Sequence record: MK250021.1 | Reading direction: 5' to 3' (one strand) | DNA: 64,000 bases | Shown: in pieces, positions 1-64,000 of the stretch | How the letters are laid out: each line of letters opens with the position of its first letter | Numbering within the stretch: position 1 is the first letter of the stretch | The notes under the pieces: generated by a model | The model's input: only the letters and a program-made list of their open reading frames with translations | The model's database searches: none | Told to the model about the DNA's origin: nothing | Translations under genes and position numbers: made by a program

Positions 1-3000
1 AGTATTTAAATTTTCTTTTGTTTCTATATTTGTAGAATAATTTTCATACTTATAATATGTGTTTAAATTAGCTGGTTTTTCAGTTACTATATTTATATTT
101 GAATTTGGTTCTGTGTCTTTTGCATAAAGTTCAACTTCAATATTTGACTATGCATTATAATATACTGATAATGTATGATTTATATAATTTTTCTAACCTG
201 TATATTGAGAATCTTTAAAATAATTCCAATTTTCATTAAATGATTCATTATTTATAAAATGATTAAATATTGCGGATGTTAAATTTATAGTTATAACTGT
301 ATTACCTTGATTAATATCAGAAATATTATATGAAGAATCTGAATAATTAACAGATAATATGTCATTCGCAGTAGGATAAACAAATTTATTAATTAATATA
401 TAATCATTATGAATAACCATACAGTGTGAACCTAAGAATGATTTATCATCAATTCCTGTTTTATGTCCATCAATACTTATATAATCATTTTCATTAAGAT
501 ATTTACGATAATAATTATTATCCCATGTCGCGCTTAATAATGAACGATTATCTACTAAATAATAATTTTTATTTAATCTCTATAAATTAGTGTCTTCAAA
601 TACTTTATTACCTGGATAATTCTGTATTCTATTAATATTTTTTATTTTTGTATTAGATTGCAATAAATCAACATTAAGAATATCTCGTAATTCATCATCT
701 ATATAAAAATCAACCATATTATTCGTATTAGGTGTAAACCATCCGTAATTAAATTTAATCTAATTAGGTATTGATAATGTAAATATTAATGGATTATATT
801 CTTCTGTATTATGTATTAATTTAACCTCTGCTTTTTCTGGGATAATATATATATCAATATCATTAGTAAATGTATCAACATATCGTTTTAACTTATCCTT
901 CGGTGTTTCTAATGATATTAATTTTGATATATACTTCTTAAAATGTGTTAAATTAGTTCCTGTTATCAATTTCGTGTTAGTTAATAAGTTTGTTTTATCA
1001 TTTTTATATGATATAATAAACTAATCACTATTAAGAATATTTGATAATTTTATATTGTTAACATTATTTACATTATTTTGTTTCTTTATAGTTAATCCTA
1101 ATTTATTTTCATTTAATGTTATTAATTTCGGATTTAATACATTTGTTATATTTAAATGCTAACTTATATTTTTTCCTATAGTTGTAGTACGTCTTATAAC
1201 ATTTTCAAGGATCTATTTAGCTGTATGATTATATTCACCATCTGCCTTTGTAATAATATACGCATGACTATTACTTGATATTGAATTTACATGAGTTAAT
1301 GTACCTGGATAATCAATATACTCATAATTTGTTAATACACCAATATCATTATAATTATTAACAGAAACATATTCATTACAATCAACTGAATTTTCCATAT
1401 TAAATGAAACAAACTATGGTGAATTAGTTGATAATGTTGTATTTACTATCGGTACATCATACTATGTAAATAATGAAGACCATAAATTATGTTCATCTAT
1501 TAATGACATTAATTGTTTATGAAAATTATTCTTCTTATGAGCATGAATACCATTATTCATACAGTTAAGTGTCCTGAAATCAATATCATATGGTGCGTTA
1601 AGAACTGCATAATCAGCATAACTCTAATATTCATTTGTTGTAACATTCTTTATGTTAGATGTGCCTTCATGTGCATAATCAATATAGAACTAATGATTAA
1701 TCAATAAGATGAACCTTTCTTTTAACGATATATAAATCTCATTAGTTTTTGATAAATCATAATCGGTTAAAACAAATGCTTCAAACCCTGAATAATCTTC
1801 AAGATGAATATAACTATTAACAACCTTTGTATTTAACTTAATATTAAATTTAATACCGGAAAATATAAACTCAAGACTTTTAATATTAGAATTATAATAT
1901 ACAGATGCTGTATCAATATTAGTATTATCTATCAATAATTTTTTAATGGAATGCTGTACAGAACCATTTAATATACTTTCCTTATATGTAATTGATTCAT
2001 TATTAATATACAATATATTATCTACTTTATTAGTTACATATTGATTTGTATCATAATCTGCTACATTATAAGTATTTTCACAGAAATTACCATTAAATTC
2101 ATAATTTTCATTTAATGTATTAACATCTAATATGTTATTATTATCATAATATTGTCCATTAGATTTCCATAAACATTGTACAGATGGAACAATAGGATAT
2201 AATAATTCACTATTACCTGTATTATTAGGATTTACAAAATAATTATTTGATTTTAATTCTGGAATTACAGTATCATAATTATATTCCTAATATTTTTGTT
2301 TGTCTGCTATTTTTAATTTAGTATTTTCTATAACAGATATTGAATTCAAATTATTTACGTTTATAGTTGTACTTATATATGCTGTTTTAGAAGGTGTTAT
2401 TATAAATGTCGTTCCTTTAGACACATTTACTTTATTGAATTTAAGTTTACCATCTAAAACTTCATACATCACTCCATGTTGTATTCTATAATCCGTTTCA
2501 TCTGTTGCAATAGTTTCACCTGCCGGAATATCAATATATAAATTATCCTCATTATGTAATGTTCTGCTTAAATCAATAGTTGTATCTATATCTTTAATAT
2601 TAGTAATACCCATTATAGCAACTGCGACTTCTGTAGGTTTATACAAATGAATCTTATTAGTTATTAATAACGAAGGATTAATAGTAGAAATCATGCATGT
2701 ATTTACATCATATGGATTTGTTATTACGCATAAATCCTATGTTTTATTAATAAACTACTATTGATTATCTAAACTATAATTCTTATAATTATCTGGTTCC
2801 CATACATTATTTCTCAAATATCCATTTGTAATATTAAATACATTAACTGTATCATAAATACCATTTGTGTTATAAATTAATGGATACTTAATTTTATTAA
2901 CTAAGTCACTAATATCTGTATTAACAGAATATGTATAATTAAGTTCTTTTGTTGATTTAAACTTAACAACATTATTGTAACGCCAACCTAATGTTTCAAA

Positions 3001-6000
3001 ACAATAATTGGAGAATGCACAATAATAATTATCAAAATAATCTGATTGATTTGTCAATGCATGCATTTCATAAGTTATATTACTATTAAAATATGAAATA
3101 GTATCATCTTTAATATTAACAGGATCTTCTGATTCAACATAACAATGTAAATCACTTATATTATTTAAATAATTATGTTCAGAATTATTATCTATATTCT
3201 TTATCCAATCATTTTCATTATCATCCGGTTGTATATCATTTTCAATATATTTAATACCATTATGTTTAATAAATGAAATACTGTTATTATATTCTTTATT
3301 TGTTGTATATAATGATGATACAAGACCATTTACTTTATCAAATCCAAAATAATCATAATGAAAATCATCAAACTTTGGTGCTAATATATGTTGAACATAC
3401 ATATTATCATATGATGAAATTATAGAAATACTCTTATCATTATAAGATCCAACTTTAATTATATTAGTATTAAATTTCTCAATACATTTTATAATACGAT
3501 TAATCTGTACATCTAATGTTGCAGTTATATCATTATATTCCAAATCCTATGAATAAAATGAAATTCTATAGAAATAAGTATTTTCAGAATATCTACATTT
3601 CTATTTGGCAACATATGGATTTATATTATAATCAGTCTCTAATAATCTATCATCATTTGATGCAATTATTTCATATACAATATGTTCAGTTGTAAACTTA
3701 TTTGTTTCATATGTATTACCAGCATTAGTAACAGAAGATTTAATAGGATAATCCTATGCAATAAATTTAATATGTTCACCACATTCAATAGGTTTATTGA
3801 AATGTAATATTATAAAACTTTTATCAGTATCTTTATCTATCTTAATTTCTGATGAATCTAATGACATTAAATTTGAGTCTGGAGTATTAGTGACATAATT
3901 CTTAAAGAAATTCTTTAAATCAATATCAGTCTAAACTCTACCTACATTATTATTTGTTATTGCGAAGAATAATCTATCATAATATTTCTTATCGAATATT
4001 ACTTTATAAATATTCTCATCTCCTTTATAAATATCACCATTTTCATCATATTTAGTTAATACTGTATTTCCTGTACTATTCTTAGAAGAAACAACATAAC
4101 CATAATTAATGAAATCATTTGCAGTTAAATATAATCCAAAATAACGATGCATAGAATATTCTTCCATATCATTATCATCAAACATAAACTCAAGGTTTAT
4201 AATATTGGAATATATAAGATTATGTCTTTCAAAGCCAGCAATAATATAATTATTAAACATTTCTTGTTTATTAGCTATATCTGAATTTAATATTTTAGAT
4301 CCAAAATATGTTGTCTCTGACTAATTAACAAGAATGCCTCTATCTACTGATATACCTTTCCATATATTATTGCCTTGTCTATAATAAGGAGAATTCTAAT
4401 TATAATCCTGTTCAATAAATTGCAAATAACATTGTCCATAATTAGACAACATATTCTTATAATTATTAAGATATTGTCCAATAGATGTTGTTGTTCTTAA
4501 ATCAAATGTCTTTATAACCTTTGATTCTTTAATTAATTTCTTTAATTTTTCTGTATCATTAATTCCTTCACCTGAATATGTCTCTTCATTAAATATATCG
4601 TCATATCTGAATATCGCGAAGAATTCTGGTACATTATTTCCTATATGTAATGGTGCGAGAATCTTCATATTTTCAGAATAAAGACTATCTGTATTTGTTT
4701 CTGCACCATATTCATACATTGTTTCATATTGATCTTTATAATCAGTATAAACCTTATGTGCTTTCAGAGAATTTTCTGGTAATCCAAATAAATTTTTAAT
4801 AGGAATTTTACTGAATACCTTTTTTATATCTCTTGGATAATTACCATCAGATGAAATAGGGTATTTACGAACATTCTTATTATTTAATACAGCATTAGCT
4901 TTAAATGTATCAAGATATAAGTTATAATCTTTATCTACAACTAATTTAATATTTCCAGATAACTTTGGATTTGCTCTTAATAACATTGATGAATGATGTT
5001 GTGTATTAAGTTCATAACCTTTATTATCATAATTTGTTAGATGCTTTTCATTTTCATCATTAGTAACTATTAATCGTCCGTTTATTTTATTGCTAGATTT
5101 ATCAGTAATAGTTAAAACAATATCTTCTGATGAGCTAATAGGATAATCATCATCTAAACTTATTGTAAATATACCAGGTTCTATCCTATTTTCAAATATA
5201 ATATTATTATCTGTTTTATTTATGAAATCATTAATATGAACACCATTAATTCTTAAATAATTTTTCAAAGCATTATTCTATAATGTTATAATATAATTTG
5301 AAGGAGTTTCTGTTTTTACACGAATATTACTTCCATATACAGATATTTTATTTATAACAGACTATGTATTAATATCAGATATTTTTTTATCTTTTAAAAC
5401 TATCATATCCGGTACTTGTTCTTTTAATTTATCCTAATCAATTATCAACTAATCTGTAATTTTGTCAACATATGAAATTTCTAAATTTGCTTCAATATCT
5501 GTTAAACTTTTATCGGATACTTCTTTTTCTGTATTTGTATAATCATATACATCTGTTAAATAAATATAATTTCCAGATAAAATAGGATATACACCATATC
5601 TAGGAATTTGTTTTGTTAAAGGATTCGCACATTCTTTTGTTTCAATACTATGTCCGTCTTCATCTATGTCTATTTCATAATTATATAATTTTTCATTATT
5701 GTTTATATCGTCATTACCAGTTGCTATTTCATACTTAGGTTTATCTTCATCCGTATTTATTAATACATAACGATGATATATAGCTCTATAAGAACTGTCT
5801 ATACAACTTATACTCTTTTCACCTAATGTTATTAATTTTGTGTTATCAGCTATATTACCATTATTAGGATAATCGTTATTATCTTGGACAGGTACACTAT
5901 AAATTATAGTATCTTTATTATTAATAGTAGTATCATTATACTTATTACATATACGATTACTAAAATTATACATTTCTTTATAATCATTGAAGAATTCGGT

Positions 6001-7263
6001 TTCATCCTAATCAAAAAACACGCTTGAATCAAATCGATTATATATTCTATATGAATTATTATGTGTACAAAAATTCTTGATTATAAAATCATTAATACTA
6101 AAGCTATAATTTTCAGCATTATTATGATATATTTTTATATTAGTTCTATATGTCTTAAAAGGCTCTTTATCATTATTAAACGTAAATGAGCCGTTAATAT
6201 TAAAAGTATAAAAATCATTCTATGCATCCTTATCAACTTTAGTCGTAATATTTCTATCTTTAATATAAGTATTATATACAGTAGGAGACCAGATAAAAAC
6301 AGGTTTATAATATATAAATTTTAATGGTACTGATTTTTGTTTATATCCTAAATAAGCATTCTAAGAAACAACACATTCTGTATATGCACTAACAGACAAT
6401 AATGATTTAGGATCTGTATATATTGCACTAATTTGAAACCTTAATACATTTCGGTCTTCCTATATAAAATTATCAGGTACATACAATAAATTTGTATGTG
6501 GTATTAATGTATTATTATCTGTATTATAATCAAATGCTGGTAATAATAATGTATTGTTATTAAGTTTATCATCTTTCCATTTTGGTAAAGTTATATCCTT
6601 AATTGCCTCTTGTAATTTCTGCTCTTCTATATTAATTTTATTATTATTATATAAAATTACGGGTTTAATAATTAATTTAAATGGAAAGTCACCTATATTT
6701 TTATCATATAAATTCCAATTAGTTAATGAATCATTAATATGTGATTTATTATCGCTCCAATATATTTTAACATTAATCTTATAATTTGCAACATAATGAT
6801 CATCAATATAACCTCCATTAAAATTTGAATTAAATGCACTTGGTAAATCATTACCAATATTTACAAATGTACCTTCATCATATGTAGAATCGTCAGAATG
6901 AAATAATAAATCACTAAATATATTATTTGCTATATTTTTATTAACATTAATATTATTTAATGGGAATATATTTCCATAAATTATTTTATTTGAATTTTTC
7001 TCTGAATTCTTTCCATAAAAAGGTAATTTATCAAATTTTGCTGTTAATTCCATTTTAACAGGATATGGTAAATCACTATTTATATTTTCTTTATCTTTAA
7101 ACTAAAACGAATCAGGGTCATATACATATCCTAATTTATCTGTATTCATGACAGGAATTGGATATTCTACATCTTCATACCCATTTATTAAAACAGATGA
7201 ATTAATAACAACATCTCTCTTATTTGGTGTTAACTTAAATAAATATTTCTTTTCTTTTGCCAT
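1..7263 (-). CDS. Giant hypothetical virion protein, >2421 aa, runs off window; code 15
   Basis: Ten track fragments share one frame and each ends at TAG; ATG at 7263 (MAKEKKYLF); the joins I translated had no TAA/TGA; open to base 1. Confidence 0.85.
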
Positions 7264-7365
7264 TTGTATCCTTAAATCAAATTCGTTTCATTATTTATTA
7301 GATGAAAAAAGAGATATTACTTTTTATATTGAAGTAATATCTCTTTTCATTAAAATTATTTTTAT

Positions 7366-9621
7366 TTAATCATCTTCTGAAACACTAATATCATAATTAA
7401 TATAATTAATACTTGCAATATCTCCAAGATAACCAACGCTATCAAACTCTTTATCGATAGTATCAACTTTATCCTATAATGATATAGAAGTAATTACTTT
7501 TGTTCCTGATGATTCATCTGTATTCTCATACGCAATGTTCTTCGCTATATGTTTAAAATACAAACCATTAACTGAATTACTATTAGGTATTGTATCATCA
7601 AGATGCGAAGTAACTCCAGACGAACTTAATGTATTATTAATAGCGATAGTTAACGCATCATCATTTACATCCTTAATTAAATCTGCAATTTCATTTGTTG
7701 ATGAAAGATTATCAGGAAATGATATAATAATAGAATTAGACCAATCTGATCTTAAAGGATTTGTTGGATAACCTGCTTCTGATATTGATCTTACTTTAAT
7801 CTCTACACGTTCACCTTTCTAGATAGGTATATCTATTTGATTAATGTTAACTTCCGTGGAATCTGCGACATTCTCAACAACCCATTTATAGCCGTTACCA
7901 TCATTTACTTTTGTCTTCATCTATGACTATGATATATTCCAATCAGAGAATGTACCTGTAACGCTTGAACCTGTATTCTAATCATTATATGTAAATGTAT
8001 TTAATAATACAGGTGTATTATCTTCTTTAACATAACGATATGCAATATCAAATCCTATAATTTCTTCTTGTAATTCAGAATTTCCTATACGTGTTTTCTA
8101 TACAGGGATAGAAAAGAAACCTCTGATTCTATATTTAGGATCTGTTAATAAGGCACCATTTGAACGAACTTCAGACTAAAACGCAGAAACATTACTTGAA
8201 TAACTAGACTATGCATTCTATAATTCCAATGTTTGTGTGTTTATTTGCTCCTGTTTCGCGTTATAATCACTGATGTTAGTAATATTCTATAACTCTGATT
8301 TTAAGTCCGCTATGGCAGATTTAAGGCTATCTATCTTTGTCTTATCATCTGCAATAAGAGCTGCTGTATTCTTAATAGTTGTTGTGTCAATTGCCGCATT
8401 AATTTGTGTGTTAACCTATACGACTCTCATATCGGATTCTGATAATGTTGGTGCATTTGGTTTCTAACCACTCCAAGCGGTAACAGTTCTCTCCTTAGCC
8501 TCATCAATCATCTTTGCACCCCAATCAACTACATAATTACTGTAATATTCAGATAATGAAGTTGTTGATACATTACCATTATTATCTTCATATAAAAGAT
8601 TATCAGTATCAACTCTAATCGGTGTTGACCATGTATCTCCTTGAAGATTATATGCTTCTGAAATACCTTTTACATATATAATATCATATTCATGTGCACC
8701 AACTCTTACAGAAATAACTTTACTTCTGAATGGATCTTCATAATAATTAAGTGTCGCATAAACACCTGGCAAAGTCGCTCCTGTAATTCTCTTTAATCTT
8801 ACCTTACTTGAATTCTGGTTAATCGCTATAATCTCAAATATTGAATCACTATATGATAACTAATCTCCAATAGATAACACATTATTTTTCCCCTAATCTA
8901 TACCTTCGTTTGATATTGTAGAATATGTTATATTATCCAATGTATACCAAACATTACCGTTAATAATATCTGGATCCTATATAATCTAGAAAATTCCTGA
9001 TTTAGTATTTCTTACTAATGGTAGTTGAACAATCTCTTCATCTTCAGAATATGAAATATTATTATTAGCTAATAATGATTTCAATGAAAGATAATCCATA
9101 CCAGATGTTATTTGATTATTATTCCACAATGTTGTAGCTGAATCATCATTAGAATTAAGAATTACCCTTACAACCTTAACTCTATCTGCATCATCTTCTA
9201 TCTAACCTGTTAAATCAATATCGACAGTTAATCCTGGAAACATTAAGTCTTCAAAGAACCAATTAGTATCTAATTTAAATGTAGATGGATCTTGTAAACC
9301 AGCAATCTATGTCGGTGTCTAAGGAATCGAGCTCAACTTAATAGTTCTTCTTGAACCATCGTTAAGATTAATTGTTCCTTTACCGGTTGAAAGTGAATTA
9401 AGCGAATCTTCAACAGCTTTCAACCTATTAACAATCGAAGCATAACTTGGTAATTGATATTTAGAATTTGTTCCCTATGTATCTTGATATTCATAAGTTA
9501 CGAATGTATCATTAGTTGTTAAAGATCTTTGCATAGCGGATAATAATGAAAGTTCATTAGTTTGCTATGCAATAGTCTTACGCATATTCTCTGCAAAACT
9601 GTTTATATTATTTGTACTCAT
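7366..9621 (-). CDS. Hypothetical structural protein, 751 aa; code 15
   Basis: ATG 9621 (MSTNNINSF) to TAA 7366 with TAG read as Gln; includes track ORF 8464-8772; central coiled coil. Confidence 0.85.
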
Positions 9622-9634
9622 CTTATATTATCCG

Positions 9635-11515
9635 TTATTTATTTTCTAATTCTTGTATTCTATTATTTAAATCTTGTATATATTTAATCATTAATGGTAT
9701 CAATGACTCATAATTGACAAATGTTGTTCCTCTCTCATTATCATTTGTTTCATCACCTGTTCTATATACTAACTTATCAAATCCAAATCCTTGTAATATA
9801 TACTATGGTAAATCAATACTTGGATATACATTATTGTTATATGTATAATAATTAACCTAAATACCGTTTATAATATCATTTATATTACCATTATCTGTTG
9901 TCCATTCACCTAATGCAGTATCAGCTTGTGATTCAACATTAAATATAGGTTTATAAACAGAAGGAACATTATAAGTATATTCATCATTCAAAATTTTTAT
10001 TGGAGGCGTATAAGATGAACCTTGATATATAGATGTATTGATAAAATCATTTTTTAAATTATTAAGTTGAATCTTAATAACATTATTGCCATCGCTTGTA
10101 GTTGAATCTGTAGACGTGTCTGTAATAGGTAATATAACATTTGTCTTTACATTCTATGCAATAATACCAGATGTTTTTGAGCCATTAAGGTAACCATCTA
10201 ATTTAGTTTCTAGTTCCTCTAATTTTTGTTTATTTTCATCTGTTAACTTAAGTGTTGTCATATAAGCATCTTGAATAGCCATTGTTGACTAAACATTAGT
10301 ATTCATCACATCAATAGCTCTGTTAAGATTACTAACAACATCAGAAAAATCAACACTATTAATAGAAGACATTGTTGTATTATCCTATATCATCGCATCT
10401 GTATTATCATATACAGATAAAGTCTTTATATTAACACGGAATGAATAACTATTACCAAAGAAATTTGCCTTATTAGGACCTCCAAATGATTTCTTCTTAG
10501 TTAATGTAGGAATCTTAATACCTTCTGCTGTACTTTTTGGTGAATCTAAAAATACAATACCAAAAAGATTTATTGCATATGCTGATTTCGTAGTATCATT
10601 CTAATCATAAACACTATAATAAAGAAGAATTGCATTAAAACCAAATTCACATGGTTTTGATGTAATATCACAGAATTGATCTTTAAACTAATTATTAGCA
10701 TCAATATTTACATCATCATAAGAATTAATCTATATTTGATTATTTTTGTCATTACAAAAGTTTCTACAGGCAGTTTGTATCTATGTAATATCCTTTACTA
10801 TTTCATATGCGTCATTCAACTGATAATTTGAATTATTAACATTATCATATCTAGGTTTTGTATCACTTAATATTTTTAATGTATCTACATTATTTGTTCT
10901 TCCTTGTAAATGTTCATTATCACCACAATTATATGTATGCCCATATATATAATTAGTTTCTGCTGAATCCTAAACCTATTTAAAAAATACAGGACCATTA
11001 CCATAACTAGTTGGAATATTAACATAAGTTTCATTAAACATACCAAATTCTGTACTTAATGAATTACCTGCATCTATTGCTCCAAAACATTGAACAGTCC
11101 TTGTTTTATAATTGCCGTTATCTCCTTTTTCTCTATAATAAACGTCATTATTCTTTTGATTTCTCTCTAATGTTAATAAATTATTAATATGTCTATTCTC
11201 AAATGATTTTAACCAATGAAAGAAACAACGCTCAGTAACTGTATGGTATTCTTGATAATTATACTTATCATCATTTAATAATCTTGTTTCAAGATTCATC
11301 ATATAATTCTATAAATCAGTTGCAATTGCTATTGATTCCTATTTAAGATCTGTATTACCAAACATTCTTGGAAGATTAAGTAAAGCATAATGTGACATTG
11401 CAACACCTGTTGCTCGACTATTTAAATTCAAACCAATATCTTCATTAGCAGATGGGAAAACATATAATGTTGCACCGTTATCTCTCAACGGTCTTAATAA
11501 AGGTGTTCTAATCAT
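9635..11515 (-). CDS. Structural protein, 626 aa, with degenerate intramolecular-chaperone (S74-like) C-terminus; code 15
   Basis: MIRTPLLRP... to ...FVNYESLIPLMIKYIQDLNNRIQELENK-TAA; in frame with track ORF 10976-11302. Confidence 0.8.
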
Positions 11516-11533
11516 TTTCTTTAAAAATTAATT

Positions 11534-12505
11534 TTATTTTCTCTCTATCATAATATCATCTGCTGAACGAACTGAATAATCTAATACATCCCAAGATGAT
11601 CCATATTCATCATCATTGGCAATACATTTCAATGTAATTCTATTTAATTCATCCTTTGATATTCTTAAAAATTTATTTTCTTCCCTTGATAATACAACTC
11701 TATAAAATGCTTTTGATTTACTATCATTAAATCTTAATTTAACTATAGAACCAGGAATTCCATTTATAGAAGCAGTATGTTCATCATTTATAGTAACCGT
11801 ATGATTGTAATCATAATAAGTATATATAAATCCAGATTTAATATCATTGTATTGATATTTTGGTAAATTCATTCTTTTTAACTAAATAGCAGTTGCAAAC
11901 AGCATACTCTAATCAAAAGTAAATGACTAAGGTTCATTCAAACTCTACTCAGATGATTTACTTGCGCCATATAAACCAATATAACCTTGTTCATCAGAAT
12001 AACTATTACTAAACTATTTCTTTAAACTATCAACACTACTTATAATCTATTCTAATGTATCAGCCAATGACTAAACGGTTCCATTTCCTAATTCAACACC
12101 AATAGCGCCAGAATTATGTGCATACTTATTCATATCTGAATTAATTTTATCATATGGTACAGTTTTTAATAAGCCACCATCATTATATAAATAACGTCCA
12201 TTTAATGCATCATGGTTTATACCTTCATTATTACTACCACCAGATCTAATAATCTATTCAAGACTTTTTGTATCTTCAACTGAAAACTATTTAGCTGTTA
12301 TTTTATTAAATACACCAGTATTAGCCTTTACATAAGATTTCTAATCATCTGTATTATCTATATTAACTTTAATACATTGTTTATTACTATCATATATATT
12401 ATCTATATAATCAGATATTGATTGATTATTCTCATTAATAATTCTTGGAAGCTAACCAATCATTGTTCTTATAGATATATCATTTAATTTCTCTTTTAAA
12501 CTCAT
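11534..12505 (-). CDS. Hypothetical protein, 323 aa; code 15
   Basis: ATG 12505 (MSLKEKLND) in frame with track ORF 11534-11872 via TAG read-through. Confidence 0.8.
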
Positions 12506-12764
12506 CTATATCAAATAAAGATTTTATTTACTTATTTATTTAGAGAAAATCATACATGTCAAAATTAAATTGATTATTTAAAATAAATTAAATAAAACTT
12601 TATTATATTATATATTTTACTAAACTTTTCTAATAATGTTTATCTATATATAAAATAAAAAAATGATATAATAAAGAAAAAATTCTAAATTACATCATCT
12701 ATATTAATTTCAAAAATATTTTACATTTTCCAAGGATCTACCTTTCTAAAAATATTATTTAATA

Positions 12765-13140
12765 NNNNNNNNNNNNNNNNNNNNNNNNNNNNNNNNNNNN
12801 NNNNNNNNNNNNNNNNNNNNNNNNNNNNNNNNNNNNNNNNNNNNNNNNNNNNNNNNNNNNNNNNNNNNNNNNNNNNNNNNNNNNNNNNNNNNNNNNNNNN
12901 NNNNNNNNNNNNNNNNNNNNNNNNNNNNNNNNNNNNNNNNNNNNNNNNNNNNNNNNNNNNNNNNNNNNNNNNNNNNNNNNNNNNNNNNNNNNNNNNNNNN
13001 NNNNNNNNNNNNNNNNNNNNNNNNNNNNNNNNNNNNNNNNNNNNNNNNNNNNNNNNNNNNNNNNNNNNNNNNNNNNNNNNNNNNNNNNNNNNNNNNNNNN
13101 NNNNNNNNNNNNNNNNNNNNNNNNNNNNNNNNNNNNNNNN
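12765..13140. other. Scaffold gap (376 N)
   Basis: Run of N. Confidence 1.
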
Positions 13141-13284
13141 TGAAAAAAGTCTACATTATTTTAAATTATTTTTTAATTATTTTTAATGTAATTTTAACTA
13201 ATAAAATAGACTTTTAATTAAGACTTTAATATAATTATGCTATATAAATATAAGAAGAGAAAATTATACATATATAAAAGTAAA

Positions 13285-14310
13285 ATGAAAGTTGATATAA
13301 CATTTGACAACAAATGGTTTGTTGTCAGTTCAAATTATCTATTTGAACTTAATGTTATACGCAGAGCTTTTACAAGAGAAATTCCAAATGCGTGGATGTT
13401 AAAGAAGATTACTGACATACAAATTACTGATAGAGAATTCATGAACAAATATAATATGATTTCTACTAATTTGTGGTTAGAAATTATTAAGGTTGCTAAA
13501 AAGTTCAATATAGCAATGGAAATGACTCCAGCTGCACAGAATTATTTAAATTAGTTTACATTAAAGTTTGAAGATTTTAAGAGTTATATAGATGATATTT
13601 TTGAAGGTGCAGAAACAGATGAAGGAAAAGAATTTAGACCATATGATTATCAAATAAAAGCGGCGTATACATTATTAAAATATAAAAAATGTTGTGGAGA
13701 AATTTCTACTTCAGGTGGAAAAACATTAATTTCATTCATGATATTTAAATATTTAATTGATACACAAGGTATAGATAATATTCTATATATTGTTCCATCA
13801 GTTGACTTAGCTAACCAATCAGCTGAACAATATGAACGATATGAGTCTTACCTTAAGAAACATAATCATAATTGGGAAATAGGAATTCTTAGGTCTGGTT
13901 TAACAAAGAAACAAAAAGAAAAAGTCGAATCATGTAACATATTGTTTGGAACTTTTCAAAGTCTTTGTAAACGTAAAAAAGAGTTTTTTGATAGATTTGA
14001 ATCATGTATAATAGATGAGTGTTGTCATCCAGATACATTAATAACAATGGCAGATGGAAATAAAAAGAAAATTTCTGATGTTGTAGAAGGCGATAAAGTA
14101 TTTACGTATAATGAAAACACAAAGAAAAAAGAAATACATGAAGTTGAGTATGTATATAAAAATTTATCATCACATGATGTAATATATGAATTAGAAAAAG
14201 AGGATGGTACATTTATTAAATTAACAGGTAATCATAAAGTTTTAACAAAAAATAGAGGTTATGTACGTGTTGATGATTTAAATATAGATGATGATATTTT
14301 AGAGTTTTGA
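13285..14310 (+). CDS. uvsW: UvsW-like SF2 helicase, N-terminal half fused to split-intein IntN; code 15
   Basis: PYDYQ, Walker A EISTSGGKTL, IIDE then intein; one TAG at 13552; ends TGA 14310; alternative ATG 13237. Confidence 0.9.
14020..14310 (+). mobile_element. Split intein N-fragment (96 aa)
   Basis: Block A CCHPDTLITMADG directly after DE; block B TGNHKV; ends DDILEF-stop. Confidence 0.9.
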
Positions 14311-14318
14311 TTTTTTAC

Positions 14319-14358
14319 TTCTAACATGATGTTTAATTATTTATTCATCATGTTAGAA
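14319..14358 (+). promoter_or_regulatory. 13-bp hairpin occluding the endonuclease start codon
   Basis: ttctaacatgatg (14319-31) / catcatgttagaa (14346-58) perfect inverted repeat; ATG 14350 in 3' arm. Confidence 0.65.
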
Positions 14359-15567
14359 GATATGGGTCTAAGAGAAGTTAATATGGATCAATTAAATGAT
14401 AAATCAATTTTATAGAATGTATTAAAAAATGTAGATATGTCTATACATGTTTGGAATAAACATGATTTTCTTATCAATAATAAAATTAATATAGATTTAT
14501 ATAACAATGTATTTTTTAATTTTATCAAAAAATTAAGATTAGATGTTTATAATTTTTTAAAAGATAATTATACGGTAGATACAGTATAGGAATTATATAA
14601 CATGGTTTATGGTAAATCATCTATATGTAAAAAATGTGGTAAAAAATTAGAATTTATAAGATTTAATTAGGGATATAAAGATTGTGATAATTGTTATAAA
14701 TTAGAAGCAAATAAATTAGGTACAAAAGACAAAATAATAGATTATATTAATAATACACAAAATACTATACCACTTATATAGTTTATATATAAACATCCTG
14801 TTTTAAAAATAGTTTTTTCAAAATTTCCTAAAATTAATACAGAAGAAGAATTATATTTATTTTTATATAATGATAAACCACATACATGTGAATGTTGCGG
14901 TAATAAAACAAAGTTTGTTAGATTTAGACCATTTCATACATACTCTGTATGGCCATATCATTAGTTTTGTTCAATTGAATGTAGAAATAAATGGTGGGCA
15001 TAGAAACAGTGTGAAAATAATACAATATATAGAGCAAATGAAGAAACTTTAAATAGAGTTAAAAATGAGAATAGTATTAGAATGAAATAGAAGATTAAAG
15101 ATGGTGAATTTACACCATGTTCAACTAATTCCTGGTGCCATTCTAGATATAAAATAAAATTTATTCAAAATAATAAATTAGTTACAAAATTTTTAAGGTC
15201 TTCATGGGAAGTTATATTTCAATTATTAAATCCTAATTTATTATATGAAAAGTTAAGAGTACAGTATATAGGAAAAGATAATAAATTACATAATTATATA
15301 GTTGATTTTATAGATATTGATAATAAAATTGTATATGAAGTTAAGCCTGATAGTTGTAAAGAAGTTAGAGATAATATATTAAAAAATAATGCTTTAATTA
15401 ATTGGTGTAAACAAAATAATTATGAAATGCATTATATAGATGAAAATTATTTTTAGAAACATATTTTTAATGTTTCTTTATTAAAATATACAGATAAAGA
15501 ATATAAAGATAAATTAGTAAATTTAATTAAAAGATATAAAACATTTAAGGTTGATTATGAAAATTAA
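14350..15567 (+). CDS. Putative PD-(D/E)xK homing endonuclease with Zn-finger motifs, 405 aa; code 15
   Basis: CKKCG, CECCG, FCSIEC; RSSWE...YE...HNYIVDF...VYEVKP; about 8 in-frame TAG; absent from ORF track; alternative ATG 14326. Confidence 0.8.
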
Positions 15568-15673
15568 GAATATTAGAGTTTTAGAATATAAAGGAGATGT
15601 ATATAATTTGAGAATCAAAAGTGAGAATGAGTAGAATCATAATTATTATGCTAATGATTTATGTATAAGTAAT
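15557..15673 (+). mobile_element. Split intein C-fragment (39 aa)
   Basis: Block F VYNLRI, block G HNYYAN..ISN, +1 Cys at 15674; TAG at 15632. Confidence 0.9.
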
Positions 15674-16534
15674 TGTCATCATGTAGGTGCTGCAAAAAGT
15701 TTTAAGGATATTTTACAAAAAACAGAAAATTTAAAATATTCTATAGGTGTAACAGGTACATTTCCTAAAGAAAGTATGTATGAGAATTTATATATACAAT
15801 CTATTATAGGACCTGTAATATATAAGTTAACAGCAAATCAATTAATTAATACAGAGAAAAGAGGAACACCTATATATGCAGTAATTCAATATCTTAAATG
15901 GGCAGATCAAAAAACAAAGGAAACAATGTATATCTATAGAGCAAATAAAAATCCTATGGATATAGGCGCAGGTAGTAAGGTTCTGAAGATCGAAAGGAAA
16001 ACGGTTAATGAATCATATACAAGATTAAAGTATATTTGTGATCAAGTTATCAAGACAAAGAAAAATGCTTTGGTACTATTTGGCGATATTAAATATGGAT
16101 ATGGTAGAAAAGTATATGATTATATAAAAGATAATTCAGATAAAAATGTTTATTATACAGATGGAAATACACCAAATAAAACAAGAGATTATTATAAAGC
16201 AGAAATGGAAAAAGATACTTCTGGAAATACAGTGATAGTGGCGTCTATCAATACATTTGGTGAAGGTATCGATATTAAAAATCTTTGGTCTATTTTTTTG
16301 GTTGATACAGCGAAGTCTGAAAGATTAGTAAGACAAATATGTGGTCGTGGAATTCGTTTGTATCCAGGAAAAGATAAAGTTGTTATTTTTGATTTCGTAG
16401 ATGATTTGAGATATTCTGCAGATCCTAATAAGAGATATAAAGATAATTATTTATGGAAACATGGTCAAGAGAGAAAGAAAATTTATCTTGAACAACATTT
16501 CCCTGTATATGAGCAGAAGATAGATTTTAAATAA
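15557..16534 (+). CDS. uvsW: Split-intein IntC fused to helicase C-terminal half; code 15
   Basis: MKIKNIRVLEYKGDVYNLRI...HNYYANDLCISN then CHHVG, VTGT, TFGEGIDI, RQICGRGIR; different frame from N-half. Confidence 0.9.
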
Positions 16535-16591
16535 TTTAAGAAATTATCGTTTAAAGAATAAATAATTAAACGATAATTTTAAATTTTTATT

Positions 16592-18073
16592 ATGTTGTTA
16601 AGTGAAGTCTTATATATAGCAAAAAATATAAATAAATATAAATCTCTTAATGAATCACTTAAGTCTAATATATTATCTGATATATTTCATAAGTTTGATT
16701 ATTCTAATATAACTATTGAACCTGTTAATAAAAACTATTATATAGGTTATACTGATAAGGGCGTTTCATTTTTTGATGTCAAATTTGAATATCAAAGGTT
16801 AGCAGAAAGAAATTAGTTAACACAAGATATGTGTGATACAGTGGAAGGAAGATAGAAAATTATTAATTGTGATTATAAAAAGAAAAAACGTAAGAAATTA
16901 TGGAATGGAACTTATGAAGATAATGGAATAATATATATGATTATGGAAGCTATCAAAAATAAGTCAACACATAAAATCGGTTTATCTGATATAACAGATT
17001 CAGAATTAATAACTATATCACCAATAGACGCAAAGAAAAAAATATATAAAACTGGATTACAATTTTGGGTTGATTATGATAATAATCTTAGAGCTGTAGT
17101 AATAGATAACACAATAATATTATATATTTAGCAATTAAATCAATATAATTCATGGTTGAAACCAAATCCAGATTATCACGAGAAAACAGATTTCTCTACA
17201 TTTGCTGATAATAGGAATGATGAGTATTTAGAAAATTTTATAAATAAAGCATTTATTAAAATACCAGTTTATAATATATTAACATCTAATGTAGAATTAA
17301 AGAAAGAATTAGGTGCAAATAATGTTAAATCATTATAGAATGTTCCAGGAATATCAAAAGTATATGTGGTAAATACAGAAGGTATGGAAAATTCCAATAT
17401 AGAGGAAAAACTAAAAACAAGAAGAGATTATAAAATATTTTTAGAGAGTCAAATAGATCTTAATAAGAAAAATATTGAAAGATATTAGAATGAATTAAAA
17501 ATTAGGCGTTCGCAAGGTGTTGATTCTAAAATTATAAATAAGATTTATGATTTCCTTGATGTTTGTATGGATACAACAATAGAATTATAGAATTTAGATA
17601 ATGATGTATTGACAAATAAATCCGCCGATGATTTTATAGGAGATACCTATTGGCATTCTGCACCATTAGATTATGTATATTCATCTGCTTTAAAACGAAT
17701 ATATCCAGATAGAAGTTTTTTTGATTCAAAAGTAAGAAATATGTATGGTAGAGGAACACATATGGAAACTAATTGGTCTTTTAATTCTATAGGAGATTGC
17801 TTGGTTGTGGCTAATTTAAAAGTTGAAAAATGTATAGAATATTCATAGTCTATAATTGATAGATATGACAAATATAATAATATAAAGAATAAAGCTGATA
17901 TTTCTTAGGATGAAATATTATATGAGTTGAATATATTAAAATCAAAGTATAAAGAATTAGAAGATTTTCTATCTTATAACTCATCTGTATATAATGAAAT
18001 AAGAAGGCAATTAGATAAAGCTAATATAGATCTTGATAAGATAATGACAAAAATAGATAATTTTCAATTTTAA
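16592..18073 (+). CDS. Hypothetical protein, 493 aa; code 15
   Basis: Four track fragments in one frame joined at TAG; TAA 18071. Confidence 0.8.
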
Positions 18074-18080
18074 TATAATA

Positions 18081-18113
18081 AAGGGATAAGAAATAAATCT
18101 TACCCCTTTTTAT
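18081..18113. terminator. Bidirectional hairpin between convergent genes
   Basis: aagggataaga/tcttacccctt stem plus T tract. Confidence 0.55.
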
Positions 18114-18325
18114 TTTTTATAAACAATTAAAGGTAATTGTTGAATACCGTTGAATGAATGTTGTACAGGAGGTTTTGAATAAATTTTCTTATTCTTATTT
18201 TTTGATTTCTTTCCTATACCACCATTAAATCTATCACCAGAACCAAAAGTTCCCATACCAGCAGGAACTGGATCACCTATTCCTATTGTATTCATAGGCG
18301 TATTATAAACTACTCCTTCACACAT
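18110..18325 (-). CDS. Small Gly/Pro-rich hypothetical protein
   Basis: Track ORF directly downstream of 18328-19083. Confidence 0.65.
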   Translation of the reverse strand: MCEGVVYNTPMNTIGIGDPVPAGMGTFGSGDRFNGGIGKKSKNKNKKIYSKPPVQHSFNGIQQLPLIVYKK

Positions 18326-18327
18326 AA

Positions 18328-19083
18328 TTATCTTAAACCATTGTTATTTTTAGGTAATGAAACTCCTATACCATTGGGTGCTCTTCGAGATAAAGACTAT
18401 AAAGCATTTATCTTATGTTTAACTGAAATACCAGGATGCTACTTACTTTCATATTTAGGATTATCTAAATCTAAGTATTCACTGTTTCCATCCTTATATG
18501 GATCATATTCCTTAGATATTAATTCTCTTTCACCATTAGCATTTCTTATATATACATCATAATAGTTATAAACAAAAGACCATGTAAATGTATTGAATGT
18601 ACCCATTCTGGCTGCATAAGACATAGATAAGTCTCCTATACTTGTTGGTGTTAACTATTGATAACAATAACTAACAGTTTCAAATCCACCATCATCCAAT
18701 AAGGAAACAGTTATATTAGGTAGATATAAAGGTGTTAACTATCCTAACCTTAAATATAAATCATATTGATGTCTAGCGACAAAATAACTAATATAACTTT
18801 CTGCAGTTTTAACAGTCAATGTTAATGTTTTCTCTAATAACATGTCTTCCTATTTACCTGGACGTTTCTATATTTTATATTCTCTACCTTGCTATATAAC
18901 AGAACCTGAATTTAAACCAGGAAAATTAATTGATGCTATCTATGCGTTGAAAAAATCTTCTAATGTTACATAAGGTAAATACATCCTATTTAATATTGGC
19001 ATCCACTTTTCTGTAACATCTGGATAAAACCAATTGAAATCCAATGCTATTACGAAATTTTGATCTAGATTATTTAATAACAT
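18328..19083 (-). CDS. Tail-tube-like (T4 gp19-fold) protein, 251 aa; code 15
   Basis: ATG 19083 to TAA 18328; LTLTVK..ESYISYF, VSLLDDGG, PTSIGDLSMSYA, FTWSFVYNY resemble the gp19/gp54 pattern; ORF solid, product tentative. Confidence 0.55.
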
Positions 19084-19151
19084 TTTTAATTAAACTATAT
19101 GATTGTTTGTATATTTATTGAAGATTATTTTTTATTTTCAAATATTTTATG

Positions 19152-19159
19152 TATCTTTG
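19152..19159 (+). promoter_or_regulatory. Bacteroidota sigmaA -7 element
   Basis: TATCTTTG fits TAnnTTTG; upstream of 19201. Confidence 0.7.
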
Positions 19160-19200
19160 TGTTGTTAATACAAATAATAAACAATTTAAAATATAAAATA

Positions 19201-19389
19201 ATGAGTGATATTACATTATATAAAGTAAAAACAGATAGAGGTTTTTTCATAGTGAATGCAATTGATGAAGTAGAGGCACGTTCACTTATGGAGAAGAACG
19301 GTGAATATGTTCATACATGTGACAAAATCATAATTAAAGAAAATGATATTATACCATATAATTTATTTGATTCATGTATTAAATATTAA
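19201..19389 (+). CDS. Small hypothetical protein
   Basis: ATG 19201 (MSDITLYKV) within track ORF. Confidence 0.7.
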   Translation: MSDITLYKVKTDRGFFIVNAIDEVEARSLMEKNGEYVHTCDKIIIKENDIIPYNLFDSCIKY

Positions 19390-19399
19390 ATTATGTGTT

Positions 19400-19579
19400 A
19401 TGAGTAAAAAGAAAACGTATTCAGAGAAAGTAAAAGATTTATGTGATAAATTTTGGAATGATTATCAAGTTACATGTGATATAGAATTTGTTGATAGAAC
19501 AATAAAATATTATATTGGAAGATTTAAAGCTATCGCAAGGTCTGCAGATAAAGAAATAGAAAAGTTATCTCAAAAATAA
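19400..19579 (+). CDS. Small hypothetical protein
   Basis: ATG 19400 (MSKKKTYSE) within track ORF. Confidence 0.65.
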   Translation: MSKKKTYSEKVKDLCDKFWNDYQVTCDIEFVDRTIKYYIGRFKAIARSADKEIEKLSQK

Positions 19580-19679
19580 AACTTTTTATATATTTAATGT
19601 ATAATACAAATATAATAGTTAACTGAGTTAATAATCCTCTAATAAAATTAACTTAATTAATAAAGAAAGGAATATTACT

Positions 19680-20525
19680 ATGGGTAAGCAAAAAAGAAGT
19701 GAAAATACGTATCAGAAGATTAACACAATCTTTAAGAGAGATGCGAATAATGTAATTATGCCTTATGATGAGTTTGCACTTCCCGAATTGGAATGGATGC
19801 GAAATTGTAAGTTTGATGCAGAATCTAAAATCGATGGTACTAATACTCGTATTGAGGTAACTCGTGAATTTATTACATCTGATATTGGTAATAATGAAGG
19901 TATTAGATGGAGTGTTGCATATAAGGGAAAGACTGATAATGCACAAATTCCAAAGATGTTGTATACTTATCTTACTACTGTTCTTACAGAAGATAAAGTT
20001 CTTAATTCACTAGGACTTACAAAAGAGATGTATGTCAATGATGAGTTGATGAAAGAAAAAGGGTGGTCTGTATTGAATGAACAGTTTAATGTATATGAAT
20101 TGGATGAAACAAAGATTCCTAAGAGATATACATTGTATGGTGAAGGTTACGGAAATGGAATACAGTCTGGTGGATACTACAGACAAGATAATTCTTTTAT
20201 CGGATTTGATGTAAAAGTTGATGATATGTATCTCCTTCGAGAAAATCGTGATGAGATCTTTAATAAATTAGGTGTTGATATTGTTCCATTTGTAGGACAA
20301 CTTACTATTGACGAAGCAATTGAAATGGTAAAGAAAGGATTTAGATCTAAAATTGCAAAAGATGATCATCTTGAAGAAGGATTGGTTCTTCGTACACCTA
20401 TGGGTTTGAAGAATCGTAGAGGTGAAAGAATTATATTTAAAATTAAAACATGTGATTTCCAGAAATATTTTTCAAAGTATGGAACATATGATAAGGTAGA
20501 TCAACCAAAGAATGAAAACTTTTAA
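19680..20525 (+). CDS. Rnl2-like RNA ligase
   Basis: Motif I ESKIDGTN, LYGEGYG, FIGFDV, EEGLVLR, IFKIK. Confidence 0.85.
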   Translation: MGKQKRSENTYQKINTIFKRDANNVIMPYDEFALPELEWMRNCKFDAESKIDGTNTRIEVTREFITSDIGNNEGIRWSVAYKGKTDNAQIPKMLYTYLTTVLTEDKVLNSLGLTKEMYVNDELMKEKGWSVLNEQFNVYELDETKIPKRYTLYGEGYGNGIQSGGYYRQDNSFIGFDVKVDDMYLLRENRDEIFNKLGVDIVPFVGQLTIDEAIEMVKKGFRSKIAKDDHLEEGLVLRTPMGLKNRRGERIIFKIKTCDFQKYFSKYGTYDKVDQPKNENF

Positions 20526-20528
20526 TAT

Positions 20529-20666
20529 ATGATAGAAATTATTGAAATATGGTTTCCTATTATTGCATTTATTGCATGTTCATATTTAATATATATGGAT
20601 AGAAAACATTTTAAGAAAGTTGAAAAAGAATTAGATAAAATAGAAAAAGATATTCATCATGAATAA
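20529..20666 (+). CDS. Small membrane protein, 45 aa
   Basis: MIEIIEIWFPIIAFIACSYLIY hydrophobic stretch; below track cutoff. Confidence 0.5.
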   Translation: MIEIIEIWFPIIAFIACSYLIYMDRKHFKKVEKELDKIEKDIHHE

Positions 20667-20703
20667 TTTTTTGATTTTATTTTTTTGTTTGAAATAAAAT
20701 ATG

Positions 20704-20711
20704 TATCTTTG
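20704..20711 (+). promoter_or_regulatory. Bacteroidota sigmaA -7 element
   Basis: TATCTTTG with upstream TTTG; before 20759. Confidence 0.75.
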
Positions 20712-20758
20712 TATTGTTAATAAAAATAATATTAATTAATTTTTAAATAATAAAAAAT

Positions 20759-21229
20759 ATGATTACACGTAAGGAACTTGTTGCTAAGTACAAGATTGCA
20801 GTTAAGCGAGTAAATGAGTTGGAGAACAAGAAGTATGAGTATAAGACTAATCGACCATGTGCTCCATTTGGTAATGTGAAGAATATGAATATTCCTGACA
20901 TTATTAGAGCTGGCGCAAATGTGCATGATAGTGATGCTAATGTAACAGAGCGTATTAAGCAGTATGGTATTCTTCCAGAGGATTTGAAGAATGCAAATGA
21001 TCATTTGTATGAGGGATTTGCAATTTCTACATGGGACCACGATTTTAAACTTCGTGTAGAGCAAATTCACGATGAGAAGAAGTTGAAGACATATAAGGAA
21101 GTAATGAATAAGTTGTCTGCTAACTTTACTGATGAGGATCGCTTCATGATTGAGATGGGTGAGATTGATGCACTTGACATCGATTTGGATGATGATGCAC
21201 CATCAGATGAAGTAAAGTCTGAAGAGTAA
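20759..21229 (+). CDS. Hypothetical coiled-coil protein
   Basis: Track ORF, TAG-free, AAG/GAG-rich codons. Confidence 0.85.
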   Translation: MITRKELVAKYKIAVKRVNELENKKYEYKTNRPCAPFGNVKNMNIPDIIRAGANVHDSDANVTERIKQYGILPEDLKNANDHLYEGFAISTWDHDFKLRVEQIHDEKKLKTYKEVMNKLSANFTDEDRFMIEMGEIDALDIDLDDDAPSDEVKSEE

Positions 21230-21323
21230 TATTTGTTACTTAAACAAATATATGTATGGTTAATACTTAACCCAATGTGGTTGGGTATTAACCATTTTTC
21301 ATTTTTAATTAAATTAAACTAAT

Positions 21324-21623
21324 ATGGATGAATTTTTAAAACAACTCATATCTAAATATAAACCAAAGTTTTCTCGTGATAAACTTTTTGGTGGATATGA
21401 TATTGATGTATATGATAGAGATCAGATAAAGCACGAAACAATTAATTATTTAAATGAACATTTTCAAAATCCTGATATAAAAAGTGAAGAGTATCATGAT
21501 TATTATAAGAAAATGTTAATAATTAAAGAGTTCGCAGAAACATTTGAAACATATTTTGCAAATTTAAGTTTTAGATTACCAGTACCATCAGGTACAGAAG
21601 TTTATTGTTCACAACGAGATTAA
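21324..21623 (+). CDS. Hypothetical protein
   Basis: Track ORF in operon. Confidence 0.75.
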   Translation: MDEFLKQLISKYKPKFSRDKLFGGYDIDVYDRDQIKHETINYLNEHFQNPDIKSEEYHDYYKKMLIIKEFAETFETYFANLSFRLPVPSGTEVYCSQRD

Positions 21624-21626
21624 TAT

Positions 21627-22025
21627 ATGAATAGTTTTATTAAGTTAGATAATGGAATAGTTCTTAATATTTCACAAATAGAAACATTCGGACCAATTTG
21701 GCCATTTGACTTACTAGAGTTCGATGATTCACAACCTATAGGTGATAATATTGGCGATTCTGTTAAACGTTTATTTCAAGATAAAGAACATAATAATATT
21801 GCAAAAGAAATGGTTAGAACTTCATTTGCTACACCATTAAATTGCAATGATAATATGAGAAAATACGGTGAAGGCAAAATACTTAATTATACGGTTCTCT
21901 TAAAATCTGGTCATAAGTTTTTTATTACTGAAGCAGAATATAATAATATTTTGGAAGTTATGAATTTATCTGCAAATAATGTATATTCTAATGTAGATAA
22001 AAAGTATACTAAATTTGATTTTTAA
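21627..22025 (+). CDS. Hypothetical protein
   Basis: Track ORF in operon. Confidence 0.75.
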   Translation: MNSFIKLDNGIVLNISQIETFGPIWPFDLLEFDDSQPIGDNIGDSVKRLFQDKEHNNIAKEMVRTSFATPLNCNDNMRKYGEGKILNYTVLLKSGHKFFITEAEYNNILEVMNLSANNVYSNVDKKYTKFDF

Positions 22026-22027
22026 TT

Positions 22028-22642
22028 ATGAATTTTGAATACGAAACAACATGTTATAAATTTACAGACAATGATACATATGTCTCTATTGATGATATAT
22101 TGGATGAGATTGATAAGCATGCTATAAAAATAGGTTGTAGTACTAATAGACCAAAATCCGCAAATGAAATTATAAATGATAATTTGAAACAATGGAATAA
22201 TTTTGAGCCTTATTCAAATACATTTAGAAAGAAACATATTTGTTGGTTTCCTGTATATATACAAATTGGTTTAGATAAAGATCTTGCTGATTATTTTGTA
22301 TTGAAAGATATTAGTAATGATTATCATAGAGCAATTTATTATAAGATTTCGGGTGAATATGCGTTTACATTGTGTTATGATGGTTATATATATAAGAGAG
22401 AATCGTTCTCAGATTATTGTGATTATCTTCCATGTTATGTATTACCGTGTACAGCAAAAGATGTATTAGCACATAATTCATGTTGTAAGTTAAAAGATAC
22501 TGCATTATTGCTGAAGGAAATTTGGGAAGATGTAAAAAAGAACTATTCTGATGCAATTGAGCAAAACATATGGTTTGAAAATGGTTATTACTACCATACA
22601 GAACATTATATAAAAAATAAGTTTATTCATTTTGATTTTTAA
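22028..22642 (+). CDS. Hypothetical protein
   Basis: Track ORF in operon. Confidence 0.8.
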   Translation: MNFEYETTCYKFTDNDTYVSIDDILDEIDKHAIKIGCSTNRPKSANEIINDNLKQWNNFEPYSNTFRKKHICWFPVYIQIGLDKDLADYFVLKDISNDYHRAIYYKISGEYAFTLCYDGYIYKRESFSDYCDYLPCYVLPCTAKDVLAHNSCCKLKDTALLLKEIWEDVKKNYSDAIEQNIWFENGYYYHTEHYIKNKFIHFDF

Positions 22643-22650
22643 TTTATTAT

Positions 22651-24033
22651 ATGTCAAAACAATACGATAAATTTAATTTGGAAGTTGAACAAGATCCACT
22701 TGTTCAACTTCATAAAACTGATTATAATAATTATAGTGATTTGTCACATTTTGTAGATGAATACTATAAAGCGCAAGCACTTATAAAGGAATGTGGTAAT
22801 TTTTATAAATCTTTTCTTTTAAGTAAACTTTTAACCTATTCTAAACTTACAAATACTTCATACAAAGAAAATGAATATAATTTCTTTAATATTCATATAA
22901 CAGGAATACCATATAAAGCTGAAACATATTGTCTATATGATATGTTTGATGATTTGGATAATAATTATAAAGGGTATTATAATTATAAGTCATTGAAGGG
23001 ATATGAAAAACTTGCATATTCACGTGCAGTATTTAAGTTTAAGGAATTTTGTGATAATTCTAAAGATAAGTTATTTACTATAAGAATTGAATGTAACAGA
23101 ACTTCATATTTTCCAGGAGATAAAGATAAAGAAACAAATTATTATTTTACATTTAATGATTATATTTTTAAATCATGTATGTGTGAACATTATATTTCAT
23201 CATATAGTTCTATAACATATAATAATAAGTATGATGATGTAAATAATAAAGATCTTCAATCTAAATTAAAAAAACTGGTTGATAAAGAAAAGAAATCTTT
23301 ATATGATTATATGAAAGAACTTGATTTTTTATATAAAAAAGAATTTGATACATTCTATAAAGATGAATTAAAAAAATTATTTAAAACTATAAATGTTCCT
23401 ATTATTTATATAAATATCGATAATGATTTAAAGGATTGTGCATATTCGTCATATAATTCATATAAGAAAAAAGTTAAATCAAAAGATATAGATAAAGATA
23501 TTAAAGAACTTACAGAAAAGTATAATAATGATGGTGAGCGAACATCATTATATTTAAGTGAAATATTATCTGATGATGAAATTGATAATATGTTTGATTC
23601 TTTTGAATATAAAGGTTGGTATAGTATGTATGATTGGATCCTGAAATATATTAATGATAATTATTATAATAAGATTATTGAACTTGTAAAACGTAATATT
23701 GCAGATTCTACATATGCATATAGAACTATTATAAGAACATGTTCAGAATATAATAATAATCAAAAATTATATATTATAGGTAAACATAATGAATCACATT
23801 ATTTTTGTAATCAAAATGATGTAGATAAAATTAAAATAGAACTTATAGAAAGAGAATTAGTATGTACATATATAAAAGTTAATAAACATCTTAAATACAG
23901 TTGGCCTTCGAATGCACCAACTGTTGTAAATGAATTGACGCGAACAGTTAAGTTTAATGTAGATACAAATTCTGTAAGTTCTTTTAAAGAATCAACAGAT
24001 ACATATGAAATAGCAAATAAAGATAGATATTAA
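22651..24033 (+). CDS. Hypothetical protein, 460 aa
   Basis: Track ORF, TAG-free. Confidence 0.85.
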   Translation: MSKQYDKFNLEVEQDPLVQLHKTDYNNYSDLSHFVDEYYKAQALIKECGNFYKSFLLSKLLTYSKLTNTSYKENEYNFFNIHITGIPYKAETYCLYDMFDDLDNNYKGYYNYKSLKGYEKLAYSRAVFKFKEFCDNSKDKLFTIRIECNRTSYFPGDKDKETNYYFTFNDYIFKSCMCEHYISSYSSITYNNKYDDVNNKDLQSKLKKLVDKEKKSLYDYMKELDFLYKKEFDTFYKDELKKLFKTINVPIIYINIDNDLKDCAYSSYNSYKKKVKSKDIDKDIKELTEKYNNDGERTSLYLSEILSDDEIDNMFDSFEYKGWYSMYDWILKYINDNYYNKIIELVKRNIADSTYAYRTIIRTCSEYNNNQKLYIIGKHNESHYFCNQNDVDKIKIELIERELVCTYIKVNKHLKYSWPSNAPTVVNELTRTVKFNVDTNSVSSFKESTDTYEIANKDRY

Positions 24034-24037
24034 AATT

Positions 24038-24074
24038 AATCTGTTACCTAAGTTTTAGGTAACAGATTTTTTTA
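24038..24074 (+). terminator. Intrinsic terminator
   Basis: 14-bp stem aatctgttacctaa/ttaggtaacagatt plus T run. Confidence 0.8.
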
Positions 24075-24090
24075 TTTAAAATATTTGATG

Positions 24091-24098
24091 TATCTTTG
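24091..24098 (+). promoter_or_regulatory. Bacteroidota sigmaA -7 element
   Basis: TATCTTTG before 24138. Confidence 0.7.
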
Positions 24099-24137
24099 TA
24101 ATATAATAAATAAGTTAGATAATTAAAAAATAAAATT

Positions 24138-24344
24138 ATGATTAAATATATTTTTGCGTTTGTAATGTTCCTTATGGTATTTGGAATTATCTGTTTGCCA
24201 TTTTATGTAATTTATCAAGGATTCGTATTGGTTGCATCTGGTTCACTATGGGGAATTCTTTCTGTTGCCGTAGGATTGATTATACTTAGGTTGTTTAAAC
24301 CTATTTCAAATTTGTATGAAAATAAAGATTTTAAAATATTTTAA
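24138..24344 (+). CDS. Small two-TM membrane protein
   Basis: Two hydrophobic stretches. Confidence 0.75.
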   Translation: MIKYIFAFVMFLMVFGIICLPFYVIYQGFVLVASGSLWGILSVAVGLIILRLFKPISNLYENKDFKIF

Positions 24345-24347
24345 CAT

Positions 24348-24767
24348 ATGGTTTACATTGATATTAAAACAGTTTCATATAATGAACTTAAGAATTTGAT
24401 TAATTCAGAAGCATTTATGTTTGATAATGAAAATGATTCAAATGTAAATCTTACTAAATTGATTCAACCGATGTTTATTAAAATTATGTGCAGAGATACA
24501 TTACGTATTAACGCATATAAGGATAATATTGGTAAAGTTCATATTATGAATGGAGAGAATGAATTTTCAGCTATTAATGAATTGATAAGTGGAAATATTT
24601 GTATTACAGATTTTCCTGAATCATTTAAGCAGTTCAATAATCTTCCATATAATGAATGGCATTCATATAATAAGAAACAAATAGAGATTACACCTGTATT
24701 TGAACTTCATATTTTGGAATGTCCTAATGAAGATGAAAAACAGTTTTATTTAAATATGATTAAATAA
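24348..24767 (+). CDS. Hypothetical protein (faint DUF262-like pattern)
   Basis: Track ORF; HIMNGENEFSAI loosely echoes VIDGQQRLTAI. Confidence 0.7.
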   Translation: MVYIDIKTVSYNELKNLINSEAFMFDNENDSNVNLTKLIQPMFIKIMCRDTLRINAYKDNIGKVHIMNGENEFSAINELISGNICITDFPESFKQFNNLPYNEWHSYNKKQIEITPVFELHILECPNEDEKQFYLNMIK

Positions 24768-24829
24768 ACATTTTTATTGTTCTTCATTATAAATAGTTGT
24801 GAAAGATTAAAATAAAATAATTAATAACT

Positions 24830-25378
24830 ATGGACGATCAGAAACAATATATACAGGATGATAATGAGAATGTATATAAGGTTATGCCAACTCATTATCT
24901 TAAATTATCTCCATGGAATGATGGTGAGGATCGTCGTGTAATGGAGAAAGATATAAATGGATATAAGTATATATCATATAAAAACGCATGTATGATTATT
25001 AATAATCAATTTGCGAATAAGACAGAAAAATGGACACATAATGGTAAGGAGTACATTGCATCAAAAATAAATGAAGATAAATCTGTAGATGAATATACAG
25101 CTTTAATCAGTATGCTACCAAACCATAAAGCTATCCTTCATGATAGCAAGAATCTCATGAAACATTTTAAAGATGAAATGTCTCTTACAATTACATCTGA
25201 GGATAATAGTACAGAATTGAAAATGGTTAAACATAAGGGAAAGATTTATTATATTCTTCTTTTAAATAAACCATGTTCTCGAGTAAAAGCATATAATCTT
25301 TTTGGAGAATTTGTTCAATGGGTAGGAATTAAAGATTGCAAACCTATTTTTTGTGAAACAACTAAAAAATATATTTAA
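24830..25378 (+). CDS. Hypothetical protein
   Basis: Track ORF. Confidence 0.8.
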   Translation: MDDQKQYIQDDNENVYKVMPTHYLKLSPWNDGEDRRVMEKDINGYKYISYKNACMIINNQFANKTEKWTHNGKEYIASKINEDKSVDEYTALISMLPNHKAILHDSKNLMKHFKDEMSLTITSEDNSTELKMVKHKGKIYYILLLNKPCSRVKAYNLFGEFVQWVGIKDCKPIFCETTKKYI

Positions 25379-25380
25379 TT

Positions 25381-25866
25381 ATGAAATTACATAACGGCAT
25401 TTATCATACAAGAAATTCATATAGTAAAGACTGTAAATTTTGGAAAGAAAAGTGTATTCCTTATATTGAATGGTATAAGAAACATCGACTTAGAAATATT
25501 CAATTGAGAGAACATAGAATTCCAGATGATTATGATAAGAGAGATGTTATGTCTCATCTTATGCATTGTTATACAGATTTATATATGCAATCACATATTG
25601 GACGTGTAAAGAAATCTGTTATACGAAAAATATTTAATTATTGGTATAAACAACCGGGCGCATATCTTAAGAATGATGAATATCTTAATTATGATATTTT
25701 AACACCATATCCTATGTATACAGGAGATAGAGATGATGTTAGATTCCCTGTAGGTGAACCGGGTTGTTTTATTCTCTATATTACATTATTTAAAAGAAAT
25801 AAGAATGCTCTTACGAAGAAACAACAAAAATTATTGAATGAACTTCATTCATATAGAGAAAAATAA
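25381..25866 (+). CDS. Hypothetical protein
   Basis: Track ORF. Confidence 0.75.
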   Translation: MKLHNGIYHTRNSYSKDCKFWKEKCIPYIEWYKKHRLRNIQLREHRIPDDYDKRDVMSHLMHCYTDLYMQSHIGRVKKSVIRKIFNYWYKQPGAYLKNDEYLNYDILTPYPMYTGDRDDVRFPVGEPGCFILYITLFKRNKNALTKKQQKLLNELHSYREK

Positions 25867-25887
25867 ATAATTAAAAATAAATTTATT

Positions 25888-26742
25888 ATGAATAATTTTG
25901 ATGATGCAATAAAAAAGAAATTATTAGAAGATGTTAATAATTTCAATGATATAATTTATAATAGAAAGACTATTAATGAAAGTTCTATTAATAGAATGTT
26001 TTATTGGATTAATACATGTGATTGCGCATTTATTACTGCATTTAGATATGAATTAACAAATGTAGTAAATCCTGATAAAACATATTACGGACCTAATAAT
26101 GATTGGAAAGATAAAAAGATATTCACTCATGAAGAGAATCGCATGAAGAATAAATTGCTTTATGGTGAATTACTTAAATTAAAATATGGTGTTATCAAGG
26201 TAAAAGGTGTATATCCAGAAGGTATGGATAAAGAATCATCTGAAGAAAGTTATTTAGTTGTAAATAGATTTAATGATCTTGAATTTTTAAATAATATTTT
26301 AAGATTAGGAGAATTTTATAATCAAGACTCTATCTATTATAAGCCGAAGAATAAAACATATGGTTATCTTATAGGCACGAATAATGCATACCCAGGTTAT
26401 CATAAGAAAGGAGATGAAAGTACATTAAAATTAGGTACTGCTTCAAATTTTATGTCACGACTTGGAAATAAAGCATTCTCATTTATTCCAAAAAATGCTA
26501 TTAAATTTAATAATAAAGAAGATGCAGTAAATACAGAATCTGAATATCAAAAGTATTGGACAGATTATTCAGGAACGTCATTTAAAGATAGAAAAAAGAA
26601 CAGAACAATAAATCCTAAATTACAAGAAGCTTTAGAATTTTGGAGAACTAATTTAGGTGGTATTGATATTATTGAAAAAATGCATCCAAAAACAAGATTA
26701 TGTATGTTTAGTTTTTTAAGAGAAAATTTAAATAATGAATAA
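25888..26742 (+). CDS. Hypothetical large-phage protein
   Basis: Track ORF; AFITAFR...EESYLV...YNQDSI. Confidence 0.8.
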   Translation: MNNFDDAIKKKLLEDVNNFNDIIYNRKTINESSINRMFYWINTCDCAFITAFRYELTNVVNPDKTYYGPNNDWKDKKIFTHEENRMKNKLLYGELLKLKYGVIKVKGVYPEGMDKESSEESYLVVNRFNDLEFLNNILRLGEFYNQDSIYYKPKNKTYGYLIGTNNAYPGYHKKGDESTLKLGTASNFMSRLGNKAFSFIPKNAIKFNNKEDAVNTESEYQKYWTDYSGTSFKDRKKNRTINPKLQEALEFWRTNLGGIDIIEKMHPKTRLCMFSFLRENLNNE

Positions 26743-27745
26743 TAAAGATAATTAGATAATTTCAAAATATATAGAAAATAATTCTATTAAAAAGAATTGT
26801 CAATATTGGAATCATATAGATACAGATGATCAAATTTATATTAAAGATAAATTTAAACATATCAAAGATATAAAATTATCAGAATGTCTCTATATGATTC
26901 TTCATCATTTAGATAATAGGCCAATTTGTCCTATATGTCATAAAGAAATAAAACTAGAAAGATTCTCATTAGGATACAAAACATTTTGCTCTAATACATG
27001 TAAATATTCAGATAAAGGAAAACAACTTATTCATGAAAAACAAAAGGAGACATGTTTAGAAAAATATGGAGTTAATAATCCAATGAAAGATATTTCTATC
27101 AAAAATAAATCTATATCTAAATGTAAAGAAACAAATAAACGAAAATACAATGTTGAATATAATTTTCAACGTGAAGATATAAGAAAACAAATTATTCAAA
27201 CAGTAAAAAATAAAACCGGTTATGAATATGCGTTTTTAAATAAAGAAAAAGTATTATATACATTACATAATAAATATGGCTCTGGTATAGATAATGTATT
27301 TCAATTAGATAGCATTAAAGATAAATCGAATAAAACAAAAGAATTAAATAATAGTTTTAATACTTCTAAATATGAAGATTTAACATATGAAATATTAAGA
27401 GAACATTATAGTAATGTAATAAGACAATTTAAATCAGAATTATATCCATTTAATTGTGATTTTTATATTGTAGATAAAGATACATATATAGAAATAAATG
27501 CAAGTTGGACACATGGCAAACATCCATTTAATGAGGATGATTTAAATGATGTTAAACTTTATAATGAATGGATGAATAAATCAGACTATTATAAGAATTC
27601 TGCTTATAATTGGAGATTTATAGATACAAAGAAAAGGAATATTGCAAAAGAAAATAATTTAAGATATTTTGAAATATTCCCTATAAATATAGAAGATTTA
27701 AAAAATAAATTGAAAAAAATTATTCAAAAAATAGACAATTTATAA
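26735..27745 (+). CDS. Putative Vsr-like/PD-(D/E)xK homing endonuclease, 336 aa; code 15
   Basis: ATG 26735 with TAG at codon 7; CPIC, FCSNTC, CLEKYGVNNP, YPFNCDFYI..YIEINASWTHG. Confidence 0.75.
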
Positions 27746-27787
27746 AATTTCTTCTATAAATAGATAGAATAAAGAAAATTAGGAATA

Positions 27788-28912
27788 ATGCCTAAGAAAG
27801 TTTAGTTTGAAGAATTTGAGTAGAGATTAAAAAATAAATTTGGTGATAAGTTTAAATATATTGATTTAAGTTTAATAGATAAAGAAAACTTTAATTATTT
27901 AGATAAGTATCCTATTAAATGTTTAATACATAATAAAATAGCATATAAAGAGCCGAAAATCTTTTTAAGATCTACAACATTAAATATATGTAGTAAATGT
28001 CAAAGGGAATAGCAAGTTCGTGATTCACATAAAATGCATGAAGGTAAAGAAAGACATTATACATCAGTTGATGAATTTCTAGAGCGTTTATATTAGAAAT
28101 ATAAAGATAAAATAACTATTGATAAAAATGATATTTTATTAAATAAAAATGGTTCAGTAAATTTTTCATAGAAAATGAAATTTATATGTCAAAAACATGG
28201 TGAATTTTATTGTAAACCATCCGATATATTTCGTTCAACTCATGGATGCTCAAAATGTGCTAATGAATATATGAAATTAAAAAATATTCAATATGGTGAA
28301 GAACGAAGATAGTCATTTATAAATGATGCTATTAAAATTCATGGTAATCAATATGATTATTCAAAGGTTGATATAACAGGTAAACTAAAAAAAGTTGAAA
28401 TTATATGTAAAGATCACGGTTCATTTTTTATGATGCCATCTTTACATTTAAGAGGTGAAGGTTGTAAACTTTGTAATAAAACAAATTTATTAAATTGTGA
28501 ACGACGTTTATATCAAATATTAATTGATAATTTTCCTAATGAAGAAATTATTAAATAGTATCATAACTTTTTAGGAAGACAAAGTTTAGATTTTTATTTT
28601 CCTAAATATAAAATAGGAATAGAATATCAAGGTAAGCAACATTTTGTTACTAGTGAATATTTACATAATGACACAAGGCATTCATTAAAACATTAGAAAG
28701 AACTTGATGAAAAGAAGTTCAATAAATGTAAAGAACATAATGTTACACTTTTATATTTTACATTTGATAAATAGTATGAAAATATTGAATATTACTCAAA
28801 ACTATATGTAAATATAAAAGACTTAATTGAAAAAATACAATATATAATAAATAATTACAATGTTTGCGTTAATAGTAATACAGACATTGAGCAACAAAAA
28901 TTAAATACATAA
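27788..28912 (+). CDS. Putative Vsr-like homing endonuclease with Zn-ribbon repeats, 374 aa; code 15
   Basis: CQKHGEF..GCSKC, CKDHGSF..GCKLC, SLDFYFPKYKIGIEYQGKQHF; several TAG; absent from track. Confidence 0.8.
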
Positions 28913-28918
28913 TAAATT

Positions 28919-29512
28919 ATGAGCAACAAAAAAGTAGTTGGAATTGATTTAGGTACTGGAAACAGTGCGGTAGCCATCATTGAGAATGGCGTAGCTAAAG
29001 TAATTGAAAATGCAGATGGTTATAAGACAACTCCATCTGTTGTGTACATCAAGGGTGATGAAACAAAAATTGGTGCAGCCGCAAAACGTGGTATGGTAAT
29101 GAATCCAAAGAATACCATTTCATTTGTAAAGCGTTTTATGGGTGCTAAATGGGATGATCCTGATGTACAGAAGATGTTAAAGATGGTAACATATGATGTT
29201 ATCGATGAAAATGGAAATCCTCGTCTTAAGATTGACGATAAAACATATTCACCAGAGCAAATTTCATCTATGATTCTTAAGAATATGTATGAAGTTGCAA
29301 AGGGATTCTATGGAACAGAAGATTGTAAAGACGCTGTTATTACTGTTCCTGCATGGTTTAATGATATTCAGCGTAATGCTACAAAGGTAGCAGGTCAGTT
29401 GGCTGGTTTGAATGTTCTTCGTATTATTAATGAGCCAACTGCAGCAGTTCTTTCTTCAAATATTGATACAAAATCAGGAGACAAGATTGTTCTTGTTAAT
29501 GACCTCGGTTGT
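28919..29512 (+). CDS. dnaK: DnaK (Hsp70) exon 1
   Basis: GIDLGTGNS, TTPSVV, VITVPAWF, LRIINEPTAA, ends VNDLGC. Confidence 0.95.
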
Positions 29513-29860
29513 AAACATTCTGTTACTGCATCCGCGCTTGCTGCTTAATCACTAAAGCAAGTGTAAAGTTAAAAACCCGTTAATTGCTGAGAGTCCCACG
29601 TTAGATATATACTAATGATAAAAATGGTCTTAAATACCGCTATTAGATGGTGACATACTAATTAGCACCAACTTTAATGTGTTGGGTATGGTAAAAAGTT
29701 TAAGAATTGGGTGACCGCCGTAAATCTTAAAATATATTAAGATAGAGCATCCAAGTATCTTGGTAACAAGATAAAGGTTCAACGACTAGAAAAAGTAATC
29801 CTATTAATTTAGGAAGAAATTTCCACGAATGCGGGTTAGTTTGGAAGTGGTACAAGTGAT

Positions 29861-29894
29861 ATAAGATAAATATTAAAAAGAATGTTTATCTTAT
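29861..29894 (+). promoter_or_regulatory. Hairpin covering the intron ORF start
   Basis: ataagataaatatt/aatgtttatcttat stem, TAAATA in 5' arm, ATG 29893. Confidence 0.55.
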
Positions 29895-30963
29895 GATTAA
29901 TACAGAGTTCTTTGATTTATTGATTAAACATATACTTAAATTATATGATGAAAATAATAATGAAATTAAATTTAATGAAATAACATATAAATTTGAAAAA
30001 CGAAAATTTTCATCAGTTACAAGTTTAGTTATATATGTAGATAATATATCACTAACATAGAAATAGTATCGTTCATATTTTATATTATATAAATGTAGAT
30101 GTGGTCGAGAACATAAAATATTATTACAAAAATATTTCTTAAAAAAGAAATTACATTGTATTAATTGCTGTTAGGATAGAAGTTTTGATGATTATGTAAT
30201 AGCGTATTATAAAGGTAAAATTAAAGAAAATAAACAAATAATATTAAAAGAATTTGATGAATATGATGATTAGTTTAAAGAAAATTATAAAAGAAATCAT
30301 TTATCAAATGAAGAATTTAAAAAATATTTACCTTATATTTATAAAATTAATAATCATTTAATAACAGAAGATATATTAAATAATATAGTATATTATTATA
30401 CAGAACATGTTAATAATCAATTTAAATTTACTGTTAATATTTCTTTTGATAATGGTATTACAAAAGAACCTATAAAATAGTTATATTTAAAATGTAATAC
30501 ATGTGGACGTATATTTAAAATACATACAAATAATATAAGATTACAAGATTTATCAAATATTCAATGTAGAAAATGTAAATTAGTAAATACTACATATCCT
30601 ATTAAAAAATATAAAAATACTAATATAACATATTAGTCAGGAATTGAAAAAGAATTTATTGATTTTTGCTTTTCTAATAATATTGAAATTGAAAATGGTA
30701 AAGAAATTATTTATGAATTTGATAATAAAGTAAGAACATATATAACAGATTTTTATTTACCATAGTTTAAATATATTATAGAACTTAAAGCTAAAAATAA
30801 GTTTTATAGAGATGATTTAAAATCTGGTAAAATTGAAGCAAAAAATAAGGTATGTATTGATTATTGTAATAAAAATAATTTAGAATTTAAGTTTGTGTTT
30901 GATTATGAATTAAATGAATTTAATCAATAGCTTCTAAATGAAAGAGATAGTCTTGAGGAATGA
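29893..30963 (+). CDS. Intron-encoded PD-(D/E)xK-type homing endonuclease, 356 aa; code 15
   Basis: CRCG, CNTCG, CRKC; YQSGIE...RTYITDFYLP...IELK; about 8 TAG; reads through S element to TGA. Confidence 0.8.
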
Positions 30964-31013
30964 AAGTTCCTCGGTAAGATAAAGAGCTTACAAAGTTAAA
31001 TAGAAACAAATAG

Positions 31014-32384
31014 GGTACAGAGGATGTTTCTATTGTTGAGATTTCTGATGGTATGATTGAGGTTCTTGCATCTGATGGTGATGTGTTCCTTGGCGGTCAG
31101 AATTATGATAATGCCATTGTTCAGTGGCTTATCGATGAGTTTAAGAAAGATACAGGTATTGATTTGAGTAAGGATAAGATGGCATATGCACGTCTTGTAG
31201 AGGCAGCAGAGAAAGCAAAGTGTGAGTTGTCAACTACTACTCAGACAGAGATTAACCTTCCTTATATTACTGTATCTGATGGTGTTCCTCAGATGTTGAT
31301 TAAGACTCTTAATCGCGCTACATTTGAGAGACTTACAGAAGATCTTACAAATAAGGTTGTAGAGATTGCACATCGTGCTGTAGAGAAGGCAGGTATTACA
31401 GAGGATCAGATTAGTGAGATTCTTCTTGTTGGCGGCTCTTCACGTATTCCTTCAGTTCAGGATGCATTGGAGAAGTCATTTAACAAACCTTTGAATAAGA
31501 CCTGTAATTTTGATGAGGCTGTTGCACTTGGTGCTGCTATTCAGGCAAATACACTTGCAGGTAATGCAACAGAGGATTCAGTACTTCTTTTGGATGTTAC
31601 ACCAATTTCACTTGGTATTGAGGTAAATGGTTGTGAGATGGCTAAGTTGATTGAAGCTAATACAACTATTCCTACACGTAAGTCACAGACATTTACAACT
31701 GCAGTAGATAATCAACCAGCTGTAACTATTAAGGTACTTCAGGGTGAACGTCCAATGTCCGCTGATAATAAGGTAATTGGTACATTTAATTTGGAGGGTA
31801 TTGCACCAGCTCCTAAGGGTGTTCCTCAGATTGAAGTAACATTTGATATTAATGCGGATGGTATTCTTGAAGTAACTGCAAAGGATAAGGGTACAAATAA
31901 GGAACAGAAGGTAACAATTCAGTCTCCTAACGCACTTTCTGATGAAGAGATTGCACGTATTAAGGCAGATGCTGAGAAGTTTGCAGAAGCAGATAAGAAG
32001 AAGAAAGAGGAAGTTGATAAGTTGAATACTGCAGAACAATATGCAACACAGGTTCAGAAGTATATTGATGATGAGAAAACAGGTGCATCTGTTCCATCTG
32101 ATAAGAAAGAAACATTGAAGACAAAGATTACTGCAGTTCTTGATGCAGTTTCTAAGAAGGATGTATCAGCAGCAGAGACTGCACGTGCAGATCTTGAAAC
32201 TGTATTTAAACCTATTGTTGAGGAAATGTATAAGAATGCAGGTGGTGCAACAGCAGGTCAACCTCAGAATGAATCACAGGGAAATCCATTTGCTAATGCA
32301 GGATTTGGTGATGCAAATGCTTCAACTTCTGATACTAAGGCAGATGATGACGTTCAAGAGGCAGATTTTGAGGAAGTAAAGTAA
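31014..32384 (+). CDS. dnaK: DnaK exon 2 (spliced product 654 aa)
   Basis: GTEDVS, LGGQNYD, LLVGGSSRIP, LLLDVTPISLG, GVPQIEVTFDI. Confidence 0.95.
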   Translation, partial: GTEDVSIVEISDGMIEVLASDGDVFLGGQNYDNAIVQWLIDEFKKDTGIDLSKDKMAYARLVEAAEKAKCELSTTTQTEINLPYITVSDGVPQMLIKTLNRATFERLTEDLTNKVVEIAHRAVEKAGITEDQISEILLVGGSSRIPSVQDALEKSFNKPLNKTCNFDEAVALGAAIQANTLAGNATEDSVLLLDVTPISLGIEVNGCEMAKLIEANTTIPTRKSQTFTTAVDNQPAVTIKVLQGERPMSADNKVIGTFNLEGIAPAPKGVPQIEVTFDINADGILEVTAKDKGTNKEQKVTIQSPNALSDEEIARIKADAEKFAEADKKKKEEVDKLNTAEQYATQVQKYIDDEKTGASVPSDKKETLKTKITAVLDAVSKKDVSAAETARADLETVFKPIVEEMYKNAGGATAGQPQNESQGNPFANAGFGDANASTSDTKADDDVQEADFEEVK

Positions 32385-32568
32385 TAAAAATATAAGGTCT
32401 TGAAATATAGACCTTATTCTAAATAAGTTATATATATTATAACAATATACAATTTAGAAATAATGAAAACTATTAAAGGTGAGTAAAAGTATGTAAAGAA
32501 GGGACGTTATCATGAGAATTGTATAACGTCCCTTTTTATGTTTAAACATTAATTTATTTGATTTAAAT

Positions 32569-33657
32569 ATGACAAAAGACTTGTATGATATATTAGGTAT
32601 TGAGAAAGGTTGTAATGATCAGAAAAAGATTAAAACTGCATTTAGACAACTTTCTAAGAAATACCATCCAGATATGCAGAGAGGAAAATCAGATGCAGAG
32701 GTAAAGGAAGCTGAGGAAAAGTTTAAGGATGTTAACCATGCATATGAAGTTTTGAGTGATCCTCAAAAGAAAGAGAATTATGATAATTTTGGTGATGAAA
32801 ATGGAAGACCAAATCCATTTGGTGGTTCCGGTGGTTTTAATCCATTTGGTGGTGATTTTGATCCATTTGGAGGATTTAATCCATTTGGAGGATTTGGTGG
32901 AAGTTCACGTCAGAAGAAAAATCAGGTTCAACCAGGTAGGGATATTCAGATGAAGATTCCTGTATCTATTGAAGATATATTTAAGGGAGTTAAGAAGAGT
33001 GTTAAATTTAAGAGAAACGTAAGGTGTTCTGTATGTCATGGTGCAGGTGGAACTGGTCAGAAGACATGTCCAAAGTGTCATGGAACTGGTAGAATTATTC
33101 ATCAGCAGCAATTTGCAATGGGGTCATTCTCTATTCATGAAGAAGTTTGTCCATTGTGTCATGGAACTGGTTTTTATGTAGAGAACAAATGTGATAAGTG
33201 TGGTGGTTCTGGATTTGATAAGAAAGAAGTAAAACTTGATATTGAATTACCATCTGGAGTACAGAATGGAGAATATCGTGTATATAGTGGTGAAGGATCC
33301 GAATCAAAGAATATTTCAGGACCTAATGGTAATTTTATCGCTATTGCAGATTATACGTTTGATACAGATAGGTATCAGGTTGATGGGTTGAATGTAGTTG
33401 AACATATTCATGTCCCTTATTATAAATTGTTGCTTGGCTGTTCATATACTCTTAATATTCCTTCTGGTGTAAGTAAGGTTGTTAAGTTGAAGAGTTGTAT
33501 TAAGGAAGGAACAATTATGAGATTAACCGGCGAAGGACTTAAGAGGTCTGATGGCCAAAAGGGTGATTACTTCATTTGTGTTCATTATCAATTTCCAGAA
33601 GACCTTAGTGCGAATGATAGAGCATTGCTTGAAGTTATAGAGAAAAACAATAAATAA
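32569..33657 (+). CDS. dnaJ: DnaJ
   Basis: J domain with HPD, G/F region, four CxxCxGxG repeats. Confidence 0.95.
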   Translation: MTKDLYDILGIEKGCNDQKKIKTAFRQLSKKYHPDMQRGKSDAEVKEAEEKFKDVNHAYEVLSDPQKKENYDNFGDENGRPNPFGGSGGFNPFGGDFDPFGGFNPFGGFGGSSRQKKNQVQPGRDIQMKIPVSIEDIFKGVKKSVKFKRNVRCSVCHGAGGTGQKTCPKCHGTGRIIHQQQFAMGSFSIHEEVCPLCHGTGFYVENKCDKCGGSGFDKKEVKLDIELPSGVQNGEYRVYSGEGSESKNISGPNGNFIAIADYTFDTDRYQVDGLNVVEHIHVPYYKLLLGCSYTLNIPSGVSKVVKLKSCIKEGTIMRLTGEGLKRSDGQKGDYFICVHYQFPEDLSANDRALLEVIEKNNK

Positions 33658-33723
33658 TATTTATTAAAACAATTTAGCTATTTTTATATATAAATAAAAA
33701 TAGCTATTTTTATTTTGTAAACC

Positions 33724-34110
33724 ATGGAAGATTTTAGTAAAGTAGAAGGTATTAAGACTAAAGGTGGAAAACCTTATGTGTAGAATAAAGAACTTATGAA
33801 AGAGATTGTACTTTCAAAGTAGAGAGATGAACTTACATATAACGCTGTTGTTATGCTTTAGTTAATTGCCGAAAATTTAGCAAAGAAAAAACATTATAAA
33901 TGTCAAGAGGATAAAGAAGATTGCATACAAACAGCAATGATGGATGTTGCCATGTATTGGAGAAGCTTTGACCCTGAGAGATTTAATAATCCATTTGCTT
34001 ATTATACAAGTATGTTATGTAATGGATTATCAAAAGGATGGAATAAGATATATGGTAAATTTAAAGCATCTGAGATGACAAGTCTTGACAACAATATACA
34101 TTCATTTTAA
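33724..34110 (+). CDS. T4 gp55-like late sigma factor, 128 aa; code 15
   Basis: YVQNKEL, ELT..A..MLQLIAENL, KEDCIQTA, SFDPERFNNPFAYYT; three TAG; absent from track. Confidence 0.8.
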
Positions 34111-34129
34111 AATTAAATAATATAAATTT

Positions 34130-34663
34130 ATGCCTGCATATGATAGTTATATTGCAGAACATGGAACTGCAATAAGTGATTTAACATTGAAGAAAATGTT
34201 AGTTAATAAAAAAGATATTTAGGATAAAATTAATAATACATTTGCATATGAAGATACGCCAGCTGTAATTCCTGGTAAATCTATTGATGATACAATAGAT
34301 AAACAATTAGATTCTTTGAATGAAGATACTGGTATGAATTCATTGATTACACAAGCAGCAATGATGAAAGCAAAAAGCGAGACTGATAAAAAAGAAGATT
34401 TAAAACAAAAAACAGAGCGACGTAAGAATTTCATTGAATCTATGATGTATCAGCAAGGTGAACTTTATTATCAACAACATCATTATTTTATGGATGGTAA
34501 GACAAAACGTAGAGTTCGTAAAGCAGTTGAACGTGCATATGATAAAGGTAAGTATAATAAGAGCGGAATTTATTTTGAACAACCACAAACAAAGACTATT
34601 ATTAGAAAACCAAAGAATACTAATAAGGAACCAGTAAATATGCAAGATATGTTAAAGATGTAA
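34130..34663 (+). CDS. Hypothetical protein, 177 aa; code 15
   Basis: ATG 34130, one TAG, in frame with track ORF 34316. Confidence 0.75.
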
Positions 34664-34720
34664 AAATAATATATATGCTCTATTAGATATTTGATTTCTG
34701 ATAGAGCATTTAATTTATAT

Positions 34721-35482
34721 ATGGATAAAGATTTAGATACTATATTAAAAGAAAAGTTTGATATTTGTTATATATTAACTTTAAGTGATAGAGAAGATAG
34801 ACGTAGTAGAATGCAATATCAATTTCATAAGATGTATTTAGATGATATAGATAGAAGTGATTTTTATCATTATCATTATACTACTAAATTTCCTTATAAT
34901 AAGTTAATTGCAAATGCGTTTAATGAATCAGGTTTAGGTAGATTTACAAAACCTAATGAGTATGATTGTTCAAGGAATCATTATTCTATTGTAAAGGAAT
35001 GTTATGATAGAGGATTTAATAATATTTTAATAATGGAAGATGATTTAAAATTCTTAAATAATAATCAGACTTTTACTAATTTTATTGATAATATTCCTGT
35101 AGATTATGATATACTTCAATTTGGAGGATTTACTACAGATCCAAAAGCAAAAGGTATATTAGAAAAATATAATGAGAATATTTATTGGGTAAAACATAGA
35201 GATATTGGTTTATGGAATGCGTCTATGTATGCTTTATCACGAAAAGGTATGGAATATTACATTGCATTTATGGATAAATTCTTTTGGGTTGCAGATGGAC
35301 CATTATTTAAAGCTCCGATAAATGATAAGTTGGTAAATACATACGTTTCTACTATACCTTTAGTTATTCAGGAAAATAAAAATATTGTTTTATCAGATAT
35401 AAGAAATAATGTGAATGATAAAATAGATTATCAGAATGACAATGTATATGAATCACAAGTTAAGTTATCAGACTACTATTAA
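34721..35482 (+). CDS. Glycosyltransferase, GT25-like
   Basis: YILTLSDREDRR, CSRNHYSI, ILIMEDD, YALSRKG; start uncertain (TTG 34691 or ATG 34721). Confidence 0.75.
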   Translation: MDKDLDTILKEKFDICYILTLSDREDRRSRMQYQFHKMYLDDIDRSDFYHYHYTTKFPYNKLIANAFNESGLGRFTKPNEYDCSRNHYSIVKECYDRGFNNILIMEDDLKFLNNNQTFTNFIDNIPVDYDILQFGGFTTDPKAKGILEKYNENIYWVKHRDIGLWNASMYALSRKGMEYYIAFMDKFFWVADGPLFKAPINDKLVNTYVSTIPLVIQENKNIVLSDIRNNVNDKIDYQNDNVYESQVKLSDYY

Positions 35483-35537
35483 AAATTAATTTTTGATTTT
35501 TGTATAAATAAGAAAATAATTTTATATAATAATCTAA

Positions 35538-35903
35538 ATGACTATGATTAACATGTATGACGAGGCTAATATAGATTTAGAAGAAATGATGTACCTTCAA
35601 GATGTTCAGGATGAAATAGAAGGTGATGAAGAACAAATTGAAGACGATGATATTTATGAAGATGATTATGATTTAACTTCTTCTTTTTTAGATAAACAAT
35701 CTTTATTAAAAGATGATGAGCGTAGACATATAAAAGTTTTACATAAACCAACGGGAAAAATATTTTCTGGAAAGTTATATGGTAAATGCGCTGGTATTCC
35801 TGATAAGTATGTATTTTCTATGCGAGAGGTGATAGATAATAAGGAAGTTGAGCCATTGAAGACTAAGATCTTTAAATTGTCAGATCTTGTGAAGAAAAAA
35901 TAA
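35538..35903 (+). CDS. Hypothetical protein with acidic N-terminus
   Basis: Track ORF. Confidence 0.75.
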   Translation: MTMINMYDEANIDLEEMMYLQDVQDEIEGDEEQIEDDDIYEDDYDLTSSFLDKQSLLKDDERRHIKVLHKPTGKIFSGKLYGKCAGIPDKYVFSMREVIDNKEVEPLKTKIFKLSDLVKKK

Positions 35904-35936
35904 ATATCATAACTAAATTATTAATAAAGGAAACTA

Positions 35937-36119
35937 ATGGTAAAGAAAATGGCACCGCGACGGGTAAAGATTTGTCCAGGATGTCCCTCAAAAGGATTGG
36001 ATTTTGATGTGACTCCACAATTTAATTTCGTTCCAGAGAAAAAACGAGATACTAAAAAAATTACAATTATCAGTGATGTAAAAAATCATATTAAAGGAAA
36101 GATTTCATCATTGTTTTAA
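35937..36119 (+). CDS. Small hypothetical protein
   Basis: Track ORF followed by hairpin. Confidence 0.55.
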   Translation: MVKKMAPRRVKICPGCPSKGLDFDVTPQFNFVPEKKRDTKKITIISDVKNHIKGKISSLF

Positions 36120-36164
36120 TAAAATAAGAGATTATAGTTTTTTGTATACTATAATCTCTTATTT

Positions 36165-36611
36165 TTATAAATCTAAATCATATGTATCTAAATTAATCAT
36201 CTATAAATGTAATGTATCATGCTCTTTATCGAATTTCTATTCTATTTTCTTTATTCTTCCTTCAATTTGTGACCAATTTTTATTTGCATGATTTATTGTA
36301 TCTACCATGTGATTAATTACATTTTTTTGTTTAACTACATCATGATGAATATGTTCTAAATCTCTATCCATATCCTATCCATTTTTGAATATAATGTTAC
36401 CAGCACCTTTTAAATTACCGAATGCAGTAATAGCATTTATACCAATTAATGAGTTTTCATCAAAATAATATGCAACAGCTTGTTCACCAGGGGATAAATG
36501 TTTTGACATTAAATTTTGATATGCTTCTTCATAACATACGAATGGATAACGGTTGTATGAATTTATATTTGATTTAGCTGTAGGTAATATTTCGTATTGA
36601 TTGTTATTCAT
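36165..36611 (-). CDS. Hypothetical protein, 148 aa, paralog of 57188 N-domain; code 15
   Basis: Reads through TAG 36375 to TAA 36165. Confidence 0.75.
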
Positions 36612-36683
36612 CTTAATTAAAACTAAACTTTATATATTTATTGAAAAACAATAAATAGAATAAAGGTTTAATATCATAAAATA

Positions 36684-37208
36684 ATGGAAAAAGATATTAT
36701 ATTAGCTAAAGGTAATATATAGAATGTGCTTAAACGAATAGGCGTATATAAAAGTAATTTATTTTGTATAGGTGAAGATGATATAACAAAATCAGGTGTT
36801 ATTGTATGTAACGGTGATATTATTTCTTCACGTATATTAGATATTACTATAAAGGCCGGTGGTGCAACTGGTAGTATGTTATCATATAATTAGAATTATA
36901 TTAATCATATAGATGTAAAATATGTTGATCCTAATGATAAAGATATAAAAACAATGTCATTTAATATACTTGATAATGATGCTTTAATTGAAATTATTAA
37001 GTTTATCACAGAAAAATAGCAAGATAAAGAAAACATCGAAAAAATTGAGAAAAACTAGCTAATTTTTGATGAAAAACTTAAAAAAATCTAGCAATTTTTA
37101 ATCGAAAATAAAACACAGATAGAATGTATTGGAGAATTGAAAAACTAGATTTTAGATATGAATAATAAACTTGATGTTTTACTTACAGAAAGAAGTTTAA
37201 GACATTAA
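36684..37208 (+). CDS. Hypothetical protein with C-terminal coiled coil, 174 aa; code 15
   Basis: ATG 36684 to TAA 37206; several TAG. Confidence 0.7.
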
Positions 37209-37306
37209 TTTAATTTTACAATATAATTTATATGATGAAGAAATAGAATAATAAATTTGTATCATTTTATGATTATAAGAAAAGTAATTCATTAAGATAT
37301 AAATTA

Positions 37307-38176
37307 ATGAATGAAAATATAAAGTATAATTATGAATATACATCCTATAAGAATGAAATGATATAGTTATATGAAGAATATATAAATAGATATTTTTTAA
37401 ATACAAGTATATTTAATCCATATGATAATTATATTGATTCATTAAATGAAGGATTAATTATGTCATATAATTATGATATATTTGCAGAATATCTTGAGAA
37501 ATATTCAGGTATAACGGTATTGGATATTAATTATGTTGATAATAATGATGCAGATACAAAAATGTTATATTTTATTACATATGAAGATGAATATAATAAG
37601 TATAAAGATAAGTTAAAAACGTATATTAATAAATGCGGTTATTTTATTTCATTATTAAATAAGTATACATATCAAGGATTAAAGCTAGTAGATATATAGG
37701 TTGAACCAAAATTTATTGTGGAAGTAACATCAGGTATATATGATAAGTATGATTTAATATATGATAAAGAAAATGATGGTATTAAAAATAAATGTAATGG
37801 TATTTTATATCATATAACTTTGGATGCAAAATATAATAAAATAAAAGATAATGGGTTAATACCAAAATCAGGAAATAAAAAATCTATTCATCCTGAAAGA
37901 ATTTATTTTTATCCATCAAATCTTATAGATAAACCTGATATATCATTAATTTCACAAGCAAAATTTTTATATAAACCTAATGGAAAATATATAAATTCTG
38001 TTATGAAATATGTAACGAAAAAAGGGTTAAAAATAGATATATTAAAAATTGATTTATATAAGTATCAAAATATAAAATATAGATTTTTTCAAGATCCTAA
38101 TCATCCACAAGGAATATTTACATATGAACCTGTACATCCAGAATGTGTAGAATTATATAAATCATTTTATGTTTAA
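37307..38176 (+). CDS. ART-fold (Tpt1/KptA-like) domain protein, 289 aa; code 15
   Basis: Joins track ORFs 37460 and 37718; LYHITL..KIKDNGLIPKS..RIYF; ORF solid, fold tentative. Confidence 0.55.
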
Positions 38177-38298
38177 AATATGAGTAAAGAAACAAATATA
38201 CATTTGAAAGCAATAATATAGGTAATTATATTATTTTTAATTTTAGGAATAATATATTTTATAATAACTTTATAATTCAAAATTAAATCTATTTAAGC

Positions 38299-38805
38299 AT
38301 GGATCGTGGTGAACGACGTTATCGTCAAAAGAAAAAGTGGATTTCTCGTTTAAAGAAATTATGGAATTCACATGTATTTTGGAATTATATTTCTCCTGTA
38401 AAGAAAAAGAAACCAAAATGTATTAGAGAAATGAAAGAACATAGAGCTACATCATGGCAAGATTTTACGAAGGATCATTTTGGTGTATTAGTTAAAAATA
38501 CAGGAACTGTTATGACTGATAATAAACGTTTGGATATTACAGAAGAACATAAGAGAAAAATGCAAAACAGAAAACTTACAAAGGAAGATCAAGAAGAAGT
38601 TGATGAATATCTTGATAGAAAAGAACATCCATATAGGTTTGAAGATTTTTGTTGTAATTGTGATAATTTTCCTGGAGATAGATTATATGAATCTAGAGAA
38701 TACGATGGTAAAGATGTTTGTCCATTTGTAGAAAGATTTAAATCTGGTGAATTAAATGGAGATACAGAATGGCAGAAGTTAGGATGTGAAAGTTTTATTG
38801 ATTAA
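38299..38805 (+). CDS. Hypothetical protein
   Basis: Track ORF; C-terminal CCNC...CPF...C. Confidence 0.8.
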   Translation: MDRGERRYRQKKKWISRLKKLWNSHVFWNYISPVKKKKPKCIREMKEHRATSWQDFTKDHFGVLVKNTGTVMTDNKRLDITEEHKRKMQNRKLTKEDQEEVDEYLDRKEHPYRFEDFCCNCDNFPGDRLYESREYDGKDVCPFVERFKSGELNGDTEWQKLGCESFID

Positions 38806-38903
38806 TTAAATATTATTATAGGTGATTAGCAAATTATAGTTAATCACCTATAACTTTTTATATATTTTCTTATATAATCTTTAACTAATAATATTTTTAA
38901 TTT

Positions 38904-40625
38904 ATGACAATGATGAAAACAGATATTGAAATTTCGCAGAGTGCACAACTTCAAAGTATTGATTATGTATTTGAAAAACTTGTTCCTTATGATGATCGTA
39001 TAAAAAATGGATATATTGAGCAGTACGGTAATTATATGGGTAAAATTCCATTGACATATTTAAAATCAGGAATGGAATGTGCAAATAAACATCTTATTCT
39101 TGTAACTTCAATTAGTCCTACTAAATCTGGTATTGGTAAGACAACTGTAAGTGTAGGATTGAATGATGCACTTAAGAAATTAAAGAAAAATTCCATTGCG
39201 GTATTGAGAGAACCTTCTCTTGGACCATGTTTTGGTATGAAAGGAGGCGCATGTGGAGGTGGTTATTCACAAGTAGTACCAATGGATAAGATTAATCTTC
39301 ATTTCACGGGAGATTTTCATGCAATTACAACAGCAAATAATATGATTGCTTCTGCAATCGATAATTATTTCTATCATAATCCAGAAAAAGAATTAGATAT
39401 AAAGAAAATTACATTTAGACGCTGTTTAGATATTAATGATAGGTCTCTTAGAACTATTTACACAACACAGCGATATGGAAAACTTATTCAAACAGGATTT
39501 GATATTACGCCAGCATCAGAAATGATGGCAATTTTTTGCATGGCATATGATATAGATGATTTACGTAAACGTATTGATAAAATTATCATTGCAGAGCGAG
39601 AAGATGGTAGTTTTATGTATTGTAAAGAATTAGGAATAACCGGTTCAATTGTTGCATTGTTATCAGATGCGATTAAACCTAATTTAGTACAGAGTCTTTA
39701 TAATAATCCTGTTATTATTCATGGTGGTCCATTCGCTAATATTGCACATGGTTGTAATTCAGTTATCGCAACACGTATGGGATTGTCATTATGCGATTAT
39801 GTTGTAACAGAAGCAGGATTCGGTTCAGACCTTGGTGCTGAAAAATTCATTGATATTAAATGTAGAACTGCAGGTTTTTCACCAGATGTTATTGTATTGG
39901 TTGTGGCTATTCCAGGTTTGAAAAATCAAGGTGGTTGTAAAGATATAACAAAGGAAGATACAAGATCACTTGAGATAGGACTCAAGAACCTTGATCAACA
40001 TTTGAATGCACTTAATACATTTGGTTATAAGATTATTGTCACTAATAATGTATATGATACAGATACGCGAAATGAACAGATAATTCTTGAGAATTTCTGT
40101 AAGAGTAGAAAGGTAAAGTGTATTAAGAATACATGCTATGTAGATGGTAGAGATGGAGCATTAAATTTAGCACAAGAAGTTATTGATACCATTGATAATA
40201 CGAAGCATATAGCATTTCCAAATTGGGCATATCAAAAATATGATAATATAAAAGATAAGATTTCAGATCTTTGTGAAAATATTTATGGTATAAATTCAGA
40301 TAATATACGTTATTCATATAAGGCTGAAAAGTTTATTGAGAAATATGATAAGACATATGAGAATTATAAGGATGAATTAATTCAGGAAATTAGTGAATAT
40401 CCTATTTGTATGGCAAAGACACAATATTCATTTTCAGATAATCCATCAGTATTGCCAGTGCCAACACATGATACTACATTTACTATTGATGAAATTAAAA
40501 TTAATAGAGGTGCTGGATTTTTAGTTGTTATTGCAGGTAATATGATGCGAATGCCTGGTTTACCAAAAGAACCAGCAGCAAAGAAAATAGATTATGTTGA
40601 TGGAAAAATTACAGGATTGAATTAA
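38904..40625 (+). CDS. fhs: Formate-tetrahydrofolate ligase
   Basis: SPTKSGIGKTT, LREPSLGP, KGGACGGGYSQV, HGGPFANIAHG, TEAGFGSDLGAEKF, MPGLPKEPAA. Confidence 0.97.
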   Translation: MTMMKTDIEISQSAQLQSIDYVFEKLVPYDDRIKNGYIEQYGNYMGKIPLTYLKSGMECANKHLILVTSISPTKSGIGKTTVSVGLNDALKKLKKNSIAVLREPSLGPCFGMKGGACGGGYSQVVPMDKINLHFTGDFHAITTANNMIASAIDNYFYHNPEKELDIKKITFRRCLDINDRSLRTIYTTQRYGKLIQTGFDITPASEMMAIFCMAYDIDDLRKRIDKIIIAEREDGSFMYCKELGITGSIVALLSDAIKPNLVQSLYNNPVIIHGGPFANIAHGCNSVIATRMGLSLCDYVVTEAGFGSDLGAEKFIDIKCRTAGFSPDVIVLVVAIPGLKNQGGCKDITKEDTRSLEIGLKNLDQHLNALNTFGYKIIVTNNVYDTDTRNEQIILENFCKSRKVKCIKNTCYVDGRDGALNLAQEVIDTIDNTKHIAFPNWAYQKYDNIKDKISDLCENIYGINSDNIRYSYKAEKFIEKYDKTYENYKDELIQEISEYPICMAKTQYSFSDNPSVLPVPTHDTTFTIDEIKINRGAGFLVVIAGNMMRMPGLPKEPAAKKIDYVDGKITGLN

Positions 40626-41710
40626 TGAATGATAAAATAATAGATATAAATGAGTGGTTGAGATGGGTGATTTCCTTACACTCATCTCAAAAACAAATTA
40701 ATACCATAAAACCATATTGGAAATGTAAATCTATGGGAGATTATCTTAAAGTTTTTAAAAACGATATAGGAAAATTTGGTAAGACTATACCGGATATTAA
40801 TGATACTGAATGGATAGATGGTAAATATTCATGGGAGTTAGATAGATTATTTGATATATATAAATTTGTTCCTAATTGTGAACAACTCGCAAAGGTTAAT
40901 ATAGGATATTTTGTATTAAAAGAAACATTAGACAATGATAAATGGAAATATTATATTCAAGTGATAAAACAATATGATAAAGAAGTGAAAGATTATAAAG
41001 GTGGTCCATTTACATTTAGAATTATAATGGTAGACTTTGGTATTTTTAAATTATACGCACGTCAAACAAGAGAATTAGAAGGTGACCATAAACATGTAAT
41101 GTATTCTAATATTAAAAATAAAGAATTAGAGGAACAAAATAAGTTTATTGAATGCTGGAGTGATGATCAATGTATATTCATATCTATACCAGGACTAAAA
41201 ATCAATAAAGATTTAATAAAAGGTAAATCTCAAAAAATTGAATTACAAAAAGAAAAACGTTTATATTGTTTTAATGATAATAATGGAAACAAATATCAAT
41301 TACCAGAATTATATTATCCTACAAATATAAGAACATTTATTGATTATTGTATAGATAAAAAAATATTACCATTTTCAAAAACTGTTAGAATTTGGTCTAA
41401 AACTGATTATTATGAGATATATTCAGACCCTGAAAATAAATCGTTCAAAGATTATATGTCAGAGGACGAAATGTTATATCGTTATCCATTTCCTATGATG
41501 AATATTAAATCAAAAAAAGAAATAAAAGAATATATTAATGATAGGAAGCAAAAACATGCATGGGAAATAAATCGAGGTTTACCAAAAACAGTTACAATAA
41601 ATTATAATATAAATGATATATTCGTACCTATTGATTCAATTACGCAAGATATATGTAATGAATTTATATATAAGATGAATAATAGTAAATTATATGAAAT
41701 AATACAATGA
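40625..41710 (+). CDS. Hypothetical protein
   Basis: Track ORF coupled to fhs. Confidence 0.8.
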   Translation: MNDKIIDINEWLRWVISLHSSQKQINTIKPYWKCKSMGDYLKVFKNDIGKFGKTIPDINDTEWIDGKYSWELDRLFDIYKFVPNCEQLAKVNIGYFVLKETLDNDKWKYYIQVIKQYDKEVKDYKGGPFTFRIIMVDFGIFKLYARQTRELEGDHKHVMYSNIKNKELEEQNKFIECWSDDQCIFISIPGLKINKDLIKGKSQKIELQKEKRLYCFNDNNGNKYQLPELYYPTNIRTFIDYCIDKKILPFSKTVRIWSKTDYYEIYSDPENKSFKDYMSEDEMLYRYPFPMMNIKSKKEIKEYINDRKQKHAWEINRGLPKTVTINYNINDIFVPIDSITQDICNEFIYKMNNSKLYEIIQ

Positions 41711-42201
41711 ATAAGGAATTACAACAATATATACATAAAGCAGATAATTCTCAAAATATAAAGTATTTTGAGAATATGATGAATGCTTTATATAATAAAG
41801 CATATGAATATCGTAAATTAAGAGATGAAGCAATTATATCTAATAAAGATTTGAGAGGAAAATATGTAAGGTTATCAAAAGAACGAGATTATGATAATCC
41901 AGTATATATGCATGTAGTTAATCAGTTCGTTACAAATGATGGTGGTAGAGATAGATACCAAGTATATCTTGAAGGATTAACATTTAGATATAGTGATGCA
42001 ACTATATATTTGGATAATATATGGCAAGAAGTAGATGGATGTAGACAAATTCATTATGATATTCATGAATTTGAAAATCTTCAAGTTAAATATTTAACAG
42101 AAGGAGAATTCAGAAAGTTATATATGGAAATGGTTAGTAATATGGTATCTATTTATGAACATGCAGAAAAGTTAATAAATAATAAAATTTCATCAAAATA
42201 A
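41707..42201 (+). CDS. Hypothetical protein
   Basis: Track ORF, ATGA overlap. Confidence 0.8.
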   Translation: MNKELQQYIHKADNSQNIKYFENMMNALYNKAYEYRKLRDEAIISNKDLRGKYVRLSKERDYDNPVYMHVVNQFVTNDGGRDRYQVYLEGLTFRYSDATIYLDNIWQEVDGCRQIHYDIHEFENLQVKYLTEGEFRKLYMEMVSNMVSIYEHAEKLINNKISSK

Positions 42202-42344
42202 TTTTAGACTTTATTAATATAATTATATATAAAATACATAACGAATGTTAATTATAAGTTAAGTTATTTTAATTATTAAAATTAAAATTAAAAATATTTT
42301 AGACTTTTTTAACATTCTTATGTAAAATATACATAAGATTTTAA

Positions 42345-42755
42345 ATGATTGAATTTCTATATAAAGGACAAAAATGTTTTACTAATAATCTTCCGAAGAA
42401 ATTAAAGAGAATGAAGATTACAGAGAATGATATTGAAATCCTTAGAGAATTTGATGAAACACAGAAGAAAGTAAAACCAGAAGATAATAACAATGAATTT
42501 GATAATTGGACTAAAGTTGTATATTGGGATCCTATTACAAATTATACACATATTGGTTTTACACATGGTATGAATAAACCTGATAAAAATGAATTTTTTA
42601 AAAATTCTAAATGGAATGAAGAAACAAAAACAGGGTTAAAATATTGTACTAAAGAATGGATTGATAATGTTGTTTTGTTAAATGGAATACCTAAATATCC
42701 TATTGTAATAGGTGATGATGGTAAACCTGTGTTAGAAACAAAATATAATTGGTAA
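42345..42755 (+). CDS. Hypothetical protein
   Basis: Track ORF. Confidence 0.8.
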   Translation: MIEFLYKGQKCFTNNLPKKLKRMKITENDIEILREFDETQKKVKPEDNNNEFDNWTKVVYWDPITNYTHIGFTHGMNKPDKNEFFKNSKWNEETKTGLKYCTKEWIDNVVLLNGIPKYPIVIGDDGKPVLETKYNW

Positions 42756-42761
42756 TTATTA

Positions 42762-43523
42762 ATGTCTAAAGATGATTTAGTAAATATACAAGAACAACCA
42801 GGAATTTATATGATTTAGAATGATATAAATAAAAAATGTTATATAGGCTAGAGTATAAATTTACATACAAGATTGTTACATCATATAAATAATTCTATAA
42901 ATAATCGTTATAATGCACCAATATATAGAGCATTTAAAAAATATGGTATAGAAAATTTTTCTGTATATATTTTAAAAAAATTTGATAATCCTATAACTAC
43001 ATATATTAAAGAATAGTTAGATATTTATGAGAAGAAATATATTAATGAATATAATAGTTATGGAAGCACGGGATATAATCAAACAAAAGGTGGTGATGGA
43101 GGTATAGATGGATATAAATTTACTAAAGAACAAAAATTAACAATTTCTAAAAATTCGTATAAAATATAGAATGATGGTAGAAATACAATATATTGTTATG
43201 ATATAAAAAATAATAAATTTATTGAATCAACATCATTATAGGAATTAAAACGATAGTTAAATGTTAATTTTAGAACAGGATGTATTAGAAATTTATTAAT
43301 ATATAATCAATATATTTTATCACGTTCAAAAGATGATTTATTATAGAAAATTAATAAGTATAATAATAAATTATAGGAGTATAATACAAATGGTTGTAGT
43401 AAATTAACTCATGAAATGAAAGATGATATAATTAATAATATATCAGAAAAAGAATTTCTTAGTAAATATAATGTATGTAAATCTACATATTATCATTATA
43501 AAGAAAAATTAAATATATCTTAA
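42762..43523 (+). CDS. GIY-YIG homing endonuclease, 253 aa; code 15
   Basis: PGIYMIQN..KCYIGQS..R, KYGIENF, EKKYI, GYNQTKGG; about 8 TAG; absent from track. Confidence 0.9.
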
Positions 43524-43546
43524 TTGCGTGTATTAAGATATAGTAT

Positions 43547-43618
43547 TGGGGATTAGTATAGTGGTCAGTACAGAGGTCTCTAAAACCTTTAGGCCGAGTT
43601 CGAGTCTCGGATCCCCAA
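43547..43618 (+). tRNA. Amber suppressor tRNA (anticodon CTA), Gln-type
   Basis: TGGGGAT/ATCCCCA acceptor, loop ctCTAaa (43580-82), T arm ccgag-ttcgagt-ctcgg. Confidence 0.95.
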
Positions 43619-43660
43619 CAATTAAATGACATAAGTAATATTTTAAAGATTTGATGAATT

Positions 43661-43945
43661 ATGAAGCAGAAGACAATTATTAAGACAGAATATTACGCAG
43701 ATGATGGTAGAGTATTTAATAATGAGAATGATTGTAAGTTATATGAGGATAAAGTGAAAATTCCAAAGATTGGATTATACTCGGTTATTGATAAGTATGA
43801 CGCTAAATCAGTTGTTAATTATATAGATTTGATTTTAGGACAATATAATGTTATTGGAGATTCATATATTAGAGATACTAAAATTAAAAATATGTTAACA
43901 CATCTTCAAAAACAATTTTCTAGTTATTTACCGGATGAAAAGTAA
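43661..43945 (+). CDS. Hypothetical protein
   Basis: Track ORF. Confidence 0.75.
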   Translation: MKQKTIIKTEYYADDGRVFNNENDCKLYEDKVKIPKIGLYSVIDKYDAKSVVNYIDLILGQYNVIGDSYIRDTKIKNMLTHLQKQFSSYLPDEK

Positions 43946-43991
43946 TATATAAGATGTCTTATTCTATTAAAAATAATAGTGAGATGATTTA

Positions 43992-44210
43992 ATGAATAAG
44001 GAAGATATATTGAAGAATGAATATACAGAAATTGCAGACTTAGCAACAAGAATGATTAATAATGCAAAAGAAGCAGAAGCATTATATAATGAAGTAAAGA
44101 GAATTAATAGTATGCAATTAATAGAAGATAATTTATTTAACCTTCAATTTGTAATGAATTGGCAGGATATTTTGAATAAGGTATCTATTACACAGGTTGA
44201 AGATTGTTAA
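43992..44210 (+). CDS. Hypothetical protein
   Basis: Track ORF. Confidence 0.7.
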   Translation: MNKEDILKNEYTEIADLATRMINNAKEAEALYNEVKRINSMQLIEDNLFNLQFVMNWQDILNKVSITQVEDC

Positions 44211-44217
44211 GAAATAT

Positions 44218-44251
44218 AAAGTCGAGATTATTTTTTAGTCTCGACTTTTTT
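44218..44251 (+). terminator. Intrinsic terminator
   Basis: aaagtcgaga/tctcgacttt plus T run. Confidence 0.75.
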
Positions 44252-44268
44252 AATTAAAATATTTTATG

Positions 44269-44276
44269 TATCTTTG
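44269..44276 (+). promoter_or_regulatory. Bacteroidota sigmaA -7 element
   Basis: TATCTTTG before 44304. Confidence 0.7.
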
Positions 44277-44303
44277 AATTGTTAAATATAAAAATAGAAT
44301 TTT

Positions 44304-45104
44304 ATGAAAGCTAAATCATATATATTTGTACATAATAAAGAAAAATCTACATATAATATTCCAGACGAATATTTTGTAGATAATACAAATCTTAGAATAA
44401 CTCATTTTAATACAGAAAATAGTTATTTTAATATATCTGCATATGGATTTCTTATTAAGAAAGATATTTTTGATAAAGAATGTAAATCATTTTATACATT
44501 AAATCCTGTATCTAAATATACAAATGGTAATATTAATGGAAGACGCATTGCATTTGTAAAAATTAATAAAGAATTACCAAAATATGATTTAACAGGAAAT
44601 GCTATTAAAAGTTCTTTATCTTCAGATAATTGGACAGTTGTAAATGTTATAGATAATACATCAAGATGGACAAGAATTCCAGATGATTGTTATTTACTTA
44701 CACCAAAGTTTAAATCAAGTGGACTTAAAATTCGGTGTTTTGAAAAAGAAGAAGATGCTATTGCTGAATATAATAAAAATGAAGAGAAAAAATCAGCAAA
44801 TAAAAAAGCAAAATGGAACGCAATAAATACGGCGCCAAATAATGGTAATATCAATTTAGCAACACTTAAATATAAAGTTGAACGAATTCATATAAAGACA
44901 AATTATTTGAAGGATGTTCATGAAGGTGATATTATATATGGCGTTATTTCTGTATTAGAGAATGGTAAGAATAAACTTAATGTATCATCTCATTATGCAA
45001 ATTATGTAGATGTATATGTTAATGATAAATTATATAAAACAGTTCCCATGAATGTATTTGGAGATTTACTTTCAAAACATTTACAATTATCTGTTTTTGT
45101 TTAA
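44304..45104 (+). CDS. Hypothetical protein
   Basis: Track ORF. Confidence 0.8.
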   Translation: MKAKSYIFVHNKEKSTYNIPDEYFVDNTNLRITHFNTENSYFNISAYGFLIKKDIFDKECKSFYTLNPVSKYTNGNINGRRIAFVKINKELPKYDLTGNAIKSSLSSDNWTVVNVIDNTSRWTRIPDDCYLLTPKFKSSGLKIRCFEKEEDAIAEYNKNEEKKSANKKAKWNAINTAPNNGNINLATLKYKVERIHIKTNYLKDVHEGDIIYGVISVLENGKNKLNVSSHYANYVDVYVNDKLYKTVPMNVFGDLLSKHLQLSVFV

Positions 45105-45130
45105 TTAATAATCTTAAAAATAATTTTAAT

Positions 45131-45433
45131 ATGAAATTTTCAACATATATTAATAATATAATAGATGCAATATTTTTTCCGAATTTTCTTATTGAAGAAC
45201 GGGAAGATAATAAGAAATTAAATGAATCATATGAAAATTATATCAAATCAGTTAATGATTATGGTGATTCAGGATGGAAAGAAGCAACTAAATATGCGAA
45301 GTTAGTAGATAATTTAAGTTATCAACTAGATGTATTAGCAAGGGATTATAAGAATTTAACAAATATAAATAGAGATTTAAAAAGAAAATTAGAACGGTAT
45401 TATAAAACAGGAAAAAATTCTAAGAAAAAGTAA
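45131..45433 (+). CDS. Hypothetical coiled-coil protein
   Basis: Track ORF. Confidence 0.7.
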   Translation: MKFSTYINNIIDAIFFPNFLIEEREDNKKLNESYENYIKSVNDYGDSGWKEATKYAKLVDNLSYQLDVLARDYKNLTNINRDLKRKLERYYKTGKNSKKK

Positions 45434-45474
45434 ACTATTTTATATTTCTTATATATAAATAATATAATTATTAA

Positions 45475-45881
45475 GGGGATGAATTTGGATTTGCTTATTA
45501 ATTATGTGGTAATAAATCGTGTAGGAAAGTTAATAGCCTTTTGTAGTAATACAAAGAAACTTAGCAAATAAATTTAAATGACGACGAAATAGAATTTCGT
45601 ATGGCAGCTTAATCCTGATAGGATTGGTAATATACACCCATTGAAGCATTTGCTCCTTATACGGTAAGTTTGAGCATTGCCACGGAGTTCGTAAGAGTGA
45701 TAATCTCTGTTAAATAAAACTCTTACATATACTTATTCATTGTCCAATAAGAGTGATTATGACATTAAACTGTTTAACTCTAATAACACAGATATAAATG
45801 AAAACTAATAAAGACATACGCACGTAGATAGTTTATTATTGACATGTTAGTAATACGTGGTTTCGAGTACCACCATCTCCA
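45475..45881 (+). ncRNA. ssrA: tmRNA
   Basis: GGGGATG/CATCTCC acceptor with G3.U70, GGATTTG, T arm gtggt-ttcgagt-accac, tag ORF 45580-45612 DDEIEFRMAA-TAA. Confidence 0.92.
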
Positions 45882-46020
45882 CATTTTTAGATTATATTTC
45901 ATAATATAGAATTTTTAATTGTTTAATTTTGTAAATGAGTTGTATGTTTAGATAAACATATGACTCATTTTTTTGTATAATAATAAATAAGATAATAAAA
46001 CTAAATATAAGCATAAATAT

Positions 46021-47907
46021 ATGCCAACTAAATTTATAGCAAGAAAGTTTAATCCAGGGAAAGCAGATCATAATAAAATAAATACACTTATTAATCTGTC
46101 TTCACTTAGTTTAAATTCAGCATAGAGTATTCTTAAAACTTCATTGGCTTTAGGTTCTACTCAAACAAGTAATTATTCTGGTGATTCATTAACACCGTTT
46201 AATGATATTTTAAATCAAGATTAGAATAAGTTTACATAGTATGCAGATATTACTAAAAATACAAGTTAGTCTTATGCATACTATGATTTGTCATATCAAT
46301 AGAGAAGAGAATAGTTAAGGTAGTTTGCTTCACAACAAACTATTTCATTTGTTTTAGATACTATTGCAGATGAATCTATTATATTGGATGAAAATAATTA
46401 TTTTGCATAGTTAGATTTAAATCTTCTTAAATTAAAACTTAATACTAATTATAAAGGTGCAAATGGAGAAACTGCAGATGATTTAATAAAGAATTGTCAG
46501 AAAGCATTTAAGATTATATATTCAACATATGGATGGGATAAATCTAATGATGCATGGAATTATTTTAAGAAATTTCTTATAGAAGGTTATCTTGCATTTG
46601 AGATTGTTGTTGATAATCTTATGAAACCTACAAGAATCATAGGTATGAGGGAATTGGATCCTGCTACATTGGAACCAGATATTGAAATTGATCCAATGAC
46701 AAATAAAGAAGTAAAGGTTTGGTATCAATATAAAGGTGACGCATAGTTAGAAAGGAAAATTCCAGATTCTAATATTGTATATATATCATGGTCAACAGGT
46801 ATGTATGGAGAGTAGTCACGTGTATCATATCTAGAAGGTTTAATAAGATCATATACAATGTTAACATAGTTGGAGACTTCTCGTATGGTATGGAATATCA
46901 TGAATGCATAGAAAAGAGTTAAAGTTGGTATTCCTGTTGGTAATATTTCTTAGGATAAAGCTCGTGCACGCGTAAATGAAGTTAAAGCAGATTGGAATGA
47001 AGAAACAACAGTTGATGAAATATCAGGTGAGATGGTAGTAAATGGACAACCACGATTCTCTTTTTCAAAGACACATTTCTTCCCTGTACGTGATGGTAAT
47101 TCAATGACTATAGAAGAAATCCCTACAGAAGGATATGATTTAAGTGATATTACTCCATTGAAATATTTCTGGAGGCGTTTCATATTAGAAACTAAAATAC
47201 CCGCTAATAGATTTATGATTGACCCTGCAGCTGAAGGTGCACATCCATTAGGTGGTGATGATGCAAGTATAACACGAGAGGAATATGCGTTTGGACGTTT
47301 TATTAGTCGTGTTAGAAATATATATCGTGAAATTTTGTTAAAACCATTATGGGTACAAATATGTTTAATGATGCCAGAGTTAGCAAGTTCTGAATTATTG
47401 AAACAATGTATAGGTATTGTTTTTAATGAAGAAAATATGTTTGTTAAAGCAAAAGAAAGAACTGCGTTAAAACAAGGCGCGGAAATTATAGGTACATTAG
47501 CATAGATTCAATTAGGTGAGAATAAACCATTCTTTAGTATGAAATTCTTAATTGAGAAATTCTTAGGTATGTCTGATGAAGATTTTGCACTTAATGAGAA
47601 ATATAAACAAGGTGAAATTATAGAGCGCTTAGAACAAGCTAAAACTATTAAACAACATCAAGAAATGGGTAAACAAGTTGGTGAACAACAAGGTAATGGA
47701 ACTCCTGGTGAAATGGATTTCGGCGGAGGTTCTGATGCAGGTGGCGGAAGTTCATTTGACGATTCATTTGGAGGCGGTTCTGATGCAGGCGGTGATTTTT
47801 CTGGAGGTGATGAAGTATTCTCTGGTGGCGACACTGGTATGGGATCCGGTGGTTCTGAAATTGCAGATACTGGTGGAGGTGATGAAGGCGGAGGTGACTT
47901 CGCTTAA
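46021..47907 (+). CDS. Portal protein (T4 gp20-like), 628 aa; code 15
   Basis: IADESI, FLIEGYLAFEI, ELDPATL, SYLEGL, KYFWRR, ITREEYAFGRFI; Gly/Asp-rich tail; many TAG. Confidence 0.88.
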
Positions 47908-47916
47908 TCAAAATAT

Positions 47917-47950
47917 TAAAGGATTAGATAATTCAATATCTAATCCTTTA
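47917..47950 (+). terminator. Terminator-like hairpin
   Basis: 14-bp taaaggattagata/tatctaatccttta. Confidence 0.7.
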
Positions 47951-47991
47951 TTCATTTAAAAATAAATATATTAAAATATATTATTATAATA

Positions 47992-48621
47992 ATGAGTGAT
48001 AAATAGAAATATTTTTATGGATGTTTACCATCTAAATTGGATGGTACAGAACATATAGTAAATGTTGATTCAAAAATAGTATTGCCAGATGAATTTTCAT
48101 TGCGTGATGTAATGCCACCAGTCAGAGACCAAGGAAACACATAGACATGCGTATGTTAGTCTTTAACTGCAATGTTGGATTTCCTTCATAACAGTAAAGT
48201 AGGAACTGATGGTAAATGTAATAATTATTCTATAAATGATTTGTATAGATAGAGATCTAATTATCCATAGGAAGGTATGTCTATTAAAGAAGCTATGAAA
48301 ATTCTTAAGGATAAAGGTCTAAATGGAGAAAAGATTAATTCATACGCATTAGTTCCATCAGTAGAAGTTATGAAAAGAACTTTAGTTATGTTTGGACCTT
48401 GTTGCGCTGGATTACCTGTGTATTCTGATAATGATCCATATTTTTGGAAGAAAGGACGTGAATACGCAGGGGGTCATGCGATCTGTATTTGTGGATATAA
48501 TAAAAGAGGATTTATTATTAGAAATTCGTGGGGAAGTTCATGGGCAGATCATGGATATATAACTATTCCTTATGATGAATATGAAGATTCTGTATTTGAA
48601 GCATGGACTGCAATTTTATAA
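47992..48621 (+). CDS. Papain-like C1 cysteine peptidase, 209 aa; code 15
   Basis: LPDEFSLR, VRDQGNTQTC, GGHAICICGY, IRNSWGSSW. Confidence 0.9.
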
Positions 48622-48689
48622 TAATATATTAAAGATGATTAGTAATGTTAAATGTTACTAATCATTTTTTTATTATAATATAATTTATG

Positions 48690-48697
48690 TATCTTTG
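48690..48697 (+). promoter_or_regulatory. Bacteroidota sigmaA -7 element
   Basis: TATCTTTG before 48734. Confidence 0.7.
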
Positions 48698-48733
48698 TAT
48701 AAACAATTTTATATTTAATTTATAATATTTAAT

Positions 48734-49189
48734 ATGATGAACTTTAATCATCCTTATAATGAAGATAAGTGTATAGAAAGACTTATGAAAGAATATCATA
48801 AGCATAATAATTTAATAGTAGCATTTGATTTTGATAATACAGTATTTGATTACCATAATGATGGTGGTGATTATTCAGATATTATAGATATTTTGGATTT
48901 ATGTCATCAGTTAAAATTTACATTGGTATTATATACATGTGAAACAAGTACAAAAAAATTAGCATGGAAAATAAATTGGTGTAAAGAACATATGGGATTT
49001 AAACCAGATTATGTAAATAGTTCTCCTGTATTGAATAATATTACATCTAATGGTAAAATATATTATAATATACTCTTAGATGATCGTGCAGGACTAAATG
49101 AAGCATATTCTATACTTGTACATGTTATTTCAAATATAGAAGAAGAAAAAGGTATTTATTTAGAACCACAATGGGATAAAGAAAGATAA
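48734..49189 (+). CDS. HAD-superfamily hydrolase
   Basis: FDFDNTV motif I, LLDDRAG motif IV. Confidence 0.75.
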   Translation: MMNFNHPYNEDKCIERLMKEYHKHNNLIVAFDFDNTVFDYHNDGGDYSDIIDILDLCHQLKFTLVLYTCETSTKKLAWKINWCKEHMGFKPDYVNSSPVLNNITSNGKIYYNILLDDRAGLNEAYSILVHVISNIEEEKGIYLEPQWDKER

Positions 49190-49224
49190 TAAAATAATAA
49201 TATTAATTTTAAATAATTTAGAAA

Positions 49225-50094
49225 ATGAAGACTATAGATCTTATTAATGGTAATAAGTCAGAAGTAAAGTATGAACTTACTACATTCCCTGATGGTGAAC
49301 CACATATTAAGTTCCTTGATGATATTAATCGTAAGGATTCTTATAACGTTAAGTGTCGTATTACAAATCCATCAGAGTTGTTTGTTGTAATGCAAGTTGG
49401 ACATATTCTTAAGCGACAGGCTGTAGAGTTTAATCTTTATATTCTGTATCTTATGAGTATGCGTATGGATCGTGTTATTAATTTCAATGAAGCTTTTACA
49501 TTGGAGATTGTTGCTAACATGATTAATAGTTTTGAAGCTGAACATGTGTATATTTTCGAGGCACATTCTGAACGTACATTTAAGTTGATTAAGAATTCTG
49601 AACCATATTATGTGTTGAGTATGTGTGAAGATTATAATAAGATGCGTGAAGATTGTTATGAAGTAGAAAATGCAGTTATTTGTTTCCCTGATCATGGTGC
49701 ATATGAGCGTTATTCAAAGGATTTCTATCCAACATCTGCATACATTTGTATGAATAAAGTTAGAGACCTTGATAATAAGGGCGTTATTAAGTCCATGGAG
49801 ATTTCAAAGATGCAACTTCCATTTATGCATGAGGAAGATGTTGAACAGATTACTATTGTAGATGATTTGTGTGATGGTGGTGGAACATTCTGTTGGGCTG
49901 CTAGTATTCTTAAAGAAAGATTTCCTAAAGCAAAGTTGAATATTTTTGTTAAACATATGGTAAATCCTATAGGATTAAAGAAACTTATAGGTTCATTTGA
50001 TAATGTTTATATTACAGATTCATATAGAGATTGGACATCTGAAATTGAAGTAAATGTTAATTCAACAGATAAAGTTCATATTATCCATTTGTAA
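49225..50094 (+). CDS. prs: Ribose-phosphate pyrophosphokinase
   Basis: TFPDGE, YLMSMRMDR, FPDHGAYERY, IVDDLCDGGGTF. Confidence 0.88.
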   Translation: MKTIDLINGNKSEVKYELTTFPDGEPHIKFLDDINRKDSYNVKCRITNPSELFVVMQVGHILKRQAVEFNLYILYLMSMRMDRVINFNEAFTLEIVANMINSFEAEHVYIFEAHSERTFKLIKNSEPYYVLSMCEDYNKMREDCYEVENAVICFPDHGAYERYSKDFYPTSAYICMNKVRDLDNKGVIKSMEISKMQLPFMHEEDVEQITIVDDLCDGGGTFCWAASILKERFPKAKLNIFVKHMVNPIGLKKLIGSFDNVYITDSYRDWTSEIEVNVNSTDKVHIIHL

Positions 50095-50101
50095 AAAATA
50101 T

Positions 50102-50140
50102 AAAGTCTAGATGATTTTCTTGATTATCTAGACTTTTTCT
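50102..50140 (+). terminator. Intrinsic terminator
   Basis: aaagtctagat/atctagacttt plus T run. Confidence 0.7.
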
Positions 50141-50186
50141 TTTTAACCTAATATATAATATATAATTAATTTTTAATAATAAGAAT

Positions 50187-50789
50187 ATGAAAGAAAACGA
50201 ATTTATTGATGAAGTCGACGAGACAGAAGTAAATCCAGATATTGAAAATAATAACACAGAAGATACAAGTTCAGATATTAATGAAGATGATATTGTTACA
50301 GATGAAGATGATAATGAGTATGTAACAAAAGAATATGCTGATAATCTTATTAATGAACTTAATAAAGCAAAGCAAGAAGCAAAATCATGGAAAGACCGTT
50401 ATACATATCTTTATTCTGATTGGGATACATATAAGCGTAGAGTATTAAGAGAAAAAGATAATATTTCTAAATATGGAAGTGAGAAAGTGATTAAGGATAT
50501 TCTTCCTATTATTGATGATTTTGATAGAGCATTTATGCATATGTCTGATGAGCAGAAGGAAGGAATTTCTATTATTTACAAGAATTTTATTTCTGTATTG
50601 GAGAATCATGATGTTACTATCATTCCTGCAAATCATGGTGATGATTTTAATGATAATCTTCATGAAGCTGTTTCAGTTGTACCTTCAATGGATGATAGTG
50701 AGAAAGGTAAGATTGCTGATTGTATCACAAAGGGATATATGTTGCATGATAAAGTTATTAGATATGCAAAGGTAATTGTATTCAATTAA
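50187..50789 (+). CDS. grpE: GrpE nucleotide exchange factor
   Basis: DWDTYKRR, LPIIDDFDRA, FNDNLHEAV, KGYMLHDKVIRYAKV. Confidence 0.92.
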   Translation: MKENEFIDEVDETEVNPDIENNNTEDTSSDINEDDIVTDEDDNEYVTKEYADNLINELNKAKQEAKSWKDRYTYLYSDWDTYKRRVLREKDNISKYGSEKVIKDILPIIDDFDRAFMHMSDEQKEGISIIYKNFISVLENHDVTIIPANHGDDFNDNLHEAVSVVPSMDDSEKGKIADCITKGYMLHDKVIRYAKVIVFN

Positions 50790-51033
50790 TATATCTAATA
50801 TCATCGTCATCATATAATTGTTTAAGCATATCATCAATATTCAATTTTTGAAATTGTTTCTACTATATACTCATATCAAAATTAAATCTATTTTCTGATT
50901 TATTATATTTTGCAATAGTTTTATCAAAATCAAATTGATTATCAGTATCAAATATAGAACGGAGTGTATAGTTTTTACCATTATGACGTAATGTTTTTAC
51001 AAATTCTCTATTAGTTGGATATTTTCTATTCAT
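50782..51033 (-). CDS. Small hypothetical protein, 83 aa; code 15
   Basis: MNRKYPTNREF... with TAG TAG, ends TGA; TAAATA upstream. Confidence 0.5.
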
Positions 51034-51138
51034 CTTTAAATATATACATTAATTATAATTTATTTATTCAGAATTATTAATGAATATTAAATATAGAAAA
51101 TAACTAAGTAAATATTTTTATATTTAGAAAATATGTTG

Positions 51139-51146
51139 TATCTTTG
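51139..51146 (+). promoter_or_regulatory. Bacteroidota sigmaA -7 element
   Basis: TATCTTTG before 51171. Confidence 0.7.
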
Positions 51147-51170
51147 CAGTGTTAATAATTATTAAAGAAT

Positions 51171-51701
51171 ATGAATACAAATGAAGCAAAAGTAATCAAC
51201 TGGTTTGATATTAAGGACGATGTAAAAGTCATTAATGAGAATACTAAACATAAAAATAATGTTGAGAATAAAGTAAAACATAATCATGCAAATAATATTA
51301 ATATATTTGATGGGTCTATTCAAGTAAATCATGCTATTTGCAAAAAAACTACTGCAAAGATTATTGAGTCATTTGAAAGTGTACTTGTACATAATGTAGC
51401 TGATAAAGTAAAGTATCATTGTGATGGTGGCATCTTTAATGGTAAGACAGTTTGTATTAAATGTCGTGCTAATGCATATAATACAGGTGGAAACTTTACA
51501 TTCACAGAAGATGATTTAACAGCGGATATGATTGCTGTTTATTACTATGATGAGAATAGTAATCTTGGACATTGGTTTATTTGTGATAGAAATCGTTTGA
51601 GCAAGAATAAGATGAAACAATCACAAAATATTTATATTGTTCATCAAGATTATATTAAGAAACATGCATGGTGTGAATATACGGTAACGTTTAATAAATA
51701 A
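51171..51701 (+). CDS. Hypothetical protein
   Basis: Track ORF. Confidence 0.8.
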   Translation: MNTNEAKVINWFDIKDDVKVINENTKHKNNVENKVKHNHANNINIFDGSIQVNHAICKKTTAKIIESFESVLVHNVADKVKYHCDGGIFNGKTVCIKCRANAYNTGGNFTFTEDDLTADMIAVYYYDENSNLGHWFICDRNRLSKNKMKQSQNIYIVHQDYIKKHAWCEYTVTFNK

Positions 51702-51802
51702 TTTTTAATTTTTTGAGAAAAAAGTTTGTAAAATTATAGACTTTTGAAAAAAATTTAGATATATATTATATAGAATAAATTAAAATAATAAATAAGATAA
51801 TT

Positions 51803-51931
51803 ATGAAAACTTTAAATATGACATATTGTATACATCCAGTTTGTGGTATGGTTCACATGTTCCCATGTGGAGGTGGTCGACCTATGTCTTTACTTGAGGA
51901 TTTAAAGTTTTCTTGTATGTTGCAATCATAA
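51803..51931 (+). CDS. Putative leader peptide, 42 aa
   Basis: MKTLNMTYCIHPVCGMVHMFPCGGGRPMSLLEDLKFSCMLQS just before a terminator. Confidence 0.5.
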   Translation: MKTLNMTYCIHPVCGMVHMFPCGGGRPMSLLEDLKFSCMLQS

Positions 51932-51960
51932 CCGGTTAACTCAACATATATACAATTTTT

Positions 51961-52010
51961 AAACCTCAAGTAGAAAATAGCAGAAAATCTACTTGAGGTT
52001 TTATTTTTTA
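51961..52010 (+). terminator. Terminator/attenuator hairpin ahead of tRNA cluster
   Basis: 14-bp aaacctcaagtaga/tctacttgaggttt plus T tract. Confidence 0.8.
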
Positions 52011-52014
52011 ATAT

Positions 52015-52087
52015 GGTCCGTCTGGTGTAATTGGTAACATGACAGATTGTGGTTCTGTTGTTCAGGGTTCGAGCCCCTAACGTGACC
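52015..52087 (+). tRNA. tRNA-His(GTG), irregular acceptor stem
   Basis: acaga-ttGTGgt-tctgt; G-1:C73. Confidence 0.8.
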
Positions 52088-52106
52088 CAAAATATTATTA
52101 ATATTT

Positions 52107-52183
52107 AGCGTAGTGGCCCAGTTGGTCTAAGGCACCTGTTTTGGGAACAGGTTAGATCGCACGTTCGAATCGTGTCTACGCTA
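52107..52183 (+). tRNA. tRNA-Pro(TGG)
   Basis: agcgtag/ctacgct; cctgt-ttTGGga-acagg. Confidence 0.92.
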
Positions 52184-52297
52184 CAGAATAGAGTTCTTAT
52201 GTTATCCTTACATAACTAAAAGAACTAAAACTTAAGATGGTAAGGCATCTATATAATGGAAGTTCACGCCCAAGGGAAGATTTATAAGTTATAATTT

Positions 52298-52372
52298 ACT
52301 CTGTTAACTCAATTGGATTAGAGTATTTCGCTACGAACGAAAAGGTTGTGAGTTCGATTCTTACACAGAGTA
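52298..52372 (+). tRNA. tRNA-Arg(ACG)
   Basis: actctgt/acagagt; tttcg-ctACGaa-cgaaa. Confidence 0.92.
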
Positions 52373-52381
52373 CAAGTAAAT

Positions 52382-52454
52382 ATCTCTATAGCTCAAAAGA
52401 ATAGAGCAGTTCTCTCCTAAAGAACAGATAACAGTTTGATTCTGTTTGGAGATA
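52382..52454 (+). tRNA. tRNA-Arg(CCT)
   Basis: atctcta/tggagat; gttct-ctCCTaa-agaac; T loop TTTGATT. Confidence 0.85.
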
Positions 52455-52541
52455 CAAACAAAATTAACATTATTAATATAGACTTTTATCTATTAATTGA
52501 ATATATTATAATGTAATTTGAATTTTAAATACTATTAAAAT

Positions 52542-52950
52542 GTAGGGGAGTAGAGTTCCCATCATTTAAAGAGTTTCGAGAAGAAGGTATTGTATGTAAA
52601 AGCATTAAGTTTCGTTTAGCTGACGAAATGTGACCACGCGGTGATGGTATTCATGTACATAGGTCCATCCGTATAACTTCAGGGAATCGTAAGCATTAAT
52701 CTTGGCGAGTACAGTTTTTAGTCTGAAATGACGAATTTTCCTACTGGTTGCTCAATATGATATTAAGAGTCGGAGATAATTATTTGTAAGTTCCACAATT
52801 ACGAGAGGAAAATGGAATTAAGTTGAAGGAATAACGTGATTATTCTTGGTGTGATTAGGAGAACGAAAATAACCAGTATGTATGGTGTACGTGTGCATAC
52901 AGAAACAAAGCAAATAATAGCCCTTAGAGAATTTGCCGAGTAAAGGACAT
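52542..52950 (+). ncRNA. Unidentified structured non-coding region
   Basis: GC-richer, several hairpins, closing stem 52542-49/52737-44. Confidence 0.45.
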
Positions 52951-52971
52951 TAATAGTATTTTTATTTATTT

Positions 52972-53049
52972 GCAGTATTGGTGTAGCTGGAGGCGCATTC
53001 CTGACTTCCACTCAGGCGGCTTGCGCGAGTTCGATTCTCGCATACTGCT
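52972..53049 (+). tRNA. tRNA-Gly(TCC)
   Basis: gcagtat/atactgc; cctga-ctTCCac-tcagg; U73. Confidence 0.92.
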
Positions 53050-53123
53050 CATAATAAGGTAGAGTATCAATGAATGATAGAGAATAAGTTCCTGTCTGAG
53101 ATCAACCTATCTGTAGTATTTAG

Positions 53124-53149
53124 ATAATTTTATGTATACATAAAATTAT
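53124..53149. repeat. Perfect 26-bp palindrome
   Basis: ataattttatgta|tacataaaattat. Confidence 0.9.
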
Positions 53150-53258
53150 AACGAAGTTTATATTACCTGTAGTCGTAATATTCAAATCGTTCGTTGACAT
53201 AGTTATTCCGTGATGTAGTAGAGAGTTATAATCAGCATATAACAGACGGAATATTTTT

Positions 53259-53331
53259 GCGGAAGTATATCAATGGTTAGATAGATACGTTGCCAACGTA
53301 TAGGTTGTGAGTTCGAGTCTCATTTTCCGCT
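53259..53331 (+). tRNA. tRNA-Gly(GCC)
   Basis: gcggaag/tttccgc; atacg-ttGCCaa-cgtat; U73. Confidence 0.92.
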
Positions 53332-53474
53332 CTATAAACGTTTCGAGGTTTTAAAGTTGAATGTACCACCTTGCGCTTGTGTTACTATTCACCTTTGAGT
53401 AATAGTAAAAAACTTATGGTATCAAGGATGTTTTCTACGTTGTTACATCCATTTTTTTGAATATGATAGAATAT

Positions 53475-53621
53475 GAGAGTCAATACAGCAAATTAAATTG
53501 ATAGATAATGTTTGAAGATTATACACAAAAAGACTCTTGAATCAAATTATAATGGGAGGCAATACAGCAAATTTTGTATTAAGGATTATTTTGCTAAAAT
53601 AATATTCTATACGCCTCCTGA
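53475..53621 (+). repeat. Two tandem structured AATACAGCAAATT elements
   Basis: 13-nt identical core, different but self-complementary closing stems, each followed by TGA. Confidence 0.75.
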
Positions 53622-53626
53622 TACTT

Positions 53627-53710
53627 GACGAGTTGCTGAGAATTGGTTAATCGCACGATCTGCAAAATCGTTGGTCATATGACATGTCGGTTCGAGTCCG
53701 ACACTCGTCT
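53627..53710 (+). tRNA. tRNA-Cys(GCA) with long variable arm
   Basis: gacgagt/actcgtc; acgat-ctGCAaa-atcgt; 14-nt variable region; U73. Confidence 0.88.
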
Positions 53711-53743
53711 CTTTAGATTAATATTTTAAAATACTATTATAAG

Positions 53744-54004
53744 ATGAAGAAATTATTTTCTTTTATATTTTGTACAATAATGATTACATCATTATTTGGA
53801 TGTGCAACAAAACAAGATACAATTAGTTACCTTGATAATTATGTACATAAAAATATTTCTGAAAATTGTATAAACATTTTCAGTAATCAAAGATATAATG
53901 AATATATTGATACTGTTACTAATATTAAATATTATGTTTATATAGATTATAATAGTAACATCAATATAATAGATAAAAGATTTCCGAGGTATACAGCTCG
54001 TTAA
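53744..54004 (+). CDS. Small putative lipoprotein
   Basis: MKKLFSFIF...LFGC lipobox-like. Confidence 0.65.
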   Translation: MKKLFSFIFCTIMITSLFGCATKQDTISYLDNYVHKNISENCINIFSNQRYNEYIDTVTNIKYYVYIDYNSNINIIDKRFPRYTAR

Positions 54005-54302
54005 AAGAGGTTGACTTGTATATTCTACATTACCTACTGTATAACAATATATGAGTGTACATGTGAAAAGATACACCATGTTCTATTAATATAAAAATGT
54101 ACATATATAGGGTAACAATTATATTAATATCAGATGCATGACATATATGAATATAATAACGAATTCGTGAAATGACTATTGTTTTTAGTTGCTTGGAAAC
54201 GGCGAACTTAGTTTTATCAATAGAGGAAGTATAATATTAAAACAGTTAAATGTAAATCTTTCTGAGACAATGGGGACAACTTGTAGTAAGAGAGTATTTT
54301 TA

Positions 54303-54417
54303 GCTAGTATAGTTTAGTGGCAAAACACCCAAATCCCAGGGATAAGAGATGGTTTGAGTTGTAGTGTACAATACAATATACAGAAGATTTTAGTGAGTTC
54401 GATTCTCACTGCTAGCT
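54303..54417 (+). ncRNA. tRNA-like RNA with expanded anticodon/variable region
   Basis: Acceptor gctagta/tgctagc, D arm and T arm intact; ~65 nt between D and T arms. Confidence 0.7.
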
Positions 54418-54423
54418 CAATAT

Positions 54424-54551
54424 GAAGTGCGTAGTTTAAATGGTAAAACATCCTTTGAGTAGGACTCTGACGAGAGATAGATAACAATGCTAGACTCTAT
54501 TTAATTCCATTGTTTTATTAATGAGTATAGGTTCGAATCCTATGGTACTTC
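54424..54551 (+). ncRNA. tRNA-like RNA with multi-stem insert replacing anticodon arm
   Basis: gaagtgc/gtacttc, D arm and T arm atagg-ttcgaat-cctat intact; ~76-nt insert. Confidence 0.7.
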
Positions 54552-54841
54552 CAAATTTATATAGATAAAAAGATTCTGGTGATTAGATAAAACATTATAA
54601 GAAAAGAGAAAAAACTTAGGTAACTGCAGATAACTAAGGGTCGTAAGAGTATATGAAGAAAGATGAACTATGGATACCTCCTTATAATGCGTTTTATCAA
54701 TAATTAAAGTAGTCTATAATATAAGTTCATTAACGTTATAGAAAAAACGAATATTGATAAGTCTACTATGCAGATGGGGCATTGAGAATGCCGTATAGTT
54801 CTAAAGCATCGTAAAACAGTTTATTTATATATTTTTAATAT

Positions 54842-54916
54842 GGCTAGATAGCTCAGTTCGGTTAGAGCGCGTGATTCATATCCACGAGGTCGTGTGTTCG
54901 ATCCACACTCTTGCTA
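54842..54916 (+). tRNA. tRNA-Met or Ile2 (CAT)
   Basis: ggctaga/tcttgct; loop ttCATat; T arm gtgtg-ttcgatc-cacac. Confidence 0.85.
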
Positions 54917-54995
54917 CAGTGTTTTTAGTTGTTTATTAATGATTTGAGATATATCAATTTTTGGTATATCTCTTTTTTATTTAGAAAATAATTTG

Positions 54996-55003
54996 TATCT
55001 TTG
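54996..55003 (+). promoter_or_regulatory. Bacteroidota sigmaA -7 element
   Basis: TATCTTTG before 55030. Confidence 0.7.
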
Positions 55004-55029
55004 TATTATTAATTTAAATTTAATAGATT

Positions 55030-55521
55030 ATGAAGAAATATAAAGTATATCAACTTCGTCGAGAAAATGAAGTTATTATCGATGATAATGAAATATATGA
55101 TGCAAGAATGAAAGTTATTGCAGAGTATGAAATTAAATCAGATAGAATTGATTTTGATATTATTTCAGAAGATATATGGCATTTATGTAATGTTCATTGT
55201 TGGGATAGATCATGGCATGCAGGTGAAGGTGTTCAGAAAGATGATATTATATTAACTCCTACATCTGACTTTGATGGTTTCTGTAATAGTGATATTGTCG
55301 TAGAAACCGAAGATGGACTTTATCTTGCAGAATCATTTGGATTTATGAAAGTAAATTCGTTAGAAGATGCATCATATAGAATCATTGCGAGATTTCCGTT
55401 TATTTCGTGGGATAATATGAGAAATAAGAATGAATATGATAAAGATAAACTATCTGAAGTAAAACGTAAGATTGATTATGAGAATAAATTGATGTTAGAA
55501 GAATATAAAAATAAAAAATAA
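55030..55521 (+). CDS. Hypothetical protein
   Basis: Track ORF. Confidence 0.8.
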   Translation: MKKYKVYQLRRENEVIIDDNEIYDARMKVIAEYEIKSDRIDFDIISEDIWHLCNVHCWDRSWHAGEGVQKDDIILTPTSDFDGFCNSDIVVETEDGLYLAESFGFMKVNSLEDASYRIIARFPFISWDNMRNKNEYDKDKLSEVKRKIDYENKLMLEEYKNKK

Positions 55522-55571
55522 TTTTTTGGAATAATTTCTCCTAAATATTTTTTTATTTAAAAAAGAACATG

Positions 55572-55579
55572 TATCTTTG
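55572..55579 (+). promoter_or_regulatory. Bacteroidota sigmaA -7 element
   Basis: TATCTTTG before 55627. Confidence 0.7.
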
Positions 55580-55626
55580 TATTGTAAATAATAAACATAT
55601 AATAAACAATTAAAAATATAAAAATT

Positions 55627-56064
55627 ATGGCAACAGTTAAGATTTCTCCAGCACAGGTTTTTCCAGTAGCAAACAAGATTCGTGCAGCAAAGCACATCTC
55701 AATGAAGGAAGCATACGCAGAAGCAAAGGCACAGCTTATTGCTGAAGCAGAGAATGCAGTTAAGACAGCAGAGACTGTAGTTGAAGTACCTACTAATGTT
55801 GTAGAGATTCCTGTAAATATGGAGTTGCATGCACAGCTTGTAGAGAAGATGCAGAATGCAAATGTAAAGTTCGTATTCTTGAACAATAAGGGTAAGAAGA
55901 TTATCACTACTGGTACTTTGAATATGTCAAAGGTTCCTACAAACCGTAAGGTACAGGGACGTAAGGAAGCAAAAGATGAGAACACACAGGTATTCTATGA
56001 TGTTCGTCATGGTGTATATCGTTCATACCAGAAGGATAAGTTGGTAGAGATTATCTCTAAGTAA
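55627..56064 (+). CDS. DUF2693-like SH3-barrel protein
   Basis: VKFVF..KGK...TGTL...VFYDVRHGVYRSY. Confidence 0.65.
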   Translation: MATVKISPAQVFPVANKIRAAKHISMKEAYAEAKAQLIAEAENAVKTAETVVEVPTNVVEIPVNMELHAQLVEKMQNANVKFVFLNNKGKKIITTGTLNMSKVPTNRKVQGRKEAKDENTQVFYDVRHGVYRSYQKDKLVEIISK

Positions 56065-56457
56065 AATATTAAGTTATTAGTAACAAAAGGAAATAACAGG
56101 TTGTTTATTGAATGTAGACAATTTGTTATTTCCTTTATATAATATATAAATCGTTTCTGATAATAAATATAGAAGTGATTTTTATTTAATATGTTTATGA
56201 ACTGATATTTTGCTAAGCATATGTCTGAATTGGAAAGCATATGTAATTTTCGTGCAATGTTCAATTTTAATTAATTTTAATTTTGATAGGTTAAGGAGTA
56301 AGCCTATAAGTGCGAATAATAAAGTCGTATTGAAAATCAAATTTTGATTCCATAAAAGTTGGAATATGGTTTTTGAAGGCTAAGATGAAGTTATAAGAGA
56401 TATTTGATATATTTCTTTTCATCGAATAATAAAAAATAACATAGAAACAATTAATTT

Positions 56458-57060
56458 ATGAAGAAAAAAATGATGTTAAAGAAAATTTTATTATTTACGC
56501 TATTGTTTTTATTACCTTTCATATCAATAAATGCCAGAACTATTGATAGTAATAATAATGCGTATGAAGAAGTAAATACAAAGGCAACTACAGTAGTTAA
56601 ACATACAAAGTCTAGTATTGAAAATTCACTAGTAGAAGAAGCTAGAACATATATCAAGTCGTTATATCCTGGTTGTCCAGATATAATTCCTAGTTATATT
56701 GTGAAAGCAGGTTTAGCAAATGGTATTGATATTTGTTTTATGCTTGCTCAAACTCAATTAGAAACTACCTTTGGAAAGGCAGGTGTGGGAAGAACAACCT
56801 CAAGACGTTCTTTGTTTGGTATCGAGAAAAGATACTATAAAAATTATAAAGAGGCTATTAATGCGTATGTAGACACATTAAGAACCAAATATTTAGTAAA
56901 AGGCCGTACAGAACAACATCTTATGAATAATTATGTTAATAAAGACGGTCATCGTTATGCTGGTAATCCTAAGTACGAAAGTCAACTTAAGAAACATTAT
57001 AATACAATTGCGTCTAAAACAAAAATAAAGCAATTGCAACACCAGTACAAGAGATTATAA
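56458..57060 (+). CDS. Glucosaminidase-like cell-wall hydrolase with N-terminal signal/anchor
   Basis: LAQTQLETTFG, SLFG, YAGNPKY; hydrophobic N-terminus. Confidence 0.75.
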   Translation: MKKKMMLKKILLFTLLFLLPFISINARTIDSNNNAYEEVNTKATTVVKHTKSSIENSLVEEARTYIKSLYPGCPDIIPSYIVKAGLANGIDICFMLAQTQLETTFGKAGVGRTTSRRSLFGIEKRYYKNYKEAINAYVDTLRTKYLVKGRTEQHLMNNYVNKDGHRYAGNPKYESQLKKHYNTIASKTKIKQLQHQYKRL

Positions 57061-57187
57061 TTTTGAATAATCTCAAATCTTCTAGCAAATCAATTTATTC
57101 ATATTAAATATAAAATAAGGGTGATGTTCATATTATTTGAGCATTACCCTTTTCTAATAAATATAATAAAGAATTTTTATTAAACAG

Positions 57188-58027
57188 ATGGCTTTATTCT
57201 TAAACAACAATATGCAATATGGTTCTGATAATAAGACATATAGTGATTCTATTGTAATGTGTTATAATAAATAGTTTTTCTCTGATTATGACGCAGCCAA
57301 AGAAGCGTTAATAAATAAAAACTCATTACCTGGTGAAGTTACATTTGCTTATTATTATGATAAAAATTCAGAGTATGGTCAAAACGCCATTTTTTCTGTA
57401 GGTCCATTAACACAAGGTTCAAATATCATATATAAAAATGCTAATGAAATAGATGCAGTCGTAGATTCTTTAAATGAAACTATTGCAGATATAAATTCAA
57501 GTATATCTAATATAGAATAGAATATAAATGTAAGCATAGATTTATATAATACATCTATAAATACATCATTATCTTATATTTCTGATTATATATTAAATAT
57601 AGAAAATGAAATATAGTTATTAGATGCATCAAATAATGCAAAACATAATGAAATTATAACATATATGGATGATGTTTCTAATAATTTATCTTAGAAAATT
57701 AATAAGACATCAAATAATATAATTCAATATATTAATACAACAATATATAAATTAATTTCTGATAATAACACATCAACAAATTAGAATATAATAGATACAA
57801 GTACAGCATTGCATGAAATTATATATAATTATAAAGATGAATTAAATAGTACAATTAATGATATATCTATACGTCTAAATAATTTTAGTTTAACAAATAA
57901 TATTATTTAGGTTCCAAAAAATACAGAAGATATATCAATATTGACTCATCGTTTATTAAAAATAGAAGATGATATTTTACATATAAAAACTAAATTAAAT
58001 ATGACAGAAAATAATTATGGAATATAA
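57188..58027 (+). CDS. Coiled-coil structural protein, 279 aa; code 15
   Basis: ATG 57188 to TAA 58025; several TAG; absent from track. Confidence 0.8.
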
Positions 58028-60992
58028 AAGTAAATTAGTTTAGGAATTAATTTCTATTTTGGATAAACGAACATATCTCGCAAAGTAGGAATTAAATAAA
58101 GCTATTAATTTTGTAAAAACATATGATACATCTATAACAAATTTTATAAATAATGACTAGTTAAGATAGGATAATGTTGTAAATAACAGAATAGATGAAT
58201 TATCTAGAAAACATACATCTGATTTAACAACTTTAAATAATAATATAGATGATAAATTTACAAATGTAAAATCAGAAGTTAATAAATCAATTAAAGACAC
58301 AAAACGTGAATTAGAACAAAATATCATCAATACAAAAAATGATACATATGATTATATCGATGATTAGCAGGATTTAACAGATAGATCAATAAGATCTATT
58401 GATACTAAATATAAATTATTAGTTGACGATTTATCTACAAGAACAGATACGAGTATACATGATTTATATACAAAGCTTACTAATGGTATTGATGATTTAT
58501 ATTAGAAGTATGATGCATCGATAAAAGATATATCAAGTCGTGTAGATTCATCTTTTAGAACAATGATACATTATATAGATACATCCGTAGCAATTCTAAG
58601 AGAACAAACTATTACAAATGCAAAAATATTAGAAGATAATTTAAATGCATCTATTAATAGAATTAAAGGCGGATTAGATGTTAATATTACAAATATATAT
58701 GATTATATAGACGATTAGTTAGATGATATTGATAATAAATTTGGTGATATTAAAAAAGAACAAAATGTTCAAAATATATCCATAAATGATATAAGTTCTA
58801 ATGTTGATATTAAATATAAGTATTTAGAGACATTAATTAATAAATCATCCGGTGATATGGGTGATATAGTTGTAGATGGTATAGCGGGATTAAATAAAAA
58901 AATCGAAGAACTGACATTAACAGTTAATAATAATTATACTGATGTTACCGGGAAAATTAATAATACAAATACAAGTGTAACAAAATTGGAAGAAGGAACT
59001 TCTTCCATTTCTGATACATTAAAAAACCATATAAAAGAAGCTAAAGAATATTAGAATAATACAAATAGTAGTATTAGAACAATAAATTCATCTGTTAATG
59101 ATTTGGAAAATCTCACAAATAAGTTAAAAACAACAGTTTCTGAACATACAGATAATATAGGAGATTTAAAGAAAAAAGTAGTTAAAAATATAGAAAATAT
59201 AGATAACGCTAATACATCTATTAATATATTAGAAAGAACTACAAAAAATATAAGTACCGATTTAAATTCATTAAATAAAAAATTTGATACTTTAGTTAAT
59301 TCAGAAAACACTAATAATGTTATAGACACATTTAAGGAAGTAGAAAGTTTTCTTGATTCTATATCAGATTCAAGTACATTAACAGAAATGTTAAAAAATA
59401 TGTCTGATGATATTAGTAATAATATTAATATAAAAATAGAAGAATTAAATAAAAATATTACTGATATTAAAACTGATATTACAGGAAATGTTTCTATAGA
59501 TATTAATGCTATTAAAGATACAATAAAAATAATTAATACATCTATTAATAAAATAGATTCATCATTATTAGATATTAGTACCAAGTTAAATTCATCTATT
59601 AATGAAGTATATAATTATGTCAATACTGTAGTAATTAATAATATTAATAGTTCATTTAATACAGTTAATACATCAATATTAGATATATCTAATAGATTAA
59701 ATAATTTAAATAAGTCTTATAATAAGACTTTAATTTTTGCAAATGATATTAATTCATCATTAAATGATATTTCTACAAAATTCAATGAATTTAAAGACAA
59801 TATAATAACTAATAATGAAAATATAAATAGTTCAATAATTAATATAAATTCATCTATTTTAATTATTGATAATTCTATAGATCTTATTAATACATCTATT
59901 TTAGATATATCATCAAAGTTAAATGATGCTACTAACAATTTAACAAATACAACAAGTAGAGTTGCAAATTTAGAATTAAATAATGTTACAAGTTTAACTA
60001 ATACTACAGGTACGGAAACAAATATATGGAATGATGATAATTAGATAAACCAAAATTCATATGTCATTGATAAAAATATATTTAATGTCACAGAAAACGG
60101 AGTTAAAATAGAAAAAGAGATAAAAACAGTAAATCCTAATATTATAAAGGAAATTACAAATAATGAGAAAATAATAACATCTACATTAAATAATATTAAT
60201 TCAAGTATTAATATTATAAATACTAGTGTAAATACATTAGAAACAAACATTGATTCAATTAAAAATGAATTTGAAAATATTGATGTATTAAATACAGAAT
60301 ATTTTAATAATAAAAATGAAGAAACGACAAATGGATTTAATACTATAGGTACATGCTTTGATTTTATTATTGATAATATGTATTATAAAAAGCCAGAAAA
60401 TATTAATGTGTCATTTAATGTTTCACCAACTAATATTATAAAAGGTAAACGTACAAATGTAATATTTACATATAAAATTAATAATTATACAGATTATATT
60501 GAAGATATTAAATATAATAATATCAATACAGATTTATTAGAAAATACAGAAAATTTAATAATAAGTGATAATATTAGCAGAGTATTATATATAAAAACAA
60601 ATTATAAAGATAAGAAAGGTGCATAGCCTGAAAATAATCCTTATAATATTACGAAAACAGTTATAGCAACATCAGAATTATATTATTGGACATCTGATAA
60701 TATAGTATTTGAATCTAATTATACAAATGAAAATAAACCTAATTGGGTCTTATATACAGGAACATCATTTACATTTGATAATAAAGGTATTAACAAATAT
60801 GTGTTCTTTGTATCAACATTAAATAAGCAGGAATCTGAATTCTTTATTTATAAGCATGGTAGTAGTCCTACATTAGGCGGTGGTATTACAAATTTGGGCA
60901 AAATAACAATTAAAATATATGATGATATACTTACCTATTATTTATATAGAACGAATAATGTATTAGGAGGTAATTATGATATTAAATTTTAA
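58017..60992 (+). CDS. Long coiled-coil fibre-like protein, 991 aa; code 15
   Basis: Track ORFs 58857, 59103, 60378, 60801 share one frame joined at TAG; ends TAA. Confidence 0.85.
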
Positions 60993-61020
60993 TTTATAAA
61001 TATAAAAATATAATATTAAT

Positions 61021-64000
61021 ATGGCAATACAATTAGCAGATACACTAAGAACTGATAATAATACATATCCCATAGCATTGTCAGAAGAAATAAAAGGTGG
61101 TATGCGTGGCGTTGAAACTGTTGATGATTTATAGAAAATAAATAGTGCTTTAATATCTTCTGGTATGCTTGTTTGGGTAGATTCTGAAAAATCATATTAT
61201 AAGTATACAGATAGTGAATGGAGTATATTAAAAACAGGTTCAATGGGAAATGATAGTGTATAGATATTTACATCTAAACAAATAAAAATTTTAAAAGAAC
61301 AAGATGCATTACCTGAATAGTATATATGGATACGTACAAAGGATGATATAGATTATGATGGTGAAATAACAGATAATATATATAAAACCACAAAAAATGG
61401 CAATTACATTGATATTTTATTTCAAGCTATAAGGCAGTTACAAACAGAAGTTGCTAAAATGAGAAATACATTCAAATATGGTATGTATTCTTGCACCAAT
61501 AAAGAAATGGCAATATCAAATGTTGTTAATGATATGAAAGTAACAGCTGCAGAAGAACCATTATGGGCAATTGAGGAAGATGGACTATCCTATATAGATT
61601 CAATAGATTTTAGTGGTAATATAAGCTTAATTAATAAAGATGACGCAATATCTATAGATAATACTTCTGGTACTTATTATGATATAAATACAAAATTATC
61701 AGATAAAAAAATATTTTGGAGTCATCAACCATCCGAGACTGATGATGATCTTGTAGGTACATGTGAAGATCCAAAATTATTTATATATTTAACTATAGGT
61801 ATTAAATAGATTTAGTCATTAAAATATTTTTTAGATTTTTCTTTGGAACTTGAAACAAACGAGAAAATAGAAGATGATGAAAATGATGAAACGCATCAAT
61901 CTCAAAATATTTTAGGAGACATAACATTTAATAATTTATTACAATCTTCATATGATACTGTTAATATAATGTTATTATTAAACAGAAAATAGGAGAAAAA
62001 TGGTTAGTTGTATGGTAATAATTATTTATATGTTTCTATCAGTGATTATATAACTAATAATGTTATTTTATCTGGATATTATAATCCAGATGATAAACAA
62101 TTACATAAGGATATACAAGAATTAAAATACCAATATTTTTTTAGTAAAATATATTTTGGTAATATTATATTAAGTAAATTTACGATATATTCAAGATATT
62201 AGGATTTTACAAAATTTATAAATGAAACTGATAAGTCTATTAAACCGAATATACCAAATGATAGTGACTATAGATATAAAGTAGCACATATAACAATTCG
62301 TTCTGTTACGGATGAAAAAGAATTATCGGAAATAAAACAATATTTACCTAGTAATGAATTAATATGGGTAGAAGAAACGAGAACATTATGGATTAAAACT
62401 AAAAATAAAGTTATACAAATTGGTGGCAATGGTTCATCAAGTGGTGATGACGATAATAAAGATAATATGACAAAAGAAGAATTAATAACAGCTCTACAAG
62501 AAATGGGTATTATTTATGAATCTGACAATGGATTAGAATTATAGCAAGCAAAAGTAGAAGATATTACTTTTGTAAATTCTAATTTATCAGAAAAATATGT
62601 ATATTCATTAGATTCCGAAGGAAATTTACATTCATCAGTTATTCCAGAAACAACTTTGAAAAATAGAATTGATGACTCTAATTTATATGATAATAATACA
62701 ACGGTTGGAAGTAAAATGAATATCCGTGGATTTGTAGCGAATCTTGTATGTAAAGAACATGGCAAAGATGCAAATTCAACTGGTGCAATTATGGATGAAA
62801 CAGACCGTATTCATATTTCTCAATTCTATGCGCCATTATCAACGGATATTGAAGAAGGAAAAATAGGATGTTCACATGCATTCATTGAATTGACAAATAC
62901 ATCAAAATACGATTTTCAATTAGATGGATGTTATTTGCATTTCTTTAGTTTAAGCGATCAATCAAAAGAAACATATTATAAATTAGCGTTATCTGGAGTA
63001 ATACCTGCAGGAAATACTTTCTTAATCAGGGGGAAAAAATATATAGATTATAAAAATTCAAATGTATTTATAAAAGTAGAATCATATGATTAGGAATGGT
63101 TTACTGATAAAGATACATTAATAGATTTAACAGTAAACGTATCTTATAAAGCATATGGATTAGCTTTAACATATGGAGATACCGTAAATGGTGAATCCAT
63201 TACGCCTACAACAATATTAGCAAAAACGGATACATCAAAAACATGTTTATATGTTGATAATTATATAGATGGTATTTTATATTCTATTTCGGCAGCAAAT
63301 ATACCAGAATCGCATAGAAGATGGGCGATATATCAAGCGGGATATAATGTTCAATCAAATAGTTTATTTAGAGAAACATTTTTGTTAGATCCTGCAAAAC
63401 AAGGTTTTCAAGCATTACAATCAGCATGTAAAGATACTTCAAGATCAAGACATGCAAAAGATACTGACTTTACAATGTTATCATTGGCAAATGAATTTAT
63501 AGAATTCCCTAAATCTTATAATATAAAAGCAGTATCAGATTATACTCCAAAAGCATCTTATGAACATAAAACAGTTATTACTGAAAAATCAAATATTGAT
63601 TTAAATAAACCAAATATGATTACATGTGCATTTGGTATAGATATGTTAAAAACAAGATGTTTTAACTGGATTTCTGGTGGTATATTTGATGAATTCATTT
63701 GGATAAGAGAAAAAGGTACATCAGAATGGTAGTGTAGATATGAATCGTATACAAGTTCTAAATGCTCTATATAGACAGAAAAAATAAATGAAAGTATTAC
63801 AAAGAAAACTTTTGATGAAACCGATCAAAAATAGAAAGAAGTTAAACAATATATTTATGATAGAATAACCGGAATATTTCCTGGTACAAAAACACAATAT
63901 ACTGCGCATAAAGTAATAATAAATTTACCAACTCCTTCTTCTAGTACTAAAGTATATGAATATTGTGTAGGGCGTTCATTATTAAATGGTAACCCTGATC
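61021..64000 (+). CDS. Large virion/fibre protein, >993 aa, partial; lamin-tail-like and phosphatase-N-like segments; code 15
   Basis: Four track fragments in one frame; MAIQLADTL; HAFIELTNTS..QLDGCYLHF; HKVIINLP...YEYCVGR. Confidence 0.8.

Follow-up and report, generated by a model that had tools for sequence, protein, structure and literature searches.

A UvsW-like helicase gene of the gut megaphage Lak-B2 is likely fractured in motif II by a natural split intein and a TnsA-like nuclease gene

Fractured genes were described at the gp41-1, gp41-8, NrdJ-1, NrdA-2, IMPDH-1, DnaE, ligase and terminase loci (Dassa et al. 2009; PMC2677866). These loci of phage origin encode, on one strand, an extein with the intein N-half (IntN), a free-standing endonuclease (GIY-YIG or Vsr-like) and the intein C-half (IntC) with the second extein; a DNA-metabolism enzyme is hit at a conserved motif, and a hairpin lies beside the endonuclease start. 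The cyanobacterial Ssp and Npu DnaE proteins carry a naturally split class-1 intein with Cys1 and Cys+1, whose halves are encoded at distant loci without an endonuclease between them and whose trans-splicing restores an essential DNA enzyme. In Aeromonas phage Aeh1, the T4-like DNA-metabolism gene nrdA is split by the free-standing homing-endonuclease gene mobE; no intein is present, and the pieces associate non-covalently with function retained.

We analyzed a locus of Prevotella phage Lak-B2 that, except in the type of endonuclease, shares the above traits of the loci of Dassa et al. and that we consider likely to be a fractured gene, namely a mobile, selfish unit in which a free-standing homing-endonuclease gene interrupts a class-1 mini-intein within motif II of a UvsW-like DNA-repair helicase. 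It differs from those loci in its host gene, an SF2 helicase hit at motif II that falls outside the gene types listed there, in its endonuclease, which is TnsA-like PD-(D/E)xK, in a genome that reads TAG as sense, and in the availability of empty, mini-intein, half-fused and fully fractured alleles among relatives. Unlike in DnaE, only 1.25 kb separates the intein halves and the unit still appears mobile, and unlike in Aeh1, complete intein halves flank the break.

A homologous unit occupies the identical site (NDE/CH, the slash marking the break) in Salmonella phage S16 (NC_020416; gp114/gp114.1/gp115), STP4-a and relatives, and in Proteus phage PM2. As in Lak, the S16 unit comprises three overlapping ORFs, with 54% identity to Lak in IntN, 42% in IntC and 34% over the aligned part of the nuclease. 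Unlike Lak, S16-type phages use the standard genetic code and have the penultimate intein His (AHN), and their 291-aa nuclease lacks the N-terminal extension, has ExR where Lak has ExK and is without a stem-loop at its start. The unit is not annotated as an intein in these phages, the public annotation of the triplets reading helicase / hypothetical / helicase only. The first-pass annotation of the Lak DNA, made from the sequence alone, recognized the fractured-gene arrangement and named no precedent at this helicase site. The occupied site is in fact already present in public genomes and common in metagenomes, including at least 48–63 metagenomic protein clusters (50% identity level); in print, our search of literature outside subscription journals on inteins and UvsW at this site found no describing paper, and the Lak phage papers examined make no mention of inteins. 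The layout is known, and the host gene and nuclease type are described nowhere that we found in the literature.

The window, a 64,000-nt stretch of record MK250021.1, is 100% identical to Lak-B2 at the locus, and genome-scale comparisons were made against public Lak records; a masked run of N at 12765–13140 was kept out of the analysis. Lak-B2 is a giant gut phage, and the genome size given for Lak-B2-type phages is 550 kb. The features discussed below are as follows (window coordinates, with the source of evidence in brackets).

13285–14019, + strand: N-extein of the UvsW-like SF2 helicase, 245 aa, motifs I–II to ...IIDE (Pfam, PDB)
13552–13554, + strand: in-frame TAG in the N-extein, sense (Gln by code 15) (kept in relatives)
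13999–14019, + strand: upstream recombination (co-conversion-like) tract (Lak-B2 vs intein-less Lak-B5)
14020–14307, + strand: IntN, 96 aa, with Cys1 (block A, CCHPDTL) and block B TGNHKVLT (Pfam, phmmer, alignment)
14318–14359, + strand: 14-bp perfect stem-loop burying the candidate nuclease starts ATG 14326, 14329 and 14350 (folding)
14350–15567, + strand: free-standing homing-endonuclease-like gene, 405 aa, 8 TAG (AF2, VIA-align, alignment)
15557–15673, + strand: IntC, 39 aa, own ATG, blocks F/G (DVYNL..., HNYYAN...), Ser-Asn end (alignment)
15632–15634, + strand: in-frame TAG inside IntC at a variable loop position (comparison of relatives)
15674–15760, + strand: downstream recombination (co-conversion-like) tract (Lak-B2 vs intein-less Lak-B5)
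15674–16534, + strand: C-extein, 286 aa, Cys+1 start (CHHVG), second RecA-like domain (Pfam, PDB)
16541–16579, + strand: 14-bp perfect inverted repeat just 3' of the helicase stop, possible terminator (repeat scan)
43547–43619, + strand: tRNA with anticodon CUA, a TAG decoder (ARAGORN)

The helicase is divided into three co-linear ORFs (N-extein–IntN, nuclease and IntC–C-extein), and all coordinates given in the first-pass annotation proved exact to the base. The N-half start, MKVDI at 13285, is conserved in Lak-A1, Lak-C1 and the diverged Lak-A-like genome L015; another ATG, further upstream at 13237, has no counterpart in Lak-A. The N-extein ends with ...CIIDE at 14019, and the N-half stops with TGA at 14308–14310, directly after the ILEF that closes IntN. 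An alternative in-frame ATG of the 405-aa middle ORF, at 14326, would extend its product to 413 aa. The last 11 nt of the nuclease ORF are also the first of IntC, in a different frame; overlap of the C-half start with the nuclease is also seen in L015, L027, L028, L030, L011 and S16. The C-half stop lies at 16532–16534. The break is at the canonical endonuclease-insertion point between intein blocks B and F, with IntN ending 22 residues past the TGNHKVLT end of block B (29 past its Thr) and IntC beginning 13 residues ahead of DVYNL. The same layout is conserved in L015, L027, L028, L030, S16 and PM2. An assembly slip is ruled out because the TGA, the IntC ATG, the nuclease stop and both single TAGs are identical across four independent Lak-B assemblies and the layout recurs in L015 and in the cultured phages S16 and PM2.

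T4 UvsW is the best solved relative of both exteins. The N-extein matches Pfam ResIII (4.1e-14) and DEAD (4.1e-13) and, in the PDB, T4 UvsW best (1RIF, 2OCA), and the C-extein matches Pfam Helicase_C (2e-7) and 2OCA (5e-19); together they provide the two RecA-like domains and motifs I and II of a UvsW-type SF2 helicase. Identity to T4-like UvsW is low (29–40% over tblastn segments that include the intein halves), so "UvsW-like" is the safe label. The break falls exactly within motif II (IIDE/CHH), the start of the C-extein completing DECH. This placement, proposed in the first-pass annotation, is borne out by intein-less Lak alleles, which read ...CICDE/CHH... uninterrupted; in Lak-B5, Lak-B1, Lak-A1 and Lak-C1 the homologue runs across the site (...CDE/CHH...) in a single 531-aa ORF, the length predicted for the spliced helicase (245 + 286).

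Residues diagnostic of a class-1 intein are present in both halves. Cys1 (14020–14022) directly follows IIDE, and the DE/C junction is found in 48 of the 48 split N-half relatives checked. The block B Thr-x-x-His (TGNHKVLT) is conserved in S16, PM2, L015, L011 and the same 48 relatives. IntC ends with ISN at 15673, and the terminal Asn is followed by Cys+1 (...CISN/CHHVG, 15671–15676) at an N/C junction present in seven of seven C-halves compared. The penultimate position of block G is Ser (15668–15670) and not His. This His is frequent among inteins but not universal, so its lack is not disqualifying. All of the sub-lineage ends in Ser-Asn, and this extends to the contiguous mini-inteins P0081, P0104 and P0133, whose helicases can work only if the intein is spliced out in cis; in S16 and PM2 the end is His-Asn.

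Profile searches likewise identify the N-half as an intein (Pfam Intein_splicing, E = 1.9e-8; Hint, E = 3.5e-6). PF14890 scores 41.5 bits at the locus in Lak-B2, above the cut-off, and 34.7 bits on the N-half ORF alone, just below the cut-off of 35.8. A protein search returned 197 library proteins at E ≤ 1e-10, supporting an intein match beyond chance, and in a phmmer search of the PDB the nearest solved relatives of IntN were the Ssp DnaB mini-intein and the NrdJ-1 intein, the latter from one of the original fractured-gene loci (PMC2677866). For docking, the window IntN with five extein residues was paired with the L015 IntC with six, the window IntC being replaced because it contains a TAG (the two are 87% identical). 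The model reached an ipSAE of 0.78 versus 0.00 for the best control, with about 200 contacts, at least 93% agreement of contacts between runs and partner pLDDT of at least 74; of 78 solved complexes 51 attain this mark, as against two of 108 mismatched pairs. The model suggests that IntN and IntC would associate into a HINT fold, and its score may partly be memory, as split-intein complexes have already been solved.

Between Lak-B2 and L015, dN/dS is 0.08 for the N-extein, 0.07 for IntN, 0.10 for IntC, 0.09 for the C-extein and 0.25 for the nuclease, the exteins and intein halves thus remaining at or below 0.10 over about 0.4–0.8 synonymous substitutions per site. The intein halves are under purifying selection as strong as that on the helicase, and the nuclease is also under purifying selection.

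The first-pass annotation described the middle ORF as a zinc-finger PD-(D/E)xK protein, and this description is upheld by two Cys4 zinc-ribbon motifs in the N-terminal helical part and an E-D-ExK residue set in the C-terminal domain (residues 242–405). The AF2 model of the nuclease (pLDDT 92) aligned with TnsA at Z 9.6 (VIA-align; rmsd 3.6 Å, 146 residues aligned). Foldseek alone returned no match at E ≤ 0.001 and phmmer nothing significant in the PDB, the TnsA match resting on probability scores and VIA-align. Across 71 relatives E300, D319, E330 and K332 are invariant and C180, C183, C207 and C211 nearly so; 39 of the 71 match Pfam Tn7_TnsA-like_N (PF08722) and five match NUMOD3, the window nuclease by itself falling below the Pfam threshold. 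Like TnsA, a subunit of the Tn7 transposase (1F1Z, 1T0F), the protein has a restriction-endonuclease-like fold and an E...D...ExK pattern, and like other homing endonucleases it has modular N-terminal DNA-binding parts (zinc ribbons, with NUMOD3 in some relatives). Unlike TnsA, it lies outside a transposon and lacks the TnsA C-terminal domain partner and TnsB. We rejected membership of the EDxHD (Vsr-like, I-Bth0305I) family, as matches to Vsr (1CW0, Z 5.9) and I-Bth0305I (3R3P, Z 5.5) are much weaker than that to TnsA, the pattern is a classical D...ExK and there is no PDB sequence match. The nuclease is TnsA-like and belongs to neither of the two families reported for fractured genes (Vsr-like/EDxHD and GIY-YIG). 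It lies between the two helicase halves in every relative sampled and is single-copy in Lak-B2, where a multi-copy family was rejected (one copy and one insignificant fragment). Its role as a homing endonuclease is putative, suggested by its position within a split intein, by presence/absence polymorphism with short tracts and by NUMOD3 in some relatives.

Code 15, in which TAG is a sense codon, has been described for Lak phages together with a suppressor tRNA-CUA and a phage RF2, which reads TGA (Devoto 2019; PMC6784885). Both TAGs that the first-pass annotation reported in the helicase halves, at 13552 and 15632, are present, but the amber suppression it called for is simply the ordinary code 15 of the phage, with tRNA-CUA encoded in the window. 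The N-extein TAG is retained within an otherwise intact, conserved ORF in Lak-B5, Lak-A1, Lak-C1 and L015; at the IntC position relatives have Q, L, N or T, or lack the loop altogether. With eight further in-frame TAG codons in the nuclease, translation of all three ORFs requires the phage TAG-decoding tRNA.

The stretch around the nuclease start (85 nt, 14296–14380) has a folding energy of −24.7 kcal/mol (z = −5.3), which none of 200 shuffled sequences equalled. L015 keeps the stem with a different loop sequence, the hairpin was not found in S16, PM2, L027 or L030, and L028 has a weak 7-bp version; the start-codon hairpin is Lak-specific. A terminator scan gave two terminator-like matches, neither on the + strand, and a sigma-70 promoter scan gave 38 sites versus 36.9 expected, this consensus being uninformative for a Bacteroidota host.

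The first-pass annotation had proposed a comparison of Lak uvsW alleles for empty sites, and these were found in Lak-B1, B3, B5, B6 and B9 and in Lak-A1, A2 and C1, with an empty-type contig also in run X1. Contiguous nuclease-less mini-inteins occur in P0133, P0081 and P0104. An in-frame nuclease-less joint (14301 to 15563, 21 nt between) was found in one pig-gut DNA run and one bovine metatranscriptome; these run data are Logan contigs, which show presence only and not expression or transcript structure. In P0039/L011 and others, IntN and the nuclease are fused and the IntC half is separate; throughout, that half is an overlapping ORF with its own ATG, P0039 included. The fully fractured form is found in the window, L015, L027, L028, L030, S16 and PM2, and among public Lak genomes the unit is present in Lak-B2, B4, B7 and B8. 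Empty, mini-intein and fractured alleles are all found in Lak or Lak-like phages.

The unit carries signs of recent movement in Lak-B. Lak-B2 and the intein-less Lak-B5 differ at 7 of 21 nt immediately upstream of the element (13999–14019) and at none of the 679 nt beyond, and at 27 of 87 nt downstream (15674–15760) versus 8 of 713 beyond; the difference is limited to the element with 21 nt of upstream and 87 nt of downstream flank. An identical element sits within two N-extein haplotypes (B2 versus B4/B7/B8). The three flank haplotypes differ mutually by about 25–33%, and the near flanks are hypervariable in all comparisons. A protein homology search with IntC and its flank returned three proteins, the B2 flank in none. 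The recent event may have been a gain in B2 or a loss in B5.

Anatomy, catalytic residues, selection, the docking model and the allele series support the reading of the first-pass annotation, a fractured gene with a natural split intein, and the two helicase pieces are most likely joined after translation. Splicing would start with an N-S acyl shift at Cys1, followed by trans-thioesterification to Cys+1, cyclization of the terminal Asn and an S-N shift, ligating IIDE to CHH in an intact 531-aa helicase. During co-infection the TnsA-like nuclease would cut intein-less uvsW alleles, and repair from the occupied allele would copy the whole unit and short flanks, that is, homing. The start-codon stem-loop and the eight TAG codons probably hold nuclease expression at a low level or delay it, and the C-half may be translated by coupling to the 3' end of the nuclease ORF.

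A more ambitious version, which we think doubtful, is that the unit goes beyond parasitism and is a widespread, co-evolving trio, a split intein ending in Ser-Asn with its dedicated TnsA-like nuclease, wired in Lak phages to infection timing, its TAGs and hairpin restricting helicase assembly and homing to the period after the switch to code 15. The features concerned are the conserved N-extein TAG, the IntC TAG, the eight nuclease TAGs and the start-codon hairpin. If the trio existed, the nuclease would add a structural family to the homing endonucleases, and timing of this kind would parallel the late expression of UvsW in T4.

It is improbable that the helicase halves assemble non-covalently, the intein halves acting as a dimerization handle that makes no peptide bond. 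The Ser in place of the penultimate His would suit such an arrangement, the docking prediction supports association and is silent on chemistry, and the Aeh1 NrdA genes-in-pieces offer a precedent (Friedrich 2007; Crona 2011; PMC3045599). However, strong purifying selection has preserved Cys1, TxxH, the terminal Asn and Cys+1 (DE/C and TxxH without exception in the split N-halves checked), the contiguous relatives that share the Ser-Asn end depend on splicing for function, and the ATPase site would probably suffer if 135 intein residues stayed in motif II (Walker B/DECH).

Less probable still is that the insertion inactivated uvsW in Lak-B2-type phages, leaving both halves as pseudogenes in decay that a genome of 550 kb can carry. 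In favor of this, sister phages have intein-less alleles, which makes the occupied one dispensable to the lineage overall, and in a host with the standard code translation of the products would stop prematurely at TAG early in infection. Decay is nevertheless at odds with the low dN/dS of exteins, IntN and IntC, with the absence of frameshifts and non-TAG stops in five Lak occupied alleles (0 found), and with the persistence of the layout in the metagenomic clusters and in viable cultured S16 and PM2.

A single contiguous nuclease-containing intein, its breaks due to assembly error, TGA read-through with a frameshift or an RNA splice, has next to no likelihood and is largely refuted already: the N-half and nuclease do share a frame in the window (separated by the TGA and 5 codons to ATG 14326, or 13 codons to ATG 14350) and P0039 has a true single-ORF IntN–nuclease fusion, but stops and frames agree in four Lak-B assemblies and IntC is a separate ORF even in P0039. 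Read-through was rejected because the shared frame is not conserved (the frames differ in L015 and S16, L015 having additional stops between) and Lak encodes an RF2 that reads TGA (PMC6784885). RNA splicing was rejected as well; an Rfam scan for group I/II introns matched no model and gave only sub-threshold hairpin noise, and the nuclease-less joint of the RNA run is a DNA allele and not a splice product, since it also occurs in a DNA run and has 21 extra letters.

A fractured uvsW-like gene extends the few natural fractured genes known to another host gene and site (motif II) and to a nuclease type not previously among them. The existence of four allele states (empty, mini-intein, IntN–nuclease-fused and fractured), together with the short tracts of about 20–90 nt that delimit the empty/occupied change between Lak-B2 and Lak-B5, makes the system unusually informative on the origin of split inteins, and the cultured relatives S16 and PM2 are open to genetics. 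At least 48 diverged natural IntN/IntC pairs (Cys1/Cys+1, some Ser-Asn) are candidates for orthogonal trans-splicing tools, as the first-pass annotation had suggested for the Lak pair. In terms of annotation, the S16-type helicase / hypothetical / helicase triplets, and the PHROG "DNA helicase" families 16259 and 9690, are predicted to contain the halves of one spliced protein.

With TAG read as glutamine, the helicase locus of Lak-B2 comprises three + strand ORFs, in which two halves of a UvsW-like helicase (the exteins), both with T4 UvsW as their best solved relative, end and begin with intein parts (IntN and IntC) and flank a nuclease gene. The coordinates in the first-pass annotation are all correct, including those of the TAG codons at 13552 and 15632, as is its length of 531 aa for the spliced helicase. 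Lak phages are reported to read TAG as Gln (code 15) and to encode a tRNA-CUA together with RF2, TGA and TAA remaining stops (PMC6784885). The window has a G+C content of 25.8%, acquires numerous long ORFs once TAG is treated as sense, and carries a tRNA gene with anticodon CUA; a cluster at 52015–54917 holds eight more tRNA genes (His, Pro, Arg x2, Gly x2, Cys, Met). Across 13150–16620 the sequence matches Prevotella phage Lak-B2 (MK250021) at 100% identity and Lak-B4, B7, and B8 at 99.7%. A perfect inverted repeat of 14 bp follows the helicase stop at a distance of 7 nt (16541–16579) and may be a terminator; it was not called in a terminator consensus scan (G+C low).

Features of the helicase locus and the TAG-decoding tRNA (window coordinates)
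12765–13140: run of 376 N (masked or gap), closely preceding the helicase promoter region
13285–14310, + strand: N-half ORF; SF2 helicase N-domain (ResIII/DEAD), then intein N-part, then TGA
13999–14019 and 15674–15760: diverged flank segments at the insertion site
14019, + strand: end of the N-extein (...CIIDE)
after 14019, + strand: IntN, 96 aa; Cys1, block B TGNHKVLT, TGA next
14318–14331 / 14346–14359, + strand: perfect 14-bp stem over candidate nuclease start codons; 85-nt fold z = −5.3
14350–15567, + strand: nuclease ORF, 405 aa, with eight TAG codons
15557–16534, + strand: C-half ORF in another frame, starting 11 nt within the nuclease ORF; Helicase_C domain
from 15557, + strand: IntC, 39 aa; DVYNL..., HNYYAN..., terminal Ser-Asn, then CHHVG
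43547–43619: tRNA, anticodon CUA (TAG decoder); ARAGORN, label “Pyl” from the anticodon only

The three-ORF arrangement is genuine rather than an error. Four independently assembled Lak-B genomes agree in the N-half TGA, the start codon of IntC, the stop of the nuclease and both TAG codons, and the same three ORFs occur in a Lak-A-like genome of 549 kb from ENA (L015) at ∼84–91% nucleotide identity per segment. A frameshift error or RNA splicing, raised at first pass as what might refute the arrangement, is not borne out, given the identical Lak-B assemblies and the lack of any match between intron models and the region. In the window the N-half and nuclease share a frame, the TGA being followed by five codons and then an ATG at 14326. 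In L015 they lie in different frames with further stops between them, so the shared frame is a coincidence, and a read-through signal at the TGA was rejected on the same grounds.

All catalytic intein positions are present except the penultimate His; the Ser-Asn C-terminus is a lineage trait also found in contiguous mini-inteins. The dN/dS ratios of IntN (0.07) and IntC (0.10) match those of the exteins. A two-chain complex prediction of the window IntN with the L015 IntC, used because the window IntC holds a TAG, scored 0.78 against 0.00 for the best control, with contact agreement of at least 93% and partner pLDDT of at least 74. Of the solved complexes, 51 of 78 reached this mark, compared with 2 of 108 mismatched pairs; because split-intein complexes have already been solved, the modelled pass indicates likeness rather than proof.

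The nuclease is assigned as a TnsA-like PD-(D/E)xK enzyme on the basis of family motifs, Pfam matches and predicted fold. Among the 75 relatives found, all five sampled (P0006, P0018, P0030, P0039, and P0041) lie between, or are fused to, helicase halves. E300, D319, E330, and K332 are invariant in the family alignment and a Cys4 set nearly so; Tn7_TnsA-like_N is matched by 39 of 71 members and NUMOD3 by five. The AlphaFold model (pLDDT 92) has a C-terminal domain whose best match is TnsA (Z 9.6, rmsd 3.6 Å, 146 residues), with much weaker matches to Vsr (Z 5.9) and I-Bth0305I (Z 5.5). The gene is single-copy in Lak-B2 and under purifying selection (dN/dS = 0.25). Its start-codon stem is kept in L015 despite a different loop and, together with the eight TAG codons, suggests that nuclease translation is limited or late, an argument also made by Borges et al. 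for a recoded intron endonuclease. The ATG of the IntC half is always embedded in the nuclease ORF, 4–23 nt from its 3′ end (15557–15567 in the window; likewise in L015, L011, and the fractured relatives L027, L028, and L030), an overlap suggesting that translation of the C-half may be coupled to that of the nuclease. From sequence and models, we consider it likely that the unit trans-splices and that its homing nuclease is active or was recently so.

A comparison of Lak uvsW alleles, as proposed at first pass, reveals empty sites: Lak-B1, B3, B5, B6, and B9 and Lak-A1, A2, and C1 encode an uninterrupted 531-aa helicase (...CICDE/CHH...). Upstream, B2 and B5 are identical over 679 nt and then differ at 7 of 21 nt just before the site; downstream, they differ at 27 of 87 nt right after it and then at 8 of 713. 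The gain or loss separating them comprises the element together with a recombination tract of short length, the pattern that homing with co-conversion would leave. The flank haplotypes of B2, B5, and A1/L015 are 25–33% apart from one another, and this divergence between all Lak flank haplotypes is confined to ∼110 nt around the site, the remaining gene differing by only 0–14%. The near flanks are nevertheless identical between L015 (occupied) and Lak-A1 (empty). Both patterns suggest that exchange at the insertion site has probably occurred repeatedly. The B2 element recurs unchanged in B4, B7, and B8, whose N-extein background shows 10 differences.

Further states were found elsewhere. Contigs from one sequencing run include an empty-type allele, and in contigs from a DNA run of pig gut and from a bovine metatranscriptome position 14301 is joined to 15563 via 21 other letters, in frame, giving a contiguous mini-intein that lacks the nuclease gene. 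A mini-intein of this contiguous kind occupies the same site in helicases of 649–673 aa, Lak-like and others (P0133, P0081, and P0104). N-extein, IntN, and nuclease are fused in one ORF of 592–746 aa in P0039 (L011 1366–4348, Logan ERR12320385), P0087, P0129, and P0174, with IntC and C-extein in a second ORF that overlaps the first; such alleles represent a half-fractured intermediate, from which the IntN-nuclease fusion would leave as one piece upon splicing. Taken together, the states form a series from empty site through mini-intein and nuclease gene between blocks B and F to fully fractured, which is the gene-breaking route put forward by Dassa et al. (2009).

Searched with phmmer against 1.8 billion cluster representatives, IntN matched 197 proteins (E ≤ 1e-10); at least 63 of the best 150 are UvsW-like N-halves ending in IntN, and 48 satisfy a stricter motif count (DE/C, TxxH, and a 92–108-aa tail). 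Close IntN sequences occur in only 15 of 50,697 deposited phage genomes: 4 Lak-B, 8 S16-like Salmonella phages, 2 Proteus phage PM2 records, and 1 Streptococcus phage. In S16 the unit is gp114/gp114.1/gp115 at the same site (NDE/CH), with 54% (IntN), 42% (IntC), and 34% (nuclease) identity to the window. PHROGs labels the helicase halves “DNA helicase” (16259, 9690) and the nuclease “endonuclease” (15427). The Streptococcus phage homolog (vB_SagM-GXN1, PQ819873.1 123825–124103) is 44% identical and lies in an unannotated stretch of this Gram-positive myophage.

The layout is the known fractured-gene arrangement, as the first-pass annotation had claimed, and matches the loci of Dassa et al. (2009). 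Those contain GIY-YIG or Vsr-like nucleases (PMC2677866), whereas the Lak nuclease is neither. The UvsW-like motif II site, the TnsA-like nuclease and the recoded context are new relative to the searched literature, which lay mostly outside subscription journals, although the sequences have been public for years, unrecognised. Outside the window, further Intein_splicing profile matches in Lak-B2 (MK250021) fall at 519915–522251, 526516–528261, 320388–320723, and 164077–164370, with matches at similar places in Lak-B5 and Lak-A1. The strongest (79.7 bits, ∼2.3 kb, many stops) may represent an intein that is large or broken, and Lak genomes seem to hold several inteins unmentioned in the Lak papers examined.

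Additional free-standing homing-endonuclease-like genes (GIY-YIG/NUMOD3, T5orf172/MUG113) adjoin uvsW halves in several relatives: L001 489–1124 (S16 gp113), L028 739–1482, L002 350–1060 (PM2), and L011 4469–5397. The T4 gene segE likewise adjoins uvsW, which is its target (PMC2988022). The locus of uvsW resembles a hot spot of homing-endonuclease-like elements. The IntC TAG falls in a loop that varies among relatives, which carry Q, L, N, or T at this position or have no loop; it is ordinary code-15 usage rather than a defect. All Lak alleles examined retain the TAG at 13552, which makes UvsW synthesis dependent on TAG decoding, and we speculate that the TAG codons may time helicase assembly.

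What the first reader, a model, noticed from the sequence alone, without database searches (positions are those of the whole stretch)
28919..32384. Self-splicing group I intron with endonuclease inside a phage dnaK gene
DnaK breaks at the phosphate-2 motif. Exon CGGUUGU (29506-12) pairs with IGS GCAUCCG (29528-34), giving the U.G splice pair. 29513-27 pairs with the 3' exon GGUACAGAGGAUGUUU (P10). P2, P3, P7 and P9 are present and omega-G is at 31013. Splicing gives in-frame DLGCGTEDVS, 654 aa. Phage group I introns typically sit in DNA-metabolism or terminase genes, so a chaperone host is unusual.
Basis: partly seen in the sequence, partly recalled or inferred. Interest (0 to 1): 0.85.

Follow-up and report, generated by a model that had tools for sequence, protein, structure and literature searches.

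The report
Mobile group I intron splitting phage dnaK
The dnaK chaperone gene of a Lak megaphage is interrupted by a real, mobile group I intron whose homing-endonuclease gene can only be read with the phage's recoded TAG codon, and the same intron family sits at the same spot of Hsp70 genes in other huge phages and in giant viruses.

Summary
Confirmed. The window is a Prevotella megaphage Lak-B. dnaK is split at 29512|31014 by 1501 nt. The halves cover Pfam HSP70 positions 1-194 and 196-599. Lak-A1/A2 carry an intron-less dnaK joined at exactly that junction. Lak-B4/B7/B8 carry the same intron with its ORF deleted.

Rfam RF00028 misses the window copy. However, about 45 viral contigs have an intron at the same Hsp70 codon. 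These include giant-virus MAGs and huge phages, and RF00028 scores two members at 90 and 116 bits. A covariance model built only from non-Lak members hits 29570-29839 at 73.9 bits (E 3e-16). Its pairs covary strongly, and P1, P10 and P8 covary too.

The intron ORF (29893-30963) lies in the P8 loop. It has 8 in-frame TAGs and no other stop, dN/dS is 0.19, and one TAG aligns with an invariant Gln. A tRNA(CUA) lies at 43547. Its C-terminal domain is a PD-(D/E)xK nuclease.

Splicing was not shown at the RNA level. This is a new member of a known kind. The Hsp70-specific family, shared by phages and giant viruses, seems undescribed.

The parts
28919..29512 (+). dnaK exon 1 (198 aa, ends ...VNDLGC)
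   Evidence: Pfam HSP70 E 2e-69, profile positions 1-194. Contains no TAG codon. dN/dS is 0.10 between Lak-B and Lak-C1.
29513..31013 (+). Group I intron, 1501 nt. The 5' splice site follows U29512; omega-G is 31013.
   Evidence: Absent, with exact boundaries, from Lak-A1 dnaK. Contigs in run X3 show the joint 29512|31014.
29506..29534 (+). P1: exon 29506-12 pairs with the internal guide sequence 29528-34. The L1 loop (29513-27) also forms P10.
   Evidence: Duplex. Across the family the guide covaries with the exon: GGAGGU/GCUUCC, GGUGGU/GCUACC, and GGUUGU/GCAUCC in Lak.
31014..31033 (+). Exon 2 nucleotides that pair with the intron. P10 is 31014-29 with 29513-27. The alternative 3' hairpin is 31025-33 with intron tail 31000-08.
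   Evidence: Duplexes. Both pairings covary with exon codons in other members. Intron-less Lak-A differs at +15 and +18, exactly within these pairings.
29535..29563 (+). P2 hairpin (29535-42 / 29556-63)
   Evidence: Read from the sequence and present in the MFE fold. The same helix is present in L170.
29574..29580 (+). P3 5' strand; pairs with 29831-37
   Evidence: Model R1 helix 1: all 6 pairs show compensatory changes. Lak-C1 changes A-U to C-G at 29575/29836. L170 has UUG/CAA where Lak has CCC/GGG.
29585..29749 (+). P4 (29585-88 / 29746-49), enclosing P5 (29595-98 / 29708-11), a P5 extension (hairpin 29599-618; stem 29628-35 / 29697-705) and an extra hairpin (29724-43)
   Evidence: R1 alignment. 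Comparison with L170 shows compensatory changes in P4 (UGCU/AGCA versus UGCG/CGCA) and in the P5 extension stem.
29751..29777 (+). P6 (29751-52 / 29776-77) and P6a (29756-62 / 29767-73, GUAA loop)
   Evidence: R1 helices 9 and 10; all 7 pairs of helix 10 are compensatory.
29780..29788 (+). P7 5' strand, inside the R element GGUUCAACGACUAGA. C29783 is bulged next to the G29784-C30952 pair, which is the guanosine-site position.
   Evidence: Exact R element; the 15-mer is shared with over 113 viral loci, and 29 RF00028 matches above threshold fall in 8 of 12 of them tested. It pairs with 30948-55. The pair is invariant, so covariation gives no information.
29789..29837 (+). P7.1/P7.2 region, then the conserved CCACGA, then the P3 3' strand (29831-37)
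   Evidence: R1 helices 11 and 12. The block GAAGAAAUUUCCACGA is conserved family-wide.
29839..29847 (+). P8 5' strand; pairs with 30931-39. The ORF lies in the loop L8.
   Evidence: Duplex -10 kcal/mol. P8 forms in every family member with different sequences. The G-to-A change in Lak-B4/C1 keeps the pair. Run X1 holds a form in which 29847-30931 is replaced by 27 nt.
29893..30963 (+). Homing-endonuclease gene, 356 codons with TAG read as Gln. It has 8 in-frame TAGs and stops at TGA. The start codon lies inside a 10-bp hairpin (29861-70 / 29885-94).
   Evidence: Translations. Homologs of 24-30% identity sit in L8 of 12 other introns. TAG248 aligns with an invariant Gln, and D286, E297 and K299 are invariant. 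dN/dS is 0.19. PHROG endonuclease E 5e-7. The fold matches TnsA (Z 8.4) and I-Bth0305I (Z 7.7).
30948..30991 (+). P7 3' strand (30948-55, in the S element GAGAUAGUC), P9 (30956-71, GAAA loop) and P9.1 (30974-91)
   Evidence: RF00028 partial hit on the Lak-B4 copy: 17 bits, E 0.08. Family 3' model R2: 17.7 bits, E 0.29 at 30939-31003. Both are weak, but both fall at the expected place.
31014..32384 (+). dnaK exon 2 (456 aa, begins GTEDVS)
   Evidence: Pfam HSP70 E 4e-135, profile positions 196-599. No TAG codon. dN/dS is 0.13.
43547..43619 (+). Suppressor tRNA with anticodon CUA, needed to read the endonuclease gene
   Evidence: ARAGORN; Rfam tRNA 61.7 bits.

Best explanation
Window 29513-31013 is a mobile group I intron in the dnaK gene of Prevotella megaphage Lak-B. 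It has a subgroup IA-like layout, with P7.1/P7.2 lying between P7 and the P3 3' strand.

**Splicing (inferred).** After transcription the RNA folds into the P3-P8 and P4-P6 core.
1. P1 presents U29512 in a U.G pair with the guide sequence at 29528-34.
2. An external guanosine cleaves there.
3. P10 (29513-27 with 31014-29) aligns the 3' exon.
4. The exons are joined after omega-G 31013.

The product is a 654-aa DnaK that reads ...DLGC-GTEDVS... across its phosphate-2 ATP-binding loop.

**Endonuclease and mobility (inferred).** The loop of P8 carries a 356-codon gene for a homing endonuclease. It has two zinc ribbons and a C-terminal PD-(D/E)xK nuclease. Its presumed activity is to cut intron-less dnaK alleles, such as that of Lak-A, so that repair copies the intron in.

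**Timing (inferred).** The endonuclease gene has 8 in-frame TAG codons, while dnaK and dnaJ have none. The chaperone can therefore be made under the host's standard code. The endonuclease can be made only once the phage's tRNA(CUA) reads TAG as Gln, presumably late in infection.

**Shown:** the exact insertion limits, homology to validated group I introns, covariation of helices, an intact and selected ORF, and TAG recoding.

**Inferred:** catalysis, the order of steps, endonuclease activity and target, and timing.
For: 1. **Gene structure.** The two halves are colinear Hsp70 pieces.
2. **Natural alleles.** Lak-A1/A2 lack the insert, with the exact predicted junction. Lak-B4/B7/B8 keep the ribozyme but have lost the interior of the ORF. 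Lak-C1 has the full element at about 91% identity.
3. **Family.** A scan with the R element and tblastn found about 45 viral contigs with an intron after the same Gly codon of Hsp70. In all of them a U precedes the intron and a G ends it. RF00028 scores L104 at 116 bits and L040 at 90 bits.
4. **Independent model.** Model R1, built from 14 non-Lak members, gives one hit in the 64-kb window, at 29570-29839: 73.9 bits, E 2.8e-16, full length. It gives none in intron-less L001.
5. **Covariation.**
   - Over 46 distinct members, 95.6% of cells are paired, against 72.5% in shuffles and 32-42% with slid partners. 34 of 46 pairs show compensatory change.
   - P8, P1 and P10 covary with sequence in every member.
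   - Lak-specific compensatory changes occur in P3, P4 and P5 relative to L170 and Lak-C1.
6. **Selection.** Exon dN/dS is 0.10-0.13 between two intron-bearing lineages at dS about 0.4, so the split gene is still in use.
7. **Mobility.** Lak-A1 and Lak-C1 exons are nearly identical. All 4 exon-1 differences lie within 40 nt of the junction. In exon 2, 2 of the 10 differences in the first 700 nt lie at +15 and +18, and there Lak-C1 carries the Lak-B bases.
8. **Endonuclease.**
9. **Recoding.** No ORF of 150 or more codons in the window ends in TAG, and many carry 5-30 in-frame TAGs. The tRNA(CUA) is. Lak phages are published as code 15 (PMC6784885).
Against: - Rfam RF00028 finds nothing in the window, even at E up to 10. 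It gives only 17 bits on the ORF-less Lak-B4 copy.
- The 3' part scores only 17.7 bits (E 0.29) with the family model R2.
- P4 is short in Lak (4 bp). An alternative local pairing, 29707-13 with 29748-54, exists in Lak-B1.
- The Lak endonuclease has Ala and Asn where its homologs have a nearly invariant Asp and His next to the E-x-K motif, so its activity is uncertain.
- No RNA data show the spliced junction. The joined contigs in run X3 could be DNA of an intron-less strain.
- The alignment used for pair counts was fitted to the model's structure, which inflates the percentage paired.
Confidence: 0.9

Rival explanations
1. The insert is a dead or selfish insertion that is never removed, so dnaK in Lak-B and Lak-C is a pseudogene or is made as two separate polypeptides.
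For: RF00028 does not recognise the Lak copy. Exon 1 runs on for 12 codons to a TAA, and an ATG at 31053 opens a 443-aa ORF. No RNA evidence for splicing exists.
Against: Both exons are under strong purifying selection between two intron-bearing lineages (dN/dS 0.10-0.13). The ribozyme parts are more conserved (94% and 100%) than the exons (88%). The core matches a covarying group I family at E 3e-16. P1 and P10 are adapted to Lak's own exon bases. Cutting Hsp70 inside the phosphate-2 loop would separate the two lobes of the ATPase.
Confidence: 0.05
2. The ribozyme is functional, but the endonuclease gene is decaying, so the intron is now immobile in Lak and is merely inherited.
For: There are 8 in-frame TAGs. 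Lak-B4/B7/B8 have lost the ORF interior, and run X1 holds an ORF-less L8 form at higher depth. Two nearly invariant residues beside the catalytic E-x-K motif are replaced in Lak.
Against: TAG is the only stop that occurs in 356 codons in both Lak-B and Lak-C1, and there are no frameshifts. dN/dS is 0.19. TAG interchanges with CAA, GAA, TAT, GTT and AAA between the two lineages. TAG248 sits on an invariant Gln. The whole window uses TAG as a sense codon. Differences between the intron-less and intron-bearing alleles cluster at the junction, as expected for recent homing.
Confidence: 0.15
3. The insert is another kind of intervening element: an intein, a group II intron, or a DNA element excised from the genome.
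For: None beyond the fact that a gene is interrupted.
Against: The dnaK frame hits a stop 12 codons into the insert, so it is not an intein. There is no reverse-transcriptase ORF and no Rfam group II hit. The ends read A...G after a U, with P1/P10 pairing and the R/S core elements of group I introns.
Confidence: 0.01

Closest known systems
Phage group I introns with an ORF in a peripheral loop (T4 td/I-TevI, Bacillus phage SPO1 DNA polymerase/I-HmuI, Staphylococcus phage Twort). This comparison rests on my own knowledge.
   Same: U.G at the 5' splice site, omega-G, and a P3-P9 core with P7.1/P7.2. A free-standing endonuclease ORF sits in a loop and overlaps the 3' core. The start codon lies in a hairpin. 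The host is a phage.
   Different: The host gene is a chaperone rather than a DNA-metabolism or structural gene. The endonuclease is of the PD-(D/E)xK type rather than GIY-YIG or HNH. The ORF needs stop-codon suppression. RF00028 does not score the Lak copy.
Hsp70-site introns of giant-virus MAGs and huge phages found here (for example L104, L040, L026, L170, L119)
   Same: Same insertion codon, the same conserved sequence blocks and helices, and a homologous endonuclease in L8.
   Different: Lak has a longer P5 extension, an extra hairpin before the P4 3' strand, and a weaker P4. Its exon codon is Cys (UGU) instead of Gly, with a compensating change in the guide sequence. Its ORF is TAG-recoded, like that of L119. 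L170's ORF contains TGA codons. The giant-virus copies use the standard code. The giant-virus hosts are eukaryote-type Hsp70 genes, whereas Lak's is a bacterial-type DnaK.
Recoded group I intron endonuclease in Agate phages (Borges et al., bioRxiv 10.1101/2021.08.26.457843)
   Same: An intron endonuclease inside an early, standard-code gene carries in-frame recoded stops. The authors propose that this delays endonuclease production until late in infection.
   Different: There the recoded stop is TGA (Trp) in phages of about 127 kb, and the host gene is not named in the text. Here it is TAG (Gln) in a megaphage of about 550 kb. L170 (a 134-kb contig with TGA in the ORF) may be of the Agate type, but I did not verify this.
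I-Bth0305I (PDB 3r3p), an intron-encoded homing endonuclease with a restriction-endonuclease-like catalytic domain; also TnsA (1f1z)
   Same: The restriction-endonuclease-like fold of the catalytic domain: Z 7.7 and 8.4 over residues 230-356.
   Different: Sequence identity is only 14-16%. The Lak protein has D...E-x-K rather than the motif of I-Bth0305I (own knowledge), and it has two N-terminal and central zinc ribbons. Z values near 8 are not far above background for this aligner.

Membership tests
Group I intron | The 5' splice site follows a U that forms a U.G pair in P1 with an internal guide sequence | tested here: met
   U29512.G29528. P1 forms 6 of 7 pairs. The guide covaries with exon bases across the family.
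Group I intron | The intron ends in G (omega-G), and the 3' exon is aligned by P10 | tested here: met
   G31013 is fixed by comparison with the intron-less allele. P10 is 29513-27 with 31014-29. P10 covaries in other members.
Group I intron | Conserved core: P3-P8 and P4-P6 domains; P7 with a bulged nucleotide next to the G-C pair of the guanosine site; R and S elements | tested here: met
   R1 hit at E 2.8e-16. Covariation of P3, P4, P5 and P6. P8 forms in all members. P7 is read from the sequence and is invariant.
Group I intron | Reaches the Rfam RF00028 gathering score (50 bits) | tested here: not met
   No hit in the window. 17 bits on the ORF-less Lak-B4 copy. Family members L104 and L040 reach 116 and 90 bits. 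This is a limit of the model when faced with long insertions, not a defining property of the RNA.
Group I intron | Guanosine-dependent self-splicing | not testable with these tools
   No RNA run holds the locus. The joined contigs in X3 are of unknown molecule type.
Subgroup IA | P7.1/P7.2 hairpins lie between the P7 5' strand and the P3 3' strand | tested here: inconclusive
   42 nt (29789-29830) occupy that position, and two family helices covary there (helices 11 and 12). No subgroup-specific models were available.
PD-(D/E)xK homing endonuclease | A catalytic Asp followed by Glu-x-Lys on a restriction-endonuclease-like fold | tested here: met
   D286, E297 and K299 are invariant in 13 sequences. 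The C-terminal domain has pLDDT about 93. Z is 8.4 to TnsA, 7.7 to I-Bth0305I and 6.8 to Vsr. PHROG endonuclease E 5e-7. Pfam TnsA-like E 0.0015, below the family cut-off.
PD-(D/E)xK homing endonuclease | Cuts the intron-less allele at or near the insertion site | not testable with these tools
   Only indirect evidence: differences between Lak-A1 and Lak-C1 cluster at the junction.
TAG-to-Gln recoded phage (code 15) | In-frame TAG in long conserved ORFs, TAG not used as a terminator, and a suppressor tRNA(CUA) | tested here: met
   TAG aligns with an invariant Gln. CAA in Lak-B corresponds to TAG in Lak-C1 at codon 79. Published for Lak phages.
Intein | The insert is in frame with the host protein and has no stops | tested here: not met
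   The dnaK frame stops at 29546-48.

The most novel reading that the evidence does not exclude
One lineage of mobile group I intron plus PD-(D/E)xK endonuclease is specialised on the phosphate-2 codon of Hsp70/DnaK. It has moved between viruses of eukaryotes (giant-virus MAGs with eukaryote-type Hsp70) and huge phages of bacteria (Lak, L119, L170 and contigs of 275-410 kb with bacterial-type DnaK). In the recoded phages its endonuclease has been re-written with TAG or TGA sense codons, so that homing is confined to late infection.
Probability: 0.5. Interest if true: 0.7.

Novelty: new member of a known kind. Interest (0 to 1): 0.55.

Why it matters
- **Annotation.** Lak-B and Lak-C genomes encode one full-length DnaK, not two fragments plus hypothetical ORFs. 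The same holds for many huge-phage and giant-virus MAGs, where exon-2-only 'Hsp70' proteins of 430-460 aa are common in public protein sets.
- **A compact natural test system.** Closely related genomes carry an intron-less allele, an intron-only allele and an intron-plus-endonuclease allele. This suits studies of homing in uncultured megaphages.
- **Recoding as a timer.** A standard-code early gene hosts a TAG-rich selfish gene. This is a clean second example of the idea that stop-codon recoding times expression, and it is easy to test.
- **Cross-realm spread.** The family's presence in both giant viruses and phages points to exchange of mobile introns across virus realms through a universally conserved target sequence.
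- **Detection.** RF00028 alone under-detects ORF-bearing introns of this kind.

Tried and rejected
- **RF00028 on the window.** Tried at the gathering threshold and at E up to 10; nothing was found. On the ORF-less Lak-B4 intron it gave only a 17-bit partial hit.
- **My first hand-drawn fold.** It had P4 as 29707-13/29748-54, P8 as 29808-16, and P3 separated from P4 by an unexplained 125-nt insert. I dropped it once the homologs L104, L170 and L119 showed that the AAUUGCUG element right after P3 is the P4 5' strand and that the 125 nt is a P5 extension.
- **A whole-core covariance model (298 positions).** I used a 5' model (R1) and a 3' model (R2) instead. R2 is only weakly positive on Lak, and its automatically derived first hairpin is probably spurious.
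- **RNA evidence.** No run on record as RNA holds the locus. The single read-laying run (3466 letters) showed joined contigs in X3, but the molecule type is unknown. I do not count this as evidence of splicing.
- **Foldseek on the whole endonuclease model.** No match at E up to 0.001. Only the second-look aligner gave usable Z scores.
- **Pfam on the whole endonuclease.** Nothing above the cut-offs.
- **The window's own assembly.** It is not held. The nearest record, G001, is an 87-kb fragment. It contains the same single R1 hit and no RF00028 hit.
- **Literature.** Six searches found no description of a group I intron in Hsp70 or dnaK. The Lak papers discuss tRNA introns only.
Full report
**What the window is.** The stretch 28919-32384 is 100% identical to six complete genomes of Prevotella phage Lak-B (MK250020, -21, -22, -24, -25, -28). 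It is 90.7% identical to Lak-C1. Lak phages are megaphages of about 540-550 kb, published as using genetic code 15. The original paper discusses introns in their tRNAs but not in protein genes, and does not mention DnaK (PMC6784885).

- Exon 1 (28919-29512) translates to 198 residues that match Pfam HSP70 positions 1-194. Exon 2 (31014-32384) gives 456 residues that match positions 196-599.
- Against solved Hsp70 structures the two pieces abut at the DLGGGT phosphate-2 loop, leaving one residue (Cys198) between them.
- The dnaK frame runs 12 codons into the insert and stops, so this is not an intein.

**Natural alleles fix the boundaries.**
- Lak-A1 and Lak-A2 match the query in two pieces spanning only 1955 bp. 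Their sequence reads ...GACCTTGGTTGT|GGTACAGAAGAT..., exactly the predicted exon junction. The insert is therefore 29513-31013 (1501 nt) with no positional ambiguity. It follows a U and ends in G.
- Lak-B4, B7 and B8 carry a 584-nt version in which the interior of the ORF is deleted.
- Contigs from public runs show the same forms. In run X1 the segment 29847-30931 is replaced by 27 nt, beside an ORF-bearing form. In run X3 an exact 29512|31014 joint sits beside contigs that cross both splice sites unspliced. X3's molecule type is unknown, so I treat its joint as an intron-less allele or spliced RNA, undecided.

**The generic model fails, and the reason is clear.**
- Rfam RF00028 finds nothing in the window at its gathering score or at E up to 10. 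It gives 17 bits (E 0.08) on the P8-P7-P9 part of the ORF-less Lak-B4 copy.
- The insert nevertheless contains a textbook R element (GGUUCAACGACUAGA, 29776-90) and an S element (GAGAUAGUC, 30944-52).
- A scan of IMG/VR with the R element returned more than 113 loci. RF00028 gave 29 matches above its threshold in 8 of the 12 loci I passed to it.
- Several of these loci turned out to be Hsp70 genes interrupted at the same place as Lak dnaK.
- A second scan with an R-plus-P7.1 pattern, followed by tblastn with the Lak exons, found about 45 contigs. In each, exon 1 ends ...GGNGGU, the intron ends in G, and exon 2 starts GGNAC.
- Many of these contigs are named as giant-virus MAGs (GVMAG). Others are large phage-like contigs: L170 (134 kb) and L119 (263 kb), with DnaK 50-58% identical to Lak's.
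- About a dozen of the introns are ORF-less (329-450 nt). Among the members, L104 scores 116 bits and L040 90 bits with RF00028.
- Lak differs from these in having a 1.1-kb ORF in L8 and a P5 extension of about 120 nt. That explains the miss.

**An independent statistical test.**
- I built a covariance model (R1, 204 positions, 46 pairs) from the P3-to-P3' core of 14 non-Lak members, leaving out Lak, L170 and L119.
- In the 64-kb window it gives a single hit at 29570-29839 on the plus strand: 73.9 bits, E 2.8e-16, full model length. It gives no hit in the intron-less Lak-A1 locus.
- Aligned over 46 distinct family members, the model's pairs are 95.6% canonical. Shuffled partners give 72.5%, and partners slid by 1-3 columns give 32-42%. 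Of the 46 pairs, 34 show compensatory double changes. The alignment is fitted to the model, so the percentage paired is somewhat generous. The compensatory counts and the slid controls are the stronger evidence.
- A 3' model (R2) is strong on L170 and L119 (67 and 51 bits) but weak on Lak (17.7 bits, E 0.29), although the hit falls at the expected 30939-31003.

**Structure of the Lak intron (window coordinates).**

| Element | Position | Note |
|---|---|---|
| P1 | 29506-12 / 29528-34 | U29512.G29528 at the splice site |
| P10 | 29513-27 / 31014-29 | aligns the 3' exon |
| P2 | 29535-42 / 29556-63 | |
| P3 | 29574-80 / 29831-37 | |
| P4 | 29585-88 / 29746-49 | only 4 bp |
| P5 | 29595-98 / 29708-11 | extension: hairpin 29599-618, stem 29628-35 / 29697-705 |
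| extra hairpin | 29724-43 | lies before the P4 3' strand |
| P6 / P6a | 29751-77 | GUAA loop |
| P7 | 29780-88 / 30948-55 | C29783 bulged beside the G29784-C30952 pair |
| P7.1 / P7.2 | 29789-830 | |
| P8 | 29839-47 / 30931-39 | ORF in the loop |
| P9 | 30956-71 | GAAA loop |
| P9.1 | 30974-91 | |
| 3' tail | 31000-08 / exon 31025-33 | alternative hairpin across the 3' splice site |

Evidence specific to Lak:
- Lak-C1 changes A-U to C-G at 29575/29836 in P3.
- Relative to L170, P3 (CCC/GGG versus UUG/CAA), P4 (UGCU/AGCA versus UGCG/CGCA) and the P5 extension stem (UCUUAAA/UUUAAGA versus CUAUUAG/CUAAUAG) all change on both strands.
- P8 forms in every member with unrelated sequences.
- The guide sequence tracks the exon. 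Lak's unusual Cys codon UGU (others have GGU) is met by an A in the guide, where others have U or C.
- P10 and the 3' hairpin also follow the exon codons from member to member.

**The split gene is still in use.**
- Lak-B and Lak-C1 both carry the intron. Between them exon 1 has dS 0.36 and dN/dS 0.10, and exon 2 has dS 0.42 and dN/dS 0.13. A gene cut in its ATP-binding loop and never repaired would not show this.
- The ribozyme segments are 94% (5') and 100% (3') identical between the two lineages, against 88% for the exons.

**Signs of mobility.**
- Lak-A1 (no intron) and Lak-C1 (intron) have almost identical exons.
- All four exon-1 differences lie within 40 nt of the junction.
- Of the ten differences in the first 700 nt of exon 2, two lie at +15 and +18. 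At these two positions, and at -7, Lak-C1 has the Lak-B base.
- These are synonymous sites that pair with the intron (P1, P10 and the 3' hairpin).
- The pattern fits either co-conversion during homing or selection for exon-intron pairing. Both imply a working element.

**The endonuclease gene.**
- Read by table 11, frame 29893-30932 has eight TAGs and no other stop. With TAG as Gln it is a 356-codon ORF ending at TGA 30961-63, overlapping P8', P7' and L9.
- Homologous ORFs of 24-30% identity, about 350-380 aa and uninterrupted under the standard code, occupy L8 in 12 aligned family members.
- In the alignment, TAG248 falls on an invariant Gln in a Y-Q-S motif. Other TAGs fall on columns where homologs have Gln, Asp, Glu or Lys.
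- Eight Cys residues (two zinc ribbons) and D286, E297 and K299 are invariant.
- Between Lak-B and Lak-C1 the ORF has dN/dS 0.19 and no frameshift. TAG interchanges with CAA, GAA, TAT, GTT and AAA.
- The AlphaFold model has mean pLDDT 77.6, with about 93 over residues 240-356. That domain aligns to TnsA (Z 8.4), NGO0050 (7.8), the intron endonuclease I-Bth0305I (7.7) and Vsr (6.8), all restriction-endonuclease-like folds.
- PHROG 15137 'endonuclease' matches at E 5e-7.
- Caveat: Lak has Ala and Asn where a nearly invariant Asp and His follow the E-x-K motif.
- A protein search found 55 clusters of full-length homologs (41-90% identity), on contigs of up to 410 kb. The two I looked up lie between two HSP70 fragments with dnaJ downstream. 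The dnaK-intron-endonuclease arrangement is therefore common in huge phages.

**Recoding as a timer.**
- In the window, no ORF of 150 or more codons ends in TAG, and many hold 5-30 in-frame TAGs. dnaK, dnaJ and a block at 19.6-26.7 kb hold none.
- A tRNA with anticodon CUA lies at 43547-43619.
- So dnaK mRNA can be spliced and translated under the host's code, while the endonuclease needs the suppressor.
- Borges et al. proposed exactly this logic for a TGA-recoded intron endonuclease in Agate phages.
- L119's homolog also has 8 TAGs. L170's has two TGAs, one of them on a Trp/Phe column.
- The endonuclease start codon lies in a 10-bp hairpin (29861-70 / 29885-94). This may add translational control, but that is inference only.

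**Comparison and novelty.**
- This is a member of the group I intron class and works like the classic ORF-bearing phage introns. Only the RF00028 threshold fails, for understood reasons.
- I found no description of the Lak dnaK intron.
- Also apparently undescribed is an intron/endonuclease family aimed at one Hsp70 codon and shared by giant-virus MAGs and huge phages. The giant-virus Hsp70 is of the eukaryotic cytosolic type. Lak's protein is closest to DnaK and mortalin.
- The giant-virus origin of those contigs rests on their IMG/VR names and on the Hsp70 type. I did not verify it further.

**Verdict.** The finding is real and correctly interpreted. It is a new member of a known kind, with a moderately interesting wider context. 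RNA-level proof of splicing is the missing piece.

Noticed in passing
window 26735-27745 and 27788-28912 (+): Two free-standing homing-endonuclease-like genes lie directly upstream of dnaK. The first (336 aa, 1 TAG) matches Pfam DUF7487 and PHROG 'homing endonuclease'. The second (374 aa) is open only with 9 TAGs read as sense and has a ...DFYFPKYKIGIEYQGKQH... nuclease-like motif. With the intron ORF, that makes three TAG-bearing selfish-looking genes around a TAG-free dnaK-dnaJ pair.
   Followed up: partly
window 28919-33657: dnaK and dnaJ are about 38% G+C and prefer CAG for Gln. The neighbouring genes and the intron ORF are 13-25% G+C and use CAA or TAG. This suggests a relatively recent acquisition or different constraints.
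   Followed up: no
window 45475-45884 (+): Rfam tmRNA hit just at threshold (47.3 bits against a gathering score of 47) in the phage genome. ARAGORN did not report a tmRNA.
   Followed up: no
window 54303-54417 (+): A 115-nt Rfam tRNA match (37.5 bits) that ARAGORN did not call. It is probably the intron-containing tRNA described for baboon Lak phages.
   Followed up: no
L012:6700-7600 (-): A giant-virus-type Hsp70 gene that lacks the intron at the phosphate-2 site. It has a different R-element-bearing insert just upstream of the residue aligned to Lak position 13, near the phosphate-1 motif. This looks like a second Hsp70 target site.
   Followed up: no
L166:2368-3650 (+), contig of 548 kb: A member of the same intron family at the same Hsp70 site. 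Its roughly 900-nt insertion, with an unrelated 262-aa ORF, lies near the 5' end (the P1/P2 region) instead of in L8.
   Followed up: no
L170:5487-6640 (+) and L119:4093-5210 (+): The endonuclease homolog in L170 has two in-frame TGAs, one on a Trp/Phe column. In L119 it has 8 in-frame TAGs, and neighbouring ORFs have 5 and 10, while the DnaK exon has none. The same selfish gene thus seems adapted to different recoded stops in different phages.
   Followed up: partly
window 29847-30931, run X1: A run labelled as a marine metatranscriptome (though probably DNA) holds Lak-like contigs about 90% identical to the window. One is an ORF-less intron form with a 27-nt L8, at about five times the depth of the ORF-bearing form. 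The habitat label looks odd for a gut phage.
   Followed up: no
public protein set: Many predicted 'Hsp70' proteins of 430-460 aa, 72-95% identical to L026 exon 2, are exon-2-only fragments. This suggests that intron-split Hsp70 genes are widely mis-annotated in metagenomic protein catalogues.
   Followed up: no

Follow-up and report, generated by a model that had tools for sequence, protein, structure and literature searches.

An intron-encoded ssrA-like tail on a DnaK fragment in a Prevotella megaphage

In a Lak-B Prevotella megaphage, dnaK was split by a group I intron, and reading on from exon 1 into the unspliced intron added 11 residues, KHSVTASALAA, followed by TAA. The ALAA ending was the same as that of the ssrA tag in 26 of 31 sampled genomes of the host order, Bacteroidales. 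Ala-Ala endings of this kind were clearly over-represented in about 300 other group I introns. A hard-coded degron for products of unspliced RNA was the best-supported reading (probability about 0.55), although it was inferred from sequence alone. A link between group I introns and ssrA, degrons, ClpXP, tmRNA or Ala tails was not found in full-text searches, and the reading appeared undescribed in the searchable literature. The window analyzed was a 64,000-nucleotide stretch of sequence record MK250021.1.

The dnaK intron and its read-through tail

The dnaK region of the window was 100% identical to that of Prevotella phages Lak-B1, B2, B3, B5, B6, and B9, and about 91% identical to that of Lak-C1. 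Lak phages are TAG-recoded megaphages of Prevotella (bioRxiv 10.1101/2021.08.26.457843). The features of the locus and its context, all on the plus strand, were as follows.

28919–29512 (+), dnaK exon 1, 198 aa, the N-terminal half of the nucleotide-binding domain
29506–29512 (+), P1 5' strand, the last seven exon bases, with U29512 as the splice-site U
29513–31013 (+), group I intron, 1501 nt, IA-type core, ending in G31013
29513–29548 (+), read-through extension KHSVTASALAA plus the TAA stop (29546–29548)
29520–29527 (+), putative P10 strand, pairing with the first bases of exon 2 (31014–31020)
29528–29534 (+), internal guide sequence (P1 3' strand), encoding A-S-(A)
29535–29563 (+), P2 hairpin, with the 5' strand (29535–29542) encoding (A)-L-A, the loop (29543–29555) holding the last Ala codon and TAA, and the 3' strand at 29556–29563
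29582–29593 (+), P4 5' strand (classical P element), matching the P4 pattern used in the survey
29776–29788 (+), R element (P7 5' strand region), GGTTCAACGACTA
29893–30963 (+), intron ORF, 356 aa, endonuclease-like, with eight in-frame TAG codons read as Gln
30942–30952 (+), S element (P7 3' strand), one mismatch to AAGATATAGTC
31014–32384 (+), dnaK exon 2
43547–43619 (+), amber suppressor tRNA (anticodon CUA), found by ARAGORN and Rfam
45475–45884 (+), phage-encoded tmRNA, with the tag frame at 45580–45612

The sequence-only reading had claimed that unspliced RNA encodes a tail ending in ALAA-stop and that the same bases form P1, P10, and P2. This observation was correct. The table-11 ORF 28919–29548 ended ...VNDLGCKHSVTASALAA and then TAA, and TAA remains a stop under the TAG recoding of the phage. 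The read-through product would contain the junction peptide ...NDLGCKHSVTASALAA. The assumed exon/intron boundary (29512|29513) was exact. Intron-less dnaK copies in Lak-A1 and in two IMG/VR contigs (L008 and L009) read ...NDLGC|GTEDVS, while the window, Lak-C1, and Lak-B4 carried an insert exactly between those codons (C198 and G199). The NCBIfam DnaK model NF001413 matched exon 1 at profile positions 2–192 (E = 1e-67) and exon 2 at 194–622 (E = 9e-156). The profile was thus contiguous across the two exons, and removal of the insert restored the reading frame.

The insert was identified as a group I intron from the junction, the core elements, and similarity to known phage introns. A U-G wobble (U29512 with G29528) was present at the 5' splice site within P1, and the last intron base was G. 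Of the conserved core elements P, Q, R, and S, the P4 strand, R, and S were each located. The R element was the only exact match in the window and was the segment shared with Staphylococcus phage introns. The core was similar to Twort-like Staphylococcus phage introns, to an intron in crAss-like phage cr108_1, and to one in huge phage LR756504. The Rfam model RF00028 gave no hit at E ≤ 10 in the window intron, no hit at E ≤ 1 in the ORF-less 584-nt form in Lak-B4, and nothing usable in the nearest virus record. Since this model is known to miss many IA introns, the result was not taken as exclusion. A search for RNA evidence of splicing found no run on record as RNA that held the locus, so self-splicing is inferred.

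The intron ORF matched the endonuclease family phrog_15137 (E = 5e-7). Both dnaK exons had no in-frame TAG codons, and the endonuclease can be made only after the code switch, once the suppressor tRNA is active. Borges et al. describe the same logic for an Agate-phage intron. In Lak-B4 (positions 1095–1678 of its locus), Lak-B7, and Lak-B8, a natural deletion of almost the whole ORF left a 584-nt intron with an intact core and the same 5' tail, with H changed to Y. Lak-A phages lacked the intron altogether. A free-standing homing-endonuclease-like ORF (26894–27745 (+), phrog_3339, E = 9e-12) and two short zinc-ribbon-like ORF fragments (28175–28312 and 28430–28558 (+)) lay just upstream of dnaK. 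A DnaJ-like ORF (32569–33657 (+)) with a J domain, a Gly/Phe-rich stretch, and four CxxCxGxG zinc motifs lay directly downstream. The phage therefore carries its own Hsp70/Hsp40 pair. A 115-nt Rfam tRNA match at 54303–54417 (+) (37.5 bits), within the tRNA cluster at 52015–54917, was not called by ARAGORN and may be a tRNA with an insertion.

The overlap with RNA helices also held. An unconstrained fold of 29503–29566 recovered P1 and P2 (−17.1 kcal/mol, z = −2.8). P1 paired 29506–29512 with 29528–29534, including the U-G wobble and one U-U mismatch. P2 paired 29535–29542 with 29556–29563 as an 8–9 bp helix. In the dnaK-intron copy L010, A29556 was changed to G, which kept the pair as U-G. P10 (29520–29527 with 31014–31020, one bulged U) was paired by eye only and is inferred. 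The codons mapped as K-H in the P1 loop, S-V-T on the putative P10 strand, A-S-(A) on the guide sequence, (A)-L-A on the P2 5' strand, and the last A and TAA in the P2 loop.

To compare the tail with host tags, tmRNA genes were extracted from 31 sampled Bacteroidales genomes and their tags were read with ARAGORN. Twenty-six tags ended in ALAA, all 31 ended in AA, and GENNYALAA was the commonest; the agreement applies to the order rather than to Prevotella individually. The Bacteroides tag GETNYALAA fused to a fluorescent protein (GFP) caused near-complete signal loss in B. thetaiotaomicron (bioRxiv 10.1101/2025.03.18.644028). The tmRNA of the phage itself scored just at the Rfam gathering score (RF00023, 47.3 against 47 bits) and was not called by ARAGORN. 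Its tag, read from the alignment to the consensus resume codon, was (A)DDEIEFRMAA-stop, with the ending MAA instead of the host-order ALAA.

Ala-Ala endings in related and other group I introns

The sequence-only reading had proposed to examine homologous dnaK introns and to look for LAA-stop enrichment in other phage group I introns, and both tests came out more positive than negative. All intron-bearing Lak-type dnaK copies kept the tail. It was identical in the copies L005–L007, V was synonymous in Lak-C1 and L010, and H became Y in Lak-B4. These copies were more than 94% identical there, with too little divergence to be informative on conservation. The cr108_1 intron stopped at once, and the LR756504 intron stopped after K-L. 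Other introns of the same family lay in the anaerobic ribonucleotide reductase gene nrdD, with one in Lak-C1, two in Lak-B4, and neither in Lak-A1. Intron A, which had an HNH-type ORF between the splice site and P3, closed the frame with a TAA that spans the splice site. Intron B (Lak-B4 only) added NQSAA and then two stops.

Six introns (survey loci L519, L521, L551, L430, L095, and L365) sat at the same codon (DLGG|GT) of eukaryote-type Hsp70 genes on giant-virus-like contigs. Their guide sequence covaried with the exon (GGUGGU/GCYUCC there against GGUUGU/GCAUCC in the Lak intron) and kept the same U-U mismatch. Two ended in Ala-Ala through quite different sequence (KHNSAAAAA-stop and KQDAHAA-stop), with the tail in an expanded P1 loop. 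Four ended in ...CC, ...SC, or ...AF. The frame was thus partly kept. These viruses infect eukaryotes, where ssrA and ClpXP do not apply, although Ala tails are degrons there too. The shared site suggested that one intron lineage homes to this conserved Hsp70/DnaK motif in both phages and giant viruses.

For the survey, IMG/VR was scanned four times with core patterns, and the metagenome and genome collections were scanned once each. For every site with a P4-like and an R-like element, the ORF of at least 60 codons whose stop lay no more than 130 nt upstream of P4 was taken, and near-duplicates were removed. The Lak intron itself was not in these sets. A total of 298 non-redundant introns were obtained. 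Whole-ribozyme single-linkage clustering merged nearly everything at low thresholds, so exon-protein families (216) were used to collapse the set. An automatic P1/5'-splice-site finder picked spurious long pairings and was used for no count. The pipeline was ad hoc, and its counts rest on splice sites that were not individually verified.

Read-through ended in Ala-Ala in 31 of the 298 introns, and about 90% had no such end. In the viral set (n = 168), the endings were AA 10, LAA 5, VA 6, and LVA 2. Among 5287 ordinary ORF ends in the same loci, they were AA 38 (0.72%), LAA 5 (0.09%), VA 38, and LVA 4. Fisher p was 1.4e-6 for AA and 5.8e-6 for LAA, and LAA was enriched about 30-fold. AA was found in 7 of 69 introns of the metagenome set and 14 of 61 of the genome set. 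Of the 216 families, 13 were AA-majority (binomial p = 9e-9) and 3 were LAA-majority (p = 0.001). Each collection alone gave p ≤ 1e-4. A single ALAA found after the fact could still be chance; it was the broader survey that made chance unlikely.

The effect of RNA composition was investigated on the same sequences. Stop triplets in the other two frames of the same 5' regions were preceded by AA in 3 of 1334 cases. The first stop met in the +1 or +2 frame, read from 12–30 nt upstream, was preceded by AA in 0 of 443–515 cases. Overall, off-frame and pseudo-read-through controls gave 0–0.4% AA, against 10% in frame. GC dinucleotides before the true stop peaked only at offsets −3 and −6 (13.7% each), while offsets −2, −4, −5, −7, and −8 gave 2–4%, the same as off-frame. 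The excess was therefore in codon register, and general G+C richness of the helices was rejected as its explanation.

Leu preceded AA in 6 of 17 AA families, against a 9.5% background (p = 0.004). The pentapeptides included WALAA, YALAA, NFLAA, LTLAA, KTLAA, GSLAA, ITMAA, AFLVA, and RPLVA. An unbiased E. coli screen found terminal Ala-Ala in 91% of the top 100 C-terminal degrons, the consensus [LFYW][LAR]LAA, and FKLVA as the best tag (PMC10862746), consistent with the LAA and LVA endings. Ser at position −5, as in the Lak tail, was not favored in that screen. The Ala-Ala end was reached by different RNA parts in different introns: the P2 stem (Lak), the guide sequence (survey loci L066, L119, and L319, and Lak nrdD intron B with SAA), and the P1 loop (L139, L444, L519, and L521). 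A second recurrent read-through ending, ...CC or ...ACC before TAA (TGTTGTTAA-like), was seen in several unrelated exon families (survey loci such as L032, L073, L365, and L551) and is unexplained.

The known flagellin intron of Bacillaceae read ...SRIRDVD|YALAA-stop where intron-less flagellins read ...DVD|MAKEM. Its 13 copies gave YALAA (4), YAEAA (2), YTEAA, HTEAA, YAFAA, YVLAAA, YVLSAA, EVLAA, and YALTA. In the 12 copies that ended in AA, the last two codons were always GC at positions 1–2 and varied only at position 3, while the opposite strand of the hairpin changed to match. This pattern is what a helix that must also spell Ala-Ala would show. In 13 Bacillaceae loci (L526, L567, L584, and ten others), a second group I-like core (P4 and R elements) began about 55 nt after the normal flagellin stop codon (...VLQLLR-stop), separate from the intron at DVD|MAKEM.

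Interpretation and comparison with known systems

In the favored reading, the first 36 bases of the intron do two jobs. As RNA, they form the P10 strand, the guide sequence, and the 5' strand and loop of P2, which are needed for splicing. As message, they would be read by any ribosome that reaches the end of exon 1 before the intron is removed. Such a ribosome would add KHSVTASALAA and terminate in the P2 loop before it can invade the catalytic core, a role for an early in-frame stop that is already accepted. The product would be the first 198 residues of DnaK, half a nucleotide-binding domain, with a free C-terminal ALAA. The host ClpXP, or another protease that reads ssrA tags, would then destroy the fragment. 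The analysis established the reading frame, the stop, the helices, identity with the host-order tag ending, and the statistical excess of such endings across group I introns. That the tail is recognized, that it shortens the life of the fragment through ClpXP, and that this is why it is kept are inferences. The earlier interpretation, that truncated DnaK tags itself for destruction, was partly supported.

The main alternative is that ALAA is a by-product without effect on fitness. The intron needs an early in-frame stop, a known general feature near the 5' splice site (PMC3984707), and G+C-rich P1/P2 helices, from which Ala codons (GCN) may fall out, with UAA from A/U-rich loops. All eleven codons overlapped P10, P1, and P2, and every base of the tail is also under RNA constraint. 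Most introns lacked an Ala-Ala end, including the closest ribozyme relatives, Lak nrdD intron A, and four of the six same-site Hsp70 introns. Several Ala-Ala introns also shared a 5' module (guide GCNG, then C-Y, then URA, then a GNRA hairpin) that may be inherited rather than independently evolved. This reading was considered less likely than a degron because of the frame controls, the codon register, and the Leu enrichment at −3, and because the Ala-Ala end also occurred in P1 loops, which have little structural constraint. By our own count, only 16 of the 1408 hexamers with four or more G or C are GCNGCN, so G+C richness alone predicts about 1%.

A still less likely possibility is that Ala-Ala-stop is selected for translation, for example for fast, clean termination and ribosome release, so that P1/P2 can refold and the intron can splice. 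Splicing of phage introns depends on ribosome behavior at the exon-intron border (PMC3984707), and a termination-context effect would also produce a bias in codon register next to the stop. However, no known termination rule favors Leu-Ala-Ala specifically, the enriched pentapeptides matched the ClpX optimum, including LVA, and a termination model does not predict the match to the host-order tag ending. An RNA-level or termination-level cause of the bias is not excluded, and half a nucleotide-binding domain may be unstable without any tag. A functional short isoform of DnaK was very unlikely. No evidence for it was found beyond a long ORF that would be translated, exon 1 stops in the middle of the conserved DLGGGTFD phosphate-binding motif, and intron-less Lak-A phages have no such product.

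A more general rule remains tentative: a sizeable minority of group I introns in protein-coding genes of phages and bacteria may hard-code an ssrA-like or Ala-tail C-degron just before the first in-frame stop. The same may hold in giant viruses. Exon-1 fragments made from unspliced RNA would then be destroyed by a cis-encoded protein quality-control device carried by a mobile intron. Group I introns are thought to survive in genes by being nearly cost-free. With coupled transcription and translation, ribosomes regularly read into unspliced introns, and a truncated chaperone, flagellin, capsid protein, or reductase can be harmful. A built-in degron would be a new way for a mobile element to reduce its cost to the host, and a third route, beside tmRNA and RqcH, by which bacteria-type cells mark incomplete proteins with C-terminal alanines. 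It would also be a clear case of one short sequence selected both as RNA helix and as peptide, and it suggests tags tuned to particular hosts for use in Bacteroidales and other non-model bacteria.

The Geobacillus/Bacillaceae flagellin intron (Hayakawa and Ishizuka, cited in PMC3984707) had the same core type, with the Ala-Ala codons in the 5' strand of a hairpin and the stop in the loop, but a different host gene and phylum. No statement that its read-through peptide resembles ssrA was found in the searchable literature. In group I introns of phages and bacteria with early in-frame stops, such as T4 td, the read-through ORF is likewise closed before the catalytic core, which is held to keep ribosomes out of the ribozyme (PMC3984707). 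That literature discusses only the stop and not the added residues, which here, and in about 6% of the exon families surveyed, form an ssrA-like ending. In RqcH Ala-tailing in Bacillus, and in natural ClpX substrates with LAA-like C-termini, a C-terminal alanine run marks an aberrant product for ClpXP. Those tails are added after translation stalls or belong to full-length proteins, whereas the Lak tail would mark the product of an unspliced RNA. In trans-translation, tmRNA likewise gives an incomplete protein ending in ALAA, the ending read by ClpXP, and its stop codon also sits in a hairpin loop. The Lak tail, however, is not a tmRNA-added tag. It is encoded in cis, contiguous with exon 1 in the DNA, and would be added by ordinary elongation on an intact mRNA, with no need for a stalled ribosome, SmpB, or tmRNA and with no SspB-type upstream part.

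What the first reader, a model, noticed from the sequence alone, without database searches (positions are those of the whole stretch)
33724..34110. gp55-like late sigma factor gated by three amber codons
This ORF is invisible in code 11. It has TAG at codons 20, 33 and 46 (33781, 33820, 33859) and the T4 gp55 signature (YV.NKE; FDPE..NPFAY.T). The adjacent dnaJ and the dnaK exons have no TAG. Inference: amber suppression acts as a master switch, because no late transcription would occur until tRNA-CUA outcompetes host RF1. This goes beyond the reported pattern of recoded structural and lysis genes. A TATAAATA at 33689 inside a hairpin may add positive feedback.
Basis: partly seen in the sequence, partly recalled or inferred. 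Interest (0 to 1): 0.85.

Follow-up and report, generated by a model that had tools for sequence, protein, structure and literature searches.

The report
Amber-recoded late sigma factor, Lak megaphage
A giant gut phage writes its T4-like late-gene sigma factor with three reassigned stop codons, and its genes fall into two classes that differ in both promoter type and genetic code, so late transcription probably cannot begin until the phage has switched the cell's code.

Summary
Window 33724-34110 (+) is a 128-codon frame with TAG at codons 20, 33 and 46. The window matches Prevotella megaphage Lak-B2 exactly, a phage known to read TAG as Gln. The product is a real homologue of the T4 late sigma gp55 (profile E 2.6e-11; AF2 model pLDDT 91; best PDB fold match 7d7c_F). 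It is the only gp55-type gene in the genome.

New here: the genes form two classes.
- TAG-free genes carry a Bacteroidetes-type promoter (T-run, then TGTATCTTTG).
- TAG-containing genes carry a T4-late-like (A/T)ATAAATA about 35 nt upstream of the start codon, with no -35 element (86/206 vs 31/355, p 6.5e-20).

The sigma gene belongs to the second class, so its synthesis needs the phage tRNA-CUA (43547-43619). Late transcription is therefore probably downstream of the code switch.

Two cautions apply:
- Its TAG load is ordinary for that class (78th-79th percentile), and TAG positions differ between recoded lineages.
- The TATAAATA lies in a hairpin that is conserved in Lak-A/C, but the motif itself is not, so positive feedback is not a conserved feature.

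The "master switch" reading is plausible but not shown; no expression data were available.

The parts
33724..34110 (+). Gene for a 128-aa gp55-family late sigma factor (sigma region 2 only), read with TAG=Gln
   Evidence: PHROG 234 'late sigma transcription factor' E 4e-11. Family profile against PDB hits T4 gp55 7d7c_F at E 2.6e-11. AF2 model pLDDT 90.9. Foldseek top hit 7d7c_F, TM 0.66, rmsd 1.6 A. Only gp55-type gene in Lak-B2.
33781..33783 (+). In-frame TAG, codon 20
   Evidence: Kept in all Lak-A/B/C copies. Also TAG in the 63%-identical relative L031.
33820..33822 (+). In-frame TAG, codon 33
   Evidence: Relatives have E, G or A at this position.
33859..33861 (+). In-frame TAG, codon 46
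   Evidence: Relatives L031 and L032 have a standard Gln codon here, which fits TAG=Gln.
33675..33717 (+). 13-bp hairpin (33675-33687 / 33694-33706, loop 33688-33693) followed by a T-run: terminator-like element between dnaJ and the sigma gene
   Evidence: RNA fold -14.3 kcal/mol, z -4.9, 0 of 200 shuffles as good. The stem is kept in Lak-A1/C1 through compensatory changes at three pairs.
33689..33696 (+). TATAAATA (core ATAAATA 33690-33696), 34 nt upstream of the start codon: candidate late promoter of the sigma gene in the Lak-B clade
   Evidence: It sits at the modal distance of the genome-wide late motif. It is absent from the same place in Lak-A1/C1, so its function is uncertain.
43547..43619 (+). 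tRNA with anticodon CUA, the only amber suppressor tRNA in the genome. Its acceptor stem (U1-A72, G2-C71, G3-C70) matches the phage's two tRNA-Gln
   Evidence: It lies in a run of TAG-free genes (38299-42755, 43661-44210) that ends at a terminator-like hairpin at 44218-44248; another lies at 38816-38853 inside the run.
42762..43523 (+). GIY-YIG homing endonuclease gene with 8 TAGs, directly upstream of the tRNA-CUA
   Evidence: PHROG 314/7168/5123.
28919..29548 (+). dnaK part 1 (HSP70 profile positions 1-195), TAG-free
29893..30963 (+). Endonuclease-like ORF with 8 TAGs inside the gap that splits dnaK; ATAAATA at -27
   Evidence: No Rfam intron match in 29400-31200.
31053..32384 (+). dnaK part 2 (HSP70 profile positions 210-599), TAG-free
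32569..33657 (+). dnaJ, TAG-free
   Evidence: Pfam DnaJ, DnaJ_CXXCXGXG and DnaJ_C.
24063..24102 (+). Nearest upstream early-type promoter on the + strand (T-run, then TGTATCTTTG; -7 box starts at 24091). It may drive the unit that runs through dnaK and dnaJ to the hairpin
   Evidence: PWM score 37.9; 59 such sites in the genome and 0 in shuffled sequence.
34130..34663 (+). 177-aa gene of unknown function (1 TAG). It follows the gp55-like gene in distant relatives too
   Evidence: blastp to the downstream neighbours in L037 (E 7e-26), L036 (8e-9) and L033 (1e-6). No Pfam, PHROG or PDB match. Model pLDDT 64.
46021..47907 (+). T4-type portal gene: an example of a late-class gene, with 14 TAGs and ATAAATA at -38
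   Evidence: Pfam Portal_T4 E 1.6e-59; motif position.

Best explanation
The ORF encodes the phage's only gp55-type late sigma factor, a sigma region-2 protein that should direct the host RNA polymerase core to -10-only promoters. The Lak-B2 genome has two gene classes. Early genes are TAG-free and sit behind Bacteroidetes sigma-A-type promoters (T-run, then TGTATCTTTG, matching TAnnTTTG). The second class uses TAG as a Gln codon and sits behind a T4-late-like (A/T)ATAAATA element about 35 nt upstream of the start codon. The sigma gene belongs to the second class. With RF1 active, translation would stop after 19 residues, so sigma is made only once the phage tRNA-CUA suppresses TAG. Its yield scales roughly with the cube of suppression efficiency. 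Late genes are then gated twice by the same input: suppressor -> sigma -> transcription, and suppressor -> translation of the late mRNAs. This is a coherent feed-forward loop. Sigma mRNA probably arises first by read-through of the conserved hairpin from the dnaK-dnaJ unit. In Lak-B it may also come from a late-type promoter inside that hairpin. The three TAGs look like ordinary late-class codon usage rather than a purpose-built device.

Shown: the TAGs, homology and fold, the single copy, the suppressor tRNA, and the promoter/code association.
Inferred: that this protein reads ATAAATA, the order of events, the read-through, and any rate-limiting role of suppression.
For: Homology and fold:
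- PHROG 234 E 4e-11; family profile to T4 gp55 E 2.6e-11; AF2 pLDDT 90.9; best PDB fold match is gp55 in the late open complex, TM 0.66, rmsd 1.6 A, followed by sigma region-2 domains.
- One gp55-type gene in the genome. No RNAP beta-prime domain was found, so the host core is the likely enzyme.

Frame is translated:
- 30 synonymous against 2 non-synonymous codon changes between Lak clades.

Two classes of genes:
- 355 TAG-free genes against 122 expected if TAG use were uniform.
- ATAAATA at -50..-18 in 86/206 TAG-containing genes against 31/355 TAG-free genes, p 6.5e-20. It is the top-ranked of all 21 seven-mers of the same composition; only the overlapping AATAAAT comes near.
- The motif is strand-specific: the reverse complement occurs in 8/206.
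- No -35 information; A-rich at +10 to +12. This matches the T4 late promoter as reviewed in PMC2988020, where A at -13 occurs at 9 of 50 sites and there is no -35 conservation.
- The early promoter PWM gives 59 hits and 0 in shuffled sequence. The exact core TATCTTTG occurs upstream of genes 46 times, 44 of them before TAG-free genes.
- Carrying promoter class along co-directional gene runs: TAG-containing genes are 158/268 in late units against 19/190 in early units (p 2e-28); 11.7 against 1.6 TAG per 1000 codons.
- Portal and terminase are TAG-rich. RF2 and one sigma-70-type gene are TAG-free and lie in early units.

Relatives:
- The same pairing of motif and code appears in a distant recoded relative, L033.
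- Recoded relatives also carry TAG in this gene, at other positions.
Against: - No expression or protein data were available; no RNA runs hold this sequence.
- 56 of 132 TAG-containing genes with an upstream gap of at least 40 nt lack the motif, and 25 of 184 TAG-free genes have it.
- Gene calls are my own ORF-based approximation.
- Two sigma-70-family genes exist and could read some of these promoters.
- No gp45 clamp or gp44 clamp-loader match was found with Pfam models.
- The promoter of the tRNA-CUA could not be assigned.
- The ATAAATA in front of the sigma gene is missing in Lak-A/C.
Confidence: 0.7

Rival explanations
1. Dedicated master switch. Selection keeps TAG codons in the sigma gene so that the rise of amber suppression over RF1 is the rate-limiting trigger that times all late transcription.
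For: The dependency itself follows from the sequence. Three TAGs in the first 46 codons give a steep, roughly cubic response to suppression efficiency (inference). All four recoded lineages examined carry TAG in this gene: Lak A/B/C, L031, L032 and L033/34. If the sigma mRNA is made early by read-through from the TAG-free dnaK-dnaJ unit, TAG would be the only barrier to premature sigma.
Against: TAG share (3 of 5 Gln-like codons) and TAG density are at the 79th and 78th percentile of TAG-containing genes, so not outliers. Positions turn over between lineages and sit at variable residues. Within Lak, retention of all three TAGs is expected by chance about 44% of the time, given that 24% of codons carry synonymous changes (my estimate). 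Other sigma factors exist. Timing is unknown.
Confidence: 0.3
2. The TAGs have no regulatory effect. Suppression is on from the start of infection (or RF1 is disabled at once), timing is purely transcriptional, and TAGs simply accumulate by AT-biased drift in genes that are never translated before the switch.
For: The tRNA-CUA lies among TAG-free genes, which suggests early or constitutive expression. Proteins with 30 TAGs (the 2443-aa gene at -68..7263) need near-complete suppression, so TAG acts as a plain sense codon late in infection (inference). TAG positions turn over between lineages.
Against: Early-unit genes avoid TAG strongly: 1.6 against 11.7 per 1000 codons, and 125 TAG-free genes of at least 200 aa against 18 expected. 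This implies a phase in which TAG is still read as stop.
Confidence: 0.2
3. The ATAAATA promoters are read by another factor (one of the two phage sigma-70-family proteins or a host factor), and this small protein has a different role at RNA polymerase.
For: Two sigma-70-type genes are present. No gp45 or gp44 partner was detected. No biochemical data exist.
Against: The motif is the T4 late consensus core, has no -35 element, and is strand- and position-specific. That is what a sigma lacking region 4 would use. The best structural match is gp55 bound to exactly such a promoter.
Confidence: 0.1
4. The ORF is a dead gene and the TAGs are true stops.
For: It is invisible under table 11.
Against: 30 synonymous against 2 non-synonymous changes across the whole frame. 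Homology to gp55 spans all three TAGs. 206 other genes, including portal and terminase, share the feature. TAG=Gln in Lak phages is published (PMC6784885, PMC8346664).
Confidence: 0.01

Closest known systems
T4 gp55 late sigma factor and its TATAAATA promoters (PDB 7d7c/7d7d; review PMC2988020)
   Same: Homologous sequence and sigma region-2 fold. Small size with no region 4. A cognate-looking -10-only element, (A/T)ATAAATA, with an A-rich stretch downstream and no -35 element, placed before structural genes such as a T4-type portal. A short conserved C-terminal tail after a low-confidence linker (...SLDNNIHSF here, ...SLDFLYEAND in T4).
   Different: 128 aa against 185 aa. No gp45 clamp or gp44 loader was detected with Pfam models, and gp33 was not searched. 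The host is a Bacteroidetes bacterium whose own promoters are TAnnTTTG. The gene itself needs a reassigned stop codon to be translated. The classic T4 gene 55 amber mutants mimic this only artificially.
Stop-codon recoding as a regulator of late and lytic genes in code-15 phages (Borges et al. preprint 10.1101/2021.08.26.457843; Devoto et al. PMC6784885)
   Same: Same phage group. TAG=Gln, tRNA-CUA and RF2. TAG-free regions against TAG-rich structural regions. TAG-rich homing endonucleases.
   Different: Those papers describe recoding of structural, lysis and (in Lak) replication genes as post-transcriptional control. They do not mention a recoded sigma factor or two promoter classes that follow the two codes. 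Here the code difference is coupled to a transcriptional class, and the class's own sigma lies inside it.
Phage sigma cascades (for example Bacillus phage SPO1 gp28 then gp33/34; from my own knowledge)
   Same: Successive sigma factors reprogram the host polymerase. An early-expressed phage sigma-70-type gene exists here as well.
   Different: In the known cascades each step is controlled at transcription. Here the last sigma also needs a change in decoding.

Membership tests
T4 gp55-type late sigma factor | Sequence homology to gp55 | tested here: met
   PHROG 234 E 4e-11. Single sequence against PDB: gp55 is the only hit, E 0.014. A 92-sequence profile gives gp55 at E 2.6e-11, and the next hit is at 0.13.
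T4 gp55-type late sigma factor | Sigma region-2 fold, closest to gp55 | tested here: met
   AF2 pLDDT 90.9. Foldseek rank 1 is 7d7c_F (probability 1.00, TM 0.66, rmsd 1.6 A over 97 columns); the following ranks are sigma-E, sigma-S and sigma-32 region 2. The Foldseek E-value of 7.5e-3 is modest.
T4 gp55-type late sigma factor | No sigma region 3 or 4 (no -35 reader) | tested here: met
   128 aa; four helices plus a small N-terminal hairpin. Pfam finds only Sigma70_r2, below its cut-off.
T4 gp55-type late sigma factor | Cognate -10-only TATAAATA-type promoters upstream of late genes | tested here: met
   In silico only. ATAAATA at -50..-18 in 86/206 against 31/355 genes, p 6.5e-20. It is strand-specific, has no -35 information, and is found before the portal gene. 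No transcript starts were mapped.
T4 gp55-type late sigma factor | C-terminal hydrophobic/acidic sliding-clamp-binding epitope | tested here: inconclusive
   The tail ...TSLDNNIHSF recurs in close family members (SLDNNIHSI-like) and shares SLD with T4 ...SLDFLYEAND. It is not acidic, and no other Lak protein with a clearly matching tail was found.
T4 gp55-type late sigma factor | Partner sliding clamp (gp45), clamp loader and co-activator gp33 in the same genome | tested here: not met
   Pfam DNA_PPF, gp45-slide_C and Gp44_lid give no match in Lak-B2. gp33 was not searched. Divergent clamps could escape these models, so this lowers 'works exactly like T4', not 'is a gp55 homologue'.
T4 gp55-type late sigma factor | Binds the RNAP core and directs initiation | not testable with these tools
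   Needs biochemistry.
Code-15 (TAG=Gln) recoded phage gene | In-frame TAG inside a conserved, selected frame | tested here: met
Code-15 (TAG=Gln) recoded phage gene | Genome encodes a tRNA-CUA suppressor and an RF2 | tested here: met
   tRNA-CUA at 43547-43619, the only one in the genome. RF2-like gene at Lak-B2 292737-293873, TAG-free.
Code-15 (TAG=Gln) recoded phage gene | TAG stands where relatives have Gln | tested here: inconclusive
   Codon 46 aligns with a standard Gln codon in L031, L032 and L008. Codons 20 and 33 are at variable positions (K/N/D/S/T and E/G/A). The general assignment rests on PMC6784885 and PMC8346664, and on the Gln-like acceptor stem of the tRNA.
Code-15 (TAG=Gln) recoded phage gene | Temporal switch of decoding during infection | not testable with these tools
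   No RNA runs and no cultured system.

The most novel reading that the evidence does not exclude
The code switch sits above the whole late programme. A single gp55-type sigma, translated only through three amber codons, turns rising suppressor activity into a steep (roughly cubic) on-switch for every ATAAATA promoter. The same suppressor is then needed again to translate those mRNAs. This would be an AND-gated feed-forward loop in which a change of genetic code, not a transcription factor, is the master developmental signal of a virus.
Probability: 0.3. Interest if true: 0.8.

Novelty: new variant of a known kind. Interest (0 to 1): 0.62.

Why it matters
Stop-codon recoding in gut phages has been proposed to delay translation of lysis and structural genes. 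These results add two things.
- The recoded gene set has its own promoter type, so code and transcription class are coupled across a 550-kb genome.
- The sigma factor that most likely reads that promoter is itself recoded.

This places the code switch upstream of late transcription, not merely alongside it. It also gives a small, testable circuit of four parts: one tRNA, one 128-aa sigma, one 7-8 bp promoter and the host polymerase core. The circuit could be rebuilt in a Bacteroides or Prevotella laboratory strain even though no Lak phage is cultured. The two motifs also give a practical way to sort Lak genes into early and late sets without expression data.

Tried and rejected
I fetched Lak-B2 (MK250021) in eleven pieces instead. 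It equals the window outside the N run.
- The operator-masked stretch (window 12765-13140): I overwrote it with N in my copy before any analysis and never read or printed it.
- The search for related loci with alignments A1 and A2: failed for lack of a conserved stretch. The single-protein scan found only near-identical Lak copies and three distant high-GC phages.
- RNA evidence: no RNA run holds the region.
- gp45 clamp and gp44 loader Pfam models: no match.
- RNAP beta-prime domain: no match.
- A third, 'middle' promoter motif for TAG-free genes lacking the early motif, including the block that holds the tRNA-CUA: no convincing k-mer. GTATAAT was only weakly enriched. The site before 38904 looks like a degenerate early promoter by eye only.
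- Group I intron in the dnaK gap: no Rfam match even at E up to 1.
- Downstream partner gene: no family or PDB match, and the model was too poor to search with.
- Clamp-binding-like C-terminal tails across the Lak proteome: nothing convincing.
- Huge-phage orthologues L003-L007: no TAG in the sigma gene, but those loci show no local sign of recoding, so they are uninformative.
- The journal version of Borges et al. is not in the library. I used the preprint.

Full report
**1. What is there**

The frame 33724-34110 on the + strand runs for 128 codons. It has TAG at codons 20, 33 and 46 (33781, 33820, 33859) and ends with TAA. The window is 25.6% GC, so a frame free of TAA and TGA for this length is not a chance event.

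The window is identical to Prevotella phage Lak-B2 (MK250021) positions 372001-436000 outside a masked N run. Lak phages are published as code-15 phages that read TAG as Gln, with a tRNA-CUA and an RF2 (PMC6784885; PMC8346664). The window holds the only tRNA-CUA of the genome, at 43547-43619. Its acceptor stem (U1-A72, G2-C71, G3-C70) is shared with the phage's two tRNA-Gln and not with its other tRNAs.

**2. What the protein is**

- PHROGs gives 'late sigma transcription factor', E 4e-11. Pfam gives only Sigma70_r2, below its cut-off.
- HMMER over 1.8 billion representative proteins found 822 relatives, mostly 110-140 aa.
- A profile of 92 of them hits T4 gp55 (7d7c_F) at E 2.6e-11. The next hit is at 0.13.
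- An AlphaFold2 model has pLDDT 90.9. Its best PDB match is gp55 in the gp55-dependent open promoter complex (TM 0.66, rmsd 1.6 A), followed by region-2 domains of other sigma factors.
- Lak-B2 has only this one gp55-type gene and no detectable RNAP beta-prime domain. It also has two sigma-70-family genes. One is TAG-free and lies second in a unit behind an early promoter.

Between Lak-B and Lak-A1/C1 the gene shows 30 synonymous against 2 non-synonymous codon changes, on both sides of the TAGs. It is therefore translated through them and is under purifying selection.

**3. The surroundings**

Upstream lie a TAG-free dnaK and a TAG-free dnaJ. The dnaK is split in two (HSP70 profile positions 1-195 and 210-599) by about 1.5 kb that carries a TAG-rich endonuclease-like ORF.

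Between dnaJ and the sigma gene is a 13-bp hairpin followed by a T-run (33675-33717; -14.3 kcal/mol, z -4.9).

Downstream is a 177-aa gene of unknown function. It follows the gp55-like gene in distant relatives as well.

**4. Genome-wide test**

I made my own ORF-based gene calls on Lak-B2 with TAG read as sense. This gave 561 genes.

- 206 genes (57% of codons) contain TAG. The 355 TAG-free genes far exceed the 122 expected if TAG use were uniform. For genes of at least 200 aa, the figures are 125 against 18.
- De novo k-mer comparison of upstream regions gave two motifs.
- TAG-free genes carry a T-run followed by TGTATCTTTG. This matches the Bacteroidetes -7 consensus TAnnTTTG (from my own knowledge). 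A PWM finds 59 sites in the genome and 0 in shuffled sequence. The exact core TATCTTTG occurs upstream of genes 46 times, 44 of them before TAG-free genes.
- TAG-containing genes carry ATAAATA, peaking 30-40 nt upstream of the start codon: 86/206 against 31/355, p 6.5e-20. It ranks first among all 21 seven-mers of the same composition; only the overlapping AATAAAT comes near. The reverse complement occurs in only 8/206.
- The extended consensus is (A 64% / T 19% / G 16%)-ATAAATA-NNN-a-A-A, with no information where a -35 element would be.
- This matches the T4 late promoter as reviewed by Geiduschek and Kassavetis: an 8-bp TATA-box element, A at -13 in 9 of 50 sites, AT-rich downstream, and no -35 conservation (PMC2988020).
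- Carrying the promoter class along co-directional gene runs gives 158/268 TAG-containing genes in late units against 19/190 in early units (p 2e-28), and 11.7 against 1.6 TAG per 1000 codons.
- The T4-type portal (14 TAGs, motif at -38) and the terminase are in the late class. RF2 and one sigma-70-type gene are in the early class.
- An 11-kb contig of a distant recoded relative (sigma 52% identical) shows the same pairing on a small scale.

**5. Where the sigma gene falls**

It is in the late class by code. In Lak-B it is also in the late class by motif, with ATAAATA at -34, the modal position.

Its TAG load is ordinary for that class. Three of its 5 Gln-like codons are TAG, the 79th percentile, against a class-wide share of 41%. 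Its TAG density is at the 78th percentile. The median first TAG in such genes is at codon 22.

In recoded relatives the gene also carries TAG, but at other places. L031 has TAG at codon 20 and codon 36. L032 has one in an N-terminal extension. L033/34 have them near codons 27 and 88. Standard-code relatives have none. The three Lak positions are variable residues in the family. Within Lak, retention of all three TAGs is not significant given the level of synonymous change (my estimate is about 0.44).

**6. The hairpin and the feedback idea**

In Lak-A1 and Lak-C1 the hairpin is kept through compensatory changes at three pairs. The loop and upper stem differ, however, and ATAAATA is absent there. 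The conserved element is therefore the terminator-like hairpin, not the promoter motif. Autoregulation is possible in the Lak-B clade but is not a conserved part of the circuit.

The nearest early promoter upstream on the same strand is at 24091. Read-through of the hairpin from the dnaK-dnaJ unit is a simple source of the first sigma mRNA. In that case the TAGs would be the only barrier to premature sigma. This is inference.

**7. The suppressor's own expression**

The tRNA-CUA lies in a run of TAG-free genes (38299-42755 and 43661-44210) that ends at a terminator-like hairpin at 44218-44248; another such hairpin lies at 38816-38853, inside the run. A TAG-rich GIY-YIG homing endonuclease is inserted just upstream of the tRNA.

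About 1,570 codons in that block have no TAG, where about 18 would be expected at late-class density. This argues that the block is expressed before or independently of the switch. However, I found neither a consensus early nor a late promoter for it. No RNA run holds this region.

**8. Mechanism and verdict**

The most likely picture has four steps.
- Host sigma-A transcribes the TAG-free genes, including RF2, a sigma-70-type factor and probably the tRNA-CUA block.
- Once TAG is read as Gln, the gp55-type sigma is made.
- That sigma directs the host core to ATAAATA promoters.
- The resulting mRNAs again need the suppressor to be translated.

Proteins with 20-30 TAGs imply near-complete suppression late in infection (inference).

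The causal chain is strengthened by the link between promoter class and code. Three parts are not supported or not testable here: the idea that the TAGs are a purpose-built master switch, the positive feedback, and the competition with RF1.

No paper in the library mentions a recoded sigma factor or promoter classes that follow the code. The journal version of Borges et al. was not available.

**9. Limits**

- Gene calls are approximate, and some N-terminal extensions may add spurious TAGs.
- Promoter assignments are motif-based.
- The association was measured in one genome, with a small check in one relative.
- Lak clades are too close to each other to count as independent.

Noticed in passing
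window 28919-32384: The phage dnaK (HSP70) is split into two ORFs by about 1.5 kb that carries an endonuclease-like ORF with 8 TAGs (29893-30963) and its own ATAAATA at -27. No Rfam intron model matches the gap, so how the two parts are joined is unknown. Two more TAG-bearing endonuclease genes (26735-27745, 27788-28912) lie just upstream.
   Followed up: partly
window 45475-45884 (+): Rfam tmRNA match (RF00023, 47.3 bits, right at the gathering score of 47, E 1.3e-15) just upstream of the portal gene. ARAGORN did not call it.
   Followed up: no
window 34130-34663 (+): A 177-aa protein of unknown function (1 TAG) follows the gp55-like gene here and in distant relatives (L037 E 7e-26, L036, L033). 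It has a conserved basic core (MDGKxKRR). It could be a co-factor of the sigma, but there is no family, PDB or confident fold match.
   Followed up: partly
window 42762-43523 (+): A GIY-YIG homing endonuclease with 8 TAGs sits inside an otherwise TAG-free gene run, 24 nt upstream of the tRNA-CUA. Three TATAAATA copies lie inside it (42824, 42884, 42896) and could in principle drive late transcription of the tRNA.
   Followed up: no
window 44218-44276 and other early promoters (19152, 20704, 24091, 48690, 51139, 54996, 55572): The early promoters are nearly identical copies (T-run, about 13 nt, TGTATCTTTGTAT). At 44218-44276 the T-run that follows a terminator hairpin doubles as the upstream promoter element. 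The tRNA array at 52015-54917 lies downstream of the early promoter at 51139.
   Followed up: partly
window 54303-54417 (+): Rfam calls a 115-nt tRNA that ARAGORN missed, probably an intron-containing tRNA of the kind reported for Lak phages (PMC6784885).
   Followed up: no
Lak-B2 record 346127-346199 (outside the window): A tRNA with anticodon UUA (it would read TAA) although TAA is used as a stop throughout. This is already reported as universal in Lak genomes (PMC8346664).
   Followed up: no
Lak-B2 record 510655-522836 (outside the window): The family-B DNA polymerase matches fall in three separate ORFs spread over 12 kb on the minus strand, with few or no TAGs. Here the polymerase looks split and largely standard-coded, although the preprint says Lak replication genes are mostly in the alternative code.
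   Followed up: no
whole Lak-B2 genome: TAG codons are more frequent in the first tenth of TAG-containing genes (196, against 112-161 in the other tenths). This may be real 5' bias or an artefact of over-extended start codons in my gene calls.
   Followed up: no
window 12765-13140: A run of 376 N (masked by the operators). I left it alone, and blanked the matching stretch of the Lak-B2 copy before any analysis.
   Followed up: no

Follow-up and report, generated by a model that had tools for sequence, protein, structure and literature searches.

Free-standing GIY-YIG homing endonucleases associated with tRNA genes are best known from phage T4, where SegB is encoded in the tRNA cluster, and its documented effect is the preferential inheritance of the endonuclease together with neighbouring tRNA genes (Brok-Volchanskaya 2008, PMC2330249). 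The SegB site includes the conserved T-psi-C motif, SegB-driven amplification of a tRNA segment is also published, and SegB homologs are generally enriched near tRNA genes, with no isotype preference (Chihara 2026, PMC13096335). Separately, Lak megaphages and crAss-like phages are known to use code 15 with a suppressor tRNA(CUA) (Devoto 2019; Crisci 2021; Yutin 2021; Borges 2021 preprint). The reading of TAG as glutamine, the RF2 gene and the use of TAG in late genes have all been described, and Borges noted a recoded intron endonuclease in Agate phages and suggested that in-frame stops delay its production. None of these papers mentions an endonuclease next to the suppressor, a cassette, or endonuclease-plus and endonuclease-minus alleles (neither 'homing' nor 'GIY' occurs in Devoto, Crisci and Yutin), and full-text searches for GIY-YIG together with suppressor tRNA found nothing relevant.

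We analyzed a 64,000-nt stretch (the window) of the 550-kb genome of Prevotella phage Lak-B2 (MK250021.1), in which a GIY-YIG endonuclease gene containing in-frame TAG codons precedes an amber-suppressor tRNA. The locus resembles that of SegB in that the free-standing GIY-YIG gene lies next to a tRNA gene and in that related phages lack the endonuclease and carry different tRNA content at the locus. However, the two proteins are related only in the catalytic domain (33% identity over about 100 aa, residues 16-116; E = 1e-8; hhalign probability 97%), whereas their C-terminal halves gave no significant match, thus we rejected orthology with SegB. In addition, the partner in Lak-B2 is specifically a stop-codon suppressor rather than a tRNA of any isotype, the block replaces an essential resident allele, and the endonuclease gene is itself written in the altered code. 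We consider it probable, though with only moderate confidence, that the region is a two-gene selfish cassette of the Seg/I-TevI type whose cargo is the code-changing tRNA; cleavage, homing and charging are inferred from sequence comparisons.

The endonuclease gene and the adjacent tRNA(CUA)

The sequence-only reading had described an amber-suppressor tRNA of glutamine type, lying apart from the main tRNA cluster and 23 nt downstream of a GIY-YIG endonuclease gene that depends on it, and had proposed that the endonuclease could spread the recoding locus between phages as SegB spreads a tRNA region. The description was confirmed in every detail, and each interpretive claim was supported as far as sequence can test it, the comparative evidence being stronger than could have been known from the window alone. 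The features of the locus are listed in the table.

Features of the endonuclease-tRNA(CUA) locus in the Lak-B2 window
Feature	Coordinates	Strand	Size	Description
Upstream flanking ORF	42345-42755	+	136 aa	No TAG, no known family; stop codon abuts the block
Block present or absent as a unit	42756-43632	+	877 bp	Endonuclease + tRNA; 406 bp in Lak-B1/B3/B6/B9
GIY-YIG homing endonuclease gene	42762-43523	+	253 codons	Free-standing, I-TevI/Seg-type; TAA stop
In-frame TAG codons	42816-18, 42849-51, 43014-16, 43167-69, 43239-41, 43254-56, 43344-46, 43374-76	+	8 codons	Codons 19, 30, 85, 136, 160, 165, 195 and 205
Spacer	43524-43546	+	23 nt	30 nt in Lak-A1
Amber-suppressor tRNA (type 2)	43547-43619	+		ARAGORN; Rfam RF00005 match spans 43547-43618; no encoded CCA
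Anticodon CUA	43580-43582	+		
Downstream flanking ORF	43661-43945	+	94 aa	No TAG, no known family; used to anchor related loci
Terminator-like hairpin	44218-44248			
TAG-free block	38299-45433			The endonuclease gene is its only TAG user
tRNA cluster of the window	52015-54917			8.4 kb downstream of the tRNA(CUA)

The endonuclease ORF is open only if TAG is read through, and under table 11 it breaks into fragments. Its product was assigned to the GIY-YIG family by Pfam PF01541 (34.4 bits against a cut-off of 22.6, E = 2.8e-8), by NCBIfam TIGR01453 'group I intron endonuclease' (65.6 bits against 56.05, residues 14-234) and by PHROG matches to homing endonucleases; the family profile matches the I-TevI catalytic domain (1mk0, E = 5e-12, I-TevI residues 3-90). 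The GIY and YIG motifs occupy residues 14-16 and 27-29. In an alignment of 30 family members, G14, Y16, Y27, G29, R37, H41, E90 and N106 are invariant, R37, E90 and N106 being the equivalents of I-TevI Arg27, Glu75 and Asn90, although the exact register at the glutamate was not resolved from the profile alignment. DNA-binding modules are detectable in family members (HTH_28 in 8, NUMOD1 in 7 and HTH_17 in 4 of 30), while no Pfam hit to such a domain was obtained for the Lak-B2 protein itself. Unlike intron-encoded members of the TIGR01453 subfamily, the gene is not inside an intron, but lies between an ORF and a tRNA.

Eight of the 13 glutamine positions of the endonuclease are encoded by TAG, a density of 3.16 per 100 codons that falls at the 97th percentile of 483 genome ORFs. 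The TAG in the YIG-TAG-S motif (codon 30) occupies a column that is an invariant glutamine in the 30 family members and a real CAA or CAG codon in 7 of 8 TAG-free homologs checked; the TAG at codon 136 aligns with CAG in one homolog. Between the Lak-B2 and Lak-A1 orthologs, TAG and CAA interchange at three positions and five TAG positions are shared. These observations are in line with the published assignment of TAG to glutamine in Lak phages (PMC6784885, PMC8346664); published alignments give Q in 75-85% of cases. On these grounds we rejected the idea that the ORF is a pseudogene broken by real stops.

The tRNA folds as a cloverleaf (Rfam 61.7 bits against a cut-off of 29) with the acceptor stem U1-A72, G2-C71, G3-C70, G4-C69, G5-C68, A6-U67, U7-A66, and with G10, A at position 38 and discriminator A73. 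It is listed as 'Sup CTA 415547-415618' in Table S2 of Devoto 2019. It is the only CUA tRNA in the Lak-B2 genome and lies about 280 kb from the largest tRNA cluster (genome positions 125-134 kb). Among the 33 tRNAs of the phage, its nearest relative is the phage's own tRNA-Gln(CUG) at 73% identity, followed by tRNA-Glu at 68%, and it shares its D-arm and 4-nt variable loop with tRNA-Gln(UUG); the discriminator A73 differs from the G73 of E. coli tRNA-Gln, although both phage tRNA-Gln genes also have A73. The margin is small, and U1-A72/G2/G3 is not unique to glutamine in this phage, being found also in tRNA-Ile(AAU) and tRNA-Ile(GAU). The copy in Lak-A1 is 95% identical, and the four differences form two compensatory pairs in the anticodon stem (28-42 and 29-41). 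The genome contains one release factor and no PF00749 synthetase; since the phage encodes no GlnRS/GluRS-type enzyme, the tRNA is presumably charged by the glutamine system of the host. About 200 Lak-B2 genes depend on the reading of UAG as glutamine. Given the first TAG at codon 19 and a single suppressor gene, we infer that the endonuclease needs the adjacent tRNA for its own translation.

Alternative alleles at the locus in Lak genomes

The same gene pair recurs in Lak-A and Lak-C genomes and in other phages, and so is not a chance arrangement. By comparing Lak genomes, we distinguished three arrangements: (i) endonuclease followed by type-2 tRNA in Lak-B2/B4/B5/B7/B8, (ii) a different, type-1 tRNA(CUA) with a 245-nt insert in Lak-B1/B3/B6/B9, and (iii) type-1 tRNA, endonuclease and type-2 tRNA in Lak-A1/A2/C1. 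The type-2 tRNA is absent from Lak-B1 and Lak-B3. Megablast and blastn break points delimit the block sharply, and homology between the alleles resumes 14 nt after the tRNA. Both Lak-B alleles also appear in independent run assemblies: a contig in one run joins 42755 to 43633 with 406 other letters between, and a contig in another run of the same study crosses the left junction into the endonuclease gene.

Default ARAGORN and Rfam searches found no tRNA in the Lak-B1 allele, and Devoto 2019 lists no Sup-CTA for Lak-B1/B3/B6/B9. The intron mode of ARAGORN identified a split tRNA with the anticodon CGA, a call that we rejected, since the exon and intron ends (U before the cut, G at the intron end) and the intron-less relatives place the cut one base later, giving CUA. 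The insert is group-I-like: the 5' exon ends in CUCU, facing GGAG 7 nt into the insert, and the insert ends in G. It scores below the curated cut-off of Rfam RF00028 (15.7 bits against 50, E = 0.11), although the R and S core elements align with high posterior probability. A 74%-identical homolog lies at the same anticodon-loop position of a different tRNA(CUA) in the crAss-like genome cr115_1, and of 55 predicted pairs 13 are doubly compensated and none is broken. Thus, Lak-B1/B3/B6/B9 and cr115_1, which appear to lack an amber suppressor, do carry one, split by a probable intron that standard tRNA finders and the RefSeq annotation miss. The endonuclease and the intron have so far been seen on different alleles, not side by side.

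Despite this polymorphism, the endonuclease gene in Lak looks like an old, vertically inherited resident. It has diverged in step with its neighbours since the A/B split (dS 0.78, against 0.5-1.0 for the neighbours) and is under purifying selection (dN/dS 0.23 against Lak-A1), which suggests long residence and possibly domestication, not a recent invasion. The nuclease might therefore be kept for the benefit of the phage, either disabling the suppressor gene of competing recoded phages (exclusion) or driving local amplification or repair around the tRNA, as reported for SegB, with TAG dependence as a timing device. The shared TAG positions and a TAG density typical of late genes in an otherwise TAG-free block are in favor of this possibility. 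However, two Lak-type copies carry premature stops (a TGA at codon 87 in Lak-C1 and a stop at codon 184 in another locus), a decay typical of the homing-endonuclease life cycle, and four of nine baboon genomes lack the gene altogether while being otherwise 96-99.8% identical locally, so it is dispensable. We regard domestication as unlikely, although it overlaps with homing rather than excluding it.

The Lak copy could also be an inactive relic, with the B1/B2 polymorphism arising by deletion and general homologous recombination among co-circulating strains. Extensive admixture among the nine baboon Lak genomes is published, so ordinary recombination could shuffle these alleles, a caveat that applies to the cassette reading as well. 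The flanks of the B1 and B2 allele groups show 0 differences over 40200-41733 and about 37 over 41734-42755, the latter in patches rather than in a simple co-conversion gradient, and the downstream flank is nearly identical. No RNA run was found that holds the locus. On the other hand, all catalytic-motif residues are intact, the ORF is intact in B2, B5, B7, A1 and A2, and the same block replacement recurs independently in crAss-like phages (see below). Therefore, this explanation appears the least likely of those considered.

Association of the endonuclease family with tRNA(CUA) genes in other phages

To examine the linkage across the family, we took the 80 best relatives from IMG/VR and two Logan contigs. 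In about 45 of the 48 loci whose match extends beyond the catalytic core, mostly crAss-like, a tRNA(CUA) ends 15-32 nt before the endonuclease start codon, whereas among the roughly 31 loci that match only the core, one has a CUA tRNA nearby. In 6 of 6 loci with several tRNAs, the endonuclease sits directly after the CUA tRNA. Rfam confirmed 9 of 9 of these tRNAs, and RefSeq annotates 'tRNA-Gln' followed by 'homing endonuclease' in cr4_1 and cr6_1. The orientation differs from that in Lak-B2, where the linked tRNA is downstream of the endonuclease.

In an unbiased, terminase-anchored sample of 75 crAss-like loci, 46 have a tRNA(CUA) alone, 20 have a tRNA(CUA) plus endonuclease, and 0 have the endonuclease without the tRNA. 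The tRNA alleles beginning with UGGGG or UGGAG carry the endonuclease in 18 of 18 loci, while all other alleles do so in 2 of 48 (Fisher p = 2.8e-14, not corrected for shared ancestry); the Lak type-2 tRNA belongs to the UGGGG class. Some type-1-like (UGCCC) tRNAs are also endonuclease-linked, including those of Lak-A, so the split into resident and cassette tRNA classes is not clean. Six endonuclease-plus/minus pairs with 93-98% identical flanks were identified, and in each of them the differing block is exactly the alternative tRNA plus endonuclease versus the resident tRNA, with break points at the tRNA edges. The distribution is patchy: at least 14 changes of state are needed on the terminase tree, 12 of them forced by well-supported branches, and two loci with identical 890-nt terminase segments differ in endonuclease presence.

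These data bear on a simpler possibility, that a Seg-type endonuclease recognizing a generic tRNA feature, such as the T-psi-C arm, lands beside tRNA genes of any kind, its position next to the suppressor being incidental and the tRNA not part of a mobile unit. The lack of isotype preference among SegB homologs is in line with this possibility, and several more distant GIY-YIG genes in our sample lie inside ordinary tRNA arrays. However, the neighbour in this family is predominantly a CUA tRNA, endonuclease-plus and endonuclease-minus alleles carry different tRNA(CUA) sequences in every pair examined, and the tRNA allele class predicts endonuclease presence. Simple insertion beside a resident tRNA does not predict this, and thus we consider an incidental association unlikely.

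A possible homing cassette carrying a suppressor tRNA

Based on these comparisons, we propose that when a phage carrying the cassette and a phage lacking it infect the same cell, the endonuclease cuts the other genome in or beside its resident suppressor-tRNA gene, and repair then copies the endonuclease gene together with its linked tRNA(CUA) allele, which is presumably resistant to cutting. The recipient's suppressor would be replaced rather than lost, so that TAG decoding survives and the selfish element is hitched to an essential gene. In the Lak lineage the endonuclease gene has itself acquired 8-11 TAG codons; by inference, it can be translated only once the suppressor it travels with has accumulated, that is, late, like the structural genes, and it brings its own decoder wherever it goes. 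Stop-codon recoding in phages is thought to time late gene expression, and such a cassette would offer a concrete route for the spread of the code change as well as explain the many alternative tRNA(CUA) alleles found at one locus. The family would also provide natural site-specific nucleases with a predicted target, the suppressor tRNA genes.

More tentatively, it can be speculated that the suppressor locus of TAG-recoded gut phages is a shared target for selfish elements, including free-standing GIY-YIG cassettes with their own suppressor allele and group I introns, with or without an HNH gene, inserted between CUCU and A of the anticodon loop, and that these elements move suppressor tRNA genes horizontally between unrelated phage families (Crassvirales and Lak megaphages). 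Endonuclease-driven spread of a ready-made decoder would then help explain why code 15 has arisen repeatedly, and over short evolutionary distances, in gut phages, and intron-split suppressors would explain part of the recoded genomes without a detectable suppressor.

Scans of the Lak-B2 locus for sigma-70 and Bacteroidetes-type promoters gave no more than chance. Rfam found no ribozyme of the theta (HDV-like) kind after the tRNA, in the window or in nine related loci, although the family may not be represented in Rfam; the 41-nt spacer after the tRNA is AT-rich. Finally, Lak-B2 contains only one other, weak GIY-YIG paralog, so the endonuclease is not a multi-copy family within this genome.

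The tRNA(CUA) and endonuclease genes of Lak-B2

The analyzed window corresponds to genome positions 372001-436000 of Prevotella phage Lak-B2 (MK250021.1, 549,839 bp, baboon feces). The sequence-only reading described an amber-suppressor tRNA of the glutamine type directly downstream of an amber-dependent GIY-YIG endonuclease gene, and proposed that the endonuclease could spread the recoding locus between phages. All described elements are present, and this interpretation is supported as far as sequence comparison can take it. A tRNA with anticodon CUA was called by both ARAGORN and Rfam (61.7 bits against a cut-off of 29) and folds as a cloverleaf, with an acceptor stem of U1-A72, G2-C71, G3-C70, G4-C69, G5-C68, A6-U67 and U7-A66, G10 and the discriminator A73. 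The endonuclease frame is open only when TAG is read through, whereas under the standard code only fragments appear. Its product, P0001, is a GIY-YIG nuclease according to Pfam (E = 2.8e-8), the NCBIfam TIGR01453 'group I intron endonuclease' model (65.6 bits against 56), PHROGs (homing endonucleases), and a family profile that matches the I-TevI catalytic domain at E = 5e-12. The gap between the stop codon and the tRNA is 23 nt.

Coordinates of the features at the Lak-B2 locus and in related sequences
Feature	Sequence	Position	Strand	Details
GIY-YIG endonuclease gene (product P0001)	window	42762-43523	+	253 codons; 8 TAG codons, the first at codon 19
Type-2 tRNA(CUA)	window	43547-43619	+	
Block replaced in Lak-B1, B3, B6 and B9	window	42756-43632		877 bp, replaced by 406 bp
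TAG-free block with the endonuclease as its only TAG-using gene	window	38299-45433		
tmRNA-like RNA	window	45475-45884	+	
Match to the tRNA model	window	54303-54417	+	115 nt
Segment identical between the allele groups	window	40200-41733		
Segment with SNP patches between the allele groups	window	41734-42755		patches at 42227-42383 for B1 and 42423-42511 for B7
Masked run	window	12765-13140		376 N
tRNA with anticodon UUA	Lak-B2 genome, outside the window	346127-346199		
Type-1 tRNA(CUA) with insert	L001 (Lak-B1)	2637-2954		245-nt insert; the same in Lak-B3, B6 and B9, L035 and L036
tRNA(CUA) with insert	L212 (crAss-like cr115_1, NC_055898.1)	1460-1760		228-nt insert
Type-1 tRNA(CUA) with insert	L198 (crAss-like IMG/VR contig)	1484-2558		1002-nt insert
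Endonuclease copy with premature stop	L003 (Lak-C1)	3602-4372		TTA to TGA at codon 87
Endonuclease copy with premature stop	L041 (Lak-type contig)	4001-4780		stop at codon 184

A census of the whole Lak-B2 genome identified 33 tRNAs, of which only the tRNA at this locus has anticodon CUA. The census also includes one UUA tRNA (ochre-suppressor-like), a tRNA-Gln(UUG) and a tRNA-Gln(CUG). A UUA tRNA is reported as universal in Lak genomes, with no evidence that TAA is recoded. The CUA tRNA is closest to the phage's own tRNA-Gln(CUG), at 73% identity, followed by tRNA-Glu at 68%, and it shares its D-arm and short variable loop with tRNA-Gln(UUG). Both tRNA-Gln genes also have U1-A72 and A73; however, the acceptor alone does not settle identity, because two tRNA-Ile genes of the phage start the same way. 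The protein evidence is stronger. In an alignment of 30 family members the residue after YIG is an invariant Gln, which is encoded by CAA or CAG in 7 of 8 homologs that contain no TAG at all, whereas Lak-B2 and Lak-A1 have TAG there. In addition, TAG interchanges with CAA, a two-base change, at three positions between the Lak-B2 and Lak-A1 orthologs. These observations are in line with the published assignment of code 15 to Lak phages, and this very tRNA is listed as 'Sup CTA 415547-415618' in Table S2 of Devoto 2019. The tRNA is under structural selection; its four differences from the Lak-A1 copy are two compensatory pair changes in the anticodon stem. The genome encodes no GlnRS/GluRS-type synthetase, thus charging presumably relies on the host.

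All motif residues that are invariant in the endonuclease family are present in P0001 (G14, Y16, Y27, G29, R37, H41, E90, N106). Eight of the 13 Gln codons in its gene are TAG, and the TAG density of 3.16 per 100 codons is at the 97th percentile of 483 ORFs in the genome. Without suppression the product would be 18 residues long, therefore its dependence on the neighboring tRNA is a safe inference. The surrounding TAG-free block ends at a tmRNA-like gene and the TAG-rich T4-type portal gene. The tmRNA-like RNA, located 1.9 kb downstream of the suppressor, scores 47.3 bits with Rfam RF00023 against a cut-off of 47, and 54 bits in Lak-A1, although ARAGORN finds no tmRNA and the Lak papers that we searched do not mention it.

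Block polymorphism of the locus among Lak genomes

Three arrangements of the locus exist among the 15 published Lak genomes: (i) the endonuclease followed by the type-2 tRNA in Lak-B2, B4, B5, B7 and B8; (ii) a type-1 tRNA(CUA), the endonuclease and a type-2 tRNA(CUA) in Lak-A1, A2 and C1; and (iii) a type-1 tRNA split by an insert, with neither the endonuclease nor the type-2 tRNA, in Lak-B1, B3, B6 and B9. In the third group, the flanks of the replaced block are 96.4% identical upstream and 99.8% identical downstream, and the type-2 tRNA is absent from the whole of Lak-B1 and Lak-B3. Both B alleles were independently confirmed in public run assemblies, where one contig joins 42755 to 43633 with 406 other letters between, and a contig from a sister sample crosses from the upstream ORF into the endonuclease gene. 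In a run from another study (about 92% identity), compared with window 41700-45200, one contig has the B1-type left junction and another starts at 43544 and includes a type-2 tRNA, whereas no endonuclease sequence appears at 90% identity or more, which may represent a fourth arrangement of the locus. The SNPs that separate the allele groups in and before the upstream ORF form patches, a recombination mosaic next to the cassette and not a clean gradient.

Between Lak-B2 and Lak-A1 the endonuclease gene has dS = 0.78 and dN/dS = 0.23, while its neighbors have dS of 0.5-1.0 and dN/dS of 0.25-0.67, and five TAG positions are shared. Therefore, the gene has been present in Lak genomes since before the A/B split and is constrained. 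Nevertheless, it is dispensable, as four B genomes lack it, and it decays in places, with premature stops in Lak-C1 and in another Lak-type contig (L041), where the flanking suppressor tRNAs stay intact. This mix of persistence, loss and decay fits a homing element kept active by the continued availability of endonuclease-free alleles, but it also fits partial domestication, and the two are not separated by sequence alone. We infer that the endonuclease cuts endonuclease-free genomes in or beside the resident suppressor gene, and that repair copies the endonuclease gene together with its linked, presumably resistant, tRNA(CUA), so that the essential decoding function is replaced and not destroyed. 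In Lak phages, TAG codons in the endonuclease gene would delay its translation until the suppressor is active, and the cassette carries its own decoder.

Association of the endonuclease family with tRNA(CUA) genes in other phages

A word-based protein search identified 133 relatives. Two relatives of about 51-53% identity lie on unrelated contigs and contain no TAG, and each is located directly after a tRNA(CUA). We further scanned IMG/VR with the family alignment and retained the 80 best loci. Among the 48 loci whose match extends past the catalytic core, about 45 have a tRNA(CUA) ending 15-32 nt before the endonuclease start, whereas among about 31 loci matching only the core, one has a CUA tRNA anywhere nearby. 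Where several tRNAs are present, the endonuclease follows the CUA one in 6 of 6 cases, and the tRNAs were confirmed by Rfam in 9 of 9 loci checked. Most of these loci belong to crAss-like phages of the family Suoliviridae. In the RefSeq records cr4_1 and cr6_1 the pair is annotated as 'tRNA-Gln' and 'homing endonuclease' just upstream of the terminase gene, which itself uses in-frame TAG. These endonuclease genes have no in-frame TAG; amber dependence is a Lak peculiarity.

To obtain an unbiased sample, we anchored the analysis on the terminase gene instead of the endonuclease. Among 75 crAss-like loci, 46 have a tRNA(CUA) alone, 20 have a tRNA(CUA) plus endonuclease, 9 have neither by ARAGORN, and none has the endonuclease alone. 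The tRNA alleles beginning UGGGG or UGGAG carry the endonuclease in 18 of 18 loci, while all other alleles do so in 2 of 48 (Fisher's p = 2.8e-14). This value is not corrected for ancestry, but at least five distinct cassette lineages are involved. The Lak type-2 tRNA belongs to the UGGGG class. In six pairs of genomes with 93-98% identical flanks, the only structural difference is a different tRNA plus the endonuclease (about 0.9-1.07 kb) against the resident tRNA (74-85 bp), and homology breaks at the first bases of the tRNA and resumes at its end. On a tree of the adjacent terminase segment, endonuclease presence requires at least 14 changes, 12 of them forced by well-supported branches, compared with 17 on average for shuffled labels, and two loci with identical terminase segments differ in endonuclease presence. 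This is the pattern expected of an actively moving element that takes its tRNA with it.

The closest analog in behavior is T4 SegB, which lies in the T4 tRNA cluster, recognizes a T-psi-C motif and drives inheritance of its tRNA region. SegB homologs are reported to be enriched near tRNAs with no isotype preference. P0001 is not a SegB ortholog, as only the catalytic domain aligns, at 33% identity, and by family models it is I-TevI-like. The suppressor tRNA, the reading of TAG as Gln and late-gene recoding in Lak and crAss-like phages are all published. In contrast, within the incomplete literature that we could search, no paper links an endonuclease to the suppressor, and we consider the specificity of the cassette for suppressor tRNAs, the allele replacement and the amber-dependent nuclease to be the features that are new relative to previously known systems of this kind.

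Inserts in suppressor tRNA genes

The 406 bp that replace the endonuclease block in Lak-B1, B3, B6 and B9 contain a different tRNA (type 1, with an acceptor beginning UGCCCUA), which is found by ARAGORN only in intron mode. We place the cut after CUCU, so that the upstream exon ends in U facing GGAG in the insert, the insert ends in G, and the spliced anticodon loop reads CUCUAAA, giving anticodon CUA. No Sup-CTA is listed by Devoto 2019 for exactly these four genomes. This split gene is their only candidate amber suppressor and appears to have been overlooked; TAG decoding in these phages would depend on splicing. The first ~27 bases of the widespread type-1 tRNA(CUA) are nearly the same in Lak-B1 and in crAss-like endonuclease-free alleles. 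It can only be speculated that this tRNA is a candidate target, and that an insert in its anticodon loop, or the sequence changes seen in the Lak-A1 copy, could confer immunity.

The group-I-like insert of Lak-B1 scores only 15.7 bits (E = 0.11) against the Rfam group I model, although the conserved R and S core elements align well. It has a 74%-identical homolog in crAss-like cr115_1, just upstream of the terminase gene, at the same CUCU|A point but inside a tRNA(CUA) with quite different exons, which is not annotated in RefSeq. Comparison of the two inserts showed that 13 of 55 predicted pairs are doubly compensated and none is broken. In a third crAss-like locus (L198), a type-1 tRNA(CUA) is split at the same point by an insert that encodes an HNH endonuclease (Pfam PF01844, 22.2 bits) and gave no group I hit with Rfam. 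The spliced Lak-B1 tRNA is 81-84% identical to crAss-like type-1 alleles, but only 73% identical to the type-1 tRNA of Lak-A. Together, these observations tentatively suggest that suppressor tRNA genes and their parasites move between phage families that share Bacteroidales hosts. Finally, a further match to the tRNA model in the window (37.5 bits) is missed by ARAGORN and is listed by Devoto 2019 as a tRNA-Gly(CCC) with an intron.
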